From positions 19,424 through 83,423 of the forward strand of contig SVCL01000191.1 of assembly GCA_015058405.1 (NCBI GenBank): 64,000 nucleotides of DNA, read 5' to 3'. Positions 1 through 64,000 of the stretch are shown here, one piece after another. Both the position numbers and the translations under genes were made by a program. How positions within the stretch are numbered: position 1 is the stretch's first letter; every line of letters starts with the position of its first letter. The notes under the pieces were generated by a model, which saw only the letters and a program-made list of their open reading frames with translations, searched no databases and was not told where the DNA came from. Source of the DNA: Clostridium sp. Its GTDB lineage: Bacteria; Bacillota; Clostridia; Clostridiales; Clostridiaceae.

Positions 1-1
1 T

Positions 2-502
2 ATATCTAAATATGTAAAAGTGTCTTTTGAAGAATTAGTTAAAATAGTAGATTATATAGGTGGGGTAGAAGTAGATATAAATAATGATGAAAAAAATATA
101 ATAAATAAAATTTGTAATATAAATATAGATAAGGCTGGAAAAGTTAACTTGAATGGAGAACAATCTTTAGCTTATTCAAGAATAAGATCTATAGATTCAG
201 ATTATAAAAGAACAGAAAGACAAAGAAATCTAATGATATCTATATTGATTAAGGCAAAGAATTTAAGTGCTTTAGATTATCCTAAAATTATATTAGAATT
301 AGCATCTTGTACAGAAACTAATCTTACTACTTTTGAGATTATGAGTTTATCTACTATAATTACAGACATGGATTTAAATAATATAGGTAGATTTAGAATA
401 CCTGTGGATGGTACAACTAGTGATAATACAGATGGTGTTTATCACTTAGATTGGAATGAGGAAATTAATAAAAACGCATTACACGATTATATTTATAATT
501 AA
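2..502 (+). CDS. LCP (LytR-CpsA-Psr) family protein, C-terminal part; 5' end lies outside the window
   Basis: Frame is open from position 2 (ISKYVKVSFEELVKIVDYIGGVEV). Carries LCP motifs LNGEQSLAYSRIR and DSDYKRTERQR. Confidence 0.85.
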   Translation: MSKYVKVSFEELVKIVDYIGGVEVDINNDEKNIINKICNINIDKAGKVNLNGEQSLAYSRIRSIDSDYKRTERQRNLMISILIKAKNLSALDYPKIILELASCTETNLTTFEIMSLSTIITDMDLNNIGRFRIPVDGTTSDNTDGVYHLDWNEEINKNALHDYIYN

Positions 503-573
503 ATTATAATTTAGTATGAAAACTTGTATATTAGGTTAATTATTATTTTGCAAGATTTCATACTTTTTCTATT

Positions 574-1359
574 TTAAAAATCTTTAGAATTAACTTCAAA
601 ATCAACATCAATAAACTTTAAATCAGTATATAAATCTTTATCAGAATAATTAAAGTTAGCCTTTTCAAGAACATTTCTTAAATTTTCACCCATTGGTTTC
701 ATTGAAAGATAAGTTACAGTACCAGAAATTAATCCTCCTACTATAGGAATTGCTTTGGTAATAGAAGAAGCTCCTTTATTAGATAATTTTATACCTAGAA
801 CTTTACTTATATTATTGATAATAGGGGAATATAACTTATTCCAAAGAGGTCTTTGAGGCATTTTTTTTAGTATAGTTTTAGAAAAAGCAGATGTCATTAT
901 CCTTACAGTTTCATTAGCACCAGCTATTCCAAACATTACTCCAATAAAAAGTATAAATCTATCAACTGTTTCTATATCCTCATATCCATCCCATATATCC
1001 TCAAATCCGTAAAGGTAACATAACTTTTGACATAACCTTAGTGAAATTGCAAAAAATTGAATTATATCTGTTGGTATAGTAACAGCTTGAGTAATTCCAC
1101 CTGGAATTCCAAACATAAGTGATGCTGAAGAACTAATAATTGTTTCTTTTTTTATGATCATATTAGAAAGTTTATTTATTTCTTCTTTACTTATATTAGC
1201 TTTTATTGGACCTTCTTTAATAACTAATAGAGTTTTTTCATTAGGATATTCATTTGAAAAAATATTGGTTAAAAATTTTTTTCTATCTATTTTAACTCCA
1301 GGAATTTTTAAAACTTTTAATAATATATTTTTAATATTAATATTTGTATCTTTAGACAT
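574..1359 (-). CDS. Conserved hypothetical protein, EcsC-like
   Basis: 261 aa ORF with Gly/Ala-rich hydrophobic segments (GIPGGITQAVTIPTDIIQFF; KAIPIVGGLISG) typical of EcsC-like proteins. Family assigned from memory. Confidence 0.55.
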   Translation of the reverse strand: MSKDTNINIKNILLKVLKIPGVKIDRKKFLTNIFSNEYPNEKTLLVIKEGPIKANISKEEINKLSNMIIKKETIISSSASLMFGIPGGITQAVTIPTDIIQFFAISLRLCQKLCYLYGFEDIWDGYEDIETVDRFILFIGVMFGIAGANETVRIMTSAFSKTILKKMPQRPLWNKLYSPIINNISKVLGIKLSNKGASSITKAIPIVGGLISGTVTYLSMKPMGENLRNVLEKANFNYSDKDLYTDLKFIDVDFEVNSKDF

Positions 1360-1466
1360 AGTAGACTCCTTATAATTCTTTAGTAAATAATAACATTAAA
1401 GTAGTTTTTGTACAAATTTTTTTAAAAATAGTATATTAAATTCCTTATTTTAAAAATTCATAGTAA

Positions 1467-1870
1467 ATGATGGCATTAGGGATAATTGTTGTAGCATTAA
1501 CAAAACATAGTACTGATACAAATTTTGAAAACGAATCAAGAGTATTACTGGATATATCAGAAGGTTTTACACTAGATGATCCGTATTTTGATAGTATAAC
1601 TGGTAATCTTACATTTACCGTTTATAAATCAGTAAGAAAAAATGGTACAGATTTTGATACAATTGAAGTAACTGGTTGGAAAATTATAATTAAAGAATTA
1701 AAATCTGAACTTAGAAGTACAGAAGTTAAAATATTTACTATTACAGCTTTAGCTACGATAATCTTAGCAGTTTTTTCATTAATTATTCAGAATCAATATT
1801 ACAAGTTACAAACTTATCATCTATTCTAGAAGAAACAGCGGCAGGAACAATGAATAAATTTAAATATTAA
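1467..1870 (+). pseudogene. Internally deleted, frameshifted remnant of a Cache-type methyl-accepting chemotaxis protein
   Basis: Ordered fragments: TM1-like MMALGIIVVALTK; Cache-like DDPYFDSITGNLTFTVYKSV and IEVTGWKIII; TM2-like IFTITALATIILAVFSLII. Then, in another frame (1805-1870), VTNLSSILEETAAGT-MNKFKY*, matching an MCP methylation helix and C-terminus. Confidence 0.65.
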
Positions 1871-1879
1871 TATAATAAG

Positions 1880-1934
1880 GGATGTATCAAGAGGAAGGTT
1901 ATAGAATTATAACGCTAAAAGCTTTGATACATCC
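1880..1934. repeat. Inverted repeat GGATGTATCAA...TTGATACATCC with nested GTTATA/TATAAC hairpin; probable terminator of the MCP relic
   Basis: 11-bp perfect arms at 1880-1890 and 1924-1934; inner hairpin at 1898-1913. Confidence 0.6.
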
Positions 1935-2070
1935 TATTATTATGCCTCTAGGGATTATATGAGGTTTAGGTTAAAGTTTTATAAAATATATATTACTAAG
2001 TTATATGGAATAAATAAACTTTAATGGGAAAATAAAAGAGGAATAGGGAGAAGAAAAGATTTTAATTATC

Positions 2071-2099
2071 TTGACATATCTCTTTAGAAAATTTAAAAT
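2071..2099 (+). promoter_or_regulatory. Sigma-A promoter of helD
   Basis: TTGACA (2071-2076), 17 nt spacer, TAAAAT (2094-2099). AGGAGA RBS precedes the ATG at 2137. Confidence 0.75.
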
Positions 2100-2136
2100 T
2101 TAATGACGATTAAAACTTATGAGTTAAGGAGAAAGT

Positions 2137-4305
2137 ATGTATAAAGGTAAAGAATATATAAACGAAAAAGAAAATCTAGAATTAACCATAGAAGCGATAA
2201 AAGATTTGTTAAGTAAATATACTAATTCTAATGATATTCAAGATAAAGATATAATAAAACATAGAAAGTTTTTATGGGATAACAGAAATGAATTAGATGA
2301 TATAGAGATAAATGAGAACTGTAGTCAAGTAGCACTTAAAGAAAAGATGTTTTCTAAAAATGTAAATAGGATGAGAACATTAGAAAGACAGTTGGGGTCT
2401 CCATATTTTGCGAGACTAGATTTTAAGGAAGATGGAGAGAGAGAAGGGGAAAGCTTTTATATAGGCTTATCTACAGTAGAAGATGAAGAAAATTTTGATT
2501 TTTTAGTATTTGATTGGAGATCACCTGTATCAACTATGTTCTATGATTTTGAAATAGGAAAAGCTTATTATGAAGCTCCAGGAAGAAGAATTACTGGTGA
2601 AATTGAATTTAATAGACAATTTAATATTAAAAATGGTGAAATAGTTTTTATGCATAATGCAAATGAATCTTTATGCGATGAGACACTAGGTTCAATGTTA
2701 GGTGGAAATGCTACTGATAAGATGAAAAATATAGTAGCAACTATTCAAAAAGAACAAAATGCAATAATAAGAAATGAAGATAGTAAGGTTCTATTTATTC
2801 AAGGTGCAGCAGGATCTGGAAAAACTTCTATAGCTCTTCATAGAGCAGCATATATTCTTTATAAACATAGAAAAGATTTAAAGGCAGATAATATTTTGAT
2901 TTTCAGTCCCAATAAAGTTTTTGCGGAATATATTTCAGATGTATTACCAGAGCTTGGAGAAACAGAAATATTACAAACTACTTTTGAAATGTATTCAAGA
3001 AACTTTTTACCTCAAAATCATATATATGAAAATAAAGTTCAGCATTTAGATTTTATATATTCAACAGATAAAAATTCTAAGGAATATAAGATAAGAGCTA
3101 AGGCGATGGAATATAAAAATTCTAAGGAATTTACTGAGGTATTAAATAAGTTTTCTAAGGATATACCAAGACTTATAACAAACATAAAACCTATATTTAT
3201 AGATGGAAAAGAAGTTATTAAAAGAAAAGCTGTAGAAAAAACATTTTTAGAAAGATTTAATAATATACCATTTTTAAATAGGATAGATGTAATAAAACAA
3301 AGCATATTTTCACAAGTAGAAACTAGATATCTATCTGATAATGATGATTTTGATTATGTAGAAGATAAAAAAAGTTTTTATGACTATTGTAATGAAACAG
3401 TTATAGAACAAGTGGATTCTATGGTTAAAACATTAGATAATGTAGAAGTTTATAAGTTGTTATGGAGTAATATACAAAGATATACTGATGCTGATTTAGA
3501 AGAAATTAAAGAATTCACATTGGATTATCTAAATCTTGGAGAAGTTAAATATGAAGATATAACTCCAATTATATATATAAGAGCTACTATGGAGGGCTTT
3601 AGAAATTATAGTAATATAAAGCATGTTCTTATTGATGAAGCACAAGATTATAGTCCTCTATTTTATGAAATAATAAAGAAATCTTTTAAAGGTTCTGCAA
3701 TTACAATAATGGGAGATTTAAATCAAAGAATTGATAAACATTCAAATGTTAAAGAAAAGTCAGGAATAACAGAAATATTTGATGATGTAAAAGTAGCTGT
3801 GTTAAAGAAAAGTTATAGATCAACAGCTGATATAACTAATTTTGCTAAAGAAATATTAAAAGATGGCGAGCCTATTGAAGCTGTAGAAAGACATGGTGAT
3901 AAGCCAAGTATTTATATGGTAAAGGAAAAAAGAGAAGATAAAATACTTGAAATTATTAAAAATATGAAAAGTAAAGAATTTAAGTCTATAGCAATAATAT
4001 GTAAAACCAAAGAAAATGTAAGAGAAGTATATAATAAGCTAAAAGTTTTAGATGAGGATGTTAATTTAATAGATAGTGATGAATCTGAATTTAAAACCGG
4101 AGTTAATGTAATTGTTTCTTATATTGCTAAAGGGCTAGAATTTGATGGAGTTATAATAGCAGATGGTGAAAGTTATATAGAAGATTTAGATGAAAATCTA
4201 TTCTATACAGTATCTACTAGAGCATTACATGAGTTGCATATTCTTACGGATAGAAATTTAAATGATATTTTACCTAAAGATAATAATTTGTATACAATTA
4301 AATAA
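2137..4305 (+). CDS. helD: HelD, RNA polymerase recycling SF1 helicase-like ATPase
   Basis: N-terminal SPYFARLDF and DWRSPVSTMFY motifs, Walker A GAAGSGKT, Walker B DEAQD, YRST, KGLEFD, YTVSTRA; 722 aa. Confidence 0.9.
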   Translation: MYKGKEYINEKENLELTIEAIKDLLSKYTNSNDIQDKDIIKHRKFLWDNRNELDDIEINENCSQVALKEKMFSKNVNRMRTLERQLGSPYFARLDFKEDGEREGESFYIGLSTVEDEENFDFLVFDWRSPVSTMFYDFEIGKAYYEAPGRRITGEIEFNRQFNIKNGEIVFMHNANESLCDETLGSMLGGNATDKMKNIVATIQKEQNAIIRNEDSKVLFIQGAAGSGKTSIALHRAAYILYKHRKDLKADNILIFSPNKVFAEYISDVLPELGETEILQTTFEMYSRNFLPQNHIYENKVQHLDFIYSTDKNSKEYKIRAKAMEYKNSKEFTEVLNKFSKDIPRLITNIKPIFIDGKEVIKRKAVEKTFLERFNNIPFLNRIDVIKQSIFSQVETRYLSDNDDFDYVEDKKSFYDYCNETVIEQVDSMVKTLDNVEVYKLLWSNIQRYTDADLEEIKEFTLDYLNLGEVKYEDITPIIYIRATMEGFRNYSNIKHVLIDEAQDYSPLFYEIIKKSFKGSAITIMGDLNQRIDKHSNVKEKSGITEIFDDVKVAVLKKSYRSTADITNFAKEILKDGEPIEAVERHGDKPSIYMVKEKREDKILEIIKNMKSKEFKSIAIICKTKENVREVYNKLKVLDEDVNLIDSDESEFKTGVNVIVSYIAKGLEFDGVIIADGESYIEDLDENLFYTVSTRALHELHILTDRNLNDILPKDNNLYTIK

Positions 4306-4312
4306 AAAATGA

Positions 4313-4356
4313 AAAAATACTAAGACGTATTTAGTTAAGTACGTCTTAGTATTTTT
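4313..4356. terminator. Bidirectional intrinsic terminator between helD and the desaturase gene
   Basis: 17-bp perfect inverted repeat AAAAATACTAAGACGTA / TACGTCTTAGTATTTTT between convergent genes. Confidence 0.85.
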
Positions 4357-5851
4357 ATAATCCAAAGTCTTTAAGTATCTTTTCAGAGCATATTTTGGAT
4401 GATTTCAATACCATAGACACTCCATTACCTGGATGTATCGAAGCTCCGGTAAAATATAAGTTCTTTACTTTAGGAATAGCACACTGAGGTCTAAATAATA
4501 AACTTTCATTAAGACTGTGGCTTAGACCAAATGCACAACCTCCAAAAGTATCAAATCTATCTCTTAAATCTAAAGGAGTAATACAAGAATCAAATATAAT
4601 ATGATCCTCTATGTCATAAAGACCATCAATACTAGATAATATAGATAAAATTTGTTTCTTTATCTTTTCTGACTTTTTACTAGTCCAATTAACTTTATTA
4701 TTTATAAGATTTGGTACTCGCACTGTTACATTTATTATTTCACAGTTTTCTGGACATACACTATTATCTATAGAACTAGGACAATAAATATATAGTGAAG
4801 GCTCCTTGGATAAAAAGCCTTTAAAAGGTGCTTGAATATTTTTTTTGAAGTTTTTGTTTATATATATATTATGCACCTTTAAATTAGGATATTTTTTATC
4901 TAAAGCTAAATATAAAATAAAAGCAGAACAAGAATACTTTAAGTTGTCTACAGGTTTAATTAATTGTTTAATAGATGGTTCTTTTATAAGGTTTGTAATT
5001 GTATTTGTATAATCACTATTACAAATAATTAAGTCTGCTAACTCTTTTTTTCCATTTATCATAACACCAATAGCCTTATTTTTTGAAAATAATATTTCAT
5101 TAACTTGAGTAAGAGGATATATTTTGCCGCCTTTCTCTAAAATTAACCTTTCTAAGGCTTTTATATATGAATACATACCACCTTTTATATAGTATAGTCC
5201 CTCCATTTGTGAAGCAGCAGGTATTAAATTATATATACTTGGTGAATGATAAGGGGACATACCTATATACATTGTTTGGAACATGAGATATTCAAATAAT
5301 TTTTCGTTTTGTATAAATTTTTTGCAGTCATGAGCACTTGAATGTAGTGTATTTAACCCTAAAGTAGTATATAAAGTAGAAGGATTTAATAAATTTCTAG
5401 ACTTTAAAAAATTTTTACTTAATAAATTTTTATTAGTAAATAGATATTTTTCATAGTTACTTGCTAAAAAGTTGAAGTAACCAGCTTTATTTTTGATATC
5501 ACCTTTAGTAATAACATCAACTGTAGATGTTAATGAAGAGAGATCATTAAAAAAATCATAATATGTATTATCATCAAAAAAACATCTATATGTAGGAGAA
5601 AGGGGCAAAAAAGTAAAATATTCTTTGTAGTCTTTTCCACAGTCTGAGAAAACATCTATATAATCTTTATAAATCATAGTGATAGTTGCAGTTAGATCAA
5701 ATTTAAAACTACCACTTTTCAAAATATTAGTTTTACCACCTATAGTTAAATTTTTTTCTAATACTTTTACGTTAAAACCCTTTGAACACAGTCTTGCAGC
5801 TATGGATAAACCACCAAGGCCTGCTCCAATGATAATTGCTTTTTTAGTCAT
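4355..5851 (-). CDS. Phytoene/dehydrosqualene desaturase family (CrtI/CrtN-like) FAD oxidoreductase
   Basis: N-terminal FAD motif IIIGAGLGGLSIAARL, YYIKGGMYS, C-terminal LYFTGASIHPGNGVSMV; 498 aa. Confidence 0.85.
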   Translation of the reverse strand: MTKKAIIIGAGLGGLSIAARLCSKGFNVKVLEKNLTIGGKTNILKSGSFKFDLTATITMIYKDYIDVFSDCGKDYKEYFTFLPLSPTYRCFFDDNTYYDFFNDLSSLTSTVDVITKGDIKNKAGYFNFLASNYEKYLFTNKNLLSKNFLKSRNLLNPSTLYTTLGLNTLHSSAHDCKKFIQNEKLFEYLMFQTMYIGMSPYHSPSIYNLIPAASQMEGLYYIKGGMYSYIKALERLILEKGGKIYPLTQVNEILFSKNKAIGVMINGKKELADLIICNSDYTNTITNLIKEPSIKQLIKPVDNLKYSCSAFILYLALDKKYPNLKVHNIYINKNFKKNIQAPFKGFLSKEPSLYIYCPSSIDNSVCPENCEIINVTVRVPNLINNKVNWTSKKSEKIKKQILSILSSIDGLYDIEDHIIFDSCITPLDLRDRFDTFGGCAFGLSHSLNESLLFRPQCAIPKVKNLYFTGASIHPGNGVSMVLKSSKICSEKILKDFGL

Positions 5852-5993
5852 ATTAACACCAACCTAAAATCACCAAGTTATTTTTAATTAAAATTATTGA
5901 CATAAAATTTATATTTAATACAAGGAAAAAATAAAAGTTTAAAAAGTACAAGCAAAGTATGGTATTATGTATAAAAGGAAGGGGAGTGCTAAT

Positions 5994-6560
5994 ATGGAAG
6001 ATATGGGGTATGATGAAATACTAAAGGATAATACGCGACTTGAAAGTAAAAATATAATATTAAGACCGTTTTCTATAGAGGATAGGGAAGATGTATTAGA
6101 ATATGGAAAAGATGAAAAGGTAACTAAGTATTTAACTTGGAACTCATTTTATACCATAGAAGATGCAGAAAATACAATAGAAAAATATTATAAAAATAAA
6201 TTAAATGCATACGCTATTGAATTAAGATGTTTAAAAAAGTGTATAGGATGTATTGAGATAAGAGTTGATGCTAAAAATAATAAAGCAACTTTTGGATACT
6301 TATTAAATTCAAAGTATTGGGGAAGAGGAATAATGACTGAAGCTTTAATGGCTGTATTAGATTTAGCTTTTAATAAATTAAATTTAAATAGGGTAGAAGG
6401 ATGTCATTATGTTGGAAATGAAGGTTCCGGAAAGGTTATGAAAAAGTGTATGATGAAATATGAAGGAACTGCATTGGAAGAAGTTTTTATAAAAGAAAGA
6501 TATTATGATGTTGTTCATTATGGAATAACTAGAAAGCAGTACAAAGAAATCTATGGCTAA
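5994..6560 (+). CDS. GNAT N-acetyltransferase, RimJ/RimL type (start probably 5994; ORF track gives 5967)
   Basis: LILRPF, FGYLLNSKYWGRGIMTEAL and NEGSGKVMKKCMMKYEG motifs; AAGGGGAG RBS upstream of ATG 5994. Confidence 0.85.
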   Translation: MEDMGYDEILKDNTRLESKNIILRPFSIEDREDVLEYGKDEKVTKYLTWNSFYTIEDAENTIEKYYKNKLNAYAIELRCLKKCIGCIEIRVDAKNNKATFGYLLNSKYWGRGIMTEALMAVLDLAFNKLNLNRVEGCHYVGNEGSGKVMKKCMMKYEGTALEEVFIKERYYDVVHYGITRKQYKEIYG

Positions 6561-6627
6561 TAGTAATTTTTTATGCTATCATGAGGTTATTGTTAAGGTA
6601 TAAAGAAATAAGAAAATAGGTGAAATA

Positions 6628-7590
6628 ATGAAAAGTAGGAAATTAACAGAAGCAGCAATGCTATCAGCTTTATTTGTAGTAATTAGTATAATTGCTATAG
6701 GGACAGGAATAGCTTATTCTTTATATTTAGATATGGTAGTACCAATACTTTTAGCATTAATATATTTTAAGTGTGATTTAAAATATACTATTTTATCAGC
6801 AGGAACATCTTTAATTATTGTTATGTTAATATACGGAAATGTAGCTTCGGGATTATATATGATTCAAAGTATGCTCATGGGGATTGTATGTGGTGTTCTT
6901 ATAAAAAAAGATACTACAATACTAGATGATTTGTTTTATTGTGGGCTTTTTGGATGTATAGTTATGATTTTGATAGATATATATTTTTCAGGAATATTAG
7001 GATATAGTTTTATTAAGGAAGCTGAAGGATATTTAGAGTATATTCCTTATAATGAAGAAATGAAGAAAGTAGTATTTTATATTTCTGTAGCTGCTATTCC
7101 TCTTGGTACAATATTTATAACATACTTTGTATCACTGATTTTGGGAAAAAAGTTAAAAATATTAGATAAAGTTGGTATGAAAAAGTTCACTCTGATTAAA
7201 AACTTTAGAAAGTTTGGAAATTTGATATGTTGTTCTAATAAAACAACTAACATAGGGATAGGGTATTTGTTAATAATTGCTATATTAAGAATGGCTGGTG
7301 TTTTAGAGTTCCATAAATATTTTGAAATTTTATTTACATCTATGGAGTATACTGTATTGTACTTTCTAATAAGTGATTCATTTAAATTTGTACCAAAAGA
7401 TATTTATAAAAGAACAAAGTCAAGGTTAGCTTTCTTTGTTTCAGAAGTTATAATACTATTTTTATTAGTTAATCAATTTAGAATAACAACCAGTATATTA
7501 ATATTATACAGCTATATAGTTAATAAAAAATATGATATACGAAATACACAAATTAAAATGATAAATAATAATATAATTAAATACATTTGA
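6628..7590 (+). CDS. DUF2232/YybS-like integral membrane protein
   Basis: N-terminus MKSRKLTEAAMLSALFVVI typical of the family; many hydrophobic helices. Confidence 0.65.
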   Translation: MKSRKLTEAAMLSALFVVISIIAIGTGIAYSLYLDMVVPILLALIYFKCDLKYTILSAGTSLIIVMLIYGNVASGLYMIQSMLMGIVCGVLIKKDTTILDDLFYCGLFGCIVMILIDIYFSGILGYSFIKEAEGYLEYIPYNEEMKKVVFYISVAAIPLGTIFITYFVSLILGKKLKILDKVGMKKFTLIKNFRKFGNLICCSNKTTNIGIGYLLIIAILRMAGVLEFHKYFEILFTSMEYTVLYFLISDSFKFVPKDIYKRTKSRLAFFVSEVIILFLLVNQFRITTSILILYSYIVNKKYDIRNTQIKMINNNIIKYI

Positions 7591-7597
7591 TTGTGAT

Positions 7598-7659
7598 TTA
7601 GGGAATTGTAATAGGGCAAAAGTTTGTTAATAGATTTTGCTTATATTACAGTTCCCTAA
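7598..7659. terminator. Long hairpin, bidirectional terminator between the DUF2232 gene and glgB
   Basis: TTAGGGAATTGTAATA pairs with TATTACAGTTCCCTAA (one G-U), with an inner GGCAAAA/TTTTGCT stem. Confidence 0.75.
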
Positions 7660-7663
7660 GTTT

Positions 7664-9508
7664 TTAATTATTATACAATTGGTTAACTTTTAACACACAG
7701 CTTCCAAGAGGAGCAAGATTTACTTTAAAGGAGTAAGGCATATTATTACAAGGTATATTTTCAATAGTTATTGCAGTAGGATTTGTATATCCAGAGCCAC
7801 TATAAATACTATCTTCACTATTAATAAGTTCGGTTAAGAAGCCAGTTACATCGATTCCAAATCTAAATTGTTCATATTTTTTATTAGACATATTAAGAAT
7901 TACTACAACTTCAGAATCACCTGCATACCTGATGTAAGAGTATAGACAATCTGTTCTATTATCTGCATCTATCCACTTAAAGCCTTCTTCTGAATAGTCT
8001 TTTTTATGAAGAGCAGGTATATCAAAATATAGTATATTTAAATCTTTAAAAAATCTTTTGAAGGAATCATGAATAGGATAATCTAATAAAAACCAATCGT
8101 TTTCTTTCTTTTCATCCCATTCTCTAAAGTGCGCAAGTTCATTTCCCATAAAGTTAAGTTTTTTACCAGGATGAGTAAACATATAAGTATATAAAGTTCT
8201 ACATTCAGAAAATTTTTCTTCATATGTTCCCCATAATTTATCTATTATAGTTTTCTTTCCGTGTACTACTTCATCATGAGATAAAGAAAGTATAAAGTTT
8301 TCATAATAAAAATAGCTCATAGAAAAGTTTATTAAGTTATGATTATACCATCTGTCTCCAGGAGGTGTTGCAAAGTAGTTTAGGGTATCATGCATCCATC
8401 CAAGATCCCATTTATAATCAAATCCAAGACCTCCATATTCCGTAGGAGCAGTAACTTTAGGATAATTGCTAGAGTCTTCTGCAATAAGCATAACAGAAGG
8501 AAACATATCATTTAGGCCACTATTCATTTTTCTTAAAAAATCAACGCCTCCTATATTAACACCTCTGTTTGAGTTACCTTGCCAGTATATGGCGTTAGAT
8601 ATAGCGTCCATTCTTAAACCATCTATGTGATATACATCTAACCAAAAAGCAGCAGCACTCATTAAAAAACTAATAACAGTAGGATTATAGTAGTTAAAGT
8701 TGCAGGAACCCCATTGATTATTAGCGATATCGGTGTATTCATATTCATAAAGATTAGAACCATCAAATTTAGCTAAGGAGAAGTTATCACGCACAAAGTG
8801 TACAGGAACGAAGTCAAGGATGACTCCAATGTTATTATTGTGACATTTGTTAATGAAAGACATTAGTGATTTTACGCTGCCATATCTTGAGCTTGGACTA
8901 AAGTATCCGGAACTTTGATAGCCCCAAGAACCATCAAAAGGATGTTCGGTAATTGGTAAAAGCTCTATATGAGTAAATTTATTTTTAAGAACATATTCTA
9001 TAAGTTCATCAGATATTTCGTCATAAGAATAAAAGTCTTCAGGATTTCTTTTTTTCCAAGAGCCAAGATGTAATTCATAGATACTAACAGGAACTTCATA
9101 ATTTTTAGATCTATTTTTCATCCAACTATAATCACTAAATATAGAATTGTCAATGTTAGTAATGATAGAAGCTGTATTTGGTCTTAATTCACTAAAAAAA
9201 GCAAAGGGATCTGATTTGTCACATATAACATCATTACATTGATGAACTCTGTATTTATACATCATACCTTCTTTAGCCTCTGGAATAAATAAAGAGTAAG
9301 TTCCATTATAATCAATATTTATCATATTATGAGTACTACCGTCCCAATTGTTAAACTCTCCAATAACTTGTATACCTTTTGCTTTAGGAGCGTATACAGT
9401 AAAACGAATTCCATCTACACCGTTTTCACTTACCTTATGAGCTCCAAAATATTTATATGCTGAAAAACAATTTCCTGAATAAAAATTATTAAGTAGTTGG
9501 TTATACAT
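7664..9508 (-). CDS. glgB: 1,4-alpha-glucan branching enzyme (GH13), short form
   Basis: IYELHLGSW, EHPFDGSWGYQ, DGLRMDA, IAEDS, KWDLGWMHD and LSHDEVVHGK motifs. Confidence 0.95.
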   Translation of the reverse strand: MYNQLLNNFYSGNCFSAYKYFGAHKVSENGVDGIRFTVYAPKAKGIQVIGEFNNWDGSTHNMINIDYNGTYSLFIPEAKEGMMYKYRVHQCNDVICDKSDPFAFFSELRPNTASIITNIDNSIFSDYSWMKNRSKNYEVPVSIYELHLGSWKKRNPEDFYSYDEISDELIEYVLKNKFTHIELLPITEHPFDGSWGYQSSGYFSPSSRYGSVKSLMSFINKCHNNNIGVILDFVPVHFVRDNFSLAKFDGSNLYEYEYTDIANNQWGSCNFNYYNPTVISFLMSAAAFWLDVYHIDGLRMDAISNAIYWQGNSNRGVNIGGVDFLRKMNSGLNDMFPSVMLIAEDSSNYPKVTAPTEYGGLGFDYKWDLGWMHDTLNYFATPPGDRWYNHNLINFSMSYFYYENFILSLSHDEVVHGKKTIIDKLWGTYEEKFSECRTLYTYMFTHPGKKLNFMGNELAHFREWDEKKENDWFLLDYPIHDSFKRFFKDLNILYFDIPALHKKDYSEEGFKWIDADNRTDCLYSYIRYAGDSEVVVILNMSNKKYEQFRFGIDVTGFLTELINSEDSIYSGSGYTNPTAITIENIPCNNMPYSFKVNLAPLGSCVLKVNQLYNN

Positions 9509-9661
9509 AAAAATACCTCGCTTTCAAACTGACTAGTTCAATTATAAATAAATTTACAATAAATGTAAAATACATTTTGAAGAAATTTATTTTTTATAAG
9601 AAATAATAAATAGTACATATTACATATATATTAAAATGAGAAGTAATAAATTTATATACAA

Positions 9662-9702
9662 AAAAGCTTAATAGCATTTAGAAAAATAACTATTAAGCTT
9701 TT
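9662..9702 (-). terminator. Probable terminator of the radical SAM-LysE operon
   Basis: 13-bp inverted repeat AAAAGCTTAATAG / CTATTAAGCTTTT just past the LysE stop codon. Confidence 0.7.
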
Positions 9703-9713
9703 GGTATAACTTT

Positions 9714-10331
9714 TTATAAAATTTTTAGTATAAAATCATAGCCTAGTTTTAAACCATAAAATAGTATTATAAGACCACATAATATATTTATAAATTTTAA
9801 TACCTTATTATTAAATTTATTTTTGGTTATAGATACTATTCCAGATAAAACATTAAACCATAAAAATGATGCTAGTGCAACTCCTATTATAAAAAAGTAA
9901 GAGGTTTCATTTTCTAATGAAGCACGTATTCCGCCTAAAAGTAGGGTACCATCTATTATTGCCTGAGGGTTTAACCAAGTTACAGCAAAACATTTGAGTA
10001 TTACTTTGGAAAAAGATTCATTTTCAATATTATTTTTAAATGTATCAGGAGTAGATCTTATTAAAGATATTGCTATATATATAATTACTATAGAGCCTAT
10101 TCCCATTAATATATTACCTAACATGTTAAATTTAGTTAAAAGAAATCCTACACCAAAGAAACATGATAATGCTAGGGATATATCAAAAAATACTGTTGTC
10201 ATTGCTGTGCGTAGTGCTTCAAGTTTACTTTTATATAGGGCAGAATTAATTACAAATAGATTTTGTACCCCAATCGGTGCCACATAAGCTAGTCCAAATA
10301 GTAAACCTTGAAATAAGTATTTAATTTTCAT
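9714..10331 (-). CDS. LysE/ArgO family amino-acid exporter
   Basis: LAYVAPIGVQNLFVINSAL and VTWLNPQAIIDGTLLLG motifs; about 6 TM helices; AAGGAGA RBS. Confidence 0.9.
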   Translation of the reverse strand: MKIKYLFQGLLFGLAYVAPIGVQNLFVINSALYKSKLEALRTAMTTVFFDISLALSCFFGVGFLLTKFNMLGNILMGIGSIVIIYIAISLIRSTPDTFKNNIENESFSKVILKCFAVTWLNPQAIIDGTLLLGGIRASLENETSYFFIIGVALASFLWFNVLSGIVSITKNKFNNKVLKFINILCGLIILFYGLKLGYDFILKIL

Positions 10332-10352
10332 AATTATATCTCCTTAAGTATT

Positions 10353-11891
10353 TTAAAGTAAATTGTTTAAAATTGATAAGTTAGTAATTCCTAATTCGTT
10401 GTATAATTCAGAAAAGTTTTGTTCATAATCAGTTTTATTTTTGAATAATTTTTGACAATGAGCTAAGGCAAATAGCCATAAACAATAAATCTCCATATTA
10501 GTCATGTTAGGAGTATCGTAAGGAGGAATTCCACTTCCTAAAAAGTCACAATTCATTAAATAGTTATTCGGATCTCTATTGAGTAAAGTAATATTATATT
10601 TTTCACTATCTCTATATAAGACAGTACCTGGATAAGCAACCATTGTAGAAATATGAGTAACGTCAATTAAATTTTCTTTAATTAAGTTTCCTACAAATTT
10701 AATTGTATTAATTGTACTTTCGATAGTATCCCCTGGTAATCCAATCATTATATAAGCTTGAATTTGTATTCCATATTTTTTTATTGTTCTACATGAATTT
10801 AATGTTATATTAGAATCCATAGTTTTGTTTATTTCTTGTAAAGCATCAGAGTTTGTACTTTCAATACCTAAAGCAATTTGAATGTTACCAGCTCTTTTCA
10901 TTAGTTTAACAATATTATCTTCTATTCTAGGAGGATATACTTGACACCACCATTTTACATCTAATTTCCTTTCGATAATTTCTTCGCAAATCTGTCGAGA
11001 ATGATCAGCGTCTAATAAAAATTCTAAATCTCCCATAACAAAAAACTTTTTATTATATTTCTTCATGACATTTTCAATTTCGTCAACTACTACTTTAGGA
11101 CTTCTTTGTCTAGTTCTTTTCATAGCGGAATTATCAGCTGTACAGTAATGACATCCATTCTTGCAGCCACGAGCTGTATAAATTCTTGGAACAATTAAGG
11201 GTTGATATTTTTCTTCGTATAATGAGTAATCTAAAAAAGGAAGACTGTCTAAATCATGAATTATTTCTCTGTCTTCTGTTCTAAATAACTTATTGTCTTT
11301 AAGAAAAGATAGACTTTTTACATTTGATAAGTTTGAGATATCTGAATTTAATTTACAAATCAAATCTTTAATAGTATATTCGCCTTCATTTCTTACTATA
11401 AAGTCTATGTTTCTATTATTTTTTAGGATAGTTTCATCATTTTTAGTAGGGTAATATCCTCCCCAAAATATAAATGAATTATTGTGAACTTTTCTTATAA
11501 AATTAGTGATTTTATTTGCCCAATTTTCAGCGATAGTCATTACAGATATACCAAAGTAAGTAGCATTATATTTGGTTAATTCTGCTTCTATATCTTCTTG
11601 TGTTATAGTAGCGCTTTCATATTTTCGCTTGTAAAAATCTTCAAAATGAAAATCTAAAATTTTTACACTATAGCCTTTTGATTTTAGATAAGAAGCAATA
11701 GAAAGTATTCCATAACTAGCTTCTACAGGTAAGTCTCCTAATAGTCTACCACACTTATTTTCCATTGTATGCCAGTAATGAAATTCTATTTTGCTTGCTG
11801 GATCCATCAAATCAAGCTTTTTATTATTCGGACTGAATAAAGGTGGTTGAATTAGTATAATATCATAAGTAATTGAATTGTTATTTTTCAT
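10353..11891 (-). CDS. Cobalamin-binding radical SAM protein (class B-like)
   Basis: N-terminal B12-binding region (SYGILSIASYLK, FWGGYYPT, VRNEGE), CxxxCxxC motif RGCKNGCHYC, LGIES, YIMIGLPGDT, YPGT. Confidence 0.9.
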   Translation of the reverse strand: MKNNNSITYDIILIQPPLFSPNNKKLDLMDPASKIEFHYWHTMENKCGRLLGDLPVEASYGILSIASYLKSKGYSVKILDFHFEDFYKRKYESATITQEDIEAELTKYNATYFGISVMTIAENWANKITNFIRKVHNNSFIFWGGYYPTKNDETILKNNRNIDFIVRNEGEYTIKDLICKLNSDISNLSNVKSLSFLKDNKLFRTEDREIIHDLDSLPFLDYSLYEEKYQPLIVPRIYTARGCKNGCHYCTADNSAMKRTRQRSPKVVVDEIENVMKKYNKKFFVMGDLEFLLDADHSRQICEEIIERKLDVKWWCQVYPPRIEDNIVKLMKRAGNIQIALGIESTNSDALQEINKTMDSNITLNSCRTIKKYGIQIQAYIMIGLPGDTIESTINTIKFVGNLIKENLIDVTHISTMVAYPGTVLYRDSEKYNITLLNRDPNNYLMNCDFLGSGIPPYDTPNMTNMEIYCLWLFALAHCQKLFKNKTDYEQNFSELYNELGITNLSILNNLL

Positions 11892-12233
11892 TTATATTCC
11901 TCCATTTATTTATAAATTAATTTATTGAAATTATATCCAAAAAAAGAATAAAAAACAATAGAACAAGCATAAATGGGATGAAAAATTTAATGTTATTATA
12001 TAGAAATGTAAGGTTCTGTACAAATAATTGACAAAAAAATAAATATAAGGAAGATGGTGAGTTGTGATGATATTTTGGATTTTGTTACTATTATATGGTT
12101 CTGTAAAATGATAAATGAAAATTATGTGTTTTTATTATGGAGAAAATACGAAAAAAATAGAAAGGGAGTAAAAGAGGAATAAAAAATATCGAAAATAATG
12201 AGTATAATATATGCTTAAAGGAAGTGGAGAAAG

Positions 12234-13856
12234 ATGAAAAACAAAAGAAGAATAAGTATGGCTAATAAAATATTAGTAATTTTCACCTTATTAATTTTAG
12301 GGGTGACAACTTTCTTATCAGCTATTTCATTTATACGTTCAAGAGAAATTGTGTTAGAAACAACTATTAATCAATATAAGGAAAGAGCAATTGATGGAAC
12401 TAGTATGTTAGAAGCTGAAATAGAAAATAAATATAAACAATTAGAGTATATATCTAATATTCCGGAAATTAAAAGTATGAATTGGGAGTATCAATATCCA
12501 AAGTTATTAGAGGAAACTTCTAAATGGAATTTTAATCATATTTTTATTATGAAACCGGATGGAACTAGTTATTATGCAAAAGATAATAGTATAAAAAATC
12601 AACATGGTGAGGAATTTTTTTATAACATAGTAGGGGATAAAAAAACAATAACAGAACCTTATATTACTGAAACTGAATCAATAGTAACTTTAACATTACC
12701 TATAAAGGATAATGGAGAGGTATTGGGTAATATATGTGGAGTTGTTGATTTAGATACAATCAATCAAATGATTCAAAATATTGATATAGGAAAAACAGGA
12801 AATGCTTTTATTGTAAATAAGCTTGGTAATTTTGTTACTAATAAGAATATGGACTATGTAAAAAAACATGTGAATGTACTTGAATTAGATAAAGAGAATC
12901 AAGGATTATCTGAAATAGCTAATATAATTGAAGATCCTTCTAAAGGAGAAGCTAAGTTCAAGGAAATAAAAATAGACAATAAAGAAAATATAGCAGTATA
13001 TAAGACAATAAATAATACTGAGTGGCAATTATGTTTTACTATAACTAAAGGTGAATTATTAGAAGGAGTTAATGGTACATTAGGAACTCAAATATTAATT
13101 TCTATTATATCAATAATAATTGGTATATTTATAGCTTATATGGTTAAAAAAATGTTAAATATTAAACTGAAAAAAATTGAGGATATAGCTGAAGAATTAT
13201 CAAAATGTAATTTAGATTGTTATGTTCAAGTGGTTGGAAATGATGAATTTGCTGAAGTTACAAACAATTTAAATAATTCTATAAAAGTTCTAAGAAAAAC
13301 AATAAATGAAGTTAACGCAAGTAGTAATGAGTTAGTTACTAGTAATAAAGAAATTAGTAATATGCTATTAAACTTGTTTGAAGAAATAAGTGAATCAACA
13401 GCAGCTATAGAAGATATTTATATAGACATGGAGAAATCTTCTGAGGAACTTTTAGCACTTAATAAAACTTCTAAAGATATTATGATGAATACTAAAAATA
13501 CAGTAGTGACTGCTGAAGAAGGTGTTGTTGTTGCAGGTGGTATTCAAGATAAATCAAAAGTAATAAATAAGCAGACAATAGAATTAAGAAATAATACTAT
13601 GAGCAACTATAATAATTGTAGTGAAAAGTTAAGAGAGTCAATAGAAAAGGTAACTATAATTAATAATATATCCAATATGTCTAATTTAATAAGAAACATA
13701 GCAGGTCAAACTGAAATGTTAGCATTAAATGCTAGTATTGAAGCTGCAAGAGCAGGAGAGCATGGAAAAGGATTTGCTGTAGTAGCTACAGAAGTTAATG
13801 AATTAGCTAGAAAAACTACTGAGGCTGTAGATAGTATTCAAAAAGATGTATCATAA
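12234..13856 (+). CDS. dCache-HAMP methyl-accepting chemotaxis protein, apparently C-terminally truncated
   Basis: Two TM segments, Cache (TEPYI), HAMP (GNDEFAEV) and signalling tip [23 protein letters not shown]. Stop comes only ~22 aa after the tip, inside a terminator hairpin. Confidence 0.85.
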
Positions 13857-13872
13857 GCCGATACATCTTTTT
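13840..13872. terminator. Bidirectional terminator between the MCP and sigma factor genes
   Basis: 13-bp perfect inverted repeat AAAAAGATGTATC / GATACATCTTTTT with a 7-nt loop containing the MCP stop codon. Confidence 0.8.
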
Positions 13873-13885
13873 TGCTATAAGTTAT

Positions 13886-14464
13886 TTAATTGAGAAAATC
13901 ATTTTTAATAGAATTAGAAAGCTTATTAACAACTTTCTTTCTTTTTCTTAAAACAGTTGAGTAAGGAATTTCTTTTATTTTGGAATAGGTTTTAGATGTA
14001 GTATTATTTAAAACAGTATTTATTAAAATATCTTTTTCTTCTGTAGATAATTTTTTTATAGCTTCTTTAAGACAAGCTTTTTCATGAAGTGAAATTATGT
14101 TTGAATCAACTGAATCGTCGGATGACTTTAAGAAGTATTCCATATTGGTACTTTCCCATAAGGAGCTTGTACCATCAATTTCTTTTAATATACTTTTTTT
14201 ATGAATTAAAGAATAAAGAGATGTTTTAATTGATTTAGTACCATATGCAACAAATCTGTGATTTTCAATATTATATTTATTTATAGAGTTAAGAAGAGTT
14301 GTGTAACATTCATTTATTAAATCTTCAAGTTCGTAGCCATCCACAAAAGTTTTTTTGCATAAGTTCTTTATAAAGGGATCAAATTGTGTAATTAATTTTT
14401 CTTTACATAATGAATCACCATTTTTAATGTTTTTAACAAGTTCTTCTATATAATCAAAGTCCAT
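13886..14464 (-). CDS. Sigma-70 family alternative sigma factor, possibly BotR/TcdR/UviA-like
   Basis: Region 2 (LVKNIKNGD...LITQFDPFI...YELEDL...FVAY) and region 4 HTH (LSTEEKDIL...PYSTVLRKRKK); 192 aa; AGGAGG RBS. Confidence 0.7.
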   Translation of the reverse strand: MDFDYIEELVKNIKNGDSLCKEKLITQFDPFIKNLCKKTFVDGYELEDLINECYTTLLNSINKYNIENHRFVAYGTKSIKTSLYSLIHKKSILKEIDGTSSLWESTNMEYFLKSSDDSVDSNIISLHEKACLKEAIKKLSTEEKDILINTVLNNTTSKTYSKIKEIPYSTVLRKRKKVVNKLSNSIKNDFLN

Positions 14465-14635
14465 AATAAAACCTCCTTTTTATTAAATTATAAAATAATA
14501 AAGTAGGAGATTTTGATGAATGTTGTAGAAGAAGAGATATATCATTGCGTAAAAGCAATAAAATATATAACTGTTCTTTAAATTATAGAAATTAAGAGTT
14601 TTTCATTTTTGAAATCTTAAATTTTCAAGATATTA

Positions 14636-14671
14636 AAAAAGCTCTGACATGGTAAAAAATCAGAACTTTTT
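14636..14671 (-). terminator. Probable terminator downstream of the DUF445 gene
   Basis: AAAAAGCTCTGA / TCAGAACTTTTT, 12 bp with one mismatch. Confidence 0.5.
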
Positions 14672-14735
14672 AAGATATTTATAACGTGAATACAATGCAT
14701 TATAACATTTTTTATAAATAATGTAAATAAATTCA

Positions 14736-15338
14736 TTAAATTAAACTAAGAACAATTGCTTGAATTAGTCCAATAAGAGCACCAAGGACAAATCCTAAAA
14801 CTTCAATGTGCTTAAGTTCTTTTTTTGCTACCTTTATAATAATTGCTTCTAATTCGATTAAGTCTAAAGCTTTAATTTTTTCTTCAACTATCTTTTGTAT
14901 GTCAACTTTATCCTTAATTTTAACTAGAAGTTCGCCGCCCATATCTTCTAGCATAGGGCCTACTTCGTTATCTACTATTTTATCAATATAAGGAGTAGCC
15001 ATCATTCTAAAAGGAATAGGTATTAAATTTACTTTCTCATTTATTACAGATCTAATTTTTTCTTTAGCAGCAATTATAAGATTTTCTTTATCTTCTTCAG
15101 AAAAAGATTCGTTTATTAAATCATCAATAGATAATAATTCAGTAGCAACAACTTCACCTATATTTTCAGCAATTTCATTTTTTCTTTTAGGAATAAGACC
15201 TAAAATTTCAATATTAAGAACAGGTATTTTAATAGGGTTTATTGGTCTAAACATAAGTTTAATAGCTAATATATTTGTAAGCCATCCAATAATACCACCT
15301 ACTAAGGATAAAACAAGTACTATTAATAATTTATTCAT
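14736..15338 (-). CDS. DUF445 family membrane-anchored protein
   Basis: GGIIGWLTNILAIKLMFRP, GLIPKRKNEIA and KELKHIEVLGFVLGALIG motifs. Confidence 0.9.
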   Translation of the reverse strand: MNKLLIVLVLSLVGGIIGWLTNILAIKLMFRPINPIKIPVLNIEILGLIPKRKNEIAENIGEVVATELLSIDDLINESFSEEDKENLIIAAKEKIRSVINEKVNLIPIPFRMMATPYIDKIVDNEVGPMLEDMGGELLVKIKDKVDIQKIVEEKIKALDLIELEAIIIKVAKKELKHIEVLGFVLGALIGLIQAIVLSLI

Positions 15339-15537
15339 AATAAATAATCCTCCTAAATAATATAAAATTCAACAAAAAATATTGTACAATCTTTTTTAAA
15401 GTAAGGCAATAGACTACAATAAAAACTAAAAAAACACGAATGAAAATCTAAAAAAACAAAAAAATATATGTATATTTATCTTATGTATGTTATAATTCAA
15501 GTAATGAAAAAAATAAGAATAAAGGGGTTGTATTGTC

Positions 15538-18500
15538 TTGGGGCAAAAGTTTAAAAAAGTATTAGTAGCCAATAGAGGTGAAATTGCTATAAGAATTTTT
15601 AGAGCATGTCATGAATTAGGAATTAGAACAGTAGCTATTTACTCAGAAGAAGATAAGTGTTCTTTGTTCAGAACTAAAGCACATGAATCTTATCAAATAG
15701 GAAAAAATAAAGGACCTGTAGAAGCATATTTAAATATTGATGAAATAATAGAATTAGCATTAAAGAAACATGTTGATGCAATACATCCAGGTTATGGGTT
15801 TCTTTCGGAAAATCCTGAATTTGCAAGAAGATGTGAAAAGGCTGGTATTGAGTTTATAGGGCCTAAATCTGAAATGATGGAACAGTTAGGAGATAAGATT
15901 AAATCTAAAATTGTTGCTAAGAATGTAAATGTACCTGTTATTCCAGGTGTTGAAGAAGCAATAACTTCAGAGGAAGATGCAATAAAAATTGCAGATGAAT
16001 GTGGATATCCAGTTATGATAAAAGCAGCTGCTGGTGGTGGCGGTAGAGGTATGAGAATAGTTAAAAGTAAAGATGAACTATTATCAGCCTTTAGAAATGC
16101 TAAAAATGAAGCTAAAAAAGCTTTTGGTATAGACGATATGTTTATAGAAAAATACATAGAAGGTCCAAAACATATAGAAATACAAATAATAGGTGATAAG
16201 TATGGAAATATTGTTCATTTATTCGAAAGAGATTGTTCTATACAAAGAAGACATCAAAAGGTAATTGAATTTTGTCCAGCTTTATCCTTGACAGAAGAAA
16301 AAAGACAAGAAATTTGTAGTGATGCATTAAAGATTGCGAAGTCTGTTAATTATAGAGGTGCAGGTACATTAGAGTTTTTACTAGATAAACATGGTAATCA
16401 TTATTTTATTGAAATGAATCCTAGGGTTCAAGTAGAACATACAATAACAGAAATGATAACAGGTATAGATATAGTACAAACTCAAATTTTAGTAGCAGAA
16501 GGTTATGCACTTAATTCAGATGAAATAGGGATAAAGTCACAACAAGATATACAAAAAAGAGGATATGCTATTCAATGTAGAGTTACAACAGAAGATCCAG
16601 CAAACAATTTTTCACCTGATACTGGTAAGATAGATGTATATAGAACTGCTTCAGGATTTGGTATAAGACTTGATGGTGGTAATGGATTTAGTGGTTCTGT
16701 TATTTCTCCATATTATGATAGCTTGTTAGTTAAGAGTACTGCTTATTCTAGAACATTTGAAGATGCTGTTAGAAAGGCAATACGTGCAATAAAGGAAACT
16801 AATATTACAGGAGTAAAAACTAATATAGATTTTTTAATAAATGTATTAAATAATGAAACATTCAAAAAAGGTGAATGTGATACAAACTTTATATCAAATA
16901 ATCCACAATTATTTGATGTTAATCCAAGGACTGATGATGAATACAGAATATTAAAGTTCTTAGGAGAAAAGGTAGTAAATGAAACTAAGGGGCAAAAAAT
17001 AGATTTTGATGTTCCTAGAATCCCTAAATTTGAAGATGTAAGTAATCTAAAAGGTACTAAACAAATCTTAGATGAAAAAGGTCCGGAAGCAGTAGTAGAA
17101 TGGATAAAAAATCAAAACAAACTTTTATTAACAGATACTACTATGAGAGATGCTCAACAATCATTAATGGCTACAAGAGTTAGAACTCGTGATATGGTTA
17201 ATATAGCAAATGCTACAGCTAAGTATGGAAAAGATTTATTCTCTCTAGAAATGTGGGGAGGAGCTACTTTTGATACATCATATAGATTTTTAAAAGAATC
17301 TCCTTGGAGAAGATTAAAGGAACTTAGAAAGCGTATACCAAATGTTATGTTTCAAATGCTAATTAGAGGAGCTAATGGTGTAGGGTATAAAAATTATCCA
17401 GACAACGTAATAAAAGAATTTATTAAAGAATCTGCAGCCTCTGGTATAGATGTATTTAGAATATTTGATTCACTTAATTGGTTAAAAGGTATAGAGGTAT
17501 CTTTAAACCAAGTATTAGAATGTAATAAGCTTGCAGAGGTAGCTCTTTGTTATACTGGTGATATTTTAGATGAAGATAGAGATAAATATACATTAGATTA
17601 TTATGTAAGAAGAGCTAAGGATATAGAAAAGATGGGAGCACATATACTTGGAATAAAGGATATGTCAGCACTTTTAAAACCATATGCTGCTAAAAAGCTT
17701 ATAACAGCATTAAAAAATGAAATTTCTATACCAATTCATCTTCATACACATGATACAACAGGTAATGGCGTTGCAACTGTGTTAATGGCTGCAGATGCAG
17801 GAGTAGATATTGTTGATACAGCCTTTAGTAGTATGTCTGGACTTACAAGTCAGCCAGCTCTAAACTCAATAGTTGCAGCTCTTGAACATACAGATAGAGC
17901 AACTGGAATTGAGCTTAGTGATATACAAAAGATTTCAGATTACTGGATGGATGTTAGACCTGTTTATAGTGGATTTGAGTCAGACTTAAAATCAGGTAGT
18001 GCTGAAATTTATAAATTTGAGATACCAGGTGGTCAATATTCGAATTTAAAACCACAAGTAGAAAGCTTTGGTCTAGGGGATAGGTTTGATGATGTAAAAC
18101 AGATGTATAAAAAGGTTAATAAAATGATGGGAGATATAATTAAAGTTACTCCATCATCCAAAATGGTTGGTGATATGGCTATATTTATGGTAAAGAATGA
18201 TTTGACACCAGAAAATATATATGAAAAAGCAGCTAACATGGCTTTCCCAGATTCAGTGGTATCTTATTTTAAAGGTATGATGGGGCAACCAGAAGGGGGA
18301 TTCCCAGAAAAGTTACAAAAACTTGTATTAAAAGGTGAGACACCAATAACAGTTAGACCAGGTGAGTTACTTCCACCAGAAGATTTTGAGGCTATTGAAA
18401 AGAAGTTAAAGGATAAATATAAGTTTAATCCTACAAAGAAACAAGTAATAAGTAGTGCTTTATATCCTGATGTTTATGAAGATTTTATAAAGTTTAAATT

Positions 18501-18978
18501 GGAATATGGTAATTTAGCGCGTATGGGTAGTGATATATTCTTCCATGGTTTAAAAGAAGGAGAAACTTCGGAAATTGAATTAGCAGAAGGTAAAACTTAT
18601 ATAGTTCAATTAATAGGTGTAGGAAAGCTTGATTATGATGGATATAGAACTGTTGATTTTGAAATTAACGGTAATAGAAGAGGAATTAAAATTAAAGATA
18701 AAAATGAAAGAAACTTTGTGGCAGGATCATTAGAAGGTGCAACTAAAATGGCTAATGCTTCTAATCCTAAAGAAGTAGGAGCTGCTATTCCAGGAAATGT
18801 TATTAAAATTCTAGTAAAAGAAGGAGAAGAAGTAAAAGAAAATCAAAGTTTATTAGTAATAGAAGCTATGAAGATGGAAACTAATATTTTTGCATCTTGT
18901 GATGGTAAAGTGGATTCTATATTAGTTAATGAAGGTGAACAAGTAAAAAATGGTCAGTTATTAATTAATTTAAAGTAG
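15538..18978 (+). CDS. pyc: Pyruvate carboxylase (TTG start)
   Basis: Biotin carboxylase (VANRGEIA, ERDCSIQRRHQK), carboxyltransferase (TDTTMRDAQQSL, HLHTHDT) and biotin attachment motif EAMKME. Confidence 0.98.
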   Translation: MGQKFKKVLVANRGEIAIRIFRACHELGIRTVAIYSEEDKCSLFRTKAHESYQIGKNKGPVEAYLNIDEIIELALKKHVDAIHPGYGFLSENPEFARRCEKAGIEFIGPKSEMMEQLGDKIKSKIVAKNVNVPVIPGVEEAITSEEDAIKIADECGYPVMIKAAAGGGGRGMRIVKSKDELLSAFRNAKNEAKKAFGIDDMFIEKYIEGPKHIEIQIIGDKYGNIVHLFERDCSIQRRHQKVIEFCPALSLTEEKRQEICSDALKIAKSVNYRGAGTLEFLLDKHGNHYFIEMNPRVQVEHTITEMITGIDIVQTQILVAEGYALNSDEIGIKSQQDIQKRGYAIQCRVTTEDPANNFSPDTGKIDVYRTASGFGIRLDGGNGFSGSVISPYYDSLLVKSTAYSRTFEDAVRKAIRAIKETNITGVKTNIDFLINVLNNETFKKGECDTNFISNNPQLFDVNPRTDDEYRILKFLGEKVVNETKGQKIDFDVPRIPKFEDVSNLKGTKQILDEKGPEAVVEWIKNQNKLLLTDTTMRDAQQSLMATRVRTRDMVNIANATAKYGKDLFSLEMWGGATFDTSYRFLKESPWRRLKELRKRIPNVMFQMLIRGANGVGYKNYPDNVIKEFIKESAASGIDVFRIFDSLNWLKGIEVSLNQVLECNKLAEVALCYTGDILDEDRDKYTLDYYVRRAKDIEKMGAHILGIKDMSALLKPYAAKKLITALKNEISIPIHLHTHDTTGNGVATVLMAADAGVDIVDTAFSSMSGLTSQPALNSIVAALEHTDRATGIELSDIQKISDYWMDVRPVYSGFESDLKSGSAEIYKFEIPGGQYSNLKPQVESFGLGDRFDDVKQMYKKVNKMMGDIIKVTPSSKMVGDMAIFMVKNDLTPENIYEKAANMAFPDSVVSYFKGMMGQPEGGFPEKLQKLVLKGETPITVRPGELLPPEDFEAIEKKLKDKYKFNPTKKQVISSALYPDVYEDFIKFKLEYGNLARMGSDIFFHGLKEGETSEIELAEGKTYIVQLIGVGKLDYDGYRTVDFEINGNRRGIKIKDKNERNFVAGSLEGATKMANASNPKEVGAAIPGNVIKILVKEGEEVKENQSLLVIEAMKMETNIFASCDGKVDSILVNEGEQVKNGQLLINLK

Positions 18979-19005
18979 TTAAATTGAATAAATATATATT
19001 TATAT

Positions 19006-19058
19006 AAAGTAATAGGTTGTTGAATGATTATATATATTCAACAACCTATTACTTTTTT
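19006..19058 (+). terminator. Intrinsic terminator of pyc; marks the left boundary of the gene cluster
   Basis: 20-bp inverted repeat AAAGTAATAGGTTGTTGAAT / ATTCAACAACCTATTACTTT followed by a T tract. Confidence 0.9.
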
Positions 19059-19292
19059 GCAAACATTTTAGATTTGTCTCATGGGAATAAAAAAGTTTTA
19101 ATTTATCATTATAAAAAGTTAAAGAAATATATAAATATAAAAAAATGAGACATTTGTAATATATTATTGGTTATTGAAAATAATGACGAAAAACCATGAA
19201 AAATAAAAAAGTTAAAAATTAAGAAAAAGTTAAGAAAAAATTGATTAATTGGTAAAAATGTGTTATGACATATAAAAATAAGGTTTTATGTA

Positions 19293-19320
19293 GGTTAACA
19301 GAAGTTTCGGCGCTTTAACT
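19293..19320 (+). promoter_or_regulatory. Candidate LoaP-responsive leader hairpin with UUCG tetraloop
   Basis: GTTAA-C-AG-AA-GT-[TTCG]-GC-G-CT-TTAAC folds into a bulged stem capped by UUCG. It is the only GC-containing patch in the AT-rich leader, and loaP is encoded in the cluster. Confidence 0.45.
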
Positions 19321-19477
19321 AAAGTAAAATTAATATAAAAAAATCATAAAAAATATATTTATAGAGCAGTGTTTTTTATAAATATATAAATTTGTTGTGC
19401 AAAAAAAAAGTGTCAGTTCTTGGAATACTATAATTTTTTTAAAAATATGTTATAAAAAATTAAGGGGTTGTAATAAT

Positions 19478-20179
19478 GTGAAAAAGATAAAATTATTTTG
19501 TATAGCACATGCAGGGGGATCAGCGGTCTCTTTTATTAAATGGAGAGATTATATAGATAAAAAAATAGAGGTGATACCTATAGAACTTTCAGGAAGAGGT
19601 GCTAGAATAGATCAAAAACTATATGATACTTTTGAGGAAGCAGTAGATGATGTATATAATGTAATTAATAGTGAAACAGAAAATAGTAAGTATGCTATAT
19701 ATGGACACAGTATGGGAAGCTGGATTGCTTTAGCATTATGTTATAAGCTTGCAAAAGAAAAGAGAAAACCTCCTGTACATTTATTTGTTTCAGGTAAGGA
19801 AGCACCATTTACAAAAGAAAAAGAAGAAAATATACATATGTTAAATGATAAGGAATTAGAGAAAAAATTAAAAGAATTAGGAGGAACTCCTAGATATATA
19901 TTTGAGAACGAAGAGTTAAAAAAGATGTTTTTACCTATTATAAGAGCTGATTACAAAATTATAGAAAGGTATAAGTTTAAAGAGAAACAGGAATTAAATT
20001 GCCCTATTTCTTTTTTTTATGGAATAAATGATTCAATAAGTGATTATGAAATAAATGGTTGGAGTAATTTTACTAATAATGAGTTCAGAATCATTAAGTT
20101 TAAAGGCAATCACTTCTTTTTATATGAAGATGTAGAAAAAGTAAGTGAAGAAATTAATTCAATATTAAAATGCTATTAA
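19478..20179 (+). CDS. Type II (editing) thioesterase; likely GTG start at 19478 (ORF track gives 19397)
   Basis: LFCIAHAGGSA, catalytic GHSMG, IIRADY, GNHFF; AAGGGG RBS before the GTG. Confidence 0.92.
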   Translation: MKKIKLFCIAHAGGSAVSFIKWRDYIDKKIEVIPIELSGRGARIDQKLYDTFEEAVDDVYNVINSETENSKYAIYGHSMGSWIALALCYKLAKEKRKPPVHLFVSGKEAPFTKEKEENIHMLNDKELEKKLKELGGTPRYIFENEELKKMFLPIIRADYKIIERYKFKEKQELNCPISFFYGINDSISDYEINGWSNFTNNEFRIIKFKGNHFFLYEDVEKVSEEINSILKCY

Positions 20180-20197
20180 GTTAAGGAGAGAGATTAT

Positions 20198-21175
20198 ATG
20201 CAAAATATTTATTATTGGAATTATGTGAATCAATGGAAGATTGATGGCGAATATCTAATCATAGGAAAAGAGAAGTTTAAAGGAAGTGTTACAAAATTAT
20301 TTCCAGAGTTTTATTTTTATGCTCAAGACGGCATAGATGTAGATAATTTACCTGATTTATCGGATAAGGTTAATAAGAAGATAATTAAAATATTTACAAG
20401 AGATTTGATTAAAAAAGGAATATTAAGAAATACTATTAATACTCCTTCTGAAATATTTGAATCACAAAGTAAATATATTAAAAGCATATATGATGATAAA
20501 TATTTCTTTGAAAGTGAAAATGTAGAGAAATTTAAAAAGGAACAAAAGTCAAGATTTATTAATATGCATAATGATAATGATGAAATAGCTTTAGATAATG
20601 AGATAAGTATTCCAGATTTTATTATAAATAGAAAGAGCGTTAGAAATTATGACATAAATAAAAAAATAAGTTTTAATACAATTTCTAATTTATTAGGTGC
20701 ATTAAAAAAGGTAAAAGATGAAGAAAGGTTTTATTATCCAAGTGCTGGGGGACTATATCCTATTAATGTATATATCTATTTTAAAGAAGATAGGGTAGAA
20801 GGAATAAAACAAGGATTATACTTCTATAATCCTGTAGATAATAGTCTTCGTCTAGTAAATAGTAATTGTAGTATAAATGATGAAAGTCAATTCTTTACTA
20901 ATAAAAATATCTTCAAGACATCAGCATTTACCATGTATTTAACATATGATAGTGAAAGTAATTTCCCTAAATATAAAAGTGATGGATATTTTTATGGATT
21001 ATTAGATTGTGGTGCAATGGTATCATTAATGAATTATATTGCATCGTATTTAGGATTAGGTTCATGTTCTATTGGATCTATGAATTTTGATTCAATAAAG
21101 GACTTTTTTAAATTAAAGCAAAACGAAGAATACATTCATTCAATTGAGTTTGGCTATGAAAATAATGAGAATTAA
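20198..21175 (+). CDS. Stand-alone SagB/ThcOx-type FMN-dependent thiazoline oxidase (nitroreductase fold) with N-terminal extension
   Basis: NRKSVRNY, YPSAGGLYPINVY, LLDCGAM and LGLGSCSIG motifs; immediately precedes the NRPS carrying Cy domains. Confidence 0.88.
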   Translation: MQNIYYWNYVNQWKIDGEYLIIGKEKFKGSVTKLFPEFYFYAQDGIDVDNLPDLSDKVNKKIIKIFTRDLIKKGILRNTINTPSEIFESQSKYIKSIYDDKYFFESENVEKFKKEQKSRFINMHNDNDEIALDNEISIPDFIINRKSVRNYDINKKISFNTISNLLGALKKVKDEERFYYPSAGGLYPINVYIYFKEDRVEGIKQGLYFYNPVDNSLRLVNSNCSINDESQFFTNKNIFKTSAFTMYLTYDSESNFPKYKSDGYFYGLLDCGAMVSLMNYIASYLGLGSCSIGSMNFDSIKDFFKLKQNEEYIHSIEFGYENNEN

Positions 21176-21187
21176 GGGGGAATTTAC

Positions 21188-24100
21188 ATGGGAAAAAGGT
21201 ATTTGGGCGAATATCTGTATTTATTAAGAAAAGAGAATAATAAAGGGATAACTATATTACATTCAAATGAAGAAGAGGAATACATAACATATAGTGAATT
21301 CTATAAGTTATGTAATGAGTTTGGAGAAAAATTAAAGGCAGTAGGCATAAGTACAAGTGATAAAGTATTAATTCAAGTTAATAATCAAAAAAAGTTTATT
21401 GTTATAATGTGGGCTTGTATATTGAAGGGAATAGCATTTATACCTGTTAAGGCTATTGAGAGTAATATAGATAGAAACTTGGTTGAAAATATAGTAGGTC
21501 AACTTGATGATATTAAGATAATAGTAGAAGAGGATAATAAAAATAAATACAAACAGTTTTTAGAAGATTCTCTGATTAATTTCGAAGAAATAGATAAAGT
21601 AGAAATAGATAACAATGAAATTGAAAATGATGGAGTTATAAGTGATAATTCAATGGCTTTAATTCAGTTTTCATCAGGATCTACTGGAAATCCTAAAGGA
21701 ATAGTTATAAGTCATAAAAATATTATAGTTGATCTTGTCTCTGTAATTAAATCATATAAACTTCAAGAAGAAGATTCAATTATGACATGGATGCCTTTAA
21801 CTCATTCTTTTGGATTATTAGCAGTTCATATATTAGCTGTAATGAATTGTACAAGCCAATATATAATGCAAACTAATACATTTATAAGTAAACCTAATTT
21901 ATGGTTAAGAAAAACTTCAGAAAATAGAAGTTCTTATCTATTTGCTCCTAACTTTGCAATGCAATATATAGTGGATAATATAGAAGAATTAAAAGAAGAA
22001 AATTTGGATTTAAGTTGTGTAAAATCAATTGTTTCTGCAGCTGAAAATATAAAAGAAGTTACTTGTAATAACTTTATAAATACTTTAAAACAATTTAATT
22101 TAAAAGCTAATGTTATCCGTCCTGCTTATGGATTATCAGAAGGAACGATTTTTATTAGTGTAACTGATTTAGCTAAAGGACATGTTAAGCATATAGTAGA
22201 TAGAAAATGTTTAACTATAGGAAGTAAGTTGAAATTTTTAGATTCTAATAGTAATGAAGCTGTTACCTTTATTGAAGATGGTAAAGTTTTAGACTGTTGT
22301 GAGGTAAGAATTTGTGATGATAAAATGAATGTTTTACCAGAGGGGTATATAGGTAGAGTACAGATAAAAGGTCATATGTTAGCAGAAGGATATATCAATA
22401 ACAATTCTATAGAACCTCTTTATCTTGTAGATAATGAGTGGTTTGATACAGGAGATATTGGATTTTTAAATGATAATGCCTTAACTATAACAGGTAGAAG
22501 TAAAGAAATAATCATAATTAATGGTACAAATTTATATCCTTTTGACTTTGAAAATTTAATAGAAGAGAATACTAACATAAAGCATAATTCCACAGTAGTA
22601 GCAGCCTTGTATAATGAGGAAATAGGTGAGGATGAGATTTTAGTATTTACTGTATACGAAGAGGAATTGGGAGATTTTACGGATTTAGTAAAAGAAATTA
22701 GAAAAGTAGTAAAGAAGAATACTGGATTTAATATAAAAGATGTAATAAAGATAGATTCAGTTCCTAGAAATAATAATGGTAAAGTAAGAAGATTAGAGCT
22801 AGTACAAAATTATGCAGATGGCATTTATAAAAAAGAGAATTTAAGTAATAATAAAACAAATGTAGATAAGGAAAGTTCAGTAAATAAAATTAATTCTATT
22901 TTAATTGATGTAATTAGAAAAGAATTAAAAAATAATAGTATAGATATTACAGATTCAATTTTAGAATATAATATTTCATCTATAAAAATCATTAAGATAT
23001 TAGGAATATTAGCTAATGAGACAAAAGTGAAAATTGAATTTAGTGAATTTATCGATTGTGATACATTCTTAGAATTAGCTAATATTATAAATGAAAAATA
23101 TAGCACTAATGAAGTGGTGGAAGCGGATAAGAAAATAGTAATTGATAAAGAAAATTTATATGAAGAATTTAATTTAACTAATATACAAATGGCTTATTTA
23201 ATGGGAAGAAATAAGCAATTTGAATTAGGAGATACTTCAACACATTACTATGCAGAAATAGAAACAACACTTGATATAGATAAGTTAAATAAGAGCCTAA
23301 ATGATGTTGTTAAAAGACAACCTATGTTAAGAGCAATATTTACTAATAATGCTAAACAAAAAATATTAGAAAGTGTTCCAGAATATAAAATCGAAGTAAT
23401 AGATGCAGTGAATAAAGAAGATATTTTAATGGCTGAAAGAAATAAAATGTCTCATCATATGTTTGATCCATATACTTGGCCATTATTTGATTTTAAAGCT
23501 TTAAAGATATCAGAAGAAAAATATAGATTACTATTTGGTATAGATTTATTAGTATCAGATGGTGCAAGTATTCAAATGTTATTTAAAGAAATAGCTGATG
23601 TTTATTATGGTAAAGATAAGGAAGAATTAGATATTACATTTAGAGATTATATATGTTCTAAGGAAGGATTATGTGAAACTGAAGCTTATAAAGTTGATAA
23701 AGAGTTTTGGAATAATAAAATTCCTGATATTCCACAGGCACCACAGTTACCTTTAAAGGTGAGATTAGCTGATATTAAGAAACCTCACTTTTTAAGAAAG
23801 GAAGCTATTATAGAATATGAGGACTGGAATAAGTTAAATGATTTATGTAAGAAACATAATACAAGATTAACATTTATGTTACTTACAGCATATTCATTAG
23901 TGCTTTCTAGATGGAGTAATCAAAAGGATATATCTCTAAATACAACAATATTCAATAGGGAATTAGCAAATGAAAGTATCCATAAGATAATAGGAGATTT
24001 TACATCAGCGTTAATTTTAGATGTTGATACTAAAGATAGAAATGATTTCTGGAAGTTAGCTAAAGAAGTTCAAGATAATTTTATGAATTTATATAGTCAT

Positions 24101-27100
24101 AAAAATTATGATGGAGTTAATGTAATTAGAGATTATAGTACTTACAATAATTTAGATAACAAGTCAGCAATAATGCCAATTGTATTTACTAGTATGTTAT
24201 TTGATGAAGAGGATAGTAACTTCGGAAATATAGGAGAAATGGTATACGGTATAACACAAACTTCTCAAGTATATTTAGATCATCAAGTAATGAATTTAGA
24301 AAAAGGAATATTATTAAATTGGGATTATGTTAGCGAAGCATTTGAAGAAGATACTATTAATTCAATGTTTAAAGAATATGTTGACTTAATTATGAACTTA
24401 TCAAATGATATTAATATAAATGAAGCAACTTATGAAGTAGAAAAAATGTTTGATAAGTATAATGATACATCAGAAGAATTTTCTACAGAAACATTACAAG
24501 AAATGTTTAGAAAGCAAGTTCTATTGAATCCAGAAAATATTGCGTTAAAGTATAAAGAAAAAGAAGTTTCTTATAAAGAACTTGATATTGCATCCAATAA
24601 AGTAGCAAATTATTTATCTAAAGAAAATGTACAAAAAGGAGATTTAGTAGGGGTACTAGCAGAGAGAAGTATAGAAAGTATCATTAGCATATTAGGTATC
24701 TTAAAAGCTGGTGCTGGATATATTCCTATAAATCCTGATTTTCCAGATGAGAGACAAAAGTATATATTAGATAATGCTAATTCTAACATTTTACTTAATT
24801 CAGAATTATGCAAGAATATAATAAAGAATTATGAAGAAAAGACAGATAATATATATGATAATGTAGATGATATTGCATATATAATTTACACATCTGGTAG
24901 TACTGGAAAACCAAAAGGTGTTGTTATAAAACATAAAGCAGTGTGCAACACAATTAAAGATATAAACAATAGATTCCATGTGGATAAAGATGATGTGTTT
25001 ATTGGATTAGCATCATTAAGTTTTGACTTATCAGTTTATGATATTTTTGGAAGCTTAACTACAGGTGGTAAGCTAATAATCATTGATGATCAAAGAAATG
25101 TTGAAGATGTAAGTAATATAGTAAAAAATGAAAAAGTAACAATATGGAATTCGGTTCCAGCTGTTATGGAAATGTTAATAGATTACAGAGAATCTCATGA
25201 AGAACAAGTTATAGATTACGATGATTTAGATGAATTAAGATTAGTTCTATTAAGTGGTGATTGGATTCCAGTTTCATTACCAGAAAGAATAAAAGACGAG
25301 TTTATGGATTGCCAAGTAATAAGTTTAGGTGGAGCAACTGAAGCATCAATATGGTCAATATATTATCCTATAGAAGAAGTAGATGAAAATCTTACAAGTA
25401 TACCATATGGATATCCTCTAGCCAATCAAACATATTATGTTTTAAATTATAATATGGAACTTTGTCCTGTAGGTGTAAAAGGTGAGTTATATATTGGAGG
25501 AGTTGGACTTGCAGAATGTTACTTAAATGATGATGAAAAAACTAATAATTCTTTCATTATACATCCTAAATATGGAAGAATCTATAAAACTGGAGATATG
25601 GGTAGATTTACTAATAATGGTTATATAGAATTCATGGGTAGAAATGATTCACAAGTTAAGGTTAGAGGATACAGAATAGAACTTGGAGAAATTGAAGCAG
25701 CAATATTAGAAAATACTAGTATAAAAAATGCAGTTATATTAAATGGAAAAGATAAAAATGGTATAAGTACATTGTTTGCATTCTTTACTTCAGAATCAGC
25801 TGTTGATATCCAAAGTTTAAGAAATACTTTAAAAGAATCATTACCTAAATATATGGTCCCAACATACTTAAAACAAGTTGATGAGATTCCATTAACTAAT
25901 AATGGAAAGATTGATAGAAAAACATTATTATCAATGGATTTAGAAGAGTCTGGATATAAGAAAGTTATAATACAACCTAAGAATGTTGTAGAAGCAAGAT
26001 TAGTAGAATTATGGAAAGAACTATTAGGTATTAAAGAAGTAAGTACAGATGATAATTTCTTTGAATTAGGTGGTAATTCAATTTTAGTAATTAAATTAGT
26101 AAGTTTAATAGAAAAAGAATTTAATATTAAAATTGACTTCAAGAATTTCATTGAAAATAGCAAAATCAAACAAATGGCTAAAATAATTGATAATTCTGAA
26201 AAGAAAAGTGATGATGATATAACATTTAAGGAAATTATTTTAGATGTTGAAAATCAATATGAGGAATTTGATTTAACTAATATACAAATTGCTTATTTAA
26301 TAGGTAGAGATAAACAATTTGAATTAGGTGGTACTTCAACACATGCCTATATGGAAATAGAAACAACATTAGAGATAGAAAAATTAAATGATGCTTTAAG
26401 AAAAGTAATACAAAGACATCCAATGTTAAGAGCTATTATTTTACCAAATGGTAAACAAAAAGTATTAGAAAATGTTCCTGATTATAATATTGAAGTAATA
26501 GATTTAACAAATAAGACTGTAGAAGAAAAAGAAGATTGTAACTTAAAGTTAAGGCATGAAATGTCACATCATATTTTTGATACTGATGTTTGGCCACTAT
26601 TTAATTTTAAAGCATTAAAAATGGATGTTAGTACTTATAAGATATTATTTGAAATTGACTTATTAATTGCAGATGGTGCAAGTATTCAAATGATATTTAA
26701 AGAAATGAAAGAATTCTATGATGGTAAGGAAAAGAAAGAATTAGGAATAACATTTAAAGATTATATGTGTAATTACAAATCTGTGTTAGAAAGTAAGAAG
26801 TATAAGGAAGATAAAGAATACTGGCAAAATAAACTTCCAGAAATACCTAAGGCAGCTCAATTACCATTAAAGAAGAAGGTTTCAGAAGTTGATGAACCTA
26901 ACTTTGGAAGAAAGCTTAGAATAATAGAAAATTCTACATGGGCTAATATTTGTGAAAAGGCAGCACAAAATAGCATAACACCAGCAATGATATTATTTAC
27001 AGCATATGCAAAAGTATTATCTAGATGGAGTAATCAAGATAAATTATCTATAAATACTACAGTATTTAATAGATTACCTATTCATGAGGATGTTAATGAT

Positions 27101-30100
27101 GTTATAGGAGACTTTACTTCATTAATGTTATTAGGTGTAGATACAAGCGTAGAAGATGATTTTTGGCTATTATGTAAGTCAATTCAAAGAGAGTTTATGG
27201 AAGCATTAGATCATAGAGATTATGATGGAATAAATGTAATTAGAGATTATTGTTCATATAATGAATTAGACAAAAATTCAGTAGCAATGCCTATAGTTTT
27301 CACAAGTATGCTATTTGGAAAAACTTTAGATTTATCTAATTCTATTTCTTCAATAGGTGATACATTAATGTCTGTAACTCAAACTTCTCAAGTATATTTA
27401 GATTATCAAATAATGGAAGTTAAAGATGGAATTCAATTAAGTTGGGATTATATAAAAGAGTTATTTGATGAAGATGTAATAACTAATATGTTTAATTATT
27501 ATATAGATTTAATATTAAGCTTAGTTGGAGATAAACCAGGAATTGTAGAAGATGCATATTTAGATAAATTTATAGAAGATTATAATAATACAGATGAAGA
27601 TGTAAAGGTAGAAACACTACAAAAATTATTTATGAATAAGGCTAAAGAGTATCCTAATAATATAGCAGTAAAATTGGGAGATAATAGCTTTACTTATAAG
27701 GAATTAGATGAAAGATCTAATAAGATAGCAAATTATTTAATGGAAAATCAAGTTGGTAGAAATGATTATATAGGAATATACGCAAAAAGAGATATAAACA
27801 CAATTGCTAATATTTTAGGAGTTCTAAAAACAGGGGCTGCATATGTGCCTATAGAACCAGAATATCCAGATGAAAGAAGAGAATATATTTTATCCAATAG
27901 TAATTGTAAGTTTATGTTAGTACCTGATTTTTATGATGATAATGATATTGATGAGTATTCACAAGAATTTTTAGGCGTAGATGATAATAAGGAAGATGTT
28001 GCTTATATTATTTATACATCAGGTAGTACAGGAAAACCAAAAGGTGTTGTAATTAAACATGAATCAGCAGCTAATACAATAATAGATATGAATAATAAGT
28101 ATAATGTTACTTCAGAGGATAGAGTTATAGCATTATCATCAATGGGATTTGACTTATCTATTTATGATATATTTGGTTCATTATCTTCAGGAGCAACTTT
28201 GGTTATGATAAAAGATCATAGAGATATTATTAATTTGATTGATATTGTAACTAAAGAGAAAATAACTATATGGAATTCAGTTCCAGCTATAATTAATATG
28301 TTTATTGATAATGTAGATTCCGGATATATTAATGAAGATTTAAAACATATATTATTAAGTGGAGATTGGATAGGCTTAAAGCTACCAAATAGAATAAAAG
28401 AATGTTTTGTAAATGCTGATGTTACAAGCTTAGGAGGAGCAACAGAAGGATCTATATGGTCTATCTATTATCCAATAAATGAAATGAAGAGTAAGTGGAA
28501 GAGTATACCATATGGAATGCCTTTAGCTAATCAAAAAATATATATATTAGATTATCAAATGAAACACTGCCCTATAGATGTTGAAGGAGAAATATTTATA
28601 GGTGGTATTGGTGTAGCAAATGGTTATATAAATGAAGAAGAAAAAACTAAGGCAGCCTTTATAAATCACCCAACATTAGGATATATTTATAAAACAGGTG
28701 ATTATGGAGTATTAAGAAAAGAAGGTTACGTAGAATTTATAGGAAGAAAAGATTATCAAATAAAAATAAGAGGATATAGAATAGAACTTGGAGAAATCGA
28801 AAAGAGAATACTTGAATATAAAAATATAAAAACAACAGTTGTAGTTGATAAAGTTGATTCAAGAAATAATAAGTATTTATGTGCATATATAGTTTCTGAT
28901 AATCAGATAAATATTAGCGAAATAAGCGATTACTTAATTGAGGTTTTACCAGAATATATGGTTCCAAGGATAGTAATGCAAATTGATGAAATACCATTAA
29001 CTCAAAATGGAAAAGTTAATTTAAAGGCATTACCTGAACCAGAAATGTTAGAGGAAGTTGCAAGTGATAATTATATTGAGGCTTCAGGAGAAATTGAAGA
29101 AAAGTTACTAGAAACATGGAAAGAAGTATTTGATTCTGAAAATATTGGTGTTGCAGATAGATTCTTTACTTTAGGTGGAGATTCAATAAAAGCAATTCAA
29201 ATATGTGCAAAGGTAAAGAAATATGGATTTAAGTTAAATGTACATGATATTTTATTAAATCAATCAATTAATAAGATAAAGAATTGTATAACATTAACTG
29301 AATTGAAATGTGATCAAGGAGTAGTAACAGGTAAGAGTAAGCTTACTCCAGTACAAAAGTGGTTCTTTGAACATGAATTTAAAAATATGAATCAATGGAA
29401 TCAAGGTTATATGCTATTTAGAAAAGAAGGATTTGATGTAGCAATATTAGAAAAGACTTTAGATAAGTTAGTAGAACATCATGATGCATTAAGATCTAAT
29501 TTTAGAATGAATGAAAATGTATTAGTGGAATACTTTGAAGATGTAGATAATAAATCATATAACTTATCTGTACTAGATTTAAGAACTGATGATAACTTCA
29601 AAGATACTATTAATACTGAAGTTGAAGCTGTACAAAAATCCTTAGATATAGAAAATGGTCCAATGGTTGGTGCAAAGATATTTAGTACTATAGAAGGGGA
29701 TTACTTATTTATGACAATTCATCATTTGGTTGTTGATGGTATATCATGGAGAATAATTCTTGAAGATTTAAATAGTATTTATATGCAATTATTAGAAGGA
29801 GAAGAAGTTATCTTACCAGAAAAGAGTAGCTCATTTAAGCAATGGAGTGAAGCATTATACAGTTATGCTGAAAGCAATAAGATATTAGAGATGGCAGAAT
29901 ATTGGTCAAGATTTAATTCTGAAACAGAATTTGTATTACCAAAGGATAATAATTTTGATACTAATATGATGAAGGATAGTTCAACTGAAATAATGAGTAT
30001 TTCTAAGGAAGATACAGATAGATTATTACAAGGTACTAGTAAGAATATTGATGCCGATATAAATGAAATTCTGTTAACAGCGTTGGCTATAAGCATCAAA

Positions 30101-30724
30101 AATTGTTATGACAAATCTAGATTTATAATTAATATTGAAGGTCATGGAAGAGAAAATATAGTGAATAATATTGATATATCTAGAACTGTTGGATGGTTTA
30201 CATCTATTTCACCTTTACTTTTAGATATAACTAATAGTACTAATATTGAAGAATCAATAGAAGAAGTAAAGAAAGAAGTAAGAGCAATACCAAATAAAGG
30301 TGTGGATTATGGAATATTAAGATATATTGCATCAGATGAAATTAGAAATAATATAAATTTAAATATTAATCCTGAAGTTACATTCAATTATTTAGGTCAA
30401 ATGGGACAACAAAGAGAAGATGATGCGTTTAAGGTATTACCAGATTATATTGAAAATTGTATGAATGAAGAATCAGAGAGAGCTTCTTTCTTAGATGTAT
30501 TTGGTGTTACAGTAGATGGTAGTCTTACATTTAGATTTATATACAATTCTAAAGCATGTAATAAAGAGACTATGGAATTATTAAGTGAAAACTTCAAGAA
30601 AGCAATATTTGATATTATAGATTATTGCGAATCTCAAGAAAGTAGTAATAATTCAGTAGATTTATTAGAAAATGATATATCAGAAGATGAATTCGATGAT
30701 ATACTTGACATATTAAATGAGTAA
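21188..30724 (+). CDS. NRPS 1: FAAL-ACP-Cy-A(Cys)-PCP-Cy-A(Cys)-PCP-E
   Basis: FAAL motifs QFSSGSTGNPKG, WMPLTHSFGL, YGLSEGT and ITGRSKEIIIING. Cy signatures DLLVSDGAS and DLLIADGAS. Both A domains give by-eye code DLYNLSLIWK (Cys). PCPs GGNS and GGDSI. E domain HHLVVDGISW and EGHGRE. Confidence 0.93.
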   Translation: MGKRYLGEYLYLLRKENNKGITILHSNEEEEYITYSEFYKLCNEFGEKLKAVGISTSDKVLIQVNNQKKFIVIMWACILKGIAFIPVKAIESNIDRNLVENIVGQLDDIKIIVEEDNKNKYKQFLEDSLINFEEIDKVEIDNNEIENDGVISDNSMALIQFSSGSTGNPKGIVISHKNIIVDLVSVIKSYKLQEEDSIMTWMPLTHSFGLLAVHILAVMNCTSQYIMQTNTFISKPNLWLRKTSENRSSYLFAPNFAMQYIVDNIEELKEENLDLSCVKSIVSAAENIKEVTCNNFINTLKQFNLKANVIRPAYGLSEGTIFISVTDLAKGHVKHIVDRKCLTIGSKLKFLDSNSNEAVTFIEDGKVLDCCEVRICDDKMNVLPEGYIGRVQIKGHMLAEGYINNNSIEPLYLVDNEWFDTGDIGFLNDNALTITGRSKEIIIINGTNLYPFDFENLIEENTNIKHNSTVVAALYNEEIGEDEILVFTVYEEELGDFTDLVKEIRKVVKKNTGFNIKDVIKIDSVPRNNNGKVRRLELVQNYADGIYKKENLSNNKTNVDKESSVNKINSILIDVIRKELKNNSIDITDSILEYNISSIKIIKILGILANETKVKIEFSEFIDCDTFLELANIINEKYSTNEVVEADKKIVIDKENLYEEFNLTNIQMAYLMGRNKQFELGDTSTHYYAEIETTLDIDKLNKSLNDVVKRQPMLRAIFTNNAKQKILESVPEYKIEVIDAVNKEDILMAERNKMSHHMFDPYTWPLFDFKALKISEEKYRLLFGIDLLVSDGASIQMLFKEIADVYYGKDKEELDITFRDYICSKEGLCETEAYKVDKEFWNNKIPDIPQAPQLPLKVRLADIKKPHFLRKEAIIEYEDWNKLNDLCKKHNTRLTFMLLTAYSLVLSRWSNQKDISLNTTIFNRELANESIHKIIGDFTSALILDVDTKDRNDFWKLAKEVQDNFMNLYSHKNYDGVNVIRDYSTYNNLDNKSAIMPIVFTSMLFDEEDSNFGNIGEMVYGITQTSQVYLDHQVMNLEKGILLNWDYVSEAFEEDTINSMFKEYVDLIMNLSNDININEATYEVEKMFDKYNDTSEEFSTETLQEMFRKQVLLNPENIALKYKEKEVSYKELDIASNKVANYLSKENVQKGDLVGVLAERSIESIISILGILKAGAGYIPINPDFPDERQKYILDNANSNILLNSELCKNIIKNYEEKTDNIYDNVDDIAYIIYTSGSTGKPKGVVIKHKAVCNTIKDINNRFHVDKDDVFIGLASLSFDLSVYDIFGSLTTGGKLIIIDDQRNVEDVSNIVKNEKVTIWNSVPAVMEMLIDYRESHEEQVIDYDDLDELRLVLLSGDWIPVSLPERIKDEFMDCQVISLGGATEASIWSIYYPIEEVDENLTSIPYGYPLANQTYYVLNYNMELCPVGVKGELYIGGVGLAECYLNDDEKTNNSFIIHPKYGRIYKTGDMGRFTNNGYIEFMGRNDSQVKVRGYRIELGEIEAAILENTSIKNAVILNGKDKNGISTLFAFFTSESAVDIQSLRNTLKESLPKYMVPTYLKQVDEIPLTNNGKIDRKTLLSMDLEESGYKKVIIQPKNVVEARLVELWKELLGIKEVSTDDNFFELGGNSILVIKLVSLIEKEFNIKIDFKNFIENSKIKQMAKIIDNSEKKSDDDITFKEIILDVENQYEEFDLTNIQIAYLIGRDKQFELGGTSTHAYMEIETTLEIEKLNDALRKVIQRHPMLRAIILPNGKQKVLENVPDYNIEVIDLTNKTVEEKEDCNLKLRHEMSHHIFDTDVWPLFNFKALKMDVSTYKILFEIDLLIADGASIQMIFKEMKEFYDGKEKKELGITFKDYMCNYKSVLESKKYKEDKEYWQNKLPEIPKAAQLPLKKKVSEVDEPNFGRKLRIIENSTWANICEKAAQNSITPAMILFTAYAKVLSRWSNQDKLSINTTVFNRLPIHEDVNDVIGDFTSLMLLGVDTSVEDDFWLLCKSIQREFMEALDHRDYDGINVIRDYCSYNELDKNSVAMPIVFTSMLFGKTLDLSNSISSIGDTLMSVTQTSQVYLDYQIMEVKDGIQLSWDYIKELFDEDVITNMFNYYIDLILSLVGDKPGIVEDAYLDKFIEDYNNTDEDVKVETLQKLFMNKAKEYPNNIAVKLGDNSFTYKELDERSNKIANYLMENQVGRNDYIGIYAKRDINTIANILGVLKTGAAYVPIEPEYPDERREYILSNSNCKFMLVPDFYDDNDIDEYSQEFLGVDDNKEDVAYIIYTSGSTGKPKGVVIKHESAANTIIDMNNKYNVTSEDRVIALSSMGFDLSIYDIFGSLSSGATLVMIKDHRDIINLIDIVTKEKITIWNSVPAIINMFIDNVDSGYINEDLKHILLSGDWIGLKLPNRIKECFVNADVTSLGGATEGSIWSIYYPINEMKSKWKSIPYGMPLANQKIYILDYQMKHCPIDVEGEIFIGGIGVANGYINEEEKTKAAFINHPTLGYIYKTGDYGVLRKEGYVEFIGRKDYQIKIRGYRIELGEIEKRILEYKNIKTTVVVDKVDSRNNKYLCAYIVSDNQINISEISDYLIEVLPEYMVPRIVMQIDEIPLTQNGKVNLKALPEPEMLEEVASDNYIEASGEIEEKLLETWKEVFDSENIGVADRFFTLGGDSIKAIQICAKVKKYGFKLNVHDILLNQSINKIKNCITLTELKCDQGVVTGKSKLTPVQKWFFEHEFKNMNQWNQGYMLFRKEGFDVAILEKTLDKLVEHHDALRSNFRMNENVLVEYFEDVDNKSYNLSVLDLRTDDNFKDTINTEVEAVQKSLDIENGPMVGAKIFSTIEGDYLFMTIHHLVVDGISWRIILEDLNSIYMQLLEGEEVILPEKSSSFKQWSEALYSYAESNKILEMAEYWSRFNSETEFVLPKDNNFDTNMMKDSSTEIMSISKEDTDRLLQGTSKNIDADINEILLTALAISIKNCYDKSRFIINIEGHGRENIVNNIDISRTVGWFTSISPLLLDITNSTNIEESIEEVKKEVRAIPNKGVDYGILRYIASDEIRNNINLNINPEVTFNYLGQMGQQREDDAFKVLPDYIENCMNEESERASFLDVFGVTVDGSLTFRFIYNSKACNKETMELLSENFKKAIFDIIDYCESQESSNNSVDLLENDISEDEFDDILDILNE

Positions 30725-30739
30725 GGAGAGATTTAATAT

Positions 30740-32173
30740 ATGAGTAAAGATAAAAAAGATATTAAAAGTATATATGGACTTTCTCCTATGCAAACTGTAA
30801 TGCTATTTAATTCAATAAAAAGCGCAAACAATGACGATGATCCTTATTTCAGACAATATTTAATTGATATACAAGGTGAAGTATGCGTTGAAAATTTAAA
30901 AAAGAGTATGCAGTTAATTATTGAAAGATATGATATTTTACGAACAGCTTTTGTTTATGAAAAAGTTAAACAACCAGTACAAGTAGTTTTTAATAGTAGA
31001 GAAATATCTATAGGATACGAAGATTTATCTAATTTAGATGAAGAGAAGCAAAAAGATGCTATAGATAAAATGATGAAAGAAGATAAGAAGATTAAATTTA
31101 ACTTATCAAAAGATGTTCTAAACAGAATGAAATTAATTAAGTTATCAGATAAGAAATATAAACTTTTATGGAGTAATCATCATATTTTAATGGACGGTTG
31201 GTGTGGAAGTATAATTCTTAATGAATTTTGTGATATTTATGAATCGCTTCAAGAAAATAAGAGAGTAAATTTACCAGCTGTAAATCAATATAGTGAATAC
31301 ATAAATTGGTTAAAGAAATATAATAAAAATGAAGCTTTAATGTATTGGAAAAAGTATTTAGCTGGATATAAAAATAAAACTAGTATACCGACTAATAAAA
31401 CTAATAAAATATATGAATACAATGAATTAGTATTGAAGCTAAATAAAGAAACTACCAGTAGATTGAAAAAATTTGCATTAGATAATCAAGTTACTTTATC
31501 AATAGTAGTAGATATTTTATGGGGATTACTTTTACAGGCTTACAATGAAACAAATGATTCAATGTTTGGAATGGTTGTATCAGGAAGAATGGCTCCTGTT
31601 GATGGAATTGAAAAAATGGTAGGTCTATTTATAAATACTATTCCAATGAGAATTAAGATATCAAATAGTACAAGTTTTTCAGATTTAAAAAATCAAGTAC
31701 AACAAGCAGTTATATATGGAGAAAAATATAGTAGTGTTTTATTAACTGAAATGTTGTCAGCAGCTAGCATAAATAATGATATGTTAGATCATATGGCTGT
31801 ATTTGAAAACTATCCAAGTGATGGTATTATAAAGAATAAATATTTTAGCTGCAAATTCATGAATTCAGCAGAAAAGACAAATTATGATTTTAATGTTTTA
31901 TTTTATCCAGGGGACGAAATAGAAGCTAGATTTACTTATAATAAAAATATGTATAGTGAAGAAATTATTAAAGTAATAATTAGTCATTTAGAAAAGTTAT
32001 CTAATAGTATTATTAAAGATGCAGATAAAACTTTATTAGATGAAAAGTTGAAAAAAGAATTGTTATTTGAATTAAGAGAAAAGCTAATAGATATAGAATG
32101 TGCTGATATTCTTAATGAAAAATTAAGCTTTTCTGAAGTTATTCCACAAGATGAAGGAAGCTTTACATTTTAA
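30740..32173 (+). CDS. Stand-alone condensation domain (DCL-type)
   Basis: IYGLSPMQ, RYDILRTAF, HHILMDGWC, VGLFINTIP; no A or PCP domain; ends QDEGSFTF. Confidence 0.92.
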   Translation: MSKDKKDIKSIYGLSPMQTVMLFNSIKSANNDDDPYFRQYLIDIQGEVCVENLKKSMQLIIERYDILRTAFVYEKVKQPVQVVFNSREISIGYEDLSNLDEEKQKDAIDKMMKEDKKIKFNLSKDVLNRMKLIKLSDKKYKLLWSNHHILMDGWCGSIILNEFCDIYESLQENKRVNLPAVNQYSEYINWLKKYNKNEALMYWKKYLAGYKNKTSIPTNKTNKIYEYNELVLKLNKETTSRLKKFALDNQVTLSIVVDILWGLLLQAYNETNDSMFGMVVSGRMAPVDGIEKMVGLFINTIPMRIKISNSTSFSDLKNQVQQAVIYGEKYSSVLLTEMLSAASINNDMLDHMAVFENYPSDGIIKNKYFSCKFMNSAEKTNYDFNVLFYPGDEIEARFTYNKNMYSEEIIKVIISHLEKLSNSIIKDADKTLLDEKLKKELLFELREKLIDIECADILNEKLSFSEVIPQDEGSFTF

Positions 32174-32187
32174 AATATTATAGTAGG

Positions 32188-32228
32188 AAAATTCTCTTTT
32201 ATAACTAGGTTATAAAAGAGAATTTTTT
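32188..32228 (+). terminator. Intrinsic terminator inside the NRPS operon
   Basis: 18-bp perfect stem AAAATTCTCTTTTATAAC / GTTATAAAAGAGAATTTT, loop TAG, T run at 32223-32228, between co-directional NRPS genes. Confidence 0.7.
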
Positions 32229-32278
32229 CGTGCTAAAAAATATATATTATTTTACATTAAAATGAAGGGAGAAATTTT

Positions 32279-35200
32279 ATGTTTAATGATTCTAAAGAAA
32301 CAGATTTAGAAAAGTTAAAAAGGCAACGTTCATATTGGATGAATAAATTATCAGATTATCTTTGTGAAAATAAGTTTCCATATAATAATGTAATTAACGG
32401 AGATAAAGAATATATTATTGAGAAATATACAGTAGATAATGAAATGTTATTAAGTTTAAAGAATATATCTGGTAACTCTAAAAGAAGATTATATGTTTTA
32501 TTAGTATCTTGTATGTGTATATTACTTTATAAAAATACTAAGAAAAATAAAATGGTAATAGGTTCGCCTATCTTAAAGCAAAAAGAGAAAAAAGAATATA
32601 TAAACACATTAATTCCTATAGTGGCAGATTTAAATGATGATATATCCTTTAAAGAATTAGTACTATCAATAAATGAGACAATGCTTGAAGCTTACGATAA
32701 TCAAGATTATCCAATGAAAAATATAATAGAAAATTTAAAGAGGGATAGTAAAAAGGATGATTTAGAATTATTCTCTATAAATACTAGAGAACATAGTATT
32801 CATGAAAATTGTTATGATGAAGAATTGAAAAGAGAATTAAATTTACAATTTTCAATAAATGATAAGAATATAGAGATTAATGTAGAATATAATTCTTCTT
32901 ATTACGTAAAAGACTATATTGATACTTTGATTAATCAATATAAAAATATAATTAAAGTAGCTTGTAATAATCCTAAAGTGATGCTTAAAGATATATCTTT
33001 AATATCATTAGAGGAAGTAGATTTAATATTAAATAAATTTAATAATACTAAAACTAATTACCCTAGCGGAAAGAGCGTTAAAGATATTTTTGAAGAAACA
33101 GCAAGAGAAAATAAAGATAAGATAGCTGTTGTATCAGGAGACAGAAGTTTAACTTATGGAGAATTAGATGAAAAATCTAATCAAATAGCTCATTCCTTAA
33201 TTGGCCAAGGAATTGAAAATAATGATGTTGTAGCTATATTATGCGATAAAAGTATAGATACAATAGTAGGAATATTAGGAATAGTAAAAGTGGGTGCAGC
33301 TTATTTACCAATTGATACAAGCTATCCTAAAAGCAGAGTAGATTATATGGTATCTGATAGTAAAGCAAAAGTATTACTATTGCGACAAGATTCTATTGAT
33401 AATAAGGTTGTTAAGGATTTACCTTTAAATAGAATTGTTATAGATAGTAAAGAGGTTCTATTAGAAGATAAGGAAGCGGTTAATAGAGTAGTATCAGCGC
33501 AAGATTTAATATATATTATATATACCTCAGGAAGTACTGGAAAACCTAAAGGTGTATGTGTTATGAATAAAAATGTAGTTAGATTAGTTAAGAATACTAA
33601 TTATGTAGAATTCAAAAAGGAAGATAGAATATTACAAACAGGTTCTATAGCATTTGATGCATCAACTTTTGAGGTATGGGGATCATTATTAAATGGTTCA
33701 GCTTTATATGTAGAAAGCAAAGATATAATACTAGATAGTAATGTAATTAAAGATTATATTAATAAAAATAATATTTCAGTTATGTGGTTGACTTCTCCAT
33801 TATTTAATCAATTATGTGAAGATAAAGTTGAGATTTTTTCTAACTTAAGATATTTGATAGTAGGAGGAGATGTAGTATCTCCGAAGTATGTAAATAAGGT
33901 AAGAAAAATTAATGATAGTATTGTAATAGCTAATGGATACGGACCAACAGAAAATACAACTTTCTCTACTGTTTATTTAATAGATAAAGATGTAGATGAA
34001 GAAAAAACAATACCAATAGGAAAACCAATATCAAATTCAACTGCCTATGTATTAGATAAAAATCAAAATTTAGTACCAATAGGTACAATAGGTGAATTAT
34101 ATGTTGGTGGTGAAGGTGTAGCAAAAGGGTATTTAAATAGAGAAGATTTAACAAAAGAAAAGTTTATAGAAAATCCTTTTAATAAATCAGAAAGATTGTA
34201 TAGAACAGGGGATAAAGTAAGGCTGCTAAAAGACGGAAATATAGAGTTTTTAGGTAGAATAGATTATCAAGTAAAAATAAGAGGATTTAGAATAGAGTTA
34301 CAGGAAGTAGAAAGAAGAATATTAGAACATGAAAATGTTAAAGAAGTTGTAGTATTAGATAAGTTAGATAAGCATGGAAGTAAATGTTTAGCAGCTTATA
34401 TAGTGGGAGAAAATGAAATAAAAGCATCAGAAATTAGGGCGTATTTAATAGAAAGATTACCTGATTATATGATACCTTCTGAATTCTATATTATTGAAAA
34501 GATGCCATTAAATCAAAATGGAAAAGTTGATAGAAAAGAATTACTTCTATTAGAAGCTAAGGAAGATAGTAGCGAAGAGTGTTGTAAAGGTAGAAATGAA
34601 ATAGAAAATTTATTAATTGATATATGGGAAAGTGTTTTAGTAAGGAAAGGAATTGGAATATATAATGATTTCTTTACTTTAGGTGGAGATTCTATAAAGA
34701 TAATTCAAGTTCTTTCTCAATTAAGAAAATATAACTATAAATTAAATGTACAAGATTTCTTTAATTATCCAACAATTTCAGAATTAGCTCTTCATATTAA
34801 AACTATTGATGAAGAAATAGATCAAAAGTTAGTTGTAGGAAAAACTAATTTAACACCTATTCAAGAGTGGTTTTTTAATGAAAGTAATAACGAAATAAAT
34901 CACTTTAATCATTCTGTAATGATTTTCAAAGAAGATGGATTTGATTTAAAAGTATTAAAGAAAACATGTCATAAGTTAATTGAACATCATGATGCATTAA
35001 GAATGACTTATAAATTTGAAAATGATAAGATTACTGGATTTGTTAATGATCTAAATGAAAATAGCTTAAAATTTAAAGTTATAGATTTAAGAAATAGCGA
35101 TTATTATGAAGATATAATAGAGCAAGAAACAATGAAAGAGCAAAAATCAGTAGATATAAGAAAGGAATCACTTACTAGATTTGTTTTATTCAAAACACCA

Positions 35201-37669
35201 ATAGGTGATAAATTATTAATAATAGTACATCATTTGGTGATAGATGGTGTTTCATGGAGAATATTGTTAAGAGACTTAGAATTAGGATATTCTCAAGGAA
35301 TAAAGGATGAAGAAATTACATTTGATAAAAAGACTATTTCTTATAAAAAGTGGTCAGAAATATTAGAAGATTATTCTACAGGTGAAAAGTTAAGAAGAGA
35401 AAAATTATATTGGAATAAGATAGTTCAAAAAGACATTAAGAAACTTCCTAAATTAGTAGATGCTAAGTCAGATAATATTAAAGATGGACAGACTATTACT
35501 GTTGAATTAGATAAAGCTGCAACAGTAGATTTGTTAGAAAAGACTAGTAAAGCTTTCAACACAGAAATTAATGATATATTATTATCAGCATTACAAATAA
35601 GCTTGTATAAGTGGATAGGCAATGGAGAAATAGCTATAAATCTTGAAGGACATGGTAGAGAGGCAATAGTAGAAAACGTTGAATTGAGTAATACTATAGG
35701 ATGGTTTACTTCCTTATATCCAGTAATATTAGATTTAAAACAAAATGATAATGTTGGATATATGATAAAGAATTTGAAAGAAAGATTAAGAAAGATACCT
35801 AATAAAGGAGTAGGTTATGGAATATTAAAATATATAACTGCTCAAAAGGAAGAATCTATTGTTAATCTTAATTTTAAACCAGAGATAAGCTTTAACTATA
35901 TGGGACAATTTGATATGAACTTAAATAGTGATATTTTTAAGATCGATGAGTTCTTATTAAAATCTTCAGTTAGTGAAGAAGTAAGAAGAAACTTTGCTAT
36001 AGATATAGTTGGAATAATGATAAATGAAAATATAGTTTTTAGATTTAATTATAATAAAGAAGAGTTTGATAAAGAAACAATAACTTCCTTTGCTAATAAT
36101 TATATTGAAGCATTAAAAGAAATAATAGACTTCTGTAAATCTGTAAAAGAGACAGAATATACTCCTTCAGATTTTGGCGATAATACTTTAACAATAGATG
36201 AATTGAATATCATAAAAGATAAATGCGGAAAAAATATAAAGAAAATTTATCAGCTAACACCTTTGCAAGAAGGTATGGTTTATCATTCATTAGTAGGGGA
36301 TGAATCAGGAAATTATGTAGTTCAATCTGTCATGGATTTTAAAGGAATATTAGATGAAAATTTATTTATAAAGGCTTTTGATTTAGTACTTAATAAATAT
36401 GAAATTTTCAGAAGTAGAATTTTCTATAAAAATATAGATAAGATAAGACAAGTTATTTTGAAAAAGTCAGAAATAGAATATGTATATGAAGACATATCAA
36501 ACTTTGATTTAGATACTAGAAAAGAAAAGTTTGATAATTTCATAGAAGAGGATAGACAAAGAGGATTTGACTTAGAGCAAGATAGTTTAATGAGAATAGC
36601 TATATTTAGAGATAAGACAGATATGTACAAGGTAGTTTGGAGTTTCCATCATGTTATTTTAGATGGATGGTGTTTAGGAATTGTATTAAATGATATCTTT
36701 ACTTTCTATAGAGAATTAAAACTTAATAGAAACGTGGAAAGTAAAGAAAGTGTAGAATTTGGTGAATATATAAAATGGCTAGCTGAAAAAGATAAGGAAG
36801 AAGCTAGAACTTATTGGAGAGAGTATTTAAAAGATATAAAAGATATCGTGGGATTCTCTAAATTAAAAGAAGATAATCCTAATAAACCTAAGTCAAAGAA
36901 TACTAATTTATTTAAAATTAATGAAGAATTATTAGAAAAACTTAATAAAAAGGCTTCAGAAAATAAGGTGACATTAAGTAATATAATTCAATCTATATGG
37001 GGAATTTTATTAAGTAAATATTGTAATAGTTCAGATATTGTATTTGGTTCTGTAATATCAGGTAGATCAGGTGACTTTGAAGGAATTGAAAATATGGTTG
37101 GTTTATTTATAAATACTATACCAATAAGAGTTAATTTAAATAATGAAACTAATTTCAAAGATATAGTTACAAAGATGCAAAAAGATCAAGTACAAAATGA
37201 GAAGTTTAGTTATTATCCTCTTATTAAGATACAAAGAGATAATAATATAGAAACTGATTTAATTGACACTATTATAGCTTTTGAAAATTATCCTTTAAGT
37301 ATAGATAAGATAAATGAAGAGCTAAGTCAAACTGATTTAGAGATAGATAAGGCATATTCTATAGAGCAAACAAATTATGATTTTGAAATTGTAATTATAC
37401 CAGGAAAAGAATTAGAGGTTAGTTTTGTATACAATTCAAATGCATATAGTGAAGAATTTGTAAATAGAGTTTCTTCAGATATGCAAAAGATAATAGAAAT
37501 AGTAAGCGAAGATTTTTCAATAAATATAAGCGAAATTAATTTACTAGGAAATAGTGAAAAGGAAAAATTAATAAAGCAATATAGAGAAGAAGTTTCCTTA
37601 AATAATATCAATTATACAGGAAATGAAGAAGCAGCTTTAAGTGAAGATGATATAGATTTTGATTTTTAA
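32279..37669 (+). CDS. NRPS 2: half-C - A(Val) - PCP - E - C(DCL)
   Basis: N-terminal ~250 aa resemble the C-terminal lobe of a C domain with no HHxxxDG. A code DAFWIGGTFK (Val). PCP GGDSI; E HHLVIDGVSW; C HHVILDGWC; ends EDDIDFDF. Confidence 0.92.
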   Translation: MFNDSKETDLEKLKRQRSYWMNKLSDYLCENKFPYNNVINGDKEYIIEKYTVDNEMLLSLKNISGNSKRRLYVLLVSCMCILLYKNTKKNKMVIGSPILKQKEKKEYINTLIPIVADLNDDISFKELVLSINETMLEAYDNQDYPMKNIIENLKRDSKKDDLELFSINTREHSIHENCYDEELKRELNLQFSINDKNIEINVEYNSSYYVKDYIDTLINQYKNIIKVACNNPKVMLKDISLISLEEVDLILNKFNNTKTNYPSGKSVKDIFEETARENKDKIAVVSGDRSLTYGELDEKSNQIAHSLIGQGIENNDVVAILCDKSIDTIVGILGIVKVGAAYLPIDTSYPKSRVDYMVSDSKAKVLLLRQDSIDNKVVKDLPLNRIVIDSKEVLLEDKEAVNRVVSAQDLIYIIYTSGSTGKPKGVCVMNKNVVRLVKNTNYVEFKKEDRILQTGSIAFDASTFEVWGSLLNGSALYVESKDIILDSNVIKDYINKNNISVMWLTSPLFNQLCEDKVEIFSNLRYLIVGGDVVSPKYVNKVRKINDSIVIANGYGPTENTTFSTVYLIDKDVDEEKTIPIGKPISNSTAYVLDKNQNLVPIGTIGELYVGGEGVAKGYLNREDLTKEKFIENPFNKSERLYRTGDKVRLLKDGNIEFLGRIDYQVKIRGFRIELQEVERRILEHENVKEVVVLDKLDKHGSKCLAAYIVGENEIKASEIRAYLIERLPDYMIPSEFYIIEKMPLNQNGKVDRKELLLLEAKEDSSEECCKGRNEIENLLIDIWESVLVRKGIGIYNDFFTLGGDSIKIIQVLSQLRKYNYKLNVQDFFNYPTISELALHIKTIDEEIDQKLVVGKTNLTPIQEWFFNESNNEINHFNHSVMIFKEDGFDLKVLKKTCHKLIEHHDALRMTYKFENDKITGFVNDLNENSLKFKVIDLRNSDYYEDIIEQETMKEQKSVDIRKESLTRFVLFKTPIGDKLLIIVHHLVIDGVSWRILLRDLELGYSQGIKDEEITFDKKTISYKKWSEILEDYSTGEKLRREKLYWNKIVQKDIKKLPKLVDAKSDNIKDGQTITVELDKAATVDLLEKTSKAFNTEINDILLSALQISLYKWIGNGEIAINLEGHGREAIVENVELSNTIGWFTSLYPVILDLKQNDNVGYMIKNLKERLRKIPNKGVGYGILKYITAQKEESIVNLNFKPEISFNYMGQFDMNLNSDIFKIDEFLLKSSVSEEVRRNFAIDIVGIMINENIVFRFNYNKEEFDKETITSFANNYIEALKEIIDFCKSVKETEYTPSDFGDNTLTIDELNIIKDKCGKNIKKIYQLTPLQEGMVYHSLVGDESGNYVVQSVMDFKGILDENLFIKAFDLVLNKYEIFRSRIFYKNIDKIRQVILKKSEIEYVYEDISNFDLDTRKEKFDNFIEEDRQRGFDLEQDSLMRIAIFRDKTDMYKVVWSFHHVILDGWCLGIVLNDIFTFYRELKLNRNVESKESVEFGEYIKWLAEKDKEEARTYWREYLKDIKDIVGFSKLKEDNPNKPKSKNTNLFKINEELLEKLNKKASENKVTLSNIIQSIWGILLSKYCNSSDIVFGSVISGRSGDFEGIENMVGLFINTIPIRVNLNNETNFKDIVTKMQKDQVQNEKFSYYPLIKIQRDNNIETDLIDTIIAFENYPLSIDKINEELSQTDLEIDKAYSIEQTNYDFEIVIIPGKELEVSFVYNSNAYSEEFVNRVSSDMQKIIEIVSEDFSINISEINLLGNSEKEKLIKQYREEVSLNNINYTGNEEAALSEDDIDFDF

Positions 37670-37685
37670 TAAGGAGTAGATAGAA

Positions 37686-40600
37686 TTGGATAGTAAGGTA
37701 ATTGAAAATATATTATTATCGGATAAAACTTATGCAATACAAAAAGAGTATTGGCAAGAAAAGCTTAATGAATGTAAGAAAACTACATTATTAAATAAAA
37801 GAGTTGAATCTGTGAAAGATTTAAATGTAGTAGAAAATTGTTTTGAAATACAGAATGAAATATTTCAAGGGTTAAAGAAAATATCAAAAGGAAAAGACTT
37901 AACTTTATATATTATTTTGCTTTCTATATTAAAAGCGATTTTATATAGATACACTGAAAAAGATGATATTGCAGTTTGGTCTCCTGTATATATGCAAAAG
38001 TGTACAGAAAAAACAATTAATGATTTTATAGTTATTAGAGATTCTGTAGATGGTAAGAACACATTAAAAAATATAATAATGAACGTAAAAAAGAGCTGTA
38101 TTGAAGGATACAATAATCAAGATTTTCCTTTAAGAAAATTTGTGGAAGAAGAAATAGAAGCAGAAATTGTATGTTCATTAAATACTATACATGATTCTAA
38201 CATTAAAGAATATCCAAAAGAAAGTGTAGTTCTTGCATTTGAAAGATATGAAGATAAGTTAGATCTTAAAGTAAAGTTTAATTCTAATAAATATACAACC
38301 TTAGAAATTGAAAGGTTTGTTAAGAACTATGAAGAAATGGCTAAAAACTTTACTAAGGACATTAATTTAGAATTAAGTAATACAGATTGTGTTGCTAATG
38401 AAGAAATAGACATAATAGAAAATAAGTTAAACAACACACAAGTAGAGCATTGTGATGATAAGTTATTAAATGAAATTTTTGAAAACAAAGTACTAGAATC
38501 TCCAGATAAAATAGCAGTTGTGTTTGGTGATAATAAGTTAACATATGATGAATTAAATAAGAAAGCCAATAAATTAGCGAGACAATTAAATAAATTAGGA
38601 ATAAAGGCAAAAGACATAGTTGGAATTATGATGGATAAGTCAGAAGAAACTATAATTGCTATGTTAGCTATTTTAAAGGCAGGGGCAGCTTATTTACCTT
38701 TAGGTATAGATTATCCAATAGAAAGAGTATTGGATATTAAGGAAAGTTCTAATCTTGAGTTTATAATAAGGGAAAACTTAAGGATAAATAGAATTGAAGG
38801 TGATAAATATGTTGAAGTTGATGCAATTGAAGAGATTAATAATTGTGAAAATCTAGAAAAGAATATATCACCTAACGATTTAGCTTATGTTATATATACA
38901 TCTGGTTCAACTGGAAAGCCAAAAGGGGTTATGGTTGAACATAGAAATGTAGTTAATGTATTAGAATGGTTTAATAGTTTAATGGATGCGGAAGTAGATT
39001 GTAATGTTTTACAACTTACCAACATCACTTTTGATGTTTCTGTAGAAGAGATATTTGGAGCTATTTTATTTGGTAGAACATTATTTATTCCAGATAAAGA
39101 AACTAGACTAAGTTATGAAAAGTTAAGAAGTTATATTGAGGAAAATAATATTAATATAGCTCAATTTGTACCAGTAACATTAAGAGAATTCTTAGTAGAA
39201 GGTAAAAAAATAGAATGTTTAAATAAAGTAGTTTGTGGTGGAGATAAATTAGATGATGATTTAAAGAATAAAATAGTATCTAAAGGATATAATTTATACA
39301 ATAATTATGGACCTACAGAAACTACAGTAGATGCTATATCTTTAAAATGTTCTAATGAAAAAGTTACTTTAGGAAAACCTATTGATAATACAAATGTATA
39401 TATTGTTAATGAGTTAAATAAACTTCAACCTATAGGTGCAATTGGTGAAATATGTATTGCAGGAAAAGGCGTAACAAGAGGATATATGAATAATGAAAAA
39501 CTTACAGCAGAGAAGTTTATAATAAATCCTTTTGGAACTGGAAAGCTATATAAGACAGGAGATCTTGGAAGATGGTTGGAAGATGGTACTGTTGAGTTCT
39601 GGGGAAGAGTAGATAATCAAGTTAAAATAAGAGGATTCAGAATAGAAATAGGAGAAATCGAAAACTTACTAAAATCATATAGCGAAATTAAAGAAGCAGT
39701 AGTTGTTGTAGAGCAAGATAAGTTTAATAATAAGAGTTTATGTGCATATTTTGAAGCAGCAAAAATTTTAAATGTTGAAGAAATTAAAAAATATCTGTTA
39801 TCTAAATTACCAAGTTATATGGTTCCAACATATTTAGTTCAAATAGATAAGATGCCATTAAAATCTAATGGTAAAATTGATACTAAACAGCTTAGTAGAA
39901 AAAAAGAAAATATAAATAGTTCATCAAATATTGAATTACCTAGAAATTATATAGAAGAACAATTAGTAGAGGTATGGAAGAATATACTTGGAAGTGAAGA
40001 GATAAGTATATCTAGTGACTTTTTTGAACTTGGAGGAGATTCTATAAAAGCTTTACAAATAGTATCTTCTTCTGCAAGAAAAGGATTAAAGTTAGAAGTT
40101 AAAGATATATTTGAAAAGAGAACAATTAAAGAATTAAGTCCTGATATTACTTTTAAGAGTAAATCTAATAATCAAGAAAGTGTTGAAGGTCCTGTTAAAT
40201 TATCTCCAATTCAAAAGTGGTTCTTTGAACAAAACTTCACAAATAGTAATCATTGGAATAATTCAATGATGATATTTAGCAAAGATGGATTTAAATTAGA
40301 CTTAGTTAAGAAGGTAGTAAATAAAATAGTAGAACATCATGATGCATTAAGAATGGTATATGACATTAAAGGTGAAAGTGTACTACAAACTAATTTGGCA
40401 TATAAAGAAAATATGATTGATGTAGAGGCTATAAATTTAAGAGATTTATTAAATTATAAGGCAGAAATAGAAAAAGAATGTGATAAGATCCAAAGTAATA
40501 TAGATTTAAATAATGGGCCATTAATAAATGTTAAGTTATTTAATACTATTGATGGAGATTATATAGTATTTGTAATACATCATCTTGTTATAGACGGAAT

Positions 40601-41585
40601 ATCATGGAGAGTATTACTAGAAGATTTTAATGAAGGATATATTGCTATACAAGAAGGAAAAGAAATAAAGTTACAAGATAAAACTGATTCTTATAAAGAA
40701 TGGGTAGATAATGTATATAAGTATTCTGAAAGCAAAAAATTGAAGAGAGAATTGAGCTATTGGAAAGAGATAGAAGACGAAAAGATAGATTTAATAAAAA
40801 AAGATATGAAAGCAGATAGTAATAAGATATTAGATAGTAAGTTATGTTCTATAAAATTATCTAAAGAGTATACTGAAAAGTTTATTAAGGATGTAAATGG
40901 AATATACAATACAAAAAGTAATGATATTTTATTAACTGCTTTACTAATTGCTTTAAACAAGTGGACATGTCTGGATAAGATACGTATAAATCTAGAAGGT
41001 CATGGTAGAGAAATGATATATCCAGATATAGATATTTCAAGAACAATTGGTTGGTTTACAACAACATATCCAGTTGTTTTATCAATGGAAAAAGGAAAAG
41101 ACTTATCTTATATGATAAGAAAAACAAAGGAAACTCTAAGAAAGACTCCTAACAATGGAATTGGATATGGAATTTTAAGATATATATCTAACTTCTCAGA
41201 TGAGGAAAATGTAAGTTTCAAATGTAATCCTGAAATTGGATTTAATTATTTAGGAGAATTTGATAAGGTTGCAACTACAAAGACTTTTGAACTTTCCGAT
41301 GTTTCATCAGGAATTCAAGTTAGTCCTCAAGGTGAAAGAATTACTGTGTTAGATATTAATGGAATGGTATTAAATAACGAATTAACTTTTACTTGTAATT
41401 ATAATACTAAAGAATACTTTGAAGAAACAATAAATAATCTTATGGAATTATTCAAGGATAACCTTATTGAAATAATAGATTATTGTACAAGTGGAACAGC
41501 AAAGCAAGTTACTCCTACAGATTTAGGAGATGCCAATATTTCAATAGATGATTTGGATAATATAATGAATTTACTAAATCAATAA
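37686..41585 (+). CDS. NRPS 3: half-C - A(basic residue?) - PCP - E (TTG start)
   Basis: A code read by eye as DVEQVGNVDK. PCP GGDSI; E HHLVIDGISW and EGHGRE; COM-donor-like tail TPTDLGDANISIDDLDNIMNLL. Confidence 0.9.
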   Translation: MDSKVIENILLSDKTYAIQKEYWQEKLNECKKTTLLNKRVESVKDLNVVENCFEIQNEIFQGLKKISKGKDLTLYIILLSILKAILYRYTEKDDIAVWSPVYMQKCTEKTINDFIVIRDSVDGKNTLKNIIMNVKKSCIEGYNNQDFPLRKFVEEEIEAEIVCSLNTIHDSNIKEYPKESVVLAFERYEDKLDLKVKFNSNKYTTLEIERFVKNYEEMAKNFTKDINLELSNTDCVANEEIDIIENKLNNTQVEHCDDKLLNEIFENKVLESPDKIAVVFGDNKLTYDELNKKANKLARQLNKLGIKAKDIVGIMMDKSEETIIAMLAILKAGAAYLPLGIDYPIERVLDIKESSNLEFIIRENLRINRIEGDKYVEVDAIEEINNCENLEKNISPNDLAYVIYTSGSTGKPKGVMVEHRNVVNVLEWFNSLMDAEVDCNVLQLTNITFDVSVEEIFGAILFGRTLFIPDKETRLSYEKLRSYIEENNINIAQFVPVTLREFLVEGKKIECLNKVVCGGDKLDDDLKNKIVSKGYNLYNNYGPTETTVDAISLKCSNEKVTLGKPIDNTNVYIVNELNKLQPIGAIGEICIAGKGVTRGYMNNEKLTAEKFIINPFGTGKLYKTGDLGRWLEDGTVEFWGRVDNQVKIRGFRIEIGEIENLLKSYSEIKEAVVVVEQDKFNNKSLCAYFEAAKILNVEEIKKYLLSKLPSYMVPTYLVQIDKMPLKSNGKIDTKQLSRKKENINSSSNIELPRNYIEEQLVEVWKNILGSEEISISSDFFELGGDSIKALQIVSSSARKGLKLEVKDIFEKRTIKELSPDITFKSKSNNQESVEGPVKLSPIQKWFFEQNFTNSNHWNNSMMIFSKDGFKLDLVKKVVNKIVEHHDALRMVYDIKGESVLQTNLAYKENMIDVEAINLRDLLNYKAEIEKECDKIQSNIDLNNGPLINVKLFNTIDGDYIVFVIHHLVIDGISWRVLLEDFNEGYIAIQEGKEIKLQDKTDSYKEWVDNVYKYSESKKLKRELSYWKEIEDEKIDLIKKDMKADSNKILDSKLCSIKLSKEYTEKFIKDVNGIYNTKSNDILLTALLIALNKWTCLDKIRINLEGHGREMIYPDIDISRTIGWFTTTYPVVLSMEKGKDLSYMIRKTKETLRKTPNNGIGYGILRYISNFSDEENVSFKCNPEIGFNYLGEFDKVATTKTFELSDVSSGIQVSPQGERITVLDINGMVLNNELTFTCNYNTKEYFEETINNLMELFKDNLIEIIDYCTSGTAKQVTPTDLGDANISIDDLDNIMNLLNQ

Positions 41586-41611
41586 AACATAAGTAATTTG
41601 GGGGAGTTATT

Positions 41612-44600
41612 ATGGGTAATAAAGTTAAGATTGAAAAAATATATAACTTAACATCTATGAAAGAAGGTATGATTCTTTATGATGAATTAAATAAGGAAAA
41701 TGATGCCTACATAGAACAATCAATGTTTATTATTAAAGGATGTTTAAATGTTAATACATTAGAAGAAACTTTTAATAAGTTGATTGAAAGATATGAAGCT
41801 TTTAGGAGTGTTTTTATAAGTAAAGGGATAAACGAACCTGTACAAGTAGTAGTTCAAGATGCTAAGTTGGTAATTCATTATGAAGATCTTACAAATTATA
41901 CTGGAAGTAAAGAGGAGTATATAAAAAAATTTGAAGAAGAAGATAGAAGAAAAGGCTTTGATTTAACTAAAGCACCTTTAACTAGAGTATCTGTATTAAA
42001 GTTAGATGAAGAGGTATTTCAAGTAGTATGGAGTTTTCATCATATAATTATGGATGGATGGTGTATGGGAATATTGATAGATGAAATGTTTAAAATATAT
42101 GATTCTATTAATGAAAACTATACATTAGATTTACCTAAGGTACATTCTTATTCTAAATATATGGACTGGCTTAAATTGCAAGATGAAGACGAAGCTGAAG
42201 AGTATTGGAAAGAATATATGTCTGAATATGAGGAGTGTGCATGTATTATCAATTCCAAAACTAGTGCAAGCAGTAGTAAATATGATGTTTGTGATTTATA
42301 TTTTAAAGTTAATAAGGAAAAGACAGGAATATTAAAAGAAATTTCAAATAAGTATGGAGTAACTTTAAGTACAATAATTCAAAGTATATGGGGAATAATG
42401 CTTCAGAGATACAATAGTACAAAGGATGTAATATTTGGTGCTGTTGTATCAGGAAGACCTGCTGAAGTTGAAAATGTATCTAGTATAGTTGGTCTGTTTA
42501 TAAATACTATTCCTGTAAGAGTAAAAACTGAAGAAAAGATGCAGTTTAATGAATTATTATTAGATATGCAAAATAAAGCATTACAATCAGATAAGTATCA
42601 ATATTATTCATTAGCTAAGAATCAATCAAATTCATTAGTTAAAGAAAATCTTATAAATAATATTGTAGCTTTTGAAAATTATCCAGAATCTGATGAAATA
42701 AATAATTCAAATTCATTAATGAAAAGTAATCTTTTAATAAGTGATTTAAGAGCATATGAGCAAACAAGCTATGATTTTAATTTTATAGTATTACCAGGAG
42801 AAGAATTAACAATCAGATTTAATTATAATGGCGCTAAATATGATACAGGAACTATAGAAAGAATAAAAGATCATTTTATAAATATAGTTAATAATGTTGT
42901 GGAAAATGATTCGATTATCATTGACGATATTGATATTATTGGTGATGAAGAAAAAGAGAAAATACTAAACCACTTTAATAATACTAATAAGGAATATGAA
43001 AATAAAAAGAATGTTATTGAATTATTTGAAGAACAAGTTGAAATAAATCCAGAAAATATAGCTATTGTAGATGGGGAAGAAGAGGTAACTTATAAAGAGT
43101 TAGATAAGAAGTCTAATTTGTTAGCTTCAAAATTACTTGAGAATGAAAGATTAGGTAGTGAAAGCATTATATCAATAATGATGGATAGATCTATAAATAT
43201 GATAGTTAGCATGCTTGCTGTTTTAAAAGTTGGAGCTGCATATTTACCAATAGATCCAGAATACCCAAGTAATAGAATAGAGTATATTTTACAAAATAGT
43301 AAATCTGATATGTTAATAACACAAAAGAAATACAGTAAGGATTTAGATTTTGAAGGAAGTATATTGAATATAGAAGAGGTTAATTTTGCTGATGAATTGA
43401 AAGTAGAAAGAATTAATAACAGTAAATATGATGATTTAGCTTATATAATTTATACTTCAGGAACAACAGGAAATCCTAAAGGTGTAATGATTGAGCATAG
43501 AAATTTAATTAATTTATGTAAATGGCATGTAGATAGATTTGGAATAACAGAAAAGGATAATTCTGCTCAATATGCATCTATGGGATTTGATGCATGTGTT
43601 TGGGAAATATGGCCTTACATTATTTCAGGTTCAACTATTTATATAGTTCCAAATGAATTAAAAATAGATATTTTAAGTCTAAATAATTTTTATAATAAAA
43701 ATAATATAACAGTATCCTTCTTACCTACACCTATATGTCAAAGTTTTATTGAGATAGGTGAAAATAGTTCTTTAAGATATTTATTAACAGGAGGAGATAA
43801 GTTAGTAAATTATAAAAAACAAAACTACAAGTTAGTAAATAATTATGGTCCTACAGAAAATACAGTAGTTACAACTAGCTTTGAAGTTGATGCTGAGTAT
43901 AGTAATATTCCTATTGGAAAACCAATTTATAATACTAAAGTATATATATTAGATAAAAATGATAAGTTAGCACCTATTGGAGTATCCGGTGAAATATGCA
44001 TAAGTGGTTCAGGAATATCAAGAGGATATTTAAATAATGAAAAGTTAACTAAAGAAAAGTTTATTGATAATCCATATAATAAAGAAGAAAAGATGTATAG
44101 AACTGGAGATTTAGGAAAGTGGACAAATGATGGGAATATTGAATTCCAAGGACGTTCTGATTATCAAGTTAAAATAAGGGGATTTAGAATAGAGCTTGGT
44201 GAAATAGAAAGTAATTTATTGAAGATAGAAGGGGTAACAGAGGCTACAGTACTTGATATTGGTGAGGGAGATAATAAGCATTTATGTGCATATATTACTA
44301 CAGGTAAAGAATTAAGTATAAGTTATCTAAAAGAAGTTCTTAAAGAAAACTTGCCTAAGTATATGGTACCAACTTACTTCATAATACTTGATAGAATGCC
44401 ATTAACACCTAATGGAAAAGTAGATAAAAGAGCTTTATTAAAAGTAGAAATTAATAATGAAGAAAGCGAAAATATAGAAGTTCAACAAGAAACAAATGAT
44501 ATAGAAAAAAACTTGTTAGGAGTATGGGAAAAGATCTTAGGAGTTAAAGGAATAAAGTTAGAAGAAAACTTTTTTGATATTGGAGGAAATTCATTACTTG

Positions 44601-45325
44601 TACTTAAAATGTTTTCTCTTATAAATAATATCTATAAAGATAAGATTAAAATTACAGATATTTTTGCTAATCCAACAATAAAAGAATTAGCAAAATTAAT
44701 TGGTTATAATCCAGAAGATGAAGAAAATTATGAAATAGAAGGATTAAAGCTAAGTGATGAATATTTCTTGAATAATGAAAGAAATACTGAAAATTCAATG
44801 TTTGAGTATACAATTGATGAAGATATGTATAGTGAATTACTAAGAATTTCAGATAATTTAGCTATTAATATAGAAACAATATTAATAGCTACAAATATTT
44901 ATATTAATAATAAAATAAGTGATATCAGTGAACAAGTTATATATACAATTCTTGATAAAGAAGATAAGGTTAAAAAGAGCATTATTGATTTAAAATCAAT
45001 AAGTAATTTTACAGATTTGTTTATGTTAGTTAAAGAAGGTATCTTTGACAATGAGGAAAATGTGTACGATATTGCTAAATTTAATAGAGTAATTAAAAAC
45101 AATAAAGAAGTAAATATAATTTATCCTTTAATATATAATAATGAACTTGATGTTAGTGATTATAATTTAGAAGAAATATTTAATTTATCACTAAGTGTTG
45201 AAAAATTTGAAGATTATTTAAAACTTAAGTTTAACTATAATACTGATATTATTAAGACTAATAAAGTTGAAGAAATGTTTGGTTTATATATTAATTTATT
45301 AGAAATGATAATTAAAAACTATTAA
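41612..45325 (+). CDS. NRPS 4: C(DCL) - A(Leu) - PCP - half-C
   Basis: HHIIMDGWC; A code DAWFLGNVVK (Leu); PCP GGNS; C-terminal ~190 aa resemble a degenerate C-lobe. Confidence 0.92.
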   Translation: MGNKVKIEKIYNLTSMKEGMILYDELNKENDAYIEQSMFIIKGCLNVNTLEETFNKLIERYEAFRSVFISKGINEPVQVVVQDAKLVIHYEDLTNYTGSKEEYIKKFEEEDRRKGFDLTKAPLTRVSVLKLDEEVFQVVWSFHHIIMDGWCMGILIDEMFKIYDSINENYTLDLPKVHSYSKYMDWLKLQDEDEAEEYWKEYMSEYEECACIINSKTSASSSKYDVCDLYFKVNKEKTGILKEISNKYGVTLSTIIQSIWGIMLQRYNSTKDVIFGAVVSGRPAEVENVSSIVGLFINTIPVRVKTEEKMQFNELLLDMQNKALQSDKYQYYSLAKNQSNSLVKENLINNIVAFENYPESDEINNSNSLMKSNLLISDLRAYEQTSYDFNFIVLPGEELTIRFNYNGAKYDTGTIERIKDHFINIVNNVVENDSIIIDDIDIIGDEEKEKILNHFNNTNKEYENKKNVIELFEEQVEINPENIAIVDGEEEVTYKELDKKSNLLASKLLENERLGSESIISIMMDRSINMIVSMLAVLKVGAAYLPIDPEYPSNRIEYILQNSKSDMLITQKKYSKDLDFEGSILNIEEVNFADELKVERINNSKYDDLAYIIYTSGTTGNPKGVMIEHRNLINLCKWHVDRFGITEKDNSAQYASMGFDACVWEIWPYIISGSTIYIVPNELKIDILSLNNFYNKNNITVSFLPTPICQSFIEIGENSSLRYLLTGGDKLVNYKKQNYKLVNNYGPTENTVVTTSFEVDAEYSNIPIGKPIYNTKVYILDKNDKLAPIGVSGEICISGSGISRGYLNNEKLTKEKFIDNPYNKEEKMYRTGDLGKWTNDGNIEFQGRSDYQVKIRGFRIELGEIESNLLKIEGVTEATVLDIGEGDNKHLCAYITTGKELSISYLKEVLKENLPKYMVPTYFIILDRMPLTPNGKVDKRALLKVEINNEESENIEVQQETNDIEKNLLGVWEKILGVKGIKLEENFFDIGGNSLLVLKMFSLINNIYKDKIKITDIFANPTIKELAKLIGYNPEDEENYEIEGLKLSDEYFLNNERNTENSMFEYTIDEDMYSELLRISDNLAINIETILIATNIYINNKISDISEQVIYTILDKEDKVKKSIIDLKSISNFTDLFMLVKEGIFDNEENVYDIAKFNRVIKNNKEVNIIYPLIYNNELDVSDYNLEEIFNLSLSVEKFEDYLKLKFNYNTDIIKTNKVEEMFGLYINLLEMIIKNY

Positions 45326-45344
45326 ATATTATTGGAGGGGTTGT

Positions 45345-46595
45345 ATGAAAGATGTAGTGTTGTTGTTTTCAGGACAAGGTTCTCAATATGTTGGAATGGG
45401 AAAAAACATATATGATAAATACTCAATTGTTAAAGATATATTCGAGGAAGCAAGTGATACCTTAAATATAGATATGAAGAAGTTATGCTTTGAGGGGGAT
45501 TTGGAAAAGTTATCATTAACTAGTAATACACAAACTGCTATATTAACAGTTAGTTATGCTATGTTTAAAGTGCTAACAAATGAGTATGGAATAAATCCTG
45601 TATATATGGCCGGACACAGTTTAGGTGAAATAAGTGCTATTACCTGCGCTAATGCTATCAATTTTAAAGATGGACTTAAGATAGTAAAAAGAAGAGGAGA
45701 ATTAATGCAAAGAGCTAGCGCTGAAAAAAGCAGTATGGCAGCTATTATTGGTGTTGAGTCAAAAGAGGTTGAAAATGTAATTGATGAAATAAAGAATAAA
45801 GGGCGAATAATCAATATTGCTTGTTATAATTCTACGCTGCAAAATGTTATTTCAGGAGAAGATGAAGCTGTAAGAGAAGCTATTAATAAGTTAGAAACTA
45901 TAGCTAAAAAAGTATCTCATTTAAAAGTAAGTGGAGCTTTTCATACACAATTAATGGCTCCTGTAGCTGATGAATTTGAAGAAGAGTTAAATAAGTATAA
46001 ATATAATGAATTTAGTATTCCTGTAATTAGTAATGTAAATGCTAAAGAATATGAAAGTTCATTAGAAATTGTAAGTAACTTAAAAAATCAGTTAACAAAT
46101 CCAGTATTATGGACTGATATAATGAAAGCTATAATAAATAAAGATAGTGATTATATTATAGAATTAGGGCCTAAAAATACATTAAGTAAGTTATTTAAGA
46201 GATATTCTAATATGAGTAATATATATGCTTTTGATAACAAAGCTGATCTAAATAAAATAGATAGAAATATAGGTTTAAAAAAAGATATTGATTTTAATCT
46301 GGTAAAATCAATATTAGTTGCAGCATCATGTACTGAGAATAATAATTTTCAAAATGAAAAATACAGTGAAAATGTAATTCTTCCAATAAAGAAGATAAAA
46401 AATATATATATTGCATTAAAAGAAACAAAAAGAGAGGTTACTGTTGAAGACTTAGATAAAGCAGTAGAGGCTCTTTTTTTAGTGCTTGAAAATAAGAGTG
46501 TAGGTAATTTTGAAAAGAAAGAAATATTAAGCGAATTATTAAAACAAACAAGATATGAAGAGATTAAAAGAAAAATCGCAAGTAATATCATATAG
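45345..46595 (+). CDS. Stand-alone malonyl-CoA:ACP transacylase (trans-AT), ItuD/FenF-like with C-terminal extension
   Basis: FSGQGSQYVGMG, catalytic GHSLGE, VSGAFH, ELGP; ~110 aa extension beyond the FabD core. Confidence 0.9.
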   Translation: MKDVVLLFSGQGSQYVGMGKNIYDKYSIVKDIFEEASDTLNIDMKKLCFEGDLEKLSLTSNTQTAILTVSYAMFKVLTNEYGINPVYMAGHSLGEISAITCANAINFKDGLKIVKRRGELMQRASAEKSSMAAIIGVESKEVENVIDEIKNKGRIINIACYNSTLQNVISGEDEAVREAINKLETIAKKVSHLKVSGAFHTQLMAPVADEFEEELNKYKYNEFSIPVISNVNAKEYESSLEIVSNLKNQLTNPVLWTDIMKAIINKDSDYIIELGPKNTLSKLFKRYSNMSNIYAFDNKADLNKIDRNIGLKKDIDFNLVKSILVAASCTENNNFQNEKYSENVILPIKKIKNIYIALKETKREVTVEDLDKAVEALFLVLENKSVGNFEKKEILSELLKQTRYEEIKRKIASNII

Positions 46596-46613
46596 ATTTT
46601 AAAAGGAGGAAGT

Positions 46614-49600
46614 ATGCTAAGTTTTGACGATATTGATTTGAATATAAAGAAAGAAAAAGTTGAAGTTAAGAAAATTCGTTCAAAAGACATAGCTGTTATC
46701 GGTATAAGTTTAAGATTACCTAAGGCTAACAATTTGGAAGAATTTTGGTGCAACCTTACTAATGGAATAGATTGCATTGACCATGTACCAACTTCTAGGC
46801 AAAAAGATATAACAAAGTATTTAAAATACACTAATATGGATAAAGAATTTGAAGTTGGAGAAATGGGCTATATAGATGATATAGATAAATTTGATTATAA
46901 GTTTTTTGGCTTATCTCCAAATGAAGCTAAATTAATGGATCCAAATCAAAGAGTATTTTTACAAACTGCATGGAATGCTTTAGAGGATTCTGGATATGGC
47001 GGTAAAAAGTTTTATGGTAGTAGAACAGGTGTGTATATAGGTTATGGAGATACGCCTGATTATTCTTATAGTAGATTAATTGACGAGGTTGAACCAAAAA
47101 GTAAAATAGTTAGTTTTACAGGAAATTTATCAGCGATGATTGCAAGTAGAATAAGTTATATTCTTAACTTAAGAGGACCAAGTGTAACTATAGACACAAC
47201 ATGTTCTTCATCTTTAGTAGCATTACATATGGCATGTCAAGGAATACGAAATGGCGATTGTGATGCAGCAATAGTAGGAGGGGTAAAAATAAGTGTTTTA
47301 CCTCTTAAATCAAAAGAAAAGTTAGGTATAGAATCTTCTAATGATAGAACTATGGCTTTTGATGATAATTCTGATGGAGCAAGTAGTGGAGAAGGTGTGG
47401 TAGCCTTAATTATAAAACCATTAGACAAGGCTATCAAAGATAATGATTCTATATATTCTGTTATAAAAGGAAGTTCAATAAATCAAGATGGAAGATCTAT
47501 TGGAATTACAGCTCCTAATCCAGAGGCACAGGAAGATGTTCTAATTAGAGCTTGGAAGGAAGCAGAAGTGAATCCAGAAGATATATCATATGTAGAAGCT
47601 CATGGAACAGGAACAAATTTAGGAGATCCAATAGAAATTGATGGATTAACTAGAGCTTTTTCTAAATTTACAGATAGAAAACAATTTTGTGCTGTAAGTG
47701 CTCTTAAATCTAATATTGGACATTTAGATAGTTGTTCAGGTTTAGCTGGAGTTGTAAAAGCTATCCTATGTCTTAAACATAAAACTTTAGTTCCAGTGGT
47801 TAATTTTACAGTTCCAAATTGTAAAATTGATTTTGAAGAGTCGCCAGTATATATAGTTAACAAAACTAAGAAATGGAATAGTAGATGTGACTTAAGAAAA
47901 TGTGGAGTAAGCTCTTTTGGATTAAGTGGATGTAATTGTCACGTTGTATTAGAAGAGTGGCAAGAAGATAAATCAGCTAGTTTAAGTAGAATTAATGAAT
48001 TTGATATGTTATCTGTTACAGCAAAATCACAAGAAGCATTAGAAAATTTAATAAAGAAATATATAACTTTTATTGAGAATATTGATGAAAGTGACTTAAT
48101 GAATTTTGTTTATACAGCTAATACAGGAAGAGGAGAATATGAAGAAAGAGTATTATTCATATTCTCAAACAAGGAAGAGTTATTAAATAATATGAAGTCT
48201 TTTAGTAGAAAGAACTTTAATAGTGAAAAAATATTTATTACTAATAGAGAACATTATAATGATATAAACTTCCAAAAAACTGTACAAGATGAAATTGATA
48301 GCTTACAGAAAAATTGTCAATACGATTTAGAAACACTTATTAAAATTGCAGGATTATATGTTAATGGTGGAAGTATTGACTGGAATAAGTTTTATAAAAA
48401 AGAAAAGAGAAAGAAGATTCATATACCAGGATATGAGTTTGAGAAAATTAGGGTATGGCTTAATATTCCAGATGAGAGAAAAGTTAAGTGTTTAAATTCA
48501 GTGGAAAAGGAAGAAGAGAAGAAAGTTAAGCCTACAAGTATTGAAGAAATAAGCAAAGTAATTGCAGATACTTGGAGTGAGTATTTAGGAATAACTTCAA
48601 TTGGGCTAGAAGATAATTATTATTCATTAGGGGGAGATTCTCTTATTGGTATCCAAATTGTAAATAGATTAAAAAATATTTTAGATGTGGATATAAAATT
48701 AAAGGATTTATCTGAAGGTTTAACAATAAAAAAATTGTCTAGCATAATAATGGAAAAGTCTAAGTTAGACAATAGTTCTGCTAAAAATGATATGACTATC
48801 AAAAAGGCAGAAAAGAGAGAGTATTATCCATTATCTTCAGCTCAAAAGAGAATGTATGTAAGTCAAGTATTAGAAGATGAAAAAGAGAATAAAACTTATA
48901 ATATTTTTGGTGCATTAGATATTGAGGGTAAGTTAGATATAGATAAACTTAAACATGCATTAAATCAAGTTACTGAAAGACATGAAATTTTAAGAACATC
49001 TTTTAAATTAGTTGATGGAAAACCTGTCCAAATAGTAAATGAAGATATAAAAATAGAATTAGAAACTATGGAGATAGATGAAAACAACATAGATAAACAA
49101 ATTGATTTATTAATTAATTCTTTTGATCTAAGTGCTGCACCATTAACTAAATATTATTTATTACATGTAGCAAATGATAAATATATATTTGTATATAATA
49201 TGAACCATATAATTTCAGATGGTGTTTCAGTAGGAATATTTATGGATGAAGTATCTCAAATATATAATGGAAATACTTTAGAACCATTGAAATTACAATA
49301 TAAGGACTATGCAGTATGGCAAAATAAGATCATAGGTAGTGAAATAATTGAAAGTCAGAGACAATATTGGATTAACAAATTTAGTGGTGACTTGCCTACA
49401 TTAGATTTATTGCCTGATTATTCTAATAGTTTGGATAATGTATATGAAGGAAGTTATGTTAGAGTTATTGCAGACTTAGACATAAAAAGAAGTTTAAATG
49501 AAATTGCTAATAAGAGAAGTACAACATTATTTAATGTATTACTAGCTGCATATTATGTACTTTTAATGAAGTATAGTAAGCAAGAAGATATAATCATAGG

Positions 49601-50153
49601 ATCACCATTTTCAGGAAGACAAAATTCGGAAATTGAAAATCTAATGGGAATGTTTGTTAATACTATTGCTTTAAGAAGTTGTCCAAACAATAGCAAGAAA
49701 TTTAATGACTTCTTAGAGGAAGTAAAAACTTGTACTATGGAAGCAATTGAAAATCAAGATTATCAATTTGATATGCTTGTAGAAGAACTAAATTTAAATA
49801 GACAAGAAGGTAAGCTATTTGATACTTTCTTTGCATTACAAAATATGAAGTTAGACCCAATTAAGATTAATGATGTGAAAGTAGATTTCAGAGAATGTAA
49901 TATTCATGTATCTCCATATAAAGTATCATTAATTTCTATGGAAAATAGTGAAGGTATAAATTTAATATTTGAATATCAAAAAAATGTATTTAAAAGAGAA
50001 ACTGTTGAAGGTTTTGCAGAAAGCTATATTAGTATTTTAGAACAAATTACAGAAGATGATACTTTAATGATAGAAGATATTAAGATATGTAATGAGTACG
50101 ATAAAGCAGAATGCGATATTTTAGAAAATGAAGATTTAGATTTTAATTTTTAA
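46614..50153 (+). CDS. AT-less PKS/NRPS hybrid: KS - ACP - C(LCL), no KR, DH or ER
   Basis: KS triad DTTCSSSL, EAHGTGT, KSNIGH; AT-docking remnant PGYEFEK; ACP LGGDSL; C domain YPLSSAQKRMY and NHIISDGVS; ends ENEDLDFNF. Confidence 0.92.
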   Translation: MLSFDDIDLNIKKEKVEVKKIRSKDIAVIGISLRLPKANNLEEFWCNLTNGIDCIDHVPTSRQKDITKYLKYTNMDKEFEVGEMGYIDDIDKFDYKFFGLSPNEAKLMDPNQRVFLQTAWNALEDSGYGGKKFYGSRTGVYIGYGDTPDYSYSRLIDEVEPKSKIVSFTGNLSAMIASRISYILNLRGPSVTIDTTCSSSLVALHMACQGIRNGDCDAAIVGGVKISVLPLKSKEKLGIESSNDRTMAFDDNSDGASSGEGVVALIIKPLDKAIKDNDSIYSVIKGSSINQDGRSIGITAPNPEAQEDVLIRAWKEAEVNPEDISYVEAHGTGTNLGDPIEIDGLTRAFSKFTDRKQFCAVSALKSNIGHLDSCSGLAGVVKAILCLKHKTLVPVVNFTVPNCKIDFEESPVYIVNKTKKWNSRCDLRKCGVSSFGLSGCNCHVVLEEWQEDKSASLSRINEFDMLSVTAKSQEALENLIKKYITFIENIDESDLMNFVYTANTGRGEYEERVLFIFSNKEELLNNMKSFSRKNFNSEKIFITNREHYNDINFQKTVQDEIDSLQKNCQYDLETLIKIAGLYVNGGSIDWNKFYKKEKRKKIHIPGYEFEKIRVWLNIPDERKVKCLNSVEKEEEKKVKPTSIEEISKVIADTWSEYLGITSIGLEDNYYSLGGDSLIGIQIVNRLKNILDVDIKLKDLSEGLTIKKLSSIIMEKSKLDNSSAKNDMTIKKAEKREYYPLSSAQKRMYVSQVLEDEKENKTYNIFGALDIEGKLDIDKLKHALNQVTERHEILRTSFKLVDGKPVQIVNEDIKIELETMEIDENNIDKQIDLLINSFDLSAAPLTKYYLLHVANDKYIFVYNMNHIISDGVSVGIFMDEVSQIYNGNTLEPLKLQYKDYAVWQNKIIGSEIIESQRQYWINKFSGDLPTLDLLPDYSNSLDNVYEGSYVRVIADLDIKRSLNEIANKRSTTLFNVLLAAYYVLLMKYSKQEDIIIGSPFSGRQNSEIENLMGMFVNTIALRSCPNNSKKFNDFLEEVKTCTMEAIENQDYQFDMLVEELNLNRQEGKLFDTFFALQNMKLDPIKINDVKVDFRECNIHVSPYKVSLISMENSEGINLIFEYQKNVFKRETVEGFAESYISILEQITEDDTLMIEDIKICNEYDKAECDILENEDLDFNF

Positions 50154-50181
50154 ATAAATATTTTTTTAGGGGGAATTTAAA

Positions 50182-51105
50182 ATGGAAAATAGTAAAAAAA
50201 ATAGTATTATGGTAGTGGTTTTAACATTTATAATGTCTTTTGTTGTTTATCTTGCAGCTACATTAGTTGTTAGAGGAACATTTATTTCTATTCAAAATTT
50301 AGGTGATTTACCTATGGAAGAAGCAAATATGATTTTAGGTAAAAATCCAGTGTATTTAGGAGTAAATTCAATTGTAGATATTTTAGTAATTGTATGTTTA
50401 ATGTTTATTGTAAAGAAGAAAAATGAAAAAGTATTTGAATATGATGATGTTGTTAAGTTTAGAAAAAGAAGTTTTAATCTATATTCTTTAGGAATACTTT
50501 TAGCAACAATAAATATGGTTGTATTTACTTTATTTGCAGTTTGTTCAGGTTTATTTTCTTATGGTTCAGAAACTGTGTCTGATTTTTCTACTAGTGTAGT
50601 AGTTGAGTTTGTTATTTGTGGATTAGTTTATTCGTTTATTACTGGATATTGTGAAGAATTACTTCATAGAGGAATTATATATAAGCAATTAAATAAAGCT
50701 TGTCCTAAGTATTCTTTATATATATGTTCATTTTTATTTATGATGACAGAATTATCAGGAAGTCAATTTAAATTAATAGATTATGTTGGTGTATTTTTAG
50801 CTGGTGTATTTTTCTGTTATTTATATGATGTAAGTTCTTCAATGTTTTTATCAGCTGGATTCCATTCAGGAGTACACTTCCTTTTATTAATGGTAACTAA
50901 ATTCCAAGGTGTTGATATATATCAAGGACCAATGTTTATGATTTTTAATCCAAGTAATGATTTTGTTGTTGGAGGTATAAGCTTAGGATCTCCATATGGT
51001 ATTGTTACTGCAGTTATTAATATGCTAGGAATAGTTATATTAACTATTTATAAAAAGAAAAAGAATATAAAAAGTGAAGCAGAATTAAATATGAAAGCTG
51101 CTTAA
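50182..51105 (+). CDS. CPBP/Abi (type II CAAX protease-like) membrane protein with divergent motifs
   Basis: Multiple TM helices; EELLHRG (EExxxR). Expected FxxxH reads FMMTE; expected HxxxN reads HSGVH. Confidence 0.75.
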   Translation: MENSKKNSIMVVVLTFIMSFVVYLAATLVVRGTFISIQNLGDLPMEEANMILGKNPVYLGVNSIVDILVIVCLMFIVKKKNEKVFEYDDVVKFRKRSFNLYSLGILLATINMVVFTLFAVCSGLFSYGSETVSDFSTSVVVEFVICGLVYSFITGYCEELLHRGIIYKQLNKACPKYSLYICSFLFMMTELSGSQFKLIDYVGVFLAGVFFCYLYDVSSSMFLSAGFHSGVHFLLLMVTKFQGVDIYQGPMFMIFNPSNDFVVGGISLGSPYGIVTAVINMLGIVILTIYKKKKNIKSEAELNMKAA

Positions 51106-51147
51106 TTTCATCTAGAGAGCTAAAGTAAAGAGGCGGAGGATATAAAA

Positions 51148-54100
51148 ATGAGTGATATAAATAAACTTAATACTCAAGATACAGACAAGTTATTTTGGAA
51201 TAAACAGTTAAGTGCTAATTTAAGTGATAATCATTTTCCTTATGATTACAATTATGAGGGGAATAATGAAGAAAAAATATATGAATGGTGTGAGCTTAAT
51301 TTATCAGATGAAGCAAATAATGTTATAAAAAAAGTCGCAGGAAGTTCTGATGTAAAGTTACATATTTTATTTATATCAGCATTAAGTATTTTAATAAGTA
51401 GGTATTCTGAAAATAACGATATTATAATATCATCTCCAATTTATAAGCAAAATATAGAAGGAAATTTTGAAAACAAAGTATTAGTTTTTAGAAATGAAAT
51501 TGATTTAGAAGGAAGTTTTAAAAACTTCCTTCTTAAGGTTAAGGACAATTTGGTTGAAGCAACTAAACATCAAAATTTTCCTATATCAAAGTTTATTAAT
51601 ACAATAGAGTTTGAAAATTTTGAAAATGGAAATGATATATTTCAAGTAATGCTTGCTATTGATGCTATTCATGATATTAATTATGTTGATTGTATAAATA
51701 GTAACTTATATTTTTTAGTTGTAAATGATGAAAAAAATATAAAAATAAAAGTTAAATTCAATTCTAATTTATATAAGAAAGAAAGTATTAAGTTAATATT
51801 ATATTCTTTAGAAGAGTTAATAACTGAATTAATTAGTAAAAATAGTATTGAGAATTTTAATATTCTTTCTAATTATGAGAAAACAAAAATATTAAATGAA
51901 TTTAATAAGAAAACAGTTTGTGATGAAGAATATTTACTTCATGAATTATTTGAAAAGCAAGTTGAAAAAAATCCAGATGAAATAGCTTTGATAGATGGAA
52001 GTAGAAGTATAACTTATAAAGAATTAAATGATAAAGCAAATTCATTGGCTGGATTTATAAATGAAAAAGGAATGGGGAAAAATACAATTATAGGAGTTAT
52101 GCTTGATAATTCCATAGAACTTATAATTTCATTATTAGGAATATTAAAAGCAGGTGCGGCTTATTTACCAATAGATTCAGGTTATCCAGAAGATAGAATA
52201 AGTTTTATGATTGAGGATAGTAAGTTAAATTGTATTATAACAGAAAATAAATATGAGAACTTATTAAAAGATAGAAAAATAAATATTATTGATATTAATA
52301 ATGAAGAAATATATTTATATAAGGATAGAGTAATTAATATTGAAAAGAATCCAAGTACTTTAGCATATATAATATATACTTCTGGTACAACAGGAAAACC
52401 AAAAGGGGTAATGATTGAACATAAAGCAGTTACTAAATCTATATTATGGCGTAGCAATGAATATAAGTTAAGTGTTGAAGATGCAGTATTGCAGTTATTT
52501 TCATATTCATTCGATGGATTTGTAACAAGCTTTTTTACTCCAATAGTATCTGGTTCTAAGGTAGTTTTATTAAAAGGAAATGAAGTTAAAAATCCTTATA
52601 AAATTAATGAAGCTATAAAAAAATATAATGTGACTCATTTTATAGCTGTTCCACCATTATTTAAAGCTATATTAGATAATGCAAAATATGATGATCTTTT
52701 GTCATTAAAAATTGTAACTTTGGCTGGTGATAATATAACTAATGATGTAATAAAGAAAGCTAAACAATTAAATGAAAATTTAGAAATTGTAAATGAATAT
52801 GGTCCTACAGAAAATAGTGTAGTCACAACTATATACAGAGATTTAAAAGTTAATGAGCCAATAAAAATAGGTAAACCTATAAGTAATACTCAAGTATATA
52901 TAATTAAAAATGATAAATTATGTAATGTGGGTATTAGTGGTGAGTTATGTATATCAGGAGAAAGATTAGCTAGAGGATATTTAAATAGAGAAGATTTGAC
53001 TTCTGAGAGATTTGTTCAAAATCCTTTTGATAAAGATTTAATTATGTACAAGACCGGAGATATAGGTAAGTGGGATATTGATGGAAATATAAGATTATTA
53101 GGAAGAAAAGATAATCAAGTTAAAATAAGAGGATTCAGAATAGAGCTTGGGGAAGTAGAAAATAGAATACTAGAATATAAAGGCATAGAAAGTGTAGTAG
53201 TTACAGCTAAATATGATCATCATAATAATAAATCTTTATGTGCATATTTTGTTTCTAAGGATAAAGTATCTACCTTAGATTTAAGACAATATCTTAATAA
53301 GGTATGTCCTTTATATATGGTGCCAGCTTATTTTATGCAAATAGATAGTATACCTATAACTGTTAATGGAAAGGTTGATAGAAAAAACTTACCGGATATA
53401 GAGTTTAAAAGAGATATAAATTCTAAGTTTGTTGAGCCTAGAAATGAAAACGAGAAGATTATTGCAAATGAATGGAGAAAAGTTTTAGAAATAGACCAAA
53501 TAGGTATATATGATAACTTCTTTAATTTAGGAGGAGATTCTCTTAAAGCTATTCAAGTTGCAAGTTTATTATCTGATAAGTTTGAAATCGAAATCAATGA
53601 TATTTATAAAAATCAAACTATAGCAGAACTAGCTGAAAAAATAAAATATTCTAATACATCTGTAAAGGATAGAATTAAACAAATAATAAATTCGGATTAT
53701 ACATTTAATGATGATAAAAATTTAAGTGAACAAGAATATATAAATGATGAATATAATAATAAATTGAATTTATGCAAAGAAGAAAGTTATACAGTGAAAA
53801 GTTATACTAACATAATGCTAACAGGTGTTACAGGATATGTAGGAGCATATTTAAGTAAGGAAATTTTAGAAACTTTAAATTCAAATATATATGTTTTAGT
53901 AAGAGGAGAAGATTTAAATATAGCTACTAAAAGATATATTGATAAGTTAACTTTCTATTTTGGTGAAGATTTTTATAATAAGTACAAAGATAGAATAAGT
54001 GTTATAAATGGAGATATAACAGAAGAATTTTTAGGTATAGAGAAATGTCATTATGATGAATTAGCAAATACAATAGATTGTGTTATTAACTCAGCTGCAT

Positions 54101-54915
54101 ATGTAAAGCATTTTGGTGAGTATAAAAATTTCTATGACATAAATATTAAAGGTGTAAATAACCTTATGAAATTTGCAAATAGTGGAGTTAAAAAGGATTT
54201 TAATCAAATATCAACTCTAAGTATAGCTTCAGGAACTATTCCTGAAAAAGACGAAATAGTGTTTACTGAGTTAGACTGCGATGTTGGTCAAGAAAATGAA
54301 AACTTCTATTCTATGAGTAAATTAGAAGGTGAGAAAAAAATATTAGAAGCTAGCAAGGAGTATTCAATAAATACTAAGATATTTAGATTAGGTAATATTG
54401 TTTGTAATTCAGAAAGTGGAAAATTCCAAGAAAATATTTCAGAAAATGCATTCTATAACTTTGTTAAGTCATTAATAAAATTGAAAACAATTGCAAATAT
54501 TGATTTAAAAGTTTTAGATTTTACATTTGTTGATCAAGCAGCTAAAGCAATACTAAAAATATTTGATAAAGAAAATTTAGAAATGAATATTTTCCATATT
54601 TCAAATAATAATAAAGTAAGTTTATCAGAATTAGGAAATATGTTGAAAGAAATATATAAGGATATTAATGTTTGTGATGCTAAGGAATTTCTTAATATAT
54701 TATATGATAATTTAGATAATGAAGAATTAGCACCTTATGTTAATAATATATTAAGATATTTTGGACTTTTAGATGATAAACATATAACTAAATTTATAAT
54801 ATTAAATAGCTATACTGATTTATTATTAAAGAAAAATAAATTTGAATGGAGTAAATTAAATATAGTTAAGTTAAAAAGTATGATTGATTATTGCGTTAAT
54901 AGTAAGTTTATTTAA
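51148..54915 (+). CDS. NRPS 5: half-C - A(Tyr) - PCP - R (terminal thioester reductase)
   Basis: A code DGTITAEVVK, one position from the fengycin-type Tyr code DGTITAEVAK. PCP GGDSL. R domain with TGVTGYVG, catalytic YSMSK and FRLGNI. Confidence 0.92.
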   Translation: MSDINKLNTQDTDKLFWNKQLSANLSDNHFPYDYNYEGNNEEKIYEWCELNLSDEANNVIKKVAGSSDVKLHILFISALSILISRYSENNDIIISSPIYKQNIEGNFENKVLVFRNEIDLEGSFKNFLLKVKDNLVEATKHQNFPISKFINTIEFENFENGNDIFQVMLAIDAIHDINYVDCINSNLYFLVVNDEKNIKIKVKFNSNLYKKESIKLILYSLEELITELISKNSIENFNILSNYEKTKILNEFNKKTVCDEEYLLHELFEKQVEKNPDEIALIDGSRSITYKELNDKANSLAGFINEKGMGKNTIIGVMLDNSIELIISLLGILKAGAAYLPIDSGYPEDRISFMIEDSKLNCIITENKYENLLKDRKINIIDINNEEIYLYKDRVINIEKNPSTLAYIIYTSGTTGKPKGVMIEHKAVTKSILWRSNEYKLSVEDAVLQLFSYSFDGFVTSFFTPIVSGSKVVLLKGNEVKNPYKINEAIKKYNVTHFIAVPPLFKAILDNAKYDDLLSLKIVTLAGDNITNDVIKKAKQLNENLEIVNEYGPTENSVVTTIYRDLKVNEPIKIGKPISNTQVYIIKNDKLCNVGISGELCISGERLARGYLNREDLTSERFVQNPFDKDLIMYKTGDIGKWDIDGNIRLLGRKDNQVKIRGFRIELGEVENRILEYKGIESVVVTAKYDHHNNKSLCAYFVSKDKVSTLDLRQYLNKVCPLYMVPAYFMQIDSIPITVNGKVDRKNLPDIEFKRDINSKFVEPRNENEKIIANEWRKVLEIDQIGIYDNFFNLGGDSLKAIQVASLLSDKFEIEINDIYKNQTIAELAEKIKYSNTSVKDRIKQIINSDYTFNDDKNLSEQEYINDEYNNKLNLCKEESYTVKSYTNIMLTGVTGYVGAYLSKEILETLNSNIYVLVRGEDLNIATKRYIDKLTFYFGEDFYNKYKDRISVINGDITEEFLGIEKCHYDELANTIDCVINSAAYVKHFGEYKNFYDINIKGVNNLMKFANSGVKKDFNQISTLSIASGTIPEKDEIVFTELDCDVGQENENFYSMSKLEGEKKILEASKEYSINTKIFRLGNIVCNSESGKFQENISENAFYNFVKSLIKLKTIANIDLKVLDFTFVDQAAKAILKIFDKENLEMNIFHISNNNKVSLSELGNMLKEIYKDINVCDAKEFLNILYDNLDNEELAPYVNNILRYFGLLDDKHITKFIILNSYTDLLLKKNKFEWSKLNIVKLKSMIDYCVNSKFI

Positions 54916-54927
54916 GGGGGGAGATTT

Positions 54928-56223
54928 TTGAATCAAGAAGCAGTACTAGAAACAAATATGTTAAAGTCAAGTTTCAAAAGAAATTATTTTTTATTAATGT
55001 TAGGGAGAACAATATCAGAAATAGGGACAAGCATTTTTAAGTTTGGGTTGAGTTTATATGTACTAGATGTAACTAAGTCAGCATTTGCATATTCTATGGT
55101 TCTATTCTTCTCTACAATGGCAGGAGTAATAACAAATGTGTTTGCAGCAAGTATTTCTGATAAATACAATAAGAAGAATATTATGATTATATCAGATATT
55201 CTTAGTGCTATAGTTATTTGCATTTTTTCAATCTTATGTGGCAGAATATTGAATAGTATGATAATATTAATAGTATATGTAATAATTATAAGTAGTATAC
55301 AGTCGTTATTTGAATTAACGATAAGCTCTGCTATTCCTAATTTATTCTGTGAAGATGATATAACTAAAGTAAATTCATCATTACAATCTATATTATCTTT
55401 ACTAGGTATATTTGGGGCAATAGTAGGGAGTTTTATATATAGTAGCTTCGGTATAACTACTATATTAATTATTGATGGAGTATCTTTTGGAATTACTGGA
55501 CTTATGGAAATGTTTTTAATCTATAAAGATGATAAAAGAGCAGTAGAGTTTCAAAAAGAGAAAAAATATATTAACAATATAAAAGAAATATTTATGTTTT
55601 TTAAGCAAAATAGTACGTTAATATTTTTAGTGATATTTGTAATGATAACAGGCCTAGTATTTGGATCTTTAGTGCTTTTAGTATTACCATATATAACTTA
55701 TAATGAATTAAATTTATCTTCGTTAGAGGTAAGTTTAATACAAGCAGGATGGTTTATAGGGACAATATTAGGCGCTATATTGGTATCTAAATATAATGCG
55801 TTATCAAATATAATGAAAAAGATTTTTTTATTTTTAGCAATTCAAAGTGTAAGTGTTATGTTTTGGGTGTTTCCTAATATATTGAATTCAAATAGTGTTA
55901 GTAATTGGGTTATAACAGGAGTGTATATGACATTATTAATTATACTTGGAATATTTAATAGTTATCAGATAATTCCGATAACAACATTTTTCCAAATATA
56001 TATTCCAACTGAAATAAGAGCTCGTTTTTTTGGAATATTCAATGCAAGTATTTTAATAGCGTCATCACTAGGTAATTGTATATATGGAATTCTACTTGAA
56101 AACTTCAATTGGTCAATAATAATTTTTATTTCAGGTATAATAACTATAGTTTATGCTTTATTTGGTAGAAAAGGTAAGAAGTTTGGCAAATATTCTGAAT
56201 TAATTGATAGTATAAATGTTTAA
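54928..56223 (+). CDS. MFS exporter (TTG start)
   Basis: About 12 hydrophobic helices; motif A-like ASISDKYNKKNIMIISD; second-half motif IPTEIRARFFG. Confidence 0.88.
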   Translation: MNQEAVLETNMLKSSFKRNYFLLMLGRTISEIGTSIFKFGLSLYVLDVTKSAFAYSMVLFFSTMAGVITNVFAASISDKYNKKNIMIISDILSAIVICIFSILCGRILNSMIILIVYVIIISSIQSLFELTISSAIPNLFCEDDITKVNSSLQSILSLLGIFGAIVGSFIYSSFGITTILIIDGVSFGITGLMEMFLIYKDDKRAVEFQKEKKYINNIKEIFMFFKQNSTLIFLVIFVMITGLVFGSLVLLVLPYITYNELNLSSLEVSLIQAGWFIGTILGAILVSKYNALSNIMKKIFLFLAIQSVSVMFWVFPNILNSNSVSNWVITGVYMTLLIILGIFNSYQIIPITTFFQIYIPTEIRARFFGIFNASILIASSLGNCIYGILLENFNWSIIIFISGIITIVYALFGRKGKKFGKYSELIDSINV

Positions 56224-56266
56224 AAAATTGTATTTACAACAACCAAGATTTAGGGGAGTGCAATTA

Positions 56267-57148
56267 ATGAAAGTCGAATTAAAGAATATAGGAAAACAAT
56301 ATACCAAAGATTTTTGGGGAGTAAAGAATATTAATTTAGAATTAGATGAAGGAGTTATAGGATTGCTAGGTTCAAATGGTGCAGGAAAATCTACATTAAT
56401 GAGAATACTAACAATGGTAACTAAGCCTACTTGTGGAGAAATTTTAGTAAATGGAAAAAATGTTCTTAAAAATCCTGAATCTTTAAGAAGTGTATTAGGA
56501 TATTTACCTCAAAATTTCGGAGTTTATCCTAACTTAAATGCATTAGAATTTTTAGAATATATAGCTTCTGTTAAAGGAATTAGAAATAAAGATGCAAAAA
56601 GAAGAATTGATGAATTACTTCAATTATTAAATTTACATGATGTATGCAAAAGACCAATAGGTGAATATTCAGGAGGTATGAAGCAACGTGTAGGTATAGC
56701 TCAAGCATTATTAAATGATCCTAAGTTATTAGTTGTAGATGAACCAACTGTAGGATTAGATCCAGAGGAAAGAGTTAGAATACGTAATCTTTTTTCAGAG
56801 ATTGCATCTGATAGAATAATTTTATATTCTACACATATAGTTTCAGATATTGAGGCTATTTCGAATAAAATAGCAATTATAAATAAAGGAAGATTGAACA
56901 TATACAATACAAATGAAAAAATTATAGATATGGTTTCAGATAAAGTATGGGAAGCAACAGTAAATGAAGATGAATTAAAGAAGTTAAAGGACAAGTTGTT
57001 AGTTAGTAATGTTGTAAGATATGGTAATGAATCAACATTAAGAATTGTATCTGAGACAGTTCCTACAATAAATGCAAAAAGAGTAAAACCTACCTTAGAA
57101 GATGCTTATTTATATTTTTCATCACATATAAGAAAGGAGAATGAATAA
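56267..57148 (+). CDS. ABC transporter ATP-binding protein (start probably 56267; ORF track gives 56216)
   Basis: Walker A GSNGAGKST, signature YSGGMKQR, Walker B VVDEP, H-loop STH; AGGGGAG RBS. Confidence 0.93.
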   Translation: MKVELKNIGKQYTKDFWGVKNINLELDEGVIGLLGSNGAGKSTLMRILTMVTKPTCGEILVNGKNVLKNPESLRSVLGYLPQNFGVYPNLNALEFLEYIASVKGIRNKDAKRRIDELLQLLNLHDVCKRPIGEYSGGMKQRVGIAQALLNDPKLLVVDEPTVGLDPEERVRIRNLFSEIASDRIILYSTHIVSDIEAISNKIAIINKGRLNIYNTNEKIIDMVSDKVWEATVNEDELKKLKDKLLVSNVVRYGNESTLRIVSETVPTINAKRVKPTLEDAYLYFSSHIRKENE

Positions 57149-58784
57149 TATGAACGCATTGGATAGAGTTTACAGAATTGCAAAGGCTGATTTTAAAGAG
57201 AGAGTACGAAGTTATAAGTTCTTAATAATTTTGGGATTTGCTATGTTTCTGTCTTTTACATTTATTGCTCCTACAAATGCAGAGTATATTACCAATTATG
57301 TAATGCAAGATAATGTTATTTATAGAGGTGTATATAATTCAGCATGGTTAGGAAGTATGATGGCGTTATCTATTACTGTATTTTTATCTTTATTTGGTTT
57401 TTATTTAATTAGAAGTAATGTAGAAAGAGATATTGATACAGGCATGAATCAAATTCTTGGTTCCTGTTCAGTGAAGAAGAGTATATATATTTTTGGAAAG
57501 TTTTTAAGTAATTTTTGTACTATATTAACAATTATATTAATTGCAGCTTTTTCTACTATAGTAATTCAATTTATTAGAGGTGAAGTATTGCAAATTAATT
57601 TAGTAGATATTTTTTCTCCAATAATTTTTATAGTGCTGCCAAGTATAGCAGTGGTTTCTGCAATAGCAATACTTTTTGAATCAATTTCATTTTTACGTGG
57701 TAGTTTAGGAAGCGTTGCTTACTTTTTGCTGTGGATGGCTATTTATATTATAACTATGGAAACAAATTTATCTAATCAAAATATTGCAGGAGCAAATATT
57801 TTTAAAAATGATTTATTTGGTATGACTACATTATTAAATTACATGCTTAATGGAATAAAAGAGGTATTCCCTAATATTACTGCTAATATGATTGAGCTAT
57901 TTGGCGATAAAGGAAGTTATGCTATACAAACTTTTAATTGGGGTGGAATAAAGTGGAGTGCATCTATTATTTTAGTAAGATTTATATGGGTGTTAGTAGC
58001 TTTATTAATTGTTGAAGTCTCTAGTGTATTATTTAGAGGGTTTGATGTTCTAAGAAAAAATAAAACTAATTTAAATGTATTAAGCTTATTTAAGAAGAGA
58101 ACACCAATTAATTATGAAATATATAAATATAAGGATAATGGAACTAAGTTAACTAAGTTGAAAAGTAGCTCTTTTCAATATAATTATATATCAAATATAA
58201 TTCAAGAAATTAAGTTATCATTAAAACTAGTAAATATTTGGTGCTTTTTAGCTATGATAATTATACTTATATTTGAATTTGTAGCACCTATAGATAGCGT
58301 TAAAGCATATTTAGCTCCAGTATCTACGATCTTACCAATTGGTATTTGGTCTATTTTAGGACTTAAAGAAGATAAATACAATTTAAGTCAAATCTTAAGT
58401 TCATGTTCTAAATATAAAACACGTCAATTTTTAGTTCAATGGATATCAGCAGTAGTGCTAACAGCTATTTTACAAGTAGGACTTTTAGTAAAGCTATTAC
58501 TAAGTGGAGGATTTTTAGGATTTATTTCATGTTTAGTAGGAATTATTTTTGTTCCTTCATTAGCATTTTTACTAGGTACTATAAGTGGGAATAGTAGATT
58601 ATTTGAAATAGTATATAGTATAATTTGGTATTTTGGATTAATTAACAATGTACCAGCACTAGATTTTATAGGAATTTTCACAGGTGGAAATATAATTATT
58701 ACATTATTCTATTTTATTATTTCGATAGCATGTGTTATTTGTGTATATTTGATTAAAGAAAATAAAGATTTTTCAAGTAGATAA
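57141..58784 (+). CDS. ABC-2-type permease with duplicated membrane domains
   Basis: 547 aa with many TM segments in two halves; overlaps the stop of the ATPase gene. Confidence 0.75.
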   Translation: MNNMNALDRVYRIAKADFKERVRSYKFLIILGFAMFLSFTFIAPTNAEYITNYVMQDNVIYRGVYNSAWLGSMMALSITVFLSLFGFYLIRSNVERDIDTGMNQILGSCSVKKSIYIFGKFLSNFCTILTIILIAAFSTIVIQFIRGEVLQINLVDIFSPIIFIVLPSIAVVSAIAILFESISFLRGSLGSVAYFLLWMAIYIITMETNLSNQNIAGANIFKNDLFGMTTLLNYMLNGIKEVFPNITANMIELFGDKGSYAIQTFNWGGIKWSASIILVRFIWVLVALLIVEVSSVLFRGFDVLRKNKTNLNVLSLFKKRTPINYEIYKYKDNGTKLTKLKSSSFQYNYISNIIQEIKLSLKLVNIWCFLAMIIILIFEFVAPIDSVKAYLAPVSTILPIGIWSILGLKEDKYNLSQILSSCSKYKTRQFLVQWISAVVLTAILQVGLLVKLLLSGGFLGFISCLVGIIFVPSLAFLLGTISGNSRLFEIVYSIIWYFGLINNVPALDFIGIFTGGNIIITLFYFIISIACVICVYLIKENKDFSSR

Positions 58785-58836
58785 TTTTTGATGGAAAAAA
58801 TATTAAATTTATATTAATGGTTTAAGAGGGATTGAG

Positions 58837-59334
58837 ATGCGTTGGTATGTATTGTTTGTTAATGTTGGAGAAGAAGTAAATGTAAAAAAATCAATAAAGA
58901 AGTTATTGTGTGAAGATTGTGAAGTTGTTGTACCTAGAAGAAAGATACGTGAAACTAAACAAAGAATCAAAAGGGAAGTAATTAAAAATTTATTTCCCGG
59001 ATATGTTTTTATTGAAGTAGATATGAATGCAGAGGTGTATTATAAGATAAAAAAAATACCTAATGTAATAAAAATCTTAAGTTATGATTCTAATTATACA
59101 GATGTATTAAGTAAGGAAATGGATCTTATATTTAACTTAATTACTGTAGGAGAAGTAATAGAATTATCTGATGCAATCTTTGTTGAAAATAGGTTACAGG
59201 TATTATCTGGACCTTTAAAAAATAAAGAGCAGTTCATAAAAAAGGTTGATAAGAGGAAAGAAAGAGCTACTGTATATTTTAATATACATGGTAAAACTCA
59301 AAAGGTGGATTTAGGGCTTAACATTATAAATTAG
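58837..59334 (+). CDS. loaP: LoaP-type NusG paralogue (processive antiterminator)
   Basis: NGN domain (WYVLFVNVGEE, LFPGYVFI) plus KOW domain with basic IKKVDKRKERA motif characteristic of LoaP; located at the end of a biosynthetic operon. Confidence 0.85.
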   Translation: MRWYVLFVNVGEEVNVKKSIKKLLCEDCEVVVPRRKIRETKQRIKREVIKNLFPGYVFIEVDMNAEVYYKIKKIPNVIKILSYDSNYTDVLSKEMDLIFNLITVGEVIELSDAIFVENRLQVLSGPLKNKEQFIKKVDKRKERATVYFNIHGKTQKVDLGLNIIN

Positions 59335-59475
59335 TTTTAAGAAAAATTTAAAATATTTAACAAGTTCGTTAAAAAAAGTTATAATATTTTAATTAGAGTC
59401 TTAAATAATAAGTTAAAAGTATTATTTAATTTTTTGTTATTATTTAATCATAGAATATATCTGGAGGTATTTGAT

Positions 59476-61416
59476 ATGGTTAAGTATTTAAAGAAATTAG
59501 TAATATGTTTTGTATTAATTTCACTTATTATTTTTCAAGGTTCTGGTGCAATGTTTGCAGTAGAGGGTAGTTTTATAGATACTTATAGTTCTAGAGAACA
59601 AAAAAAATCATTAGAAGAATTTATAGATGGATATTTTAGAGATAATATGAAGAAGTTATCTGTTCCTGGAGCTGCTATCATTATAGTAAAAGATAACAGA
59701 GTAATCTTAAAAAAAGGTTATGGGTTTAGTGATATTGAAGCAAAGCAAGAGGTAAATCCTGATAAAACAAGTTTTCCTGCTGCTTCAGTAAGTAAGTTAT
59801 TTACAGCTACTGCTATTATGCAGTTATATGAAAAGGGAAAGATAGATTTAAATGAAGATATAAATAAATATATTAGTCCTTTTAAAGTTGAAAATGAATT
59901 TAATGAAGCTGTAACTTGTTCAAATTTATTAACACATTCTAGTGGACTAGATGAACAAAATGAATTAGATTGTGGTACTTTAGATATAAATAATATAAAA
60001 TCTCAAGAATATTATATGCAAAGTCATAAGGCTAAGGTTATAACAAAGCCTAATACAATTACAAGATATTGCAATTTAGGATATAACATTTTAGGTTATA
60101 TTGTTGAAAAAAAATCGGATTTATCTTATGAAGAATATATTAAGCAAAATATATTAAAAAAATTAAAGATGGATAGAAGTAACGTTAGGATATACGACGA
60201 ATCTACTGCAAAACCTTATAGTATTGATAAAGATAAATATGTAGAAAAGAAGATCCCGTATCAATATACTTCGGGCTCTTCAGGAATAATAGCACCAGTG
60301 AGTGATATGAAGAATTTTATGATTGCAAATCTTAATAAAGGATATTTTGAAGGAAATAGAATTTTAAATGTTAAAACTTTGAATTTGATGCAAAGTAAAC
60401 AATTTAGTAATGATGAGTCTTTATCTGGAATGGGGTATGGCTTTATTAGAGATTACAAAAATGGAAAAGAAATTTTAAAGCATGAAGGTGCTTTAGCCTG
60501 TGGATACACTACAACTATGTTGCTATTACCAAAAGAAAATATAGGTGTGTACGTAGCAACTAATTCATTAAATGCACTTCCATTTAGATTTGAAGAAGAT
60601 TTTTTAAATTATATGTACGGACAAAATAATATATCAAACAATATGTTGGTTAATAAGGAAACAAAAAGCAAAGACTTAAAGAAATATGTAGGAACATATA
60701 GAAATTATGATGGAATATCTAAAAGTAATATAATGAAAATTGGATTATTGCTAGATAATTCAACAGATTTTAATATTTATGATAATAATGATGGAACTTT
60801 AACTTTAGAAGAATATACAGAATCAAAAGAAAAAGTTAAAACTAAGATTATTCAAGAGAATGGATGTATATTCAAAAGAGTAGATGGTAAAGGAAATATA
60901 GTATTTAGATTAGATGATAAAGGAAATGTAGCATATTTATTTAATAATGTAAGTGAAAGTTCTTATGAAAAAATAAGTCTTTTAGAAAAAAATGATACTT
61001 TATTTGCTATGTTAATTTTATGTTTTTTAAGTTTTTTAATGAATTTAATATATATTATCTATATAAAGATAAGAAAAAAGATTAGTATATTTTCTACAGA
61101 AAAGGCAAATAAGATATTTTATATGAATTTATTTGGAAGTATAGTAAATATAGCAGGTTTTTTTGGAACCATATTCGTAACAATTAATATGATTGATAAT
61201 TCAAGTATGCAATTAATAAATGTTCTATATATTTTTCTATCGTTTCTAATTTTAGGAGCAGGAATTGTTTTTTTTCAATTAATTAGAGTTATTTACTATA
61301 TGGTTAAGGAGAAAATAGATTATAAAGTAATAATTTATTGCTTATACACTATTATGATTAAATTTGTATTTTTAGGTTTGATAACATATCTAAATATTTT
61401 AGGTTATAAAATATAA
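59476..61416 (+). CDS. Exported serine hydrolase (beta-lactamase class C / PBP fold) with C-terminal TM anchor (start probably 59476)
   Basis: Signal-like N-terminus, SxxK (ASVSK), LLTHSSG, YxN (YCN), HEG, and 3-4 C-terminal hydrophobic helices. Confidence 0.85.
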   Translation: MVKYLKKLVICFVLISLIIFQGSGAMFAVEGSFIDTYSSREQKKSLEEFIDGYFRDNMKKLSVPGAAIIIVKDNRVILKKGYGFSDIEAKQEVNPDKTSFPAASVSKLFTATAIMQLYEKGKIDLNEDINKYISPFKVENEFNEAVTCSNLLTHSSGLDEQNELDCGTLDINNIKSQEYYMQSHKAKVITKPNTITRYCNLGYNILGYIVEKKSDLSYEEYIKQNILKKLKMDRSNVRIYDESTAKPYSIDKDKYVEKKIPYQYTSGSSGIIAPVSDMKNFMIANLNKGYFEGNRILNVKTLNLMQSKQFSNDESLSGMGYGFIRDYKNGKEILKHEGALACGYTTTMLLLPKENIGVYVATNSLNALPFRFEEDFLNYMYGQNNISNNMLVNKETKSKDLKKYVGTYRNYDGISKSNIMKIGLLLDNSTDFNIYDNNDGTLTLEEYTESKEKVKTKIIQENGCIFKRVDGKGNIVFRLDDKGNVAYLFNNVSESSYEKISLLEKNDTLFAMLILCFLSFLMNLIYIIYIKIRKKISIFSTEKANKIFYMNLFGSIVNIAGFFGTIFVTINMIDNSSMQLINVLYIFLSFLILGAGIVFFQLIRVIYYMVKEKIDYKVIIYCLYTIMIKFVFLGLITYLNILGYKI

Positions 61417-61437
61417 TTTTAGAAATGAGGAGAATTT

Positions 61438-62136
61438 ATGATTAATATATTGATAGTTGATGATGAAGAAGAAATTATGGAACTTATGGAAGTTTACTTG
61501 GTAAATGAAGGATACAATGTAATTAAAAGAAATACAGGTCTGGATATTATAGATGTAATTAAGGAAAAGAACATTAAATTAGTTATTTTGGATAGAATGA
61601 TGCCTGATATAGATGGAATACAAGTGTGTATGAACATAAGAAAATGTTATAATATTCCTATTATTATGGTTAGTGCAAAAAGTCAGGATATAGATAAAAT
61701 ATATGGTTTATCAACAGGAGCAGATGATTACATAACTAAACCATTTAATCCTATGGAATTTGTTGCAAGAGTAAAAAGCCAAGTACGAAGGTATTTATAT
61801 TTAAGTGGTGAAAAAGTAACGACTGAAAGTGAAAATGATGTAATTGATATTAAAGGAGTACAAATTAATCAAAGTAATCATGTTGTTAAGGTTCTAGGGA
61901 AAGTTATAAAGTTAACTCCTAAAGAATATGAGATATTATTGTTATTAGCAAGAAATAAAGGAAGGGTTTTTAGTAGCGAAGAAATATTCAGGCAAGTATG
62001 GCAAGAAAAATATTTTGATAATAATAATACTGTTATGGTGCATATGTGGAGAATTAGAGAAAAACTAGAGCAAAATCCTAAGGATCCTAAGATAATAGAA
62101 ACAGTATGGGGAGTGGGGTATAAAATTGAAGAGTAG
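61438..62136 (+). CDS. OmpR/VanR-family response regulator
   Basis: ILIVDDE, LDRMMP, GADDYITKPF; winged-helix motifs LTPKEYEIL and ETVWGVGY. Confidence 0.95.
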   Translation: MINILIVDDEEEIMELMEVYLVNEGYNVIKRNTGLDIIDVIKEKNIKLVILDRMMPDIDGIQVCMNIRKCYNIPIIMVSAKSQDIDKIYGLSTGADDYITKPFNPMEFVARVKSQVRRYLYLSGEKVTTESENDVIDIKGVQINQSNHVVKVLGKVIKLTPKEYEILLLLARNKGRVFSSEEIFRQVWQEKYFDNNNTVMVHMWRIREKLEQNPKDPKIIETVWGVGYKIEE

Positions 62137-63220
62137 GAGTTTAAAATATACTATAATTTTTAATTTAATATTTAGTAGTGTAGTTTCAATGATAATTACA
62201 TTATCATTGTTATCTTTATCTATGATTGGTATGTATATAGTTTCTTCGGAATTATTTTACAATTTTATCAATTTATATCACGAAAATAGAAGATTTATGG
62301 ATATATTTTCTATAGGATGTTTAATATTTTTTATTGTGTTATTTTGTTTTATTTTTATTAAGAGAATTAACTTTATTTCTGAATATTTAGGTGAAATTTC
62401 TTTTAATTTAAAAAAGGTATCTAATGGGGATATGGATATAAATATACCTATTAGAAGAGATGATGAATTAGGAAGATTAGCAGAAGATGTTAATAAAATG
62501 GCTAGTGATTTACAATGTTTAATGGAAAAGGAAAGAGTATGGGAACGTGATAAAAATAATTTGATAACAAATTTATCTCATGATTTACGTACTCCGCTTA
62601 CTTCGATTTTAGGGTTCTTAGAGTTAATAAAGAATACTAATTATAAGGATGAAGAAACATATAAGCATTATTGTAGTATTGCATTAAGTAAAACTAAAGA
62701 ATTAAATGATGCTATAGAGCAATTATTTGAATTTACTAGCATAAACAATGTAGATGTTAAATTAAATAAACAAAATATATCTTTAGATGAATTAGTAGAG
62801 CAAGTTATAATTGGATTTATACCTAACCTTGAGAAGAATAATATGGAATATAGAATTGTTTCTAAGAATAGGTTAAAAACAATTAATGTTGATGTAAAAC
62901 TTTTATTACGAGCTTTTGAAAATCTAATTATTAATAGTATTAAGTACGGGTGTGAAGGAAAGTATTTAGACATAGAATTAGAAGATGAAGGTGATAAAGC
63001 TAGAATAAGTTTTATTAATTATGGAGAAGAAATTAAAGAAGAAGATATGAAAAATCTGTTTGAAAAGTTCTACAGAATAGAAAAAACATGTAAAAAGAAA
63101 GAAGGAACAGGTTTAGGTTTAGCTATAGTTAAAGCAATAGTAGAACAACATAAAGGAGAAATTAAAGTATTGAGTTCAAAAGAAAAAACAGAATTTAGAA
63201 TTGAATTACCATATTTGTAA
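62126..63220 (+). CDS. Sensor histidine kinase (HAMP-HisKA-HATPase), VanS-like, very short external loop
   Basis: Two TM segments, RRDDELGRLA (HAMP), H-box LSHDLRTPLT, NLIINSIKY, GTGLGLAI. Confidence 0.95.
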   Translation: MKSRSLKYTIIFNLIFSSVVSMIITLSLLSLSMIGMYIVSSELFYNFINLYHENRRFMDIFSIGCLIFFIVLFCFIFIKRINFISEYLGEISFNLKKVSNGDMDINIPIRRDDELGRLAEDVNKMASDLQCLMEKERVWERDKNNLITNLSHDLRTPLTSILGFLELIKNTNYKDEETYKHYCSIALSKTKELNDAIEQLFEFTSINNVDVKLNKQNISLDELVEQVIIGFIPNLEKNNMEYRIVSKNRLKTINVDVKLLLRAFENLIINSIKYGCEGKYLDIELEDEGDKARISFINYGEEIKEEDMKNLFEKFYRIEKTCKKKEGTGLGLAIVKAIVEQHKGEIKVLSSKEKTEFRIELPYL

Positions 63221-63248
63221 TTTAGCTTTTGGAATTTGGTATTAAATA

Positions 63249-63365
63249 TTAAGAAATGCTTTGGACTATGCACAAATAAATAATAAATAAAGGAGATTTC
63301 AAAAATGAAACTGTAGTCATTATGAAAAAAGTTTTCTTAAATTTATAGTCCAAAGTATTTCTTAA
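63249..63365. repeat. 21-bp long-range inverted repeat downstream of the histidine kinase gene
   Basis: TTAAGAAATGCTTTGGACTAT (63249-63269) and ATAGTCCAAAGTATTTCTTAA (63345-63365); 20/21 match, 75-nt spacer. Confidence 0.75.
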
Positions 63366-63524
63366 ATTTTCAAATAAAAACGTAACTTATAGCATACATT
63401 TTTATTGAGGTAAATGTGTAAATTTATTAGGATGATTTACTACATCTTAAATACTTGACAAAAATACAAAAAATATACATATAAAAATAAATTTTTTAAA
63501 ATATAAATAGAAAATTCATAAAGT

Positions 63525-63570
63525 AGTAAATAAGTAATTAATAATAACTAATTAATTACTTATTTACTTT
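63525..63570 (+). terminator. Hairpin, terminator-like, just upstream of the HD gene promoter
   Basis: 18-bp perfect inverted repeat AGTAAATAAGTAATTAAT / ATTAATTACTTATTTACT followed by TT. Extended -10 TGTTATAAT follows at ~63580-63588. Confidence 0.6.
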
Positions 63571-63623
63571 CAATATATATGTTATAATAAGATACCAAAT
63601 TAGAGAAAGTAAGAGGAAACTAT

Positions 63624-64000
63624 ATGATAAGCAATAGATTGAAAAAACAATTAGATTTCATTATTGAAATAGATAAAATAAAAAATGTTTTTCGCATGTC
63701 ATACATTGCAGATGGAAGTAGACGTGAAAATGATGCAGAACATTCATGGCATTTAGGGATAATGGCAGCTATTTTATCAGAATATATAAAAGACGATATT
63801 AATATTAGTATGGTATTAAAAATGGTACTTATTCATGACTTAGTTGAAATATATGCTGGTGATACCTTTGCTTTTGATGAAGAGGGGTATTTAGATAAAT
63901 CAGATAGAGAAGAAAAAGCAGCAGAAGAGCTGTTTGGTAGATTGCCAGAAGATCAAAAAAGTGAATTTAAAGGTTTGTGGGAAGAATTTGAACAATGTAA
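63624..64000 (+). CDS. HD-domain phosphohydrolase (HDDC2/YfbR-like), truncated by window end; absent from the ORF track
   Basis: Translates MISNRLKKQLDFIIEIDKIKNVFR...RRENDAEHSWHL...MVLIHDLVEIYAGD...LWEEFE, open to the end of the window; AAGAGG RBS. Confidence 0.9.
   Translation, partial: MISNRLKKQLDFIIEIDKIKNVFRMSYIADGSRRENDAEHSWHLGIMAAILSEYIKDDINISMVLKMVLIHDLVEIYAGDTFAFDEEGYLDKSDREEKAAEELFGRLPEDQKSEFKGLWEEFEQC

Follow-up and report, generated by a model that had tools for sequence, protein, structure and literature searches.

Reductive release beside a β-ketone in described pathways

Mutanoclumpin from Streptococcus mutans (PNAS 2025) is made by the mcg assembly line, in which McgB carries out a ketide extension, the Ser-specific McgC releases an aldehyde through its reductase (R) domain, and an aldol reaction followed by dehydration gives a five-membered lactam; homologous mcg clusters have been stated to occur in Clostridium, and the mcg products are reduced further, one of them being macrocyclized via Michael addition (PMC12403116). 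A bacterial ending of this type, combining an R domain with Knoevenagel/aldol-type closure, has also been proposed for mutanobactin (PMC9400992). In the fungal PKS-NRPS systems of the cytochalasan/pyrichalasin type (PyiS, ACE1), a single iterative megasynthase joins a long polyketide to an aromatic amino acid as a β-ketoamide, the R domain forms the aldehyde and Knoevenagel closure yields a pyrrol-2-one. These β-ketoamide aldehydes need a helper α/β-hydrolase to outpace shunt reduction to the alcohol, and Phe/Tyr models cyclized slowly at pH 7 and settled as the 1,3-dihydro tautomer or added water (PMC7898483). BurF of the malleicyprol pathway in Burkholderia also has a terminal R domain that produces an aldehyde beside a β-keto group, with Knoevenagel-type closure in vitro, but its ester linkage leads to a butenolide and not a lactam, and this proteobacterial enzyme has an unrelated architecture (PMC12304814). 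Lactacystin was set aside as a precedent, because there a KS-like cyclase forms the lactam while the substrate is bound to a carrier, and R release plays no part (PMC11730586).

The locus described here belongs to an uncultured Clostridium sp., placed as such by neighbouring housekeeping genes, and was found in a window of 64 kb (the whole stretch of DNA analysed, taken from an 88 kb contig). Positions 46614–54915 represent the cassette that terminates the chain in a hybrid NRPS-PKS lipopeptide operon of the trans-AT type (about 19.4–58.8 kb), where they close a stretch of roughly 35 kb. When likened by architecture to the published description of mcg, both were Bacillota hybrid lines with a fatty acyl-AMP ligase start, a single ketide extension right before the last NRPS module, a terminal R domain, a type II thioesterase (TE) and transporter genes, and here too a ketide module without a ketoreductase (KR) directly precedes a terminal C-A-T-R module. 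The terminal residue is Ser in mcg and Tyr-like here, and the ketide extends a γ-glutamyl thioester in mcg and Leu here. The upstream mcg peptide has neither azoles nor D-residues, unlike the peptide predicted in this work, and the CPBP protease, S12 hydrolase and half-C domains of the present cluster are not reported for mcg (PMC12403116). Compared with the fungal systems, this is a bacterial modular trans-AT line distributed over several proteins, and its acyl part is a peptide.

Gene organization and domain content

The DNA of the cluster is AT-rich, and its features are given in Table 1. The upstream NRPS genes encode FAAL-PCP-Cy-A(Cys)-PCP-Cy-A(Cys)-PCP-E, a stand-alone DCL C domain, C'-A(Val)-PCP-E-C and C'-A(DVEQVGNVDK)-PCP-E, in which C' is a half C domain. 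The last of these codes, for residue 4, is acidic at position 331, as is seen for basic substrates, although this assignment is uncertain. The code of module 5 corresponds to Leu, and the tail of this protein (aa 1030–1237, nt 44699–45322) gave a weak Condensation match only (profile 386–436, E 0.002) and retains no more than a remnant of a C-domain end. Module 5 would supply a Leu-terminated peptidyl thioester to the KS, and the product predicted from the whole line is fatty acyl-Cys(azole)-Cys(azoline)-D-Val-D-Xaa-Leu-[CH2CO]-Tyr-H.

Table 1. Features of the operon and of its terminal cassette (positions in the window)
Feature	Position (nt)	Strand	Evidence or content
Upstream operon part	19397..41585	+	Type II TE, SagB-type azoline dehydrogenase, then NRPS genes; Pfam/NCBIfam, codes
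NRPS module 5: DCL-type C, A(Leu), PCP and 200 aa tail	41612..45325	+	Pfam; code DAWFLGNVVK
Stand-alone trans-AT, malonyl-specific type	45345..46595	+	Pfam Acyl_transf_1; GQGSQ, GHSLG, GAFH
KS-ACP-C protein	46614–50153	+	1179 aa; Pfam domains
Trans-AT-type KS and linker	46683..48203	+	Cys197, His330, His370 intact
ACP	48558..48740	+	Motif LGGDS676L
LCL-type C domain, complete, PKS-fused	48816..50108	+	Pfam Condensation profile 2–453, E 7e-107
CPBP/Rce1-like intramembrane protease	50182..51105	+	Pfam PF02517; ~6 TM (hydrophobic segments); EELLHRG, FHSGVH
Terminal NRPS protein	51148–54915	+	1255 aa; C'-A-PCP-R
C', vestigial C-terminal C-domain lobe	51175..51891	+	Pfam Condensation profile 191–455 only, E 1e-18; alignment
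A domain	51949..53373	+	Stachelhaus code DGTATAEVVK, Tyr-like
PCP of terminal protein	53461..53637	+	LGGDS798L
Terminal thioester reductase (R) domain	53809..54909	+	Pfam NAD_binding_4 (PF07993), E 3e-46
Downstream genes: MFS exporter, ABC ATPase, 547 aa multi-TM protein, LoaP antiterminator, membrane-anchored S12 hydrolase, response regulator, histidine kinase	54928..63220	+

The stand-alone AT gene, which ends 18 nt upstream of the KS-ACP-C gene, encodes a protein that scored 303 bits against the NCBIfam FabD model TIGR00128, exceeding the cutoff of 260.9. In the 1179 aa protein, Pfam identified ketoacyl-synt (aa 24–273), Ketoacyl-synt_C (aa 281–398), KS-C extension/linker families until about aa 530, PP-binding (aa 649–709) and Condensation (aa 735–1165), and the motifs DTTC197SS, H330GTGT and NIGH370 were located by motif search, so that the KS-ACP-C order and the intact C/H/H triad recorded in the first-pass annotation of this DNA were both recovered. 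The KS is predicted to be elongating because its three catalytic residues are intact, and the solved structures nearest to it were trans-AT KS domains (7ZMA, PksL and PksJ). An in-line AT domain (Acyl_transf_1) was absent from the protein according to Pfam; the combination of an elongation-competent KS, no in-line AT and a discrete AT gene in the cluster is that of a trans-AT system. Alignment of all C domains gave the motifs SSAQKRMY (C1), RHEILRT (C2) and MNHIISDG (C3) for the PKS-fused C domain, which retains the catalytic second His of C3 and has Asn for the first (relatives, MHHIISDG). This domain is predicted to form the β-ketoamide bond to the Tyr-S-PCP of the next NRPS protein.

No KR/SDR family (PF08659, PF00106, PF13561) was detected by profile scan in any ORF of at least 150 aa in the window, in line with the earlier statement that the cluster encodes no KR. 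The gap between KS and ACP had no family match at E≤1 beyond noise and could not accommodate a KR, since it is only about 120 aa long, and the KR-bearing homologues of the KS-ACP-C protein are about 1700 aa in length, with the KR in-line, as against 1179 aa here. Neither a KR in the module nor a dedicated cluster reductase, one of which would characterize a statine-forming module, was detected in these ORFs of the window. The reported lack of a type I TE also held by Pfam for the 64 kb, the sole thioesterase being a stand-alone type II enzyme (260 aa, 19397–20179).

The terminal 1255 aa protein contained AMP-binding (268–612), PP-binding (772–830) and NAD_binding_4/thioester reductase (888–1254) regions, as expected from the A(Tyr)-PCP-R order already assigned to it, but an N-terminal half C domain had been overlooked. 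This C' (aa 10–248) corresponds to the C-terminal half alone, without the HHxxxDG region, and is also found in relatives; it probably serves the A domain as a platform or for docking. The half-C domains were not considered to be frameshift or assembly artefacts, as each follows a complete C domain, with overlap in the profile coordinates, and relatives share this layout. The A-domain code agrees at eight of 10 positions with DGTITAEVAK, which we take to be the Tyr code, and the C. butyricum orthologue has DGTSTAEVVK.

The R domain possesses TGVTGYVG at aa 892 and Y1054SMSK (Tyr1054/Lys1058), the TGxxGxxG and YxxxK signatures of SDR-fold thioester reductases noted previously, and since both are intact a reductive role is expected. 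In the non-reductive R* domains (Dieckmann cyclases) of fungal tetramate synthetases the catalytic Tyr is lost and/or the nucleotide-binding motif is degenerate, a pattern that the two intact motifs here do not follow. Against TIGR01746 the domain gave E 7.5e-51 and 173.5 bits, under the curated cutoff of 213 bits, and the NCBIfam AusA model was the top model for the whole protein, with a score far under its cutoff. Among solved structures the matches were the 6VTJ PCP-R (3e-41), the AusA R domain (4e-34) and MxaA (4e-18). AusA, the aureusimine synthetase (PDB 4F6L/4F6C), has the nearest functionally characterized R domain by sequence, but it has no PKS step and its dipeptide aldehyde closes via the amine to a pyrazinone. 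The greater closeness to aldehyde-releasing AusA than to alcohol-forming MxaA would indirectly point to release of an aldehyde, although R-domain similarity is an unreliable predictor of two- versus four-electron reduction.

The genes downstream of the R domain probably belong to the cluster, and in B. cereus, Brevibacillus and P. dauci the R gene is likewise followed by the response regulator/histidine kinase/S12 hydrolase trio. The 60 best solved relatives listed for the S12 hydrolase were headed by a PBP-related β-lactamase, Flp and D-peptidases; ClbP was not among them, so a ClbP-like prodrug peptidase was not adopted as its assignment, and a prodrug role would be speculation. The position of the CPBP protease gene is conserved across relatives (synteny), and the enzyme may serve in self-protection.

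Distribution of the cassette

Cassettes with these four genes (trans-AT, KS-ACP-C, CPBP protease, C'-A-PCP-R) were seen in no fewer than five further loci of Bacillota, those of C. butyricum, a second Clostridium MAG, B. cereus, Brevibacillus sp. and Paenibacillus dauci, and the KR-less ketide with an R ending was also found in a shorter B. thuringiensis cluster. None of the related loci sampled encodes a KR within the cassette or next to it; in P. dauci, a single SDR gene lies about 5 kb further downstream. The R motifs were intact in the related loci except for the C. butyricum copy, whose nucleotide-binding motif was not matched by the search pattern. A sister locus in C. estertheticum shares a homologous KR-less KS-ACP-C protein (40 % identity) followed by a protein that starts with a half-C, but this continues as A-PCP-TE and not R, so that Dieckmann closure to a tetramic acid would be expected instead of reductive closure, a putative tetramate-type variant of the β-ketoamide ending.

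The best match in a scan of representative genomes had 47 % identity (R. papyrosolvens), with no close relative, and the NRPS/PKS proteins of the cluster were singletons at 90 % identity. Full-text literature searches yielded no characterized orthologue of the cassette, only functional analogues (mcg, mutanobactin, malleicyprol and the fungal PKS-NRPSs). The cluster is regarded as a new, uncharacterized member of a layout that is itself widespread in Bacillota. Because the cassette recurs in this phylum and mutanoclumpin provides a precedent (PMC12403116), alongside other published bacterial endings with R and Knoevenagel/aldol chemistry (PMC12304814, PMC9400992), the initial view that the pathway would be unusual for a bacterium is weakened.

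Predicted chain ending and its significance

Domain order suggests that the Leu-terminated chain moves from the PCP of the protein encoded from 41612 to the KS, which, judging from its intact triad and the FabD-type AT, would add one C2 unit once the stand-alone malonyl transferase has loaded the ACP. The γ-amino-β-ketoacyl-S-ACP would keep its ketone, because no KR, DH or ER is present, and the PKS-fused C domain would then join the acyl group in trans to Tyr-S-PCP on the next protein, which has only a dead half-C at its N-terminus. From its motifs and nearest relatives, the AusA-like R domain should free the chain as an aldehyde with NAD(P)H. By analogy with mutanoclumpin, the active methylene, flanked by the ketone and the amide, could attack this aldehyde (aldol/Knoevenagel) to give a 4-hydroxy-pyrrolidin-2-one, and loss of water would lead to a 3-acyl-5-(4-hydroxybenzyl)pyrrolin-2-one, which may tautomerize, add a nucleophile or be reduced to the pyrrolidone. 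Points against this scheme are the slow closure of the Phe/Tyr models at neutral pH (PMC7898483) and the Asn that replaces the first C3 His of the PKS-fused C domain; moreover, no dedicated cyclization-helper hydrolase was evident in the cluster apart from the type II TE. That the last two modules introduce one unreduced malonate and Tyr, release an aldehyde and lead to a five-membered lactam is a proposal to which we give an even chance, and the acyl-pyrrolinone, or a further reduced pyrrolidone, is our best reading of the product.

The first-pass annotation had proposed a β-ketoamide aldehyde, either linear or closed to a 3-acyl-pyrrolin-2-one, and this logic is sound and has bacterial precedent (PMC12403116); in addition to the supposed rarity, the parts of it that found no support as worded are the warhead and the protease inhibitor. 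The persistence of the pyrrolinone as a Michael acceptor is uncertain, since the model compounds cyclize slowly and tautomerize or hydrate (PMC7898483) and the mcg pyrrolinone is further reduced, and protease-inhibitor activity has no basis in the sequence. It is unlikely that the linear peptide aldehyde (keto-statine-tyrosinal, or its hydrate or hemiaminal) persists as a covalent protease inhibitor with no lactam formed: the resemblance of the R domain to AusA-type aldehyde-releasing reductases and the slow closure of the models at pH 7 (PMC7898483) would fit such a product, but the mcg aldol closure is described as facile, with no accumulation of linear aldehyde (PMC12403116), and a 1,3-dicarbonyl methylene placed for a five-membered ring on the aldehyde is strongly predisposed to close.

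We consider a tyrosinol end with an intact β-ketoamide, arising through four-electron reduction by the R domain or through a host reductase, to be a poor prospect. Alcohol-forming R domains of the same fold (MxaA, Mycobacterium Nrp) also matched and unassisted fungal systems yield shunt alcohols (PMC7898483), but the alcohol-forming domains scored much weaker than AusA (4e-18 versus 4e-34), and the pairing of a KR-less ketide with an R domain in several genera suggests that both reactive groups are there to react with each other.

Reduction of the β-ketone to a statine-type residue by a reductase from outside the window, on-line or after release, seems less probable still. In its favour, the window covers 64 kb of the 88 kb contig and not the whole genome, the statines of pepstatin are formed by a discrete post-assembly reductase and not by a KR domain, and P. 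dauci has the SDR gene downstream of its cassette; however, KR/SDR genes were absent both from the window (ORFs of at least 150 aa) and from the cassettes and their flanks in related loci, and homologues that need reduction carry the KR in-line. Capture of the aldehyde by another nucleophile of the peptide, such as a side-chain amine at residue 4, to form a macrocyclic imine of the nostocyclopeptide or lugdunin type is very improbable, because the usual nucleophiles are absent owing to the acylated N-terminus and two heterocyclized Cys residues, and five-membered closure should be kinetically favoured, even if the acidic position 331 would fit a putative basic residue 4 and the reactive termini of mutanoclumpin and mutanobactin are both used for macrocyclization (PMC12403116, PMC9400992).

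For the five-membered lactam, no new biochemical principle has to be invoked, because the same chemistry is known from fungi and was shown for streptococci in 2025. More tentatively, and with some doubt, the four-gene unit may be a portable ending that has been grafted onto unrelated peptide lines in Clostridium, Bacillus, Brevibacillus and Paenibacillus and installs an electrophilic acyl-pyrrolinone, with the CPBP protease, two-component system and S12 hydrolase acting in self-protection or maturation and the half-C representing a previously undescribed docking of NRPS proteins split at the C/A junction. If the predicted lactam ending is right, a simple, transferable two-protein ending would define a lipopeptide family with a reactive lactam terminus, spread over Bacillota of both soil and gut, with C. 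butyricum and the B. cereus group among them, in which the present cluster would pair this ending with a bis-azole, D-residue-rich lipopeptide. A KR-less KS-ACP-C gene beside A-PCP-R would then provide a handle for genome mining and a candidate engineering part.

The long operon and its predicted chain

The ketosynthase and terminal NRPS genes (Table) appear to be the end of one long operon, since all genes from 19397 to at least 58784 are on the + strand with intergenic gaps of tens of bases, and a scan for terminator-like sites detected none from 45000 to 58800. The G+C content of the window is about 25 %. A flavin amine oxidase gene is separated from the operon by housekeeping genes and does not belong to it. 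The LoaP gene lies on the same strand downstream of the biosynthetic genes, not upstream of the operon that it might antiterminate. The 547 aa protein, for which no Pfam or NCBIfam family was found, is probably the permease of an ABC ATPase whose gene directly precedes it.

Table. Features of the window and of related loci
Feature	Position	Strand	Details
Flavin amine oxidase	4355-5851
GlgB	7664-9508		Housekeeping
Pyruvate carboxylase	15538-18978		Housekeeping
Type II thioesterase	19397	+
SagB-family azoline dehydrogenase	20198-21175	+	TIGR03605, 115 bits (cutoff 78)
First NRPS	21188-30724	+	3178 aa; FAAL-like A-PCP, Cy-A(Cys)-PCP, Cy-A(Cys)-PCP-E
Stand-alone C domain	30740	+
C'-A(Val)-PCP-E-C	32279	+	DAFWIGGTFK; half-C 32297-33001
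C'-A-PCP-E	37686	+	DVEQVGNVDK, no substrate assigned; half-C 37734-38357
C-A(Leu)-PCP	41612	+	DAWFLGNVVK; tail 44699-45322
Discrete malonyl transferase	45345	+	FabD model, 303 bits (cutoff 261); GHSLG, GAFH
KS-ACP-C	46614-50153	+	1179 aa; C3 motif 49200-49223
CPBP/Rce1-like membrane protease	50182-51105	+	EELLHRG, FHSGVH; about 6 TM segments
C'-A-PCP-R	51148-54915	+	1255 aa; half-C 51175-51891
547 aa protein	57141-58784	+	About eight hydrophobic segments
LoaP-type NusG paralogue	58837-59334	+	NCBIfam, 176 bits (cutoff 125)
RR/HK/S12 trio, window	59434-63220
RR/HK/S12 trio, B. cereus (L014)	19215-22990
RR/HK/S12 trio, Brevibacillus (L021)	18334-22118
RR/HK/S12 trio, P. dauci (L022)	17287-21016
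agr-type set, C. butyricum (L013)	20445-23337
agr-type set, second Clostridium MAG (L020)	19646-22724
Minimal five-gene version, B. thuringiensis (L017)	1-13458		A-PCP, AT, KS-ACP-C, A(MT)-PCP-R, MFS, PPTase
C', C-terminal half of a condensation domain; RR, response regulator; HK, histidine kinase; S12, beta-lactamase-fold hydrolase.

Domains were mapped using profiles built from the window's own domains, with all C-type domains aligned, and specificity codes were read by alignment to the GrsA segment that gives DAWTIAAICK. The A(Cys) domains of the first NRPS have the codes DLYNLSLIWK (module 1) and DLYNLSAIWK (module 2), the motifs of the two Cy domains are DLLVSDGAS and DLLIADGAS, and those of the E domains EGHGRE and FNYLGQ. 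All C domains that follow E domains have an 'LTPxQEGM' N terminus, which is associated with DCL domains. The assembly line is predicted to build the chain fatty acyl-azol(in)e-azoline-D-Val-D-Xaa-Leu-CH2CO-Tyr. The second Cy-A(Cys)-PCP module is followed by an E domain, and the dehydrogenase gene adjoins this NRPS; an E domain after a heterocyclizing module suggests that the second ring remains a thiazoline. Past its PCP the Leu module carries a 200 aa tail, which matched the final 50 positions only of the condensation-domain profile, and weakly. This tail may serve in docking to the KS protein.

The ketosynthase protein, the terminal NRPS and the split junctions

The Pfam scan covered all window ORFs of at least 150 aa, including KS-ACP-C, with the inter-domain stretches and the Leu-module tail at permissive thresholds; it detected no KR, adh_short or related family, and the sole SDR-fold element was the terminal R domain. 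The type II enzyme was the only thioesterase in the window. The first-pass annotation's statements that the cluster encodes neither a ketoreductase nor a type I thioesterase were thus upheld, as was its intact C/H/H triad in the KS domain (DTTC197SS, H330GTGT and NIGH370).

The KS (aa 24–398, with matches to KS C-terminal extension and linker families reaching about aa 530) is followed by a carrier (649–709) and a complete C domain (735–1165), and its closest relatives among solved structures are the trans-AT KS domains 7ZMA, PksL and PksJ. The 120 residues separating KS and ACP had no family match at permissive thresholds, and KR-bearing homologues exceed this protein in length by about 500 residues. 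The C domain has the LCL-type core motifs SSAQKRMY and RHEILRT; its C3 motif, MNHIISDG, keeps the catalytic second His and has Asn in place of the first, the motif in the six relatives examined being (M/I)HHII(S/T/A)DG.

The description of the final module as A(Tyr)-PCP-R was correct for the three domains and both R motifs, but had overlooked a preceding half-C domain. The N-terminal ~240 residues of this protein match positions 191–455 only of the condensation profile (E 1e-18), followed by A (268–742), PCP (772–830) and thioester reductase (888–1254; TGVTGYVG and Y1054SMSK) domains. The A-domain code, DGTATAEVVK, is close to the Tyr code DGTITAEVAK.

Three of the window's NRPS proteins start with such a half-C domain, none with a catalytic motif, and each is preceded by a protein that is, or ends in, a complete C domain. 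The assembly line is therefore split between C and A, with a dead half-C on the A side of every split. Relatives from C. butyricum, B. cereus and C. estertheticum share the arrangement. The gene for the CPBP protease separates those for KS-ACP-C and the terminal NRPS, as it also does at loci of Clostridium, Bacillus, Brevibacillus and Paenibacillus.

Conservation of the ending in Bacillota

KR-less KS-ACP-C proteins of 1170–1250 aa are common in Bacillota, and the gene surroundings of nine relatives were inspected (identity to the window protein in parentheses). A four-gene cassette of trans-AT, KS-ACP-C, CPBP protease and half-C-A-PCP-R is followed by a PPTase gene and an agr quorum-sensing set in C. 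butyricum (50 %) and a second Clostridium MAG (50 %), and by the RR/HK/S12 trio in B. cereus (46 %; hydrolase of 630–635 aa), Brevibacillus sp. (45 %) and Paenibacillus dauci (42 %). Clostridium sp. BNL1100 (44 %) and B. atrophaeus (40 %) have further NRPS modules, C. estertheticum (40 %) has a TE in place of R, and B. thuringiensis (40 %) has a minimal version without the CPBP gene, in which the A(MT) code is Gly-like.

At none of the related loci inspected does the cassette include or adjoin a KR gene. R motifs were present in all copies but that of C. butyricum, whose nucleotide-binding motif was unmatched by the search pattern. We read this recurrence of the KR-less ending as evidence that the unreduced ketone beside a reductive terminus is a designed feature rather than something missing from a single genome. 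Collinearity between the Clostridium orthologues and the window proteins extends over the full length (43–50 % identity), and the codes for the last three residues match (DVEQIGNVDK, DAWFLGNVVK and DGTSTAEVVK in the orthologues), whereas in the Bacillales versions a Pro-like residue precedes the KS and the last residue differs. With codes differing around a shared cassette, the ending is conserved and the residues that it joins vary.

The agr-type set (AgrB, small peptide gene, histidine kinase and LytTR regulator) is absent from the window, unlike both Clostridium orthologous clusters. The trio of response regulator, histidine kinase and S12 hydrolase (630–660 aa) travels with the cassette in four genera, and in the window lies downstream in a gene order unlike that in relatives. 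The hydrolase carries an SVSK motif, is anchored at its N terminus and has four TM segments at the C-terminal end; among the matches listed, the solved structures nearest to it are of PBP-like or D-peptidase enzymes rather than ClbP.

Proposed release chemistry and its alternatives

From the domain order, Leu and malonate would give a beta-ketoacyl-S-ACP, which the C domain of the PKS protein would join to the acceptor Tyr-S-PCP on the protein that follows; the R domain would then free the chain. The released R-NH-CH(iBu)-CO-CH2-CO-NH-CH(CH2Ar)-CHO would have its active methylene positioned for five-membered closure onto the aldehyde. Lactam formation is the best-supported outcome, and the final form may be a 1,5-dihydro Michael acceptor, a tautomer, a hydrate or a reduced pyrrolidone. 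The first-pass annotation had regarded such a pathway as unusual for bacteria, a view that is weakened: the architecture recurs in Bacillota, and in 2025 isotope feeding established the release and closure sequence for the Streptococcus mutans mutanoclumpins, whose pyrrolinone intermediate is then consumed by Michael addition or further reduced to 2-pyrrolidones without the need for an accessory enzyme, and homologous clusters were reported in Clostridium (PMC12403116). Knoevenagel-type closure following R release has also been shown in vitro for malleicyprol (PMC12304814), and for the mutanobactins an aldehyde/ketoamide/thiol cascade has been proposed and chemically emulated (PMC9400992). The proposed closure is reasonable. 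A caveat to the Michael-acceptor warhead is that the closure product of synthetic Phe- and Tyr-type beta-ketoamide aldehydes ends as the 1,3-dihydro tautomer or takes up water (PMC7898483), and nothing in the sequence bears on the suggested protease-inhibitor-like activity.

Alternatively, the linear aldehyde may persist; these synthetic aldehydes close slowly at pH 7 (PMC7898483). Over-reduction would give tyrosinol, and fungal systems depend on a helper hydrolase to outcompete alcohol-forming reduction (PMC7898483); against solved structures, the R domain here scored best with 6VTJ, a PCP-R didomain of archaeal origin (3e-41), and with the R domain of AusA, which forms aldehydes (4e-34), and far more weakly with the alcohol-forming MxaA and Mycobacterium Nrp R domains. 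A reductase encoded elsewhere might make the statine; in P. dauci a single SDR gene lies about 5 kb downstream of the cassette. Another nucleophile might capture the aldehyde. The KS module is unlikely to be skipped, given its intact triad, dedicated AT and retention across genera.

The literature searched, which excluded most subscription journals, yielded no paper characterizing the cassette family or the window cluster. The KR-less ketide with an R ending is a recurrent Bacillota architecture whose chemistry already has bacterial precedent; less expected are the half-C domains at the C/A splits, the protease inside the cassette and the conserved two-component/S12 hydrolase set. The minimal B. 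thuringiensis version, whose KS protein falls in a 75-member sequence cluster, may be the simplest test system for the ending.
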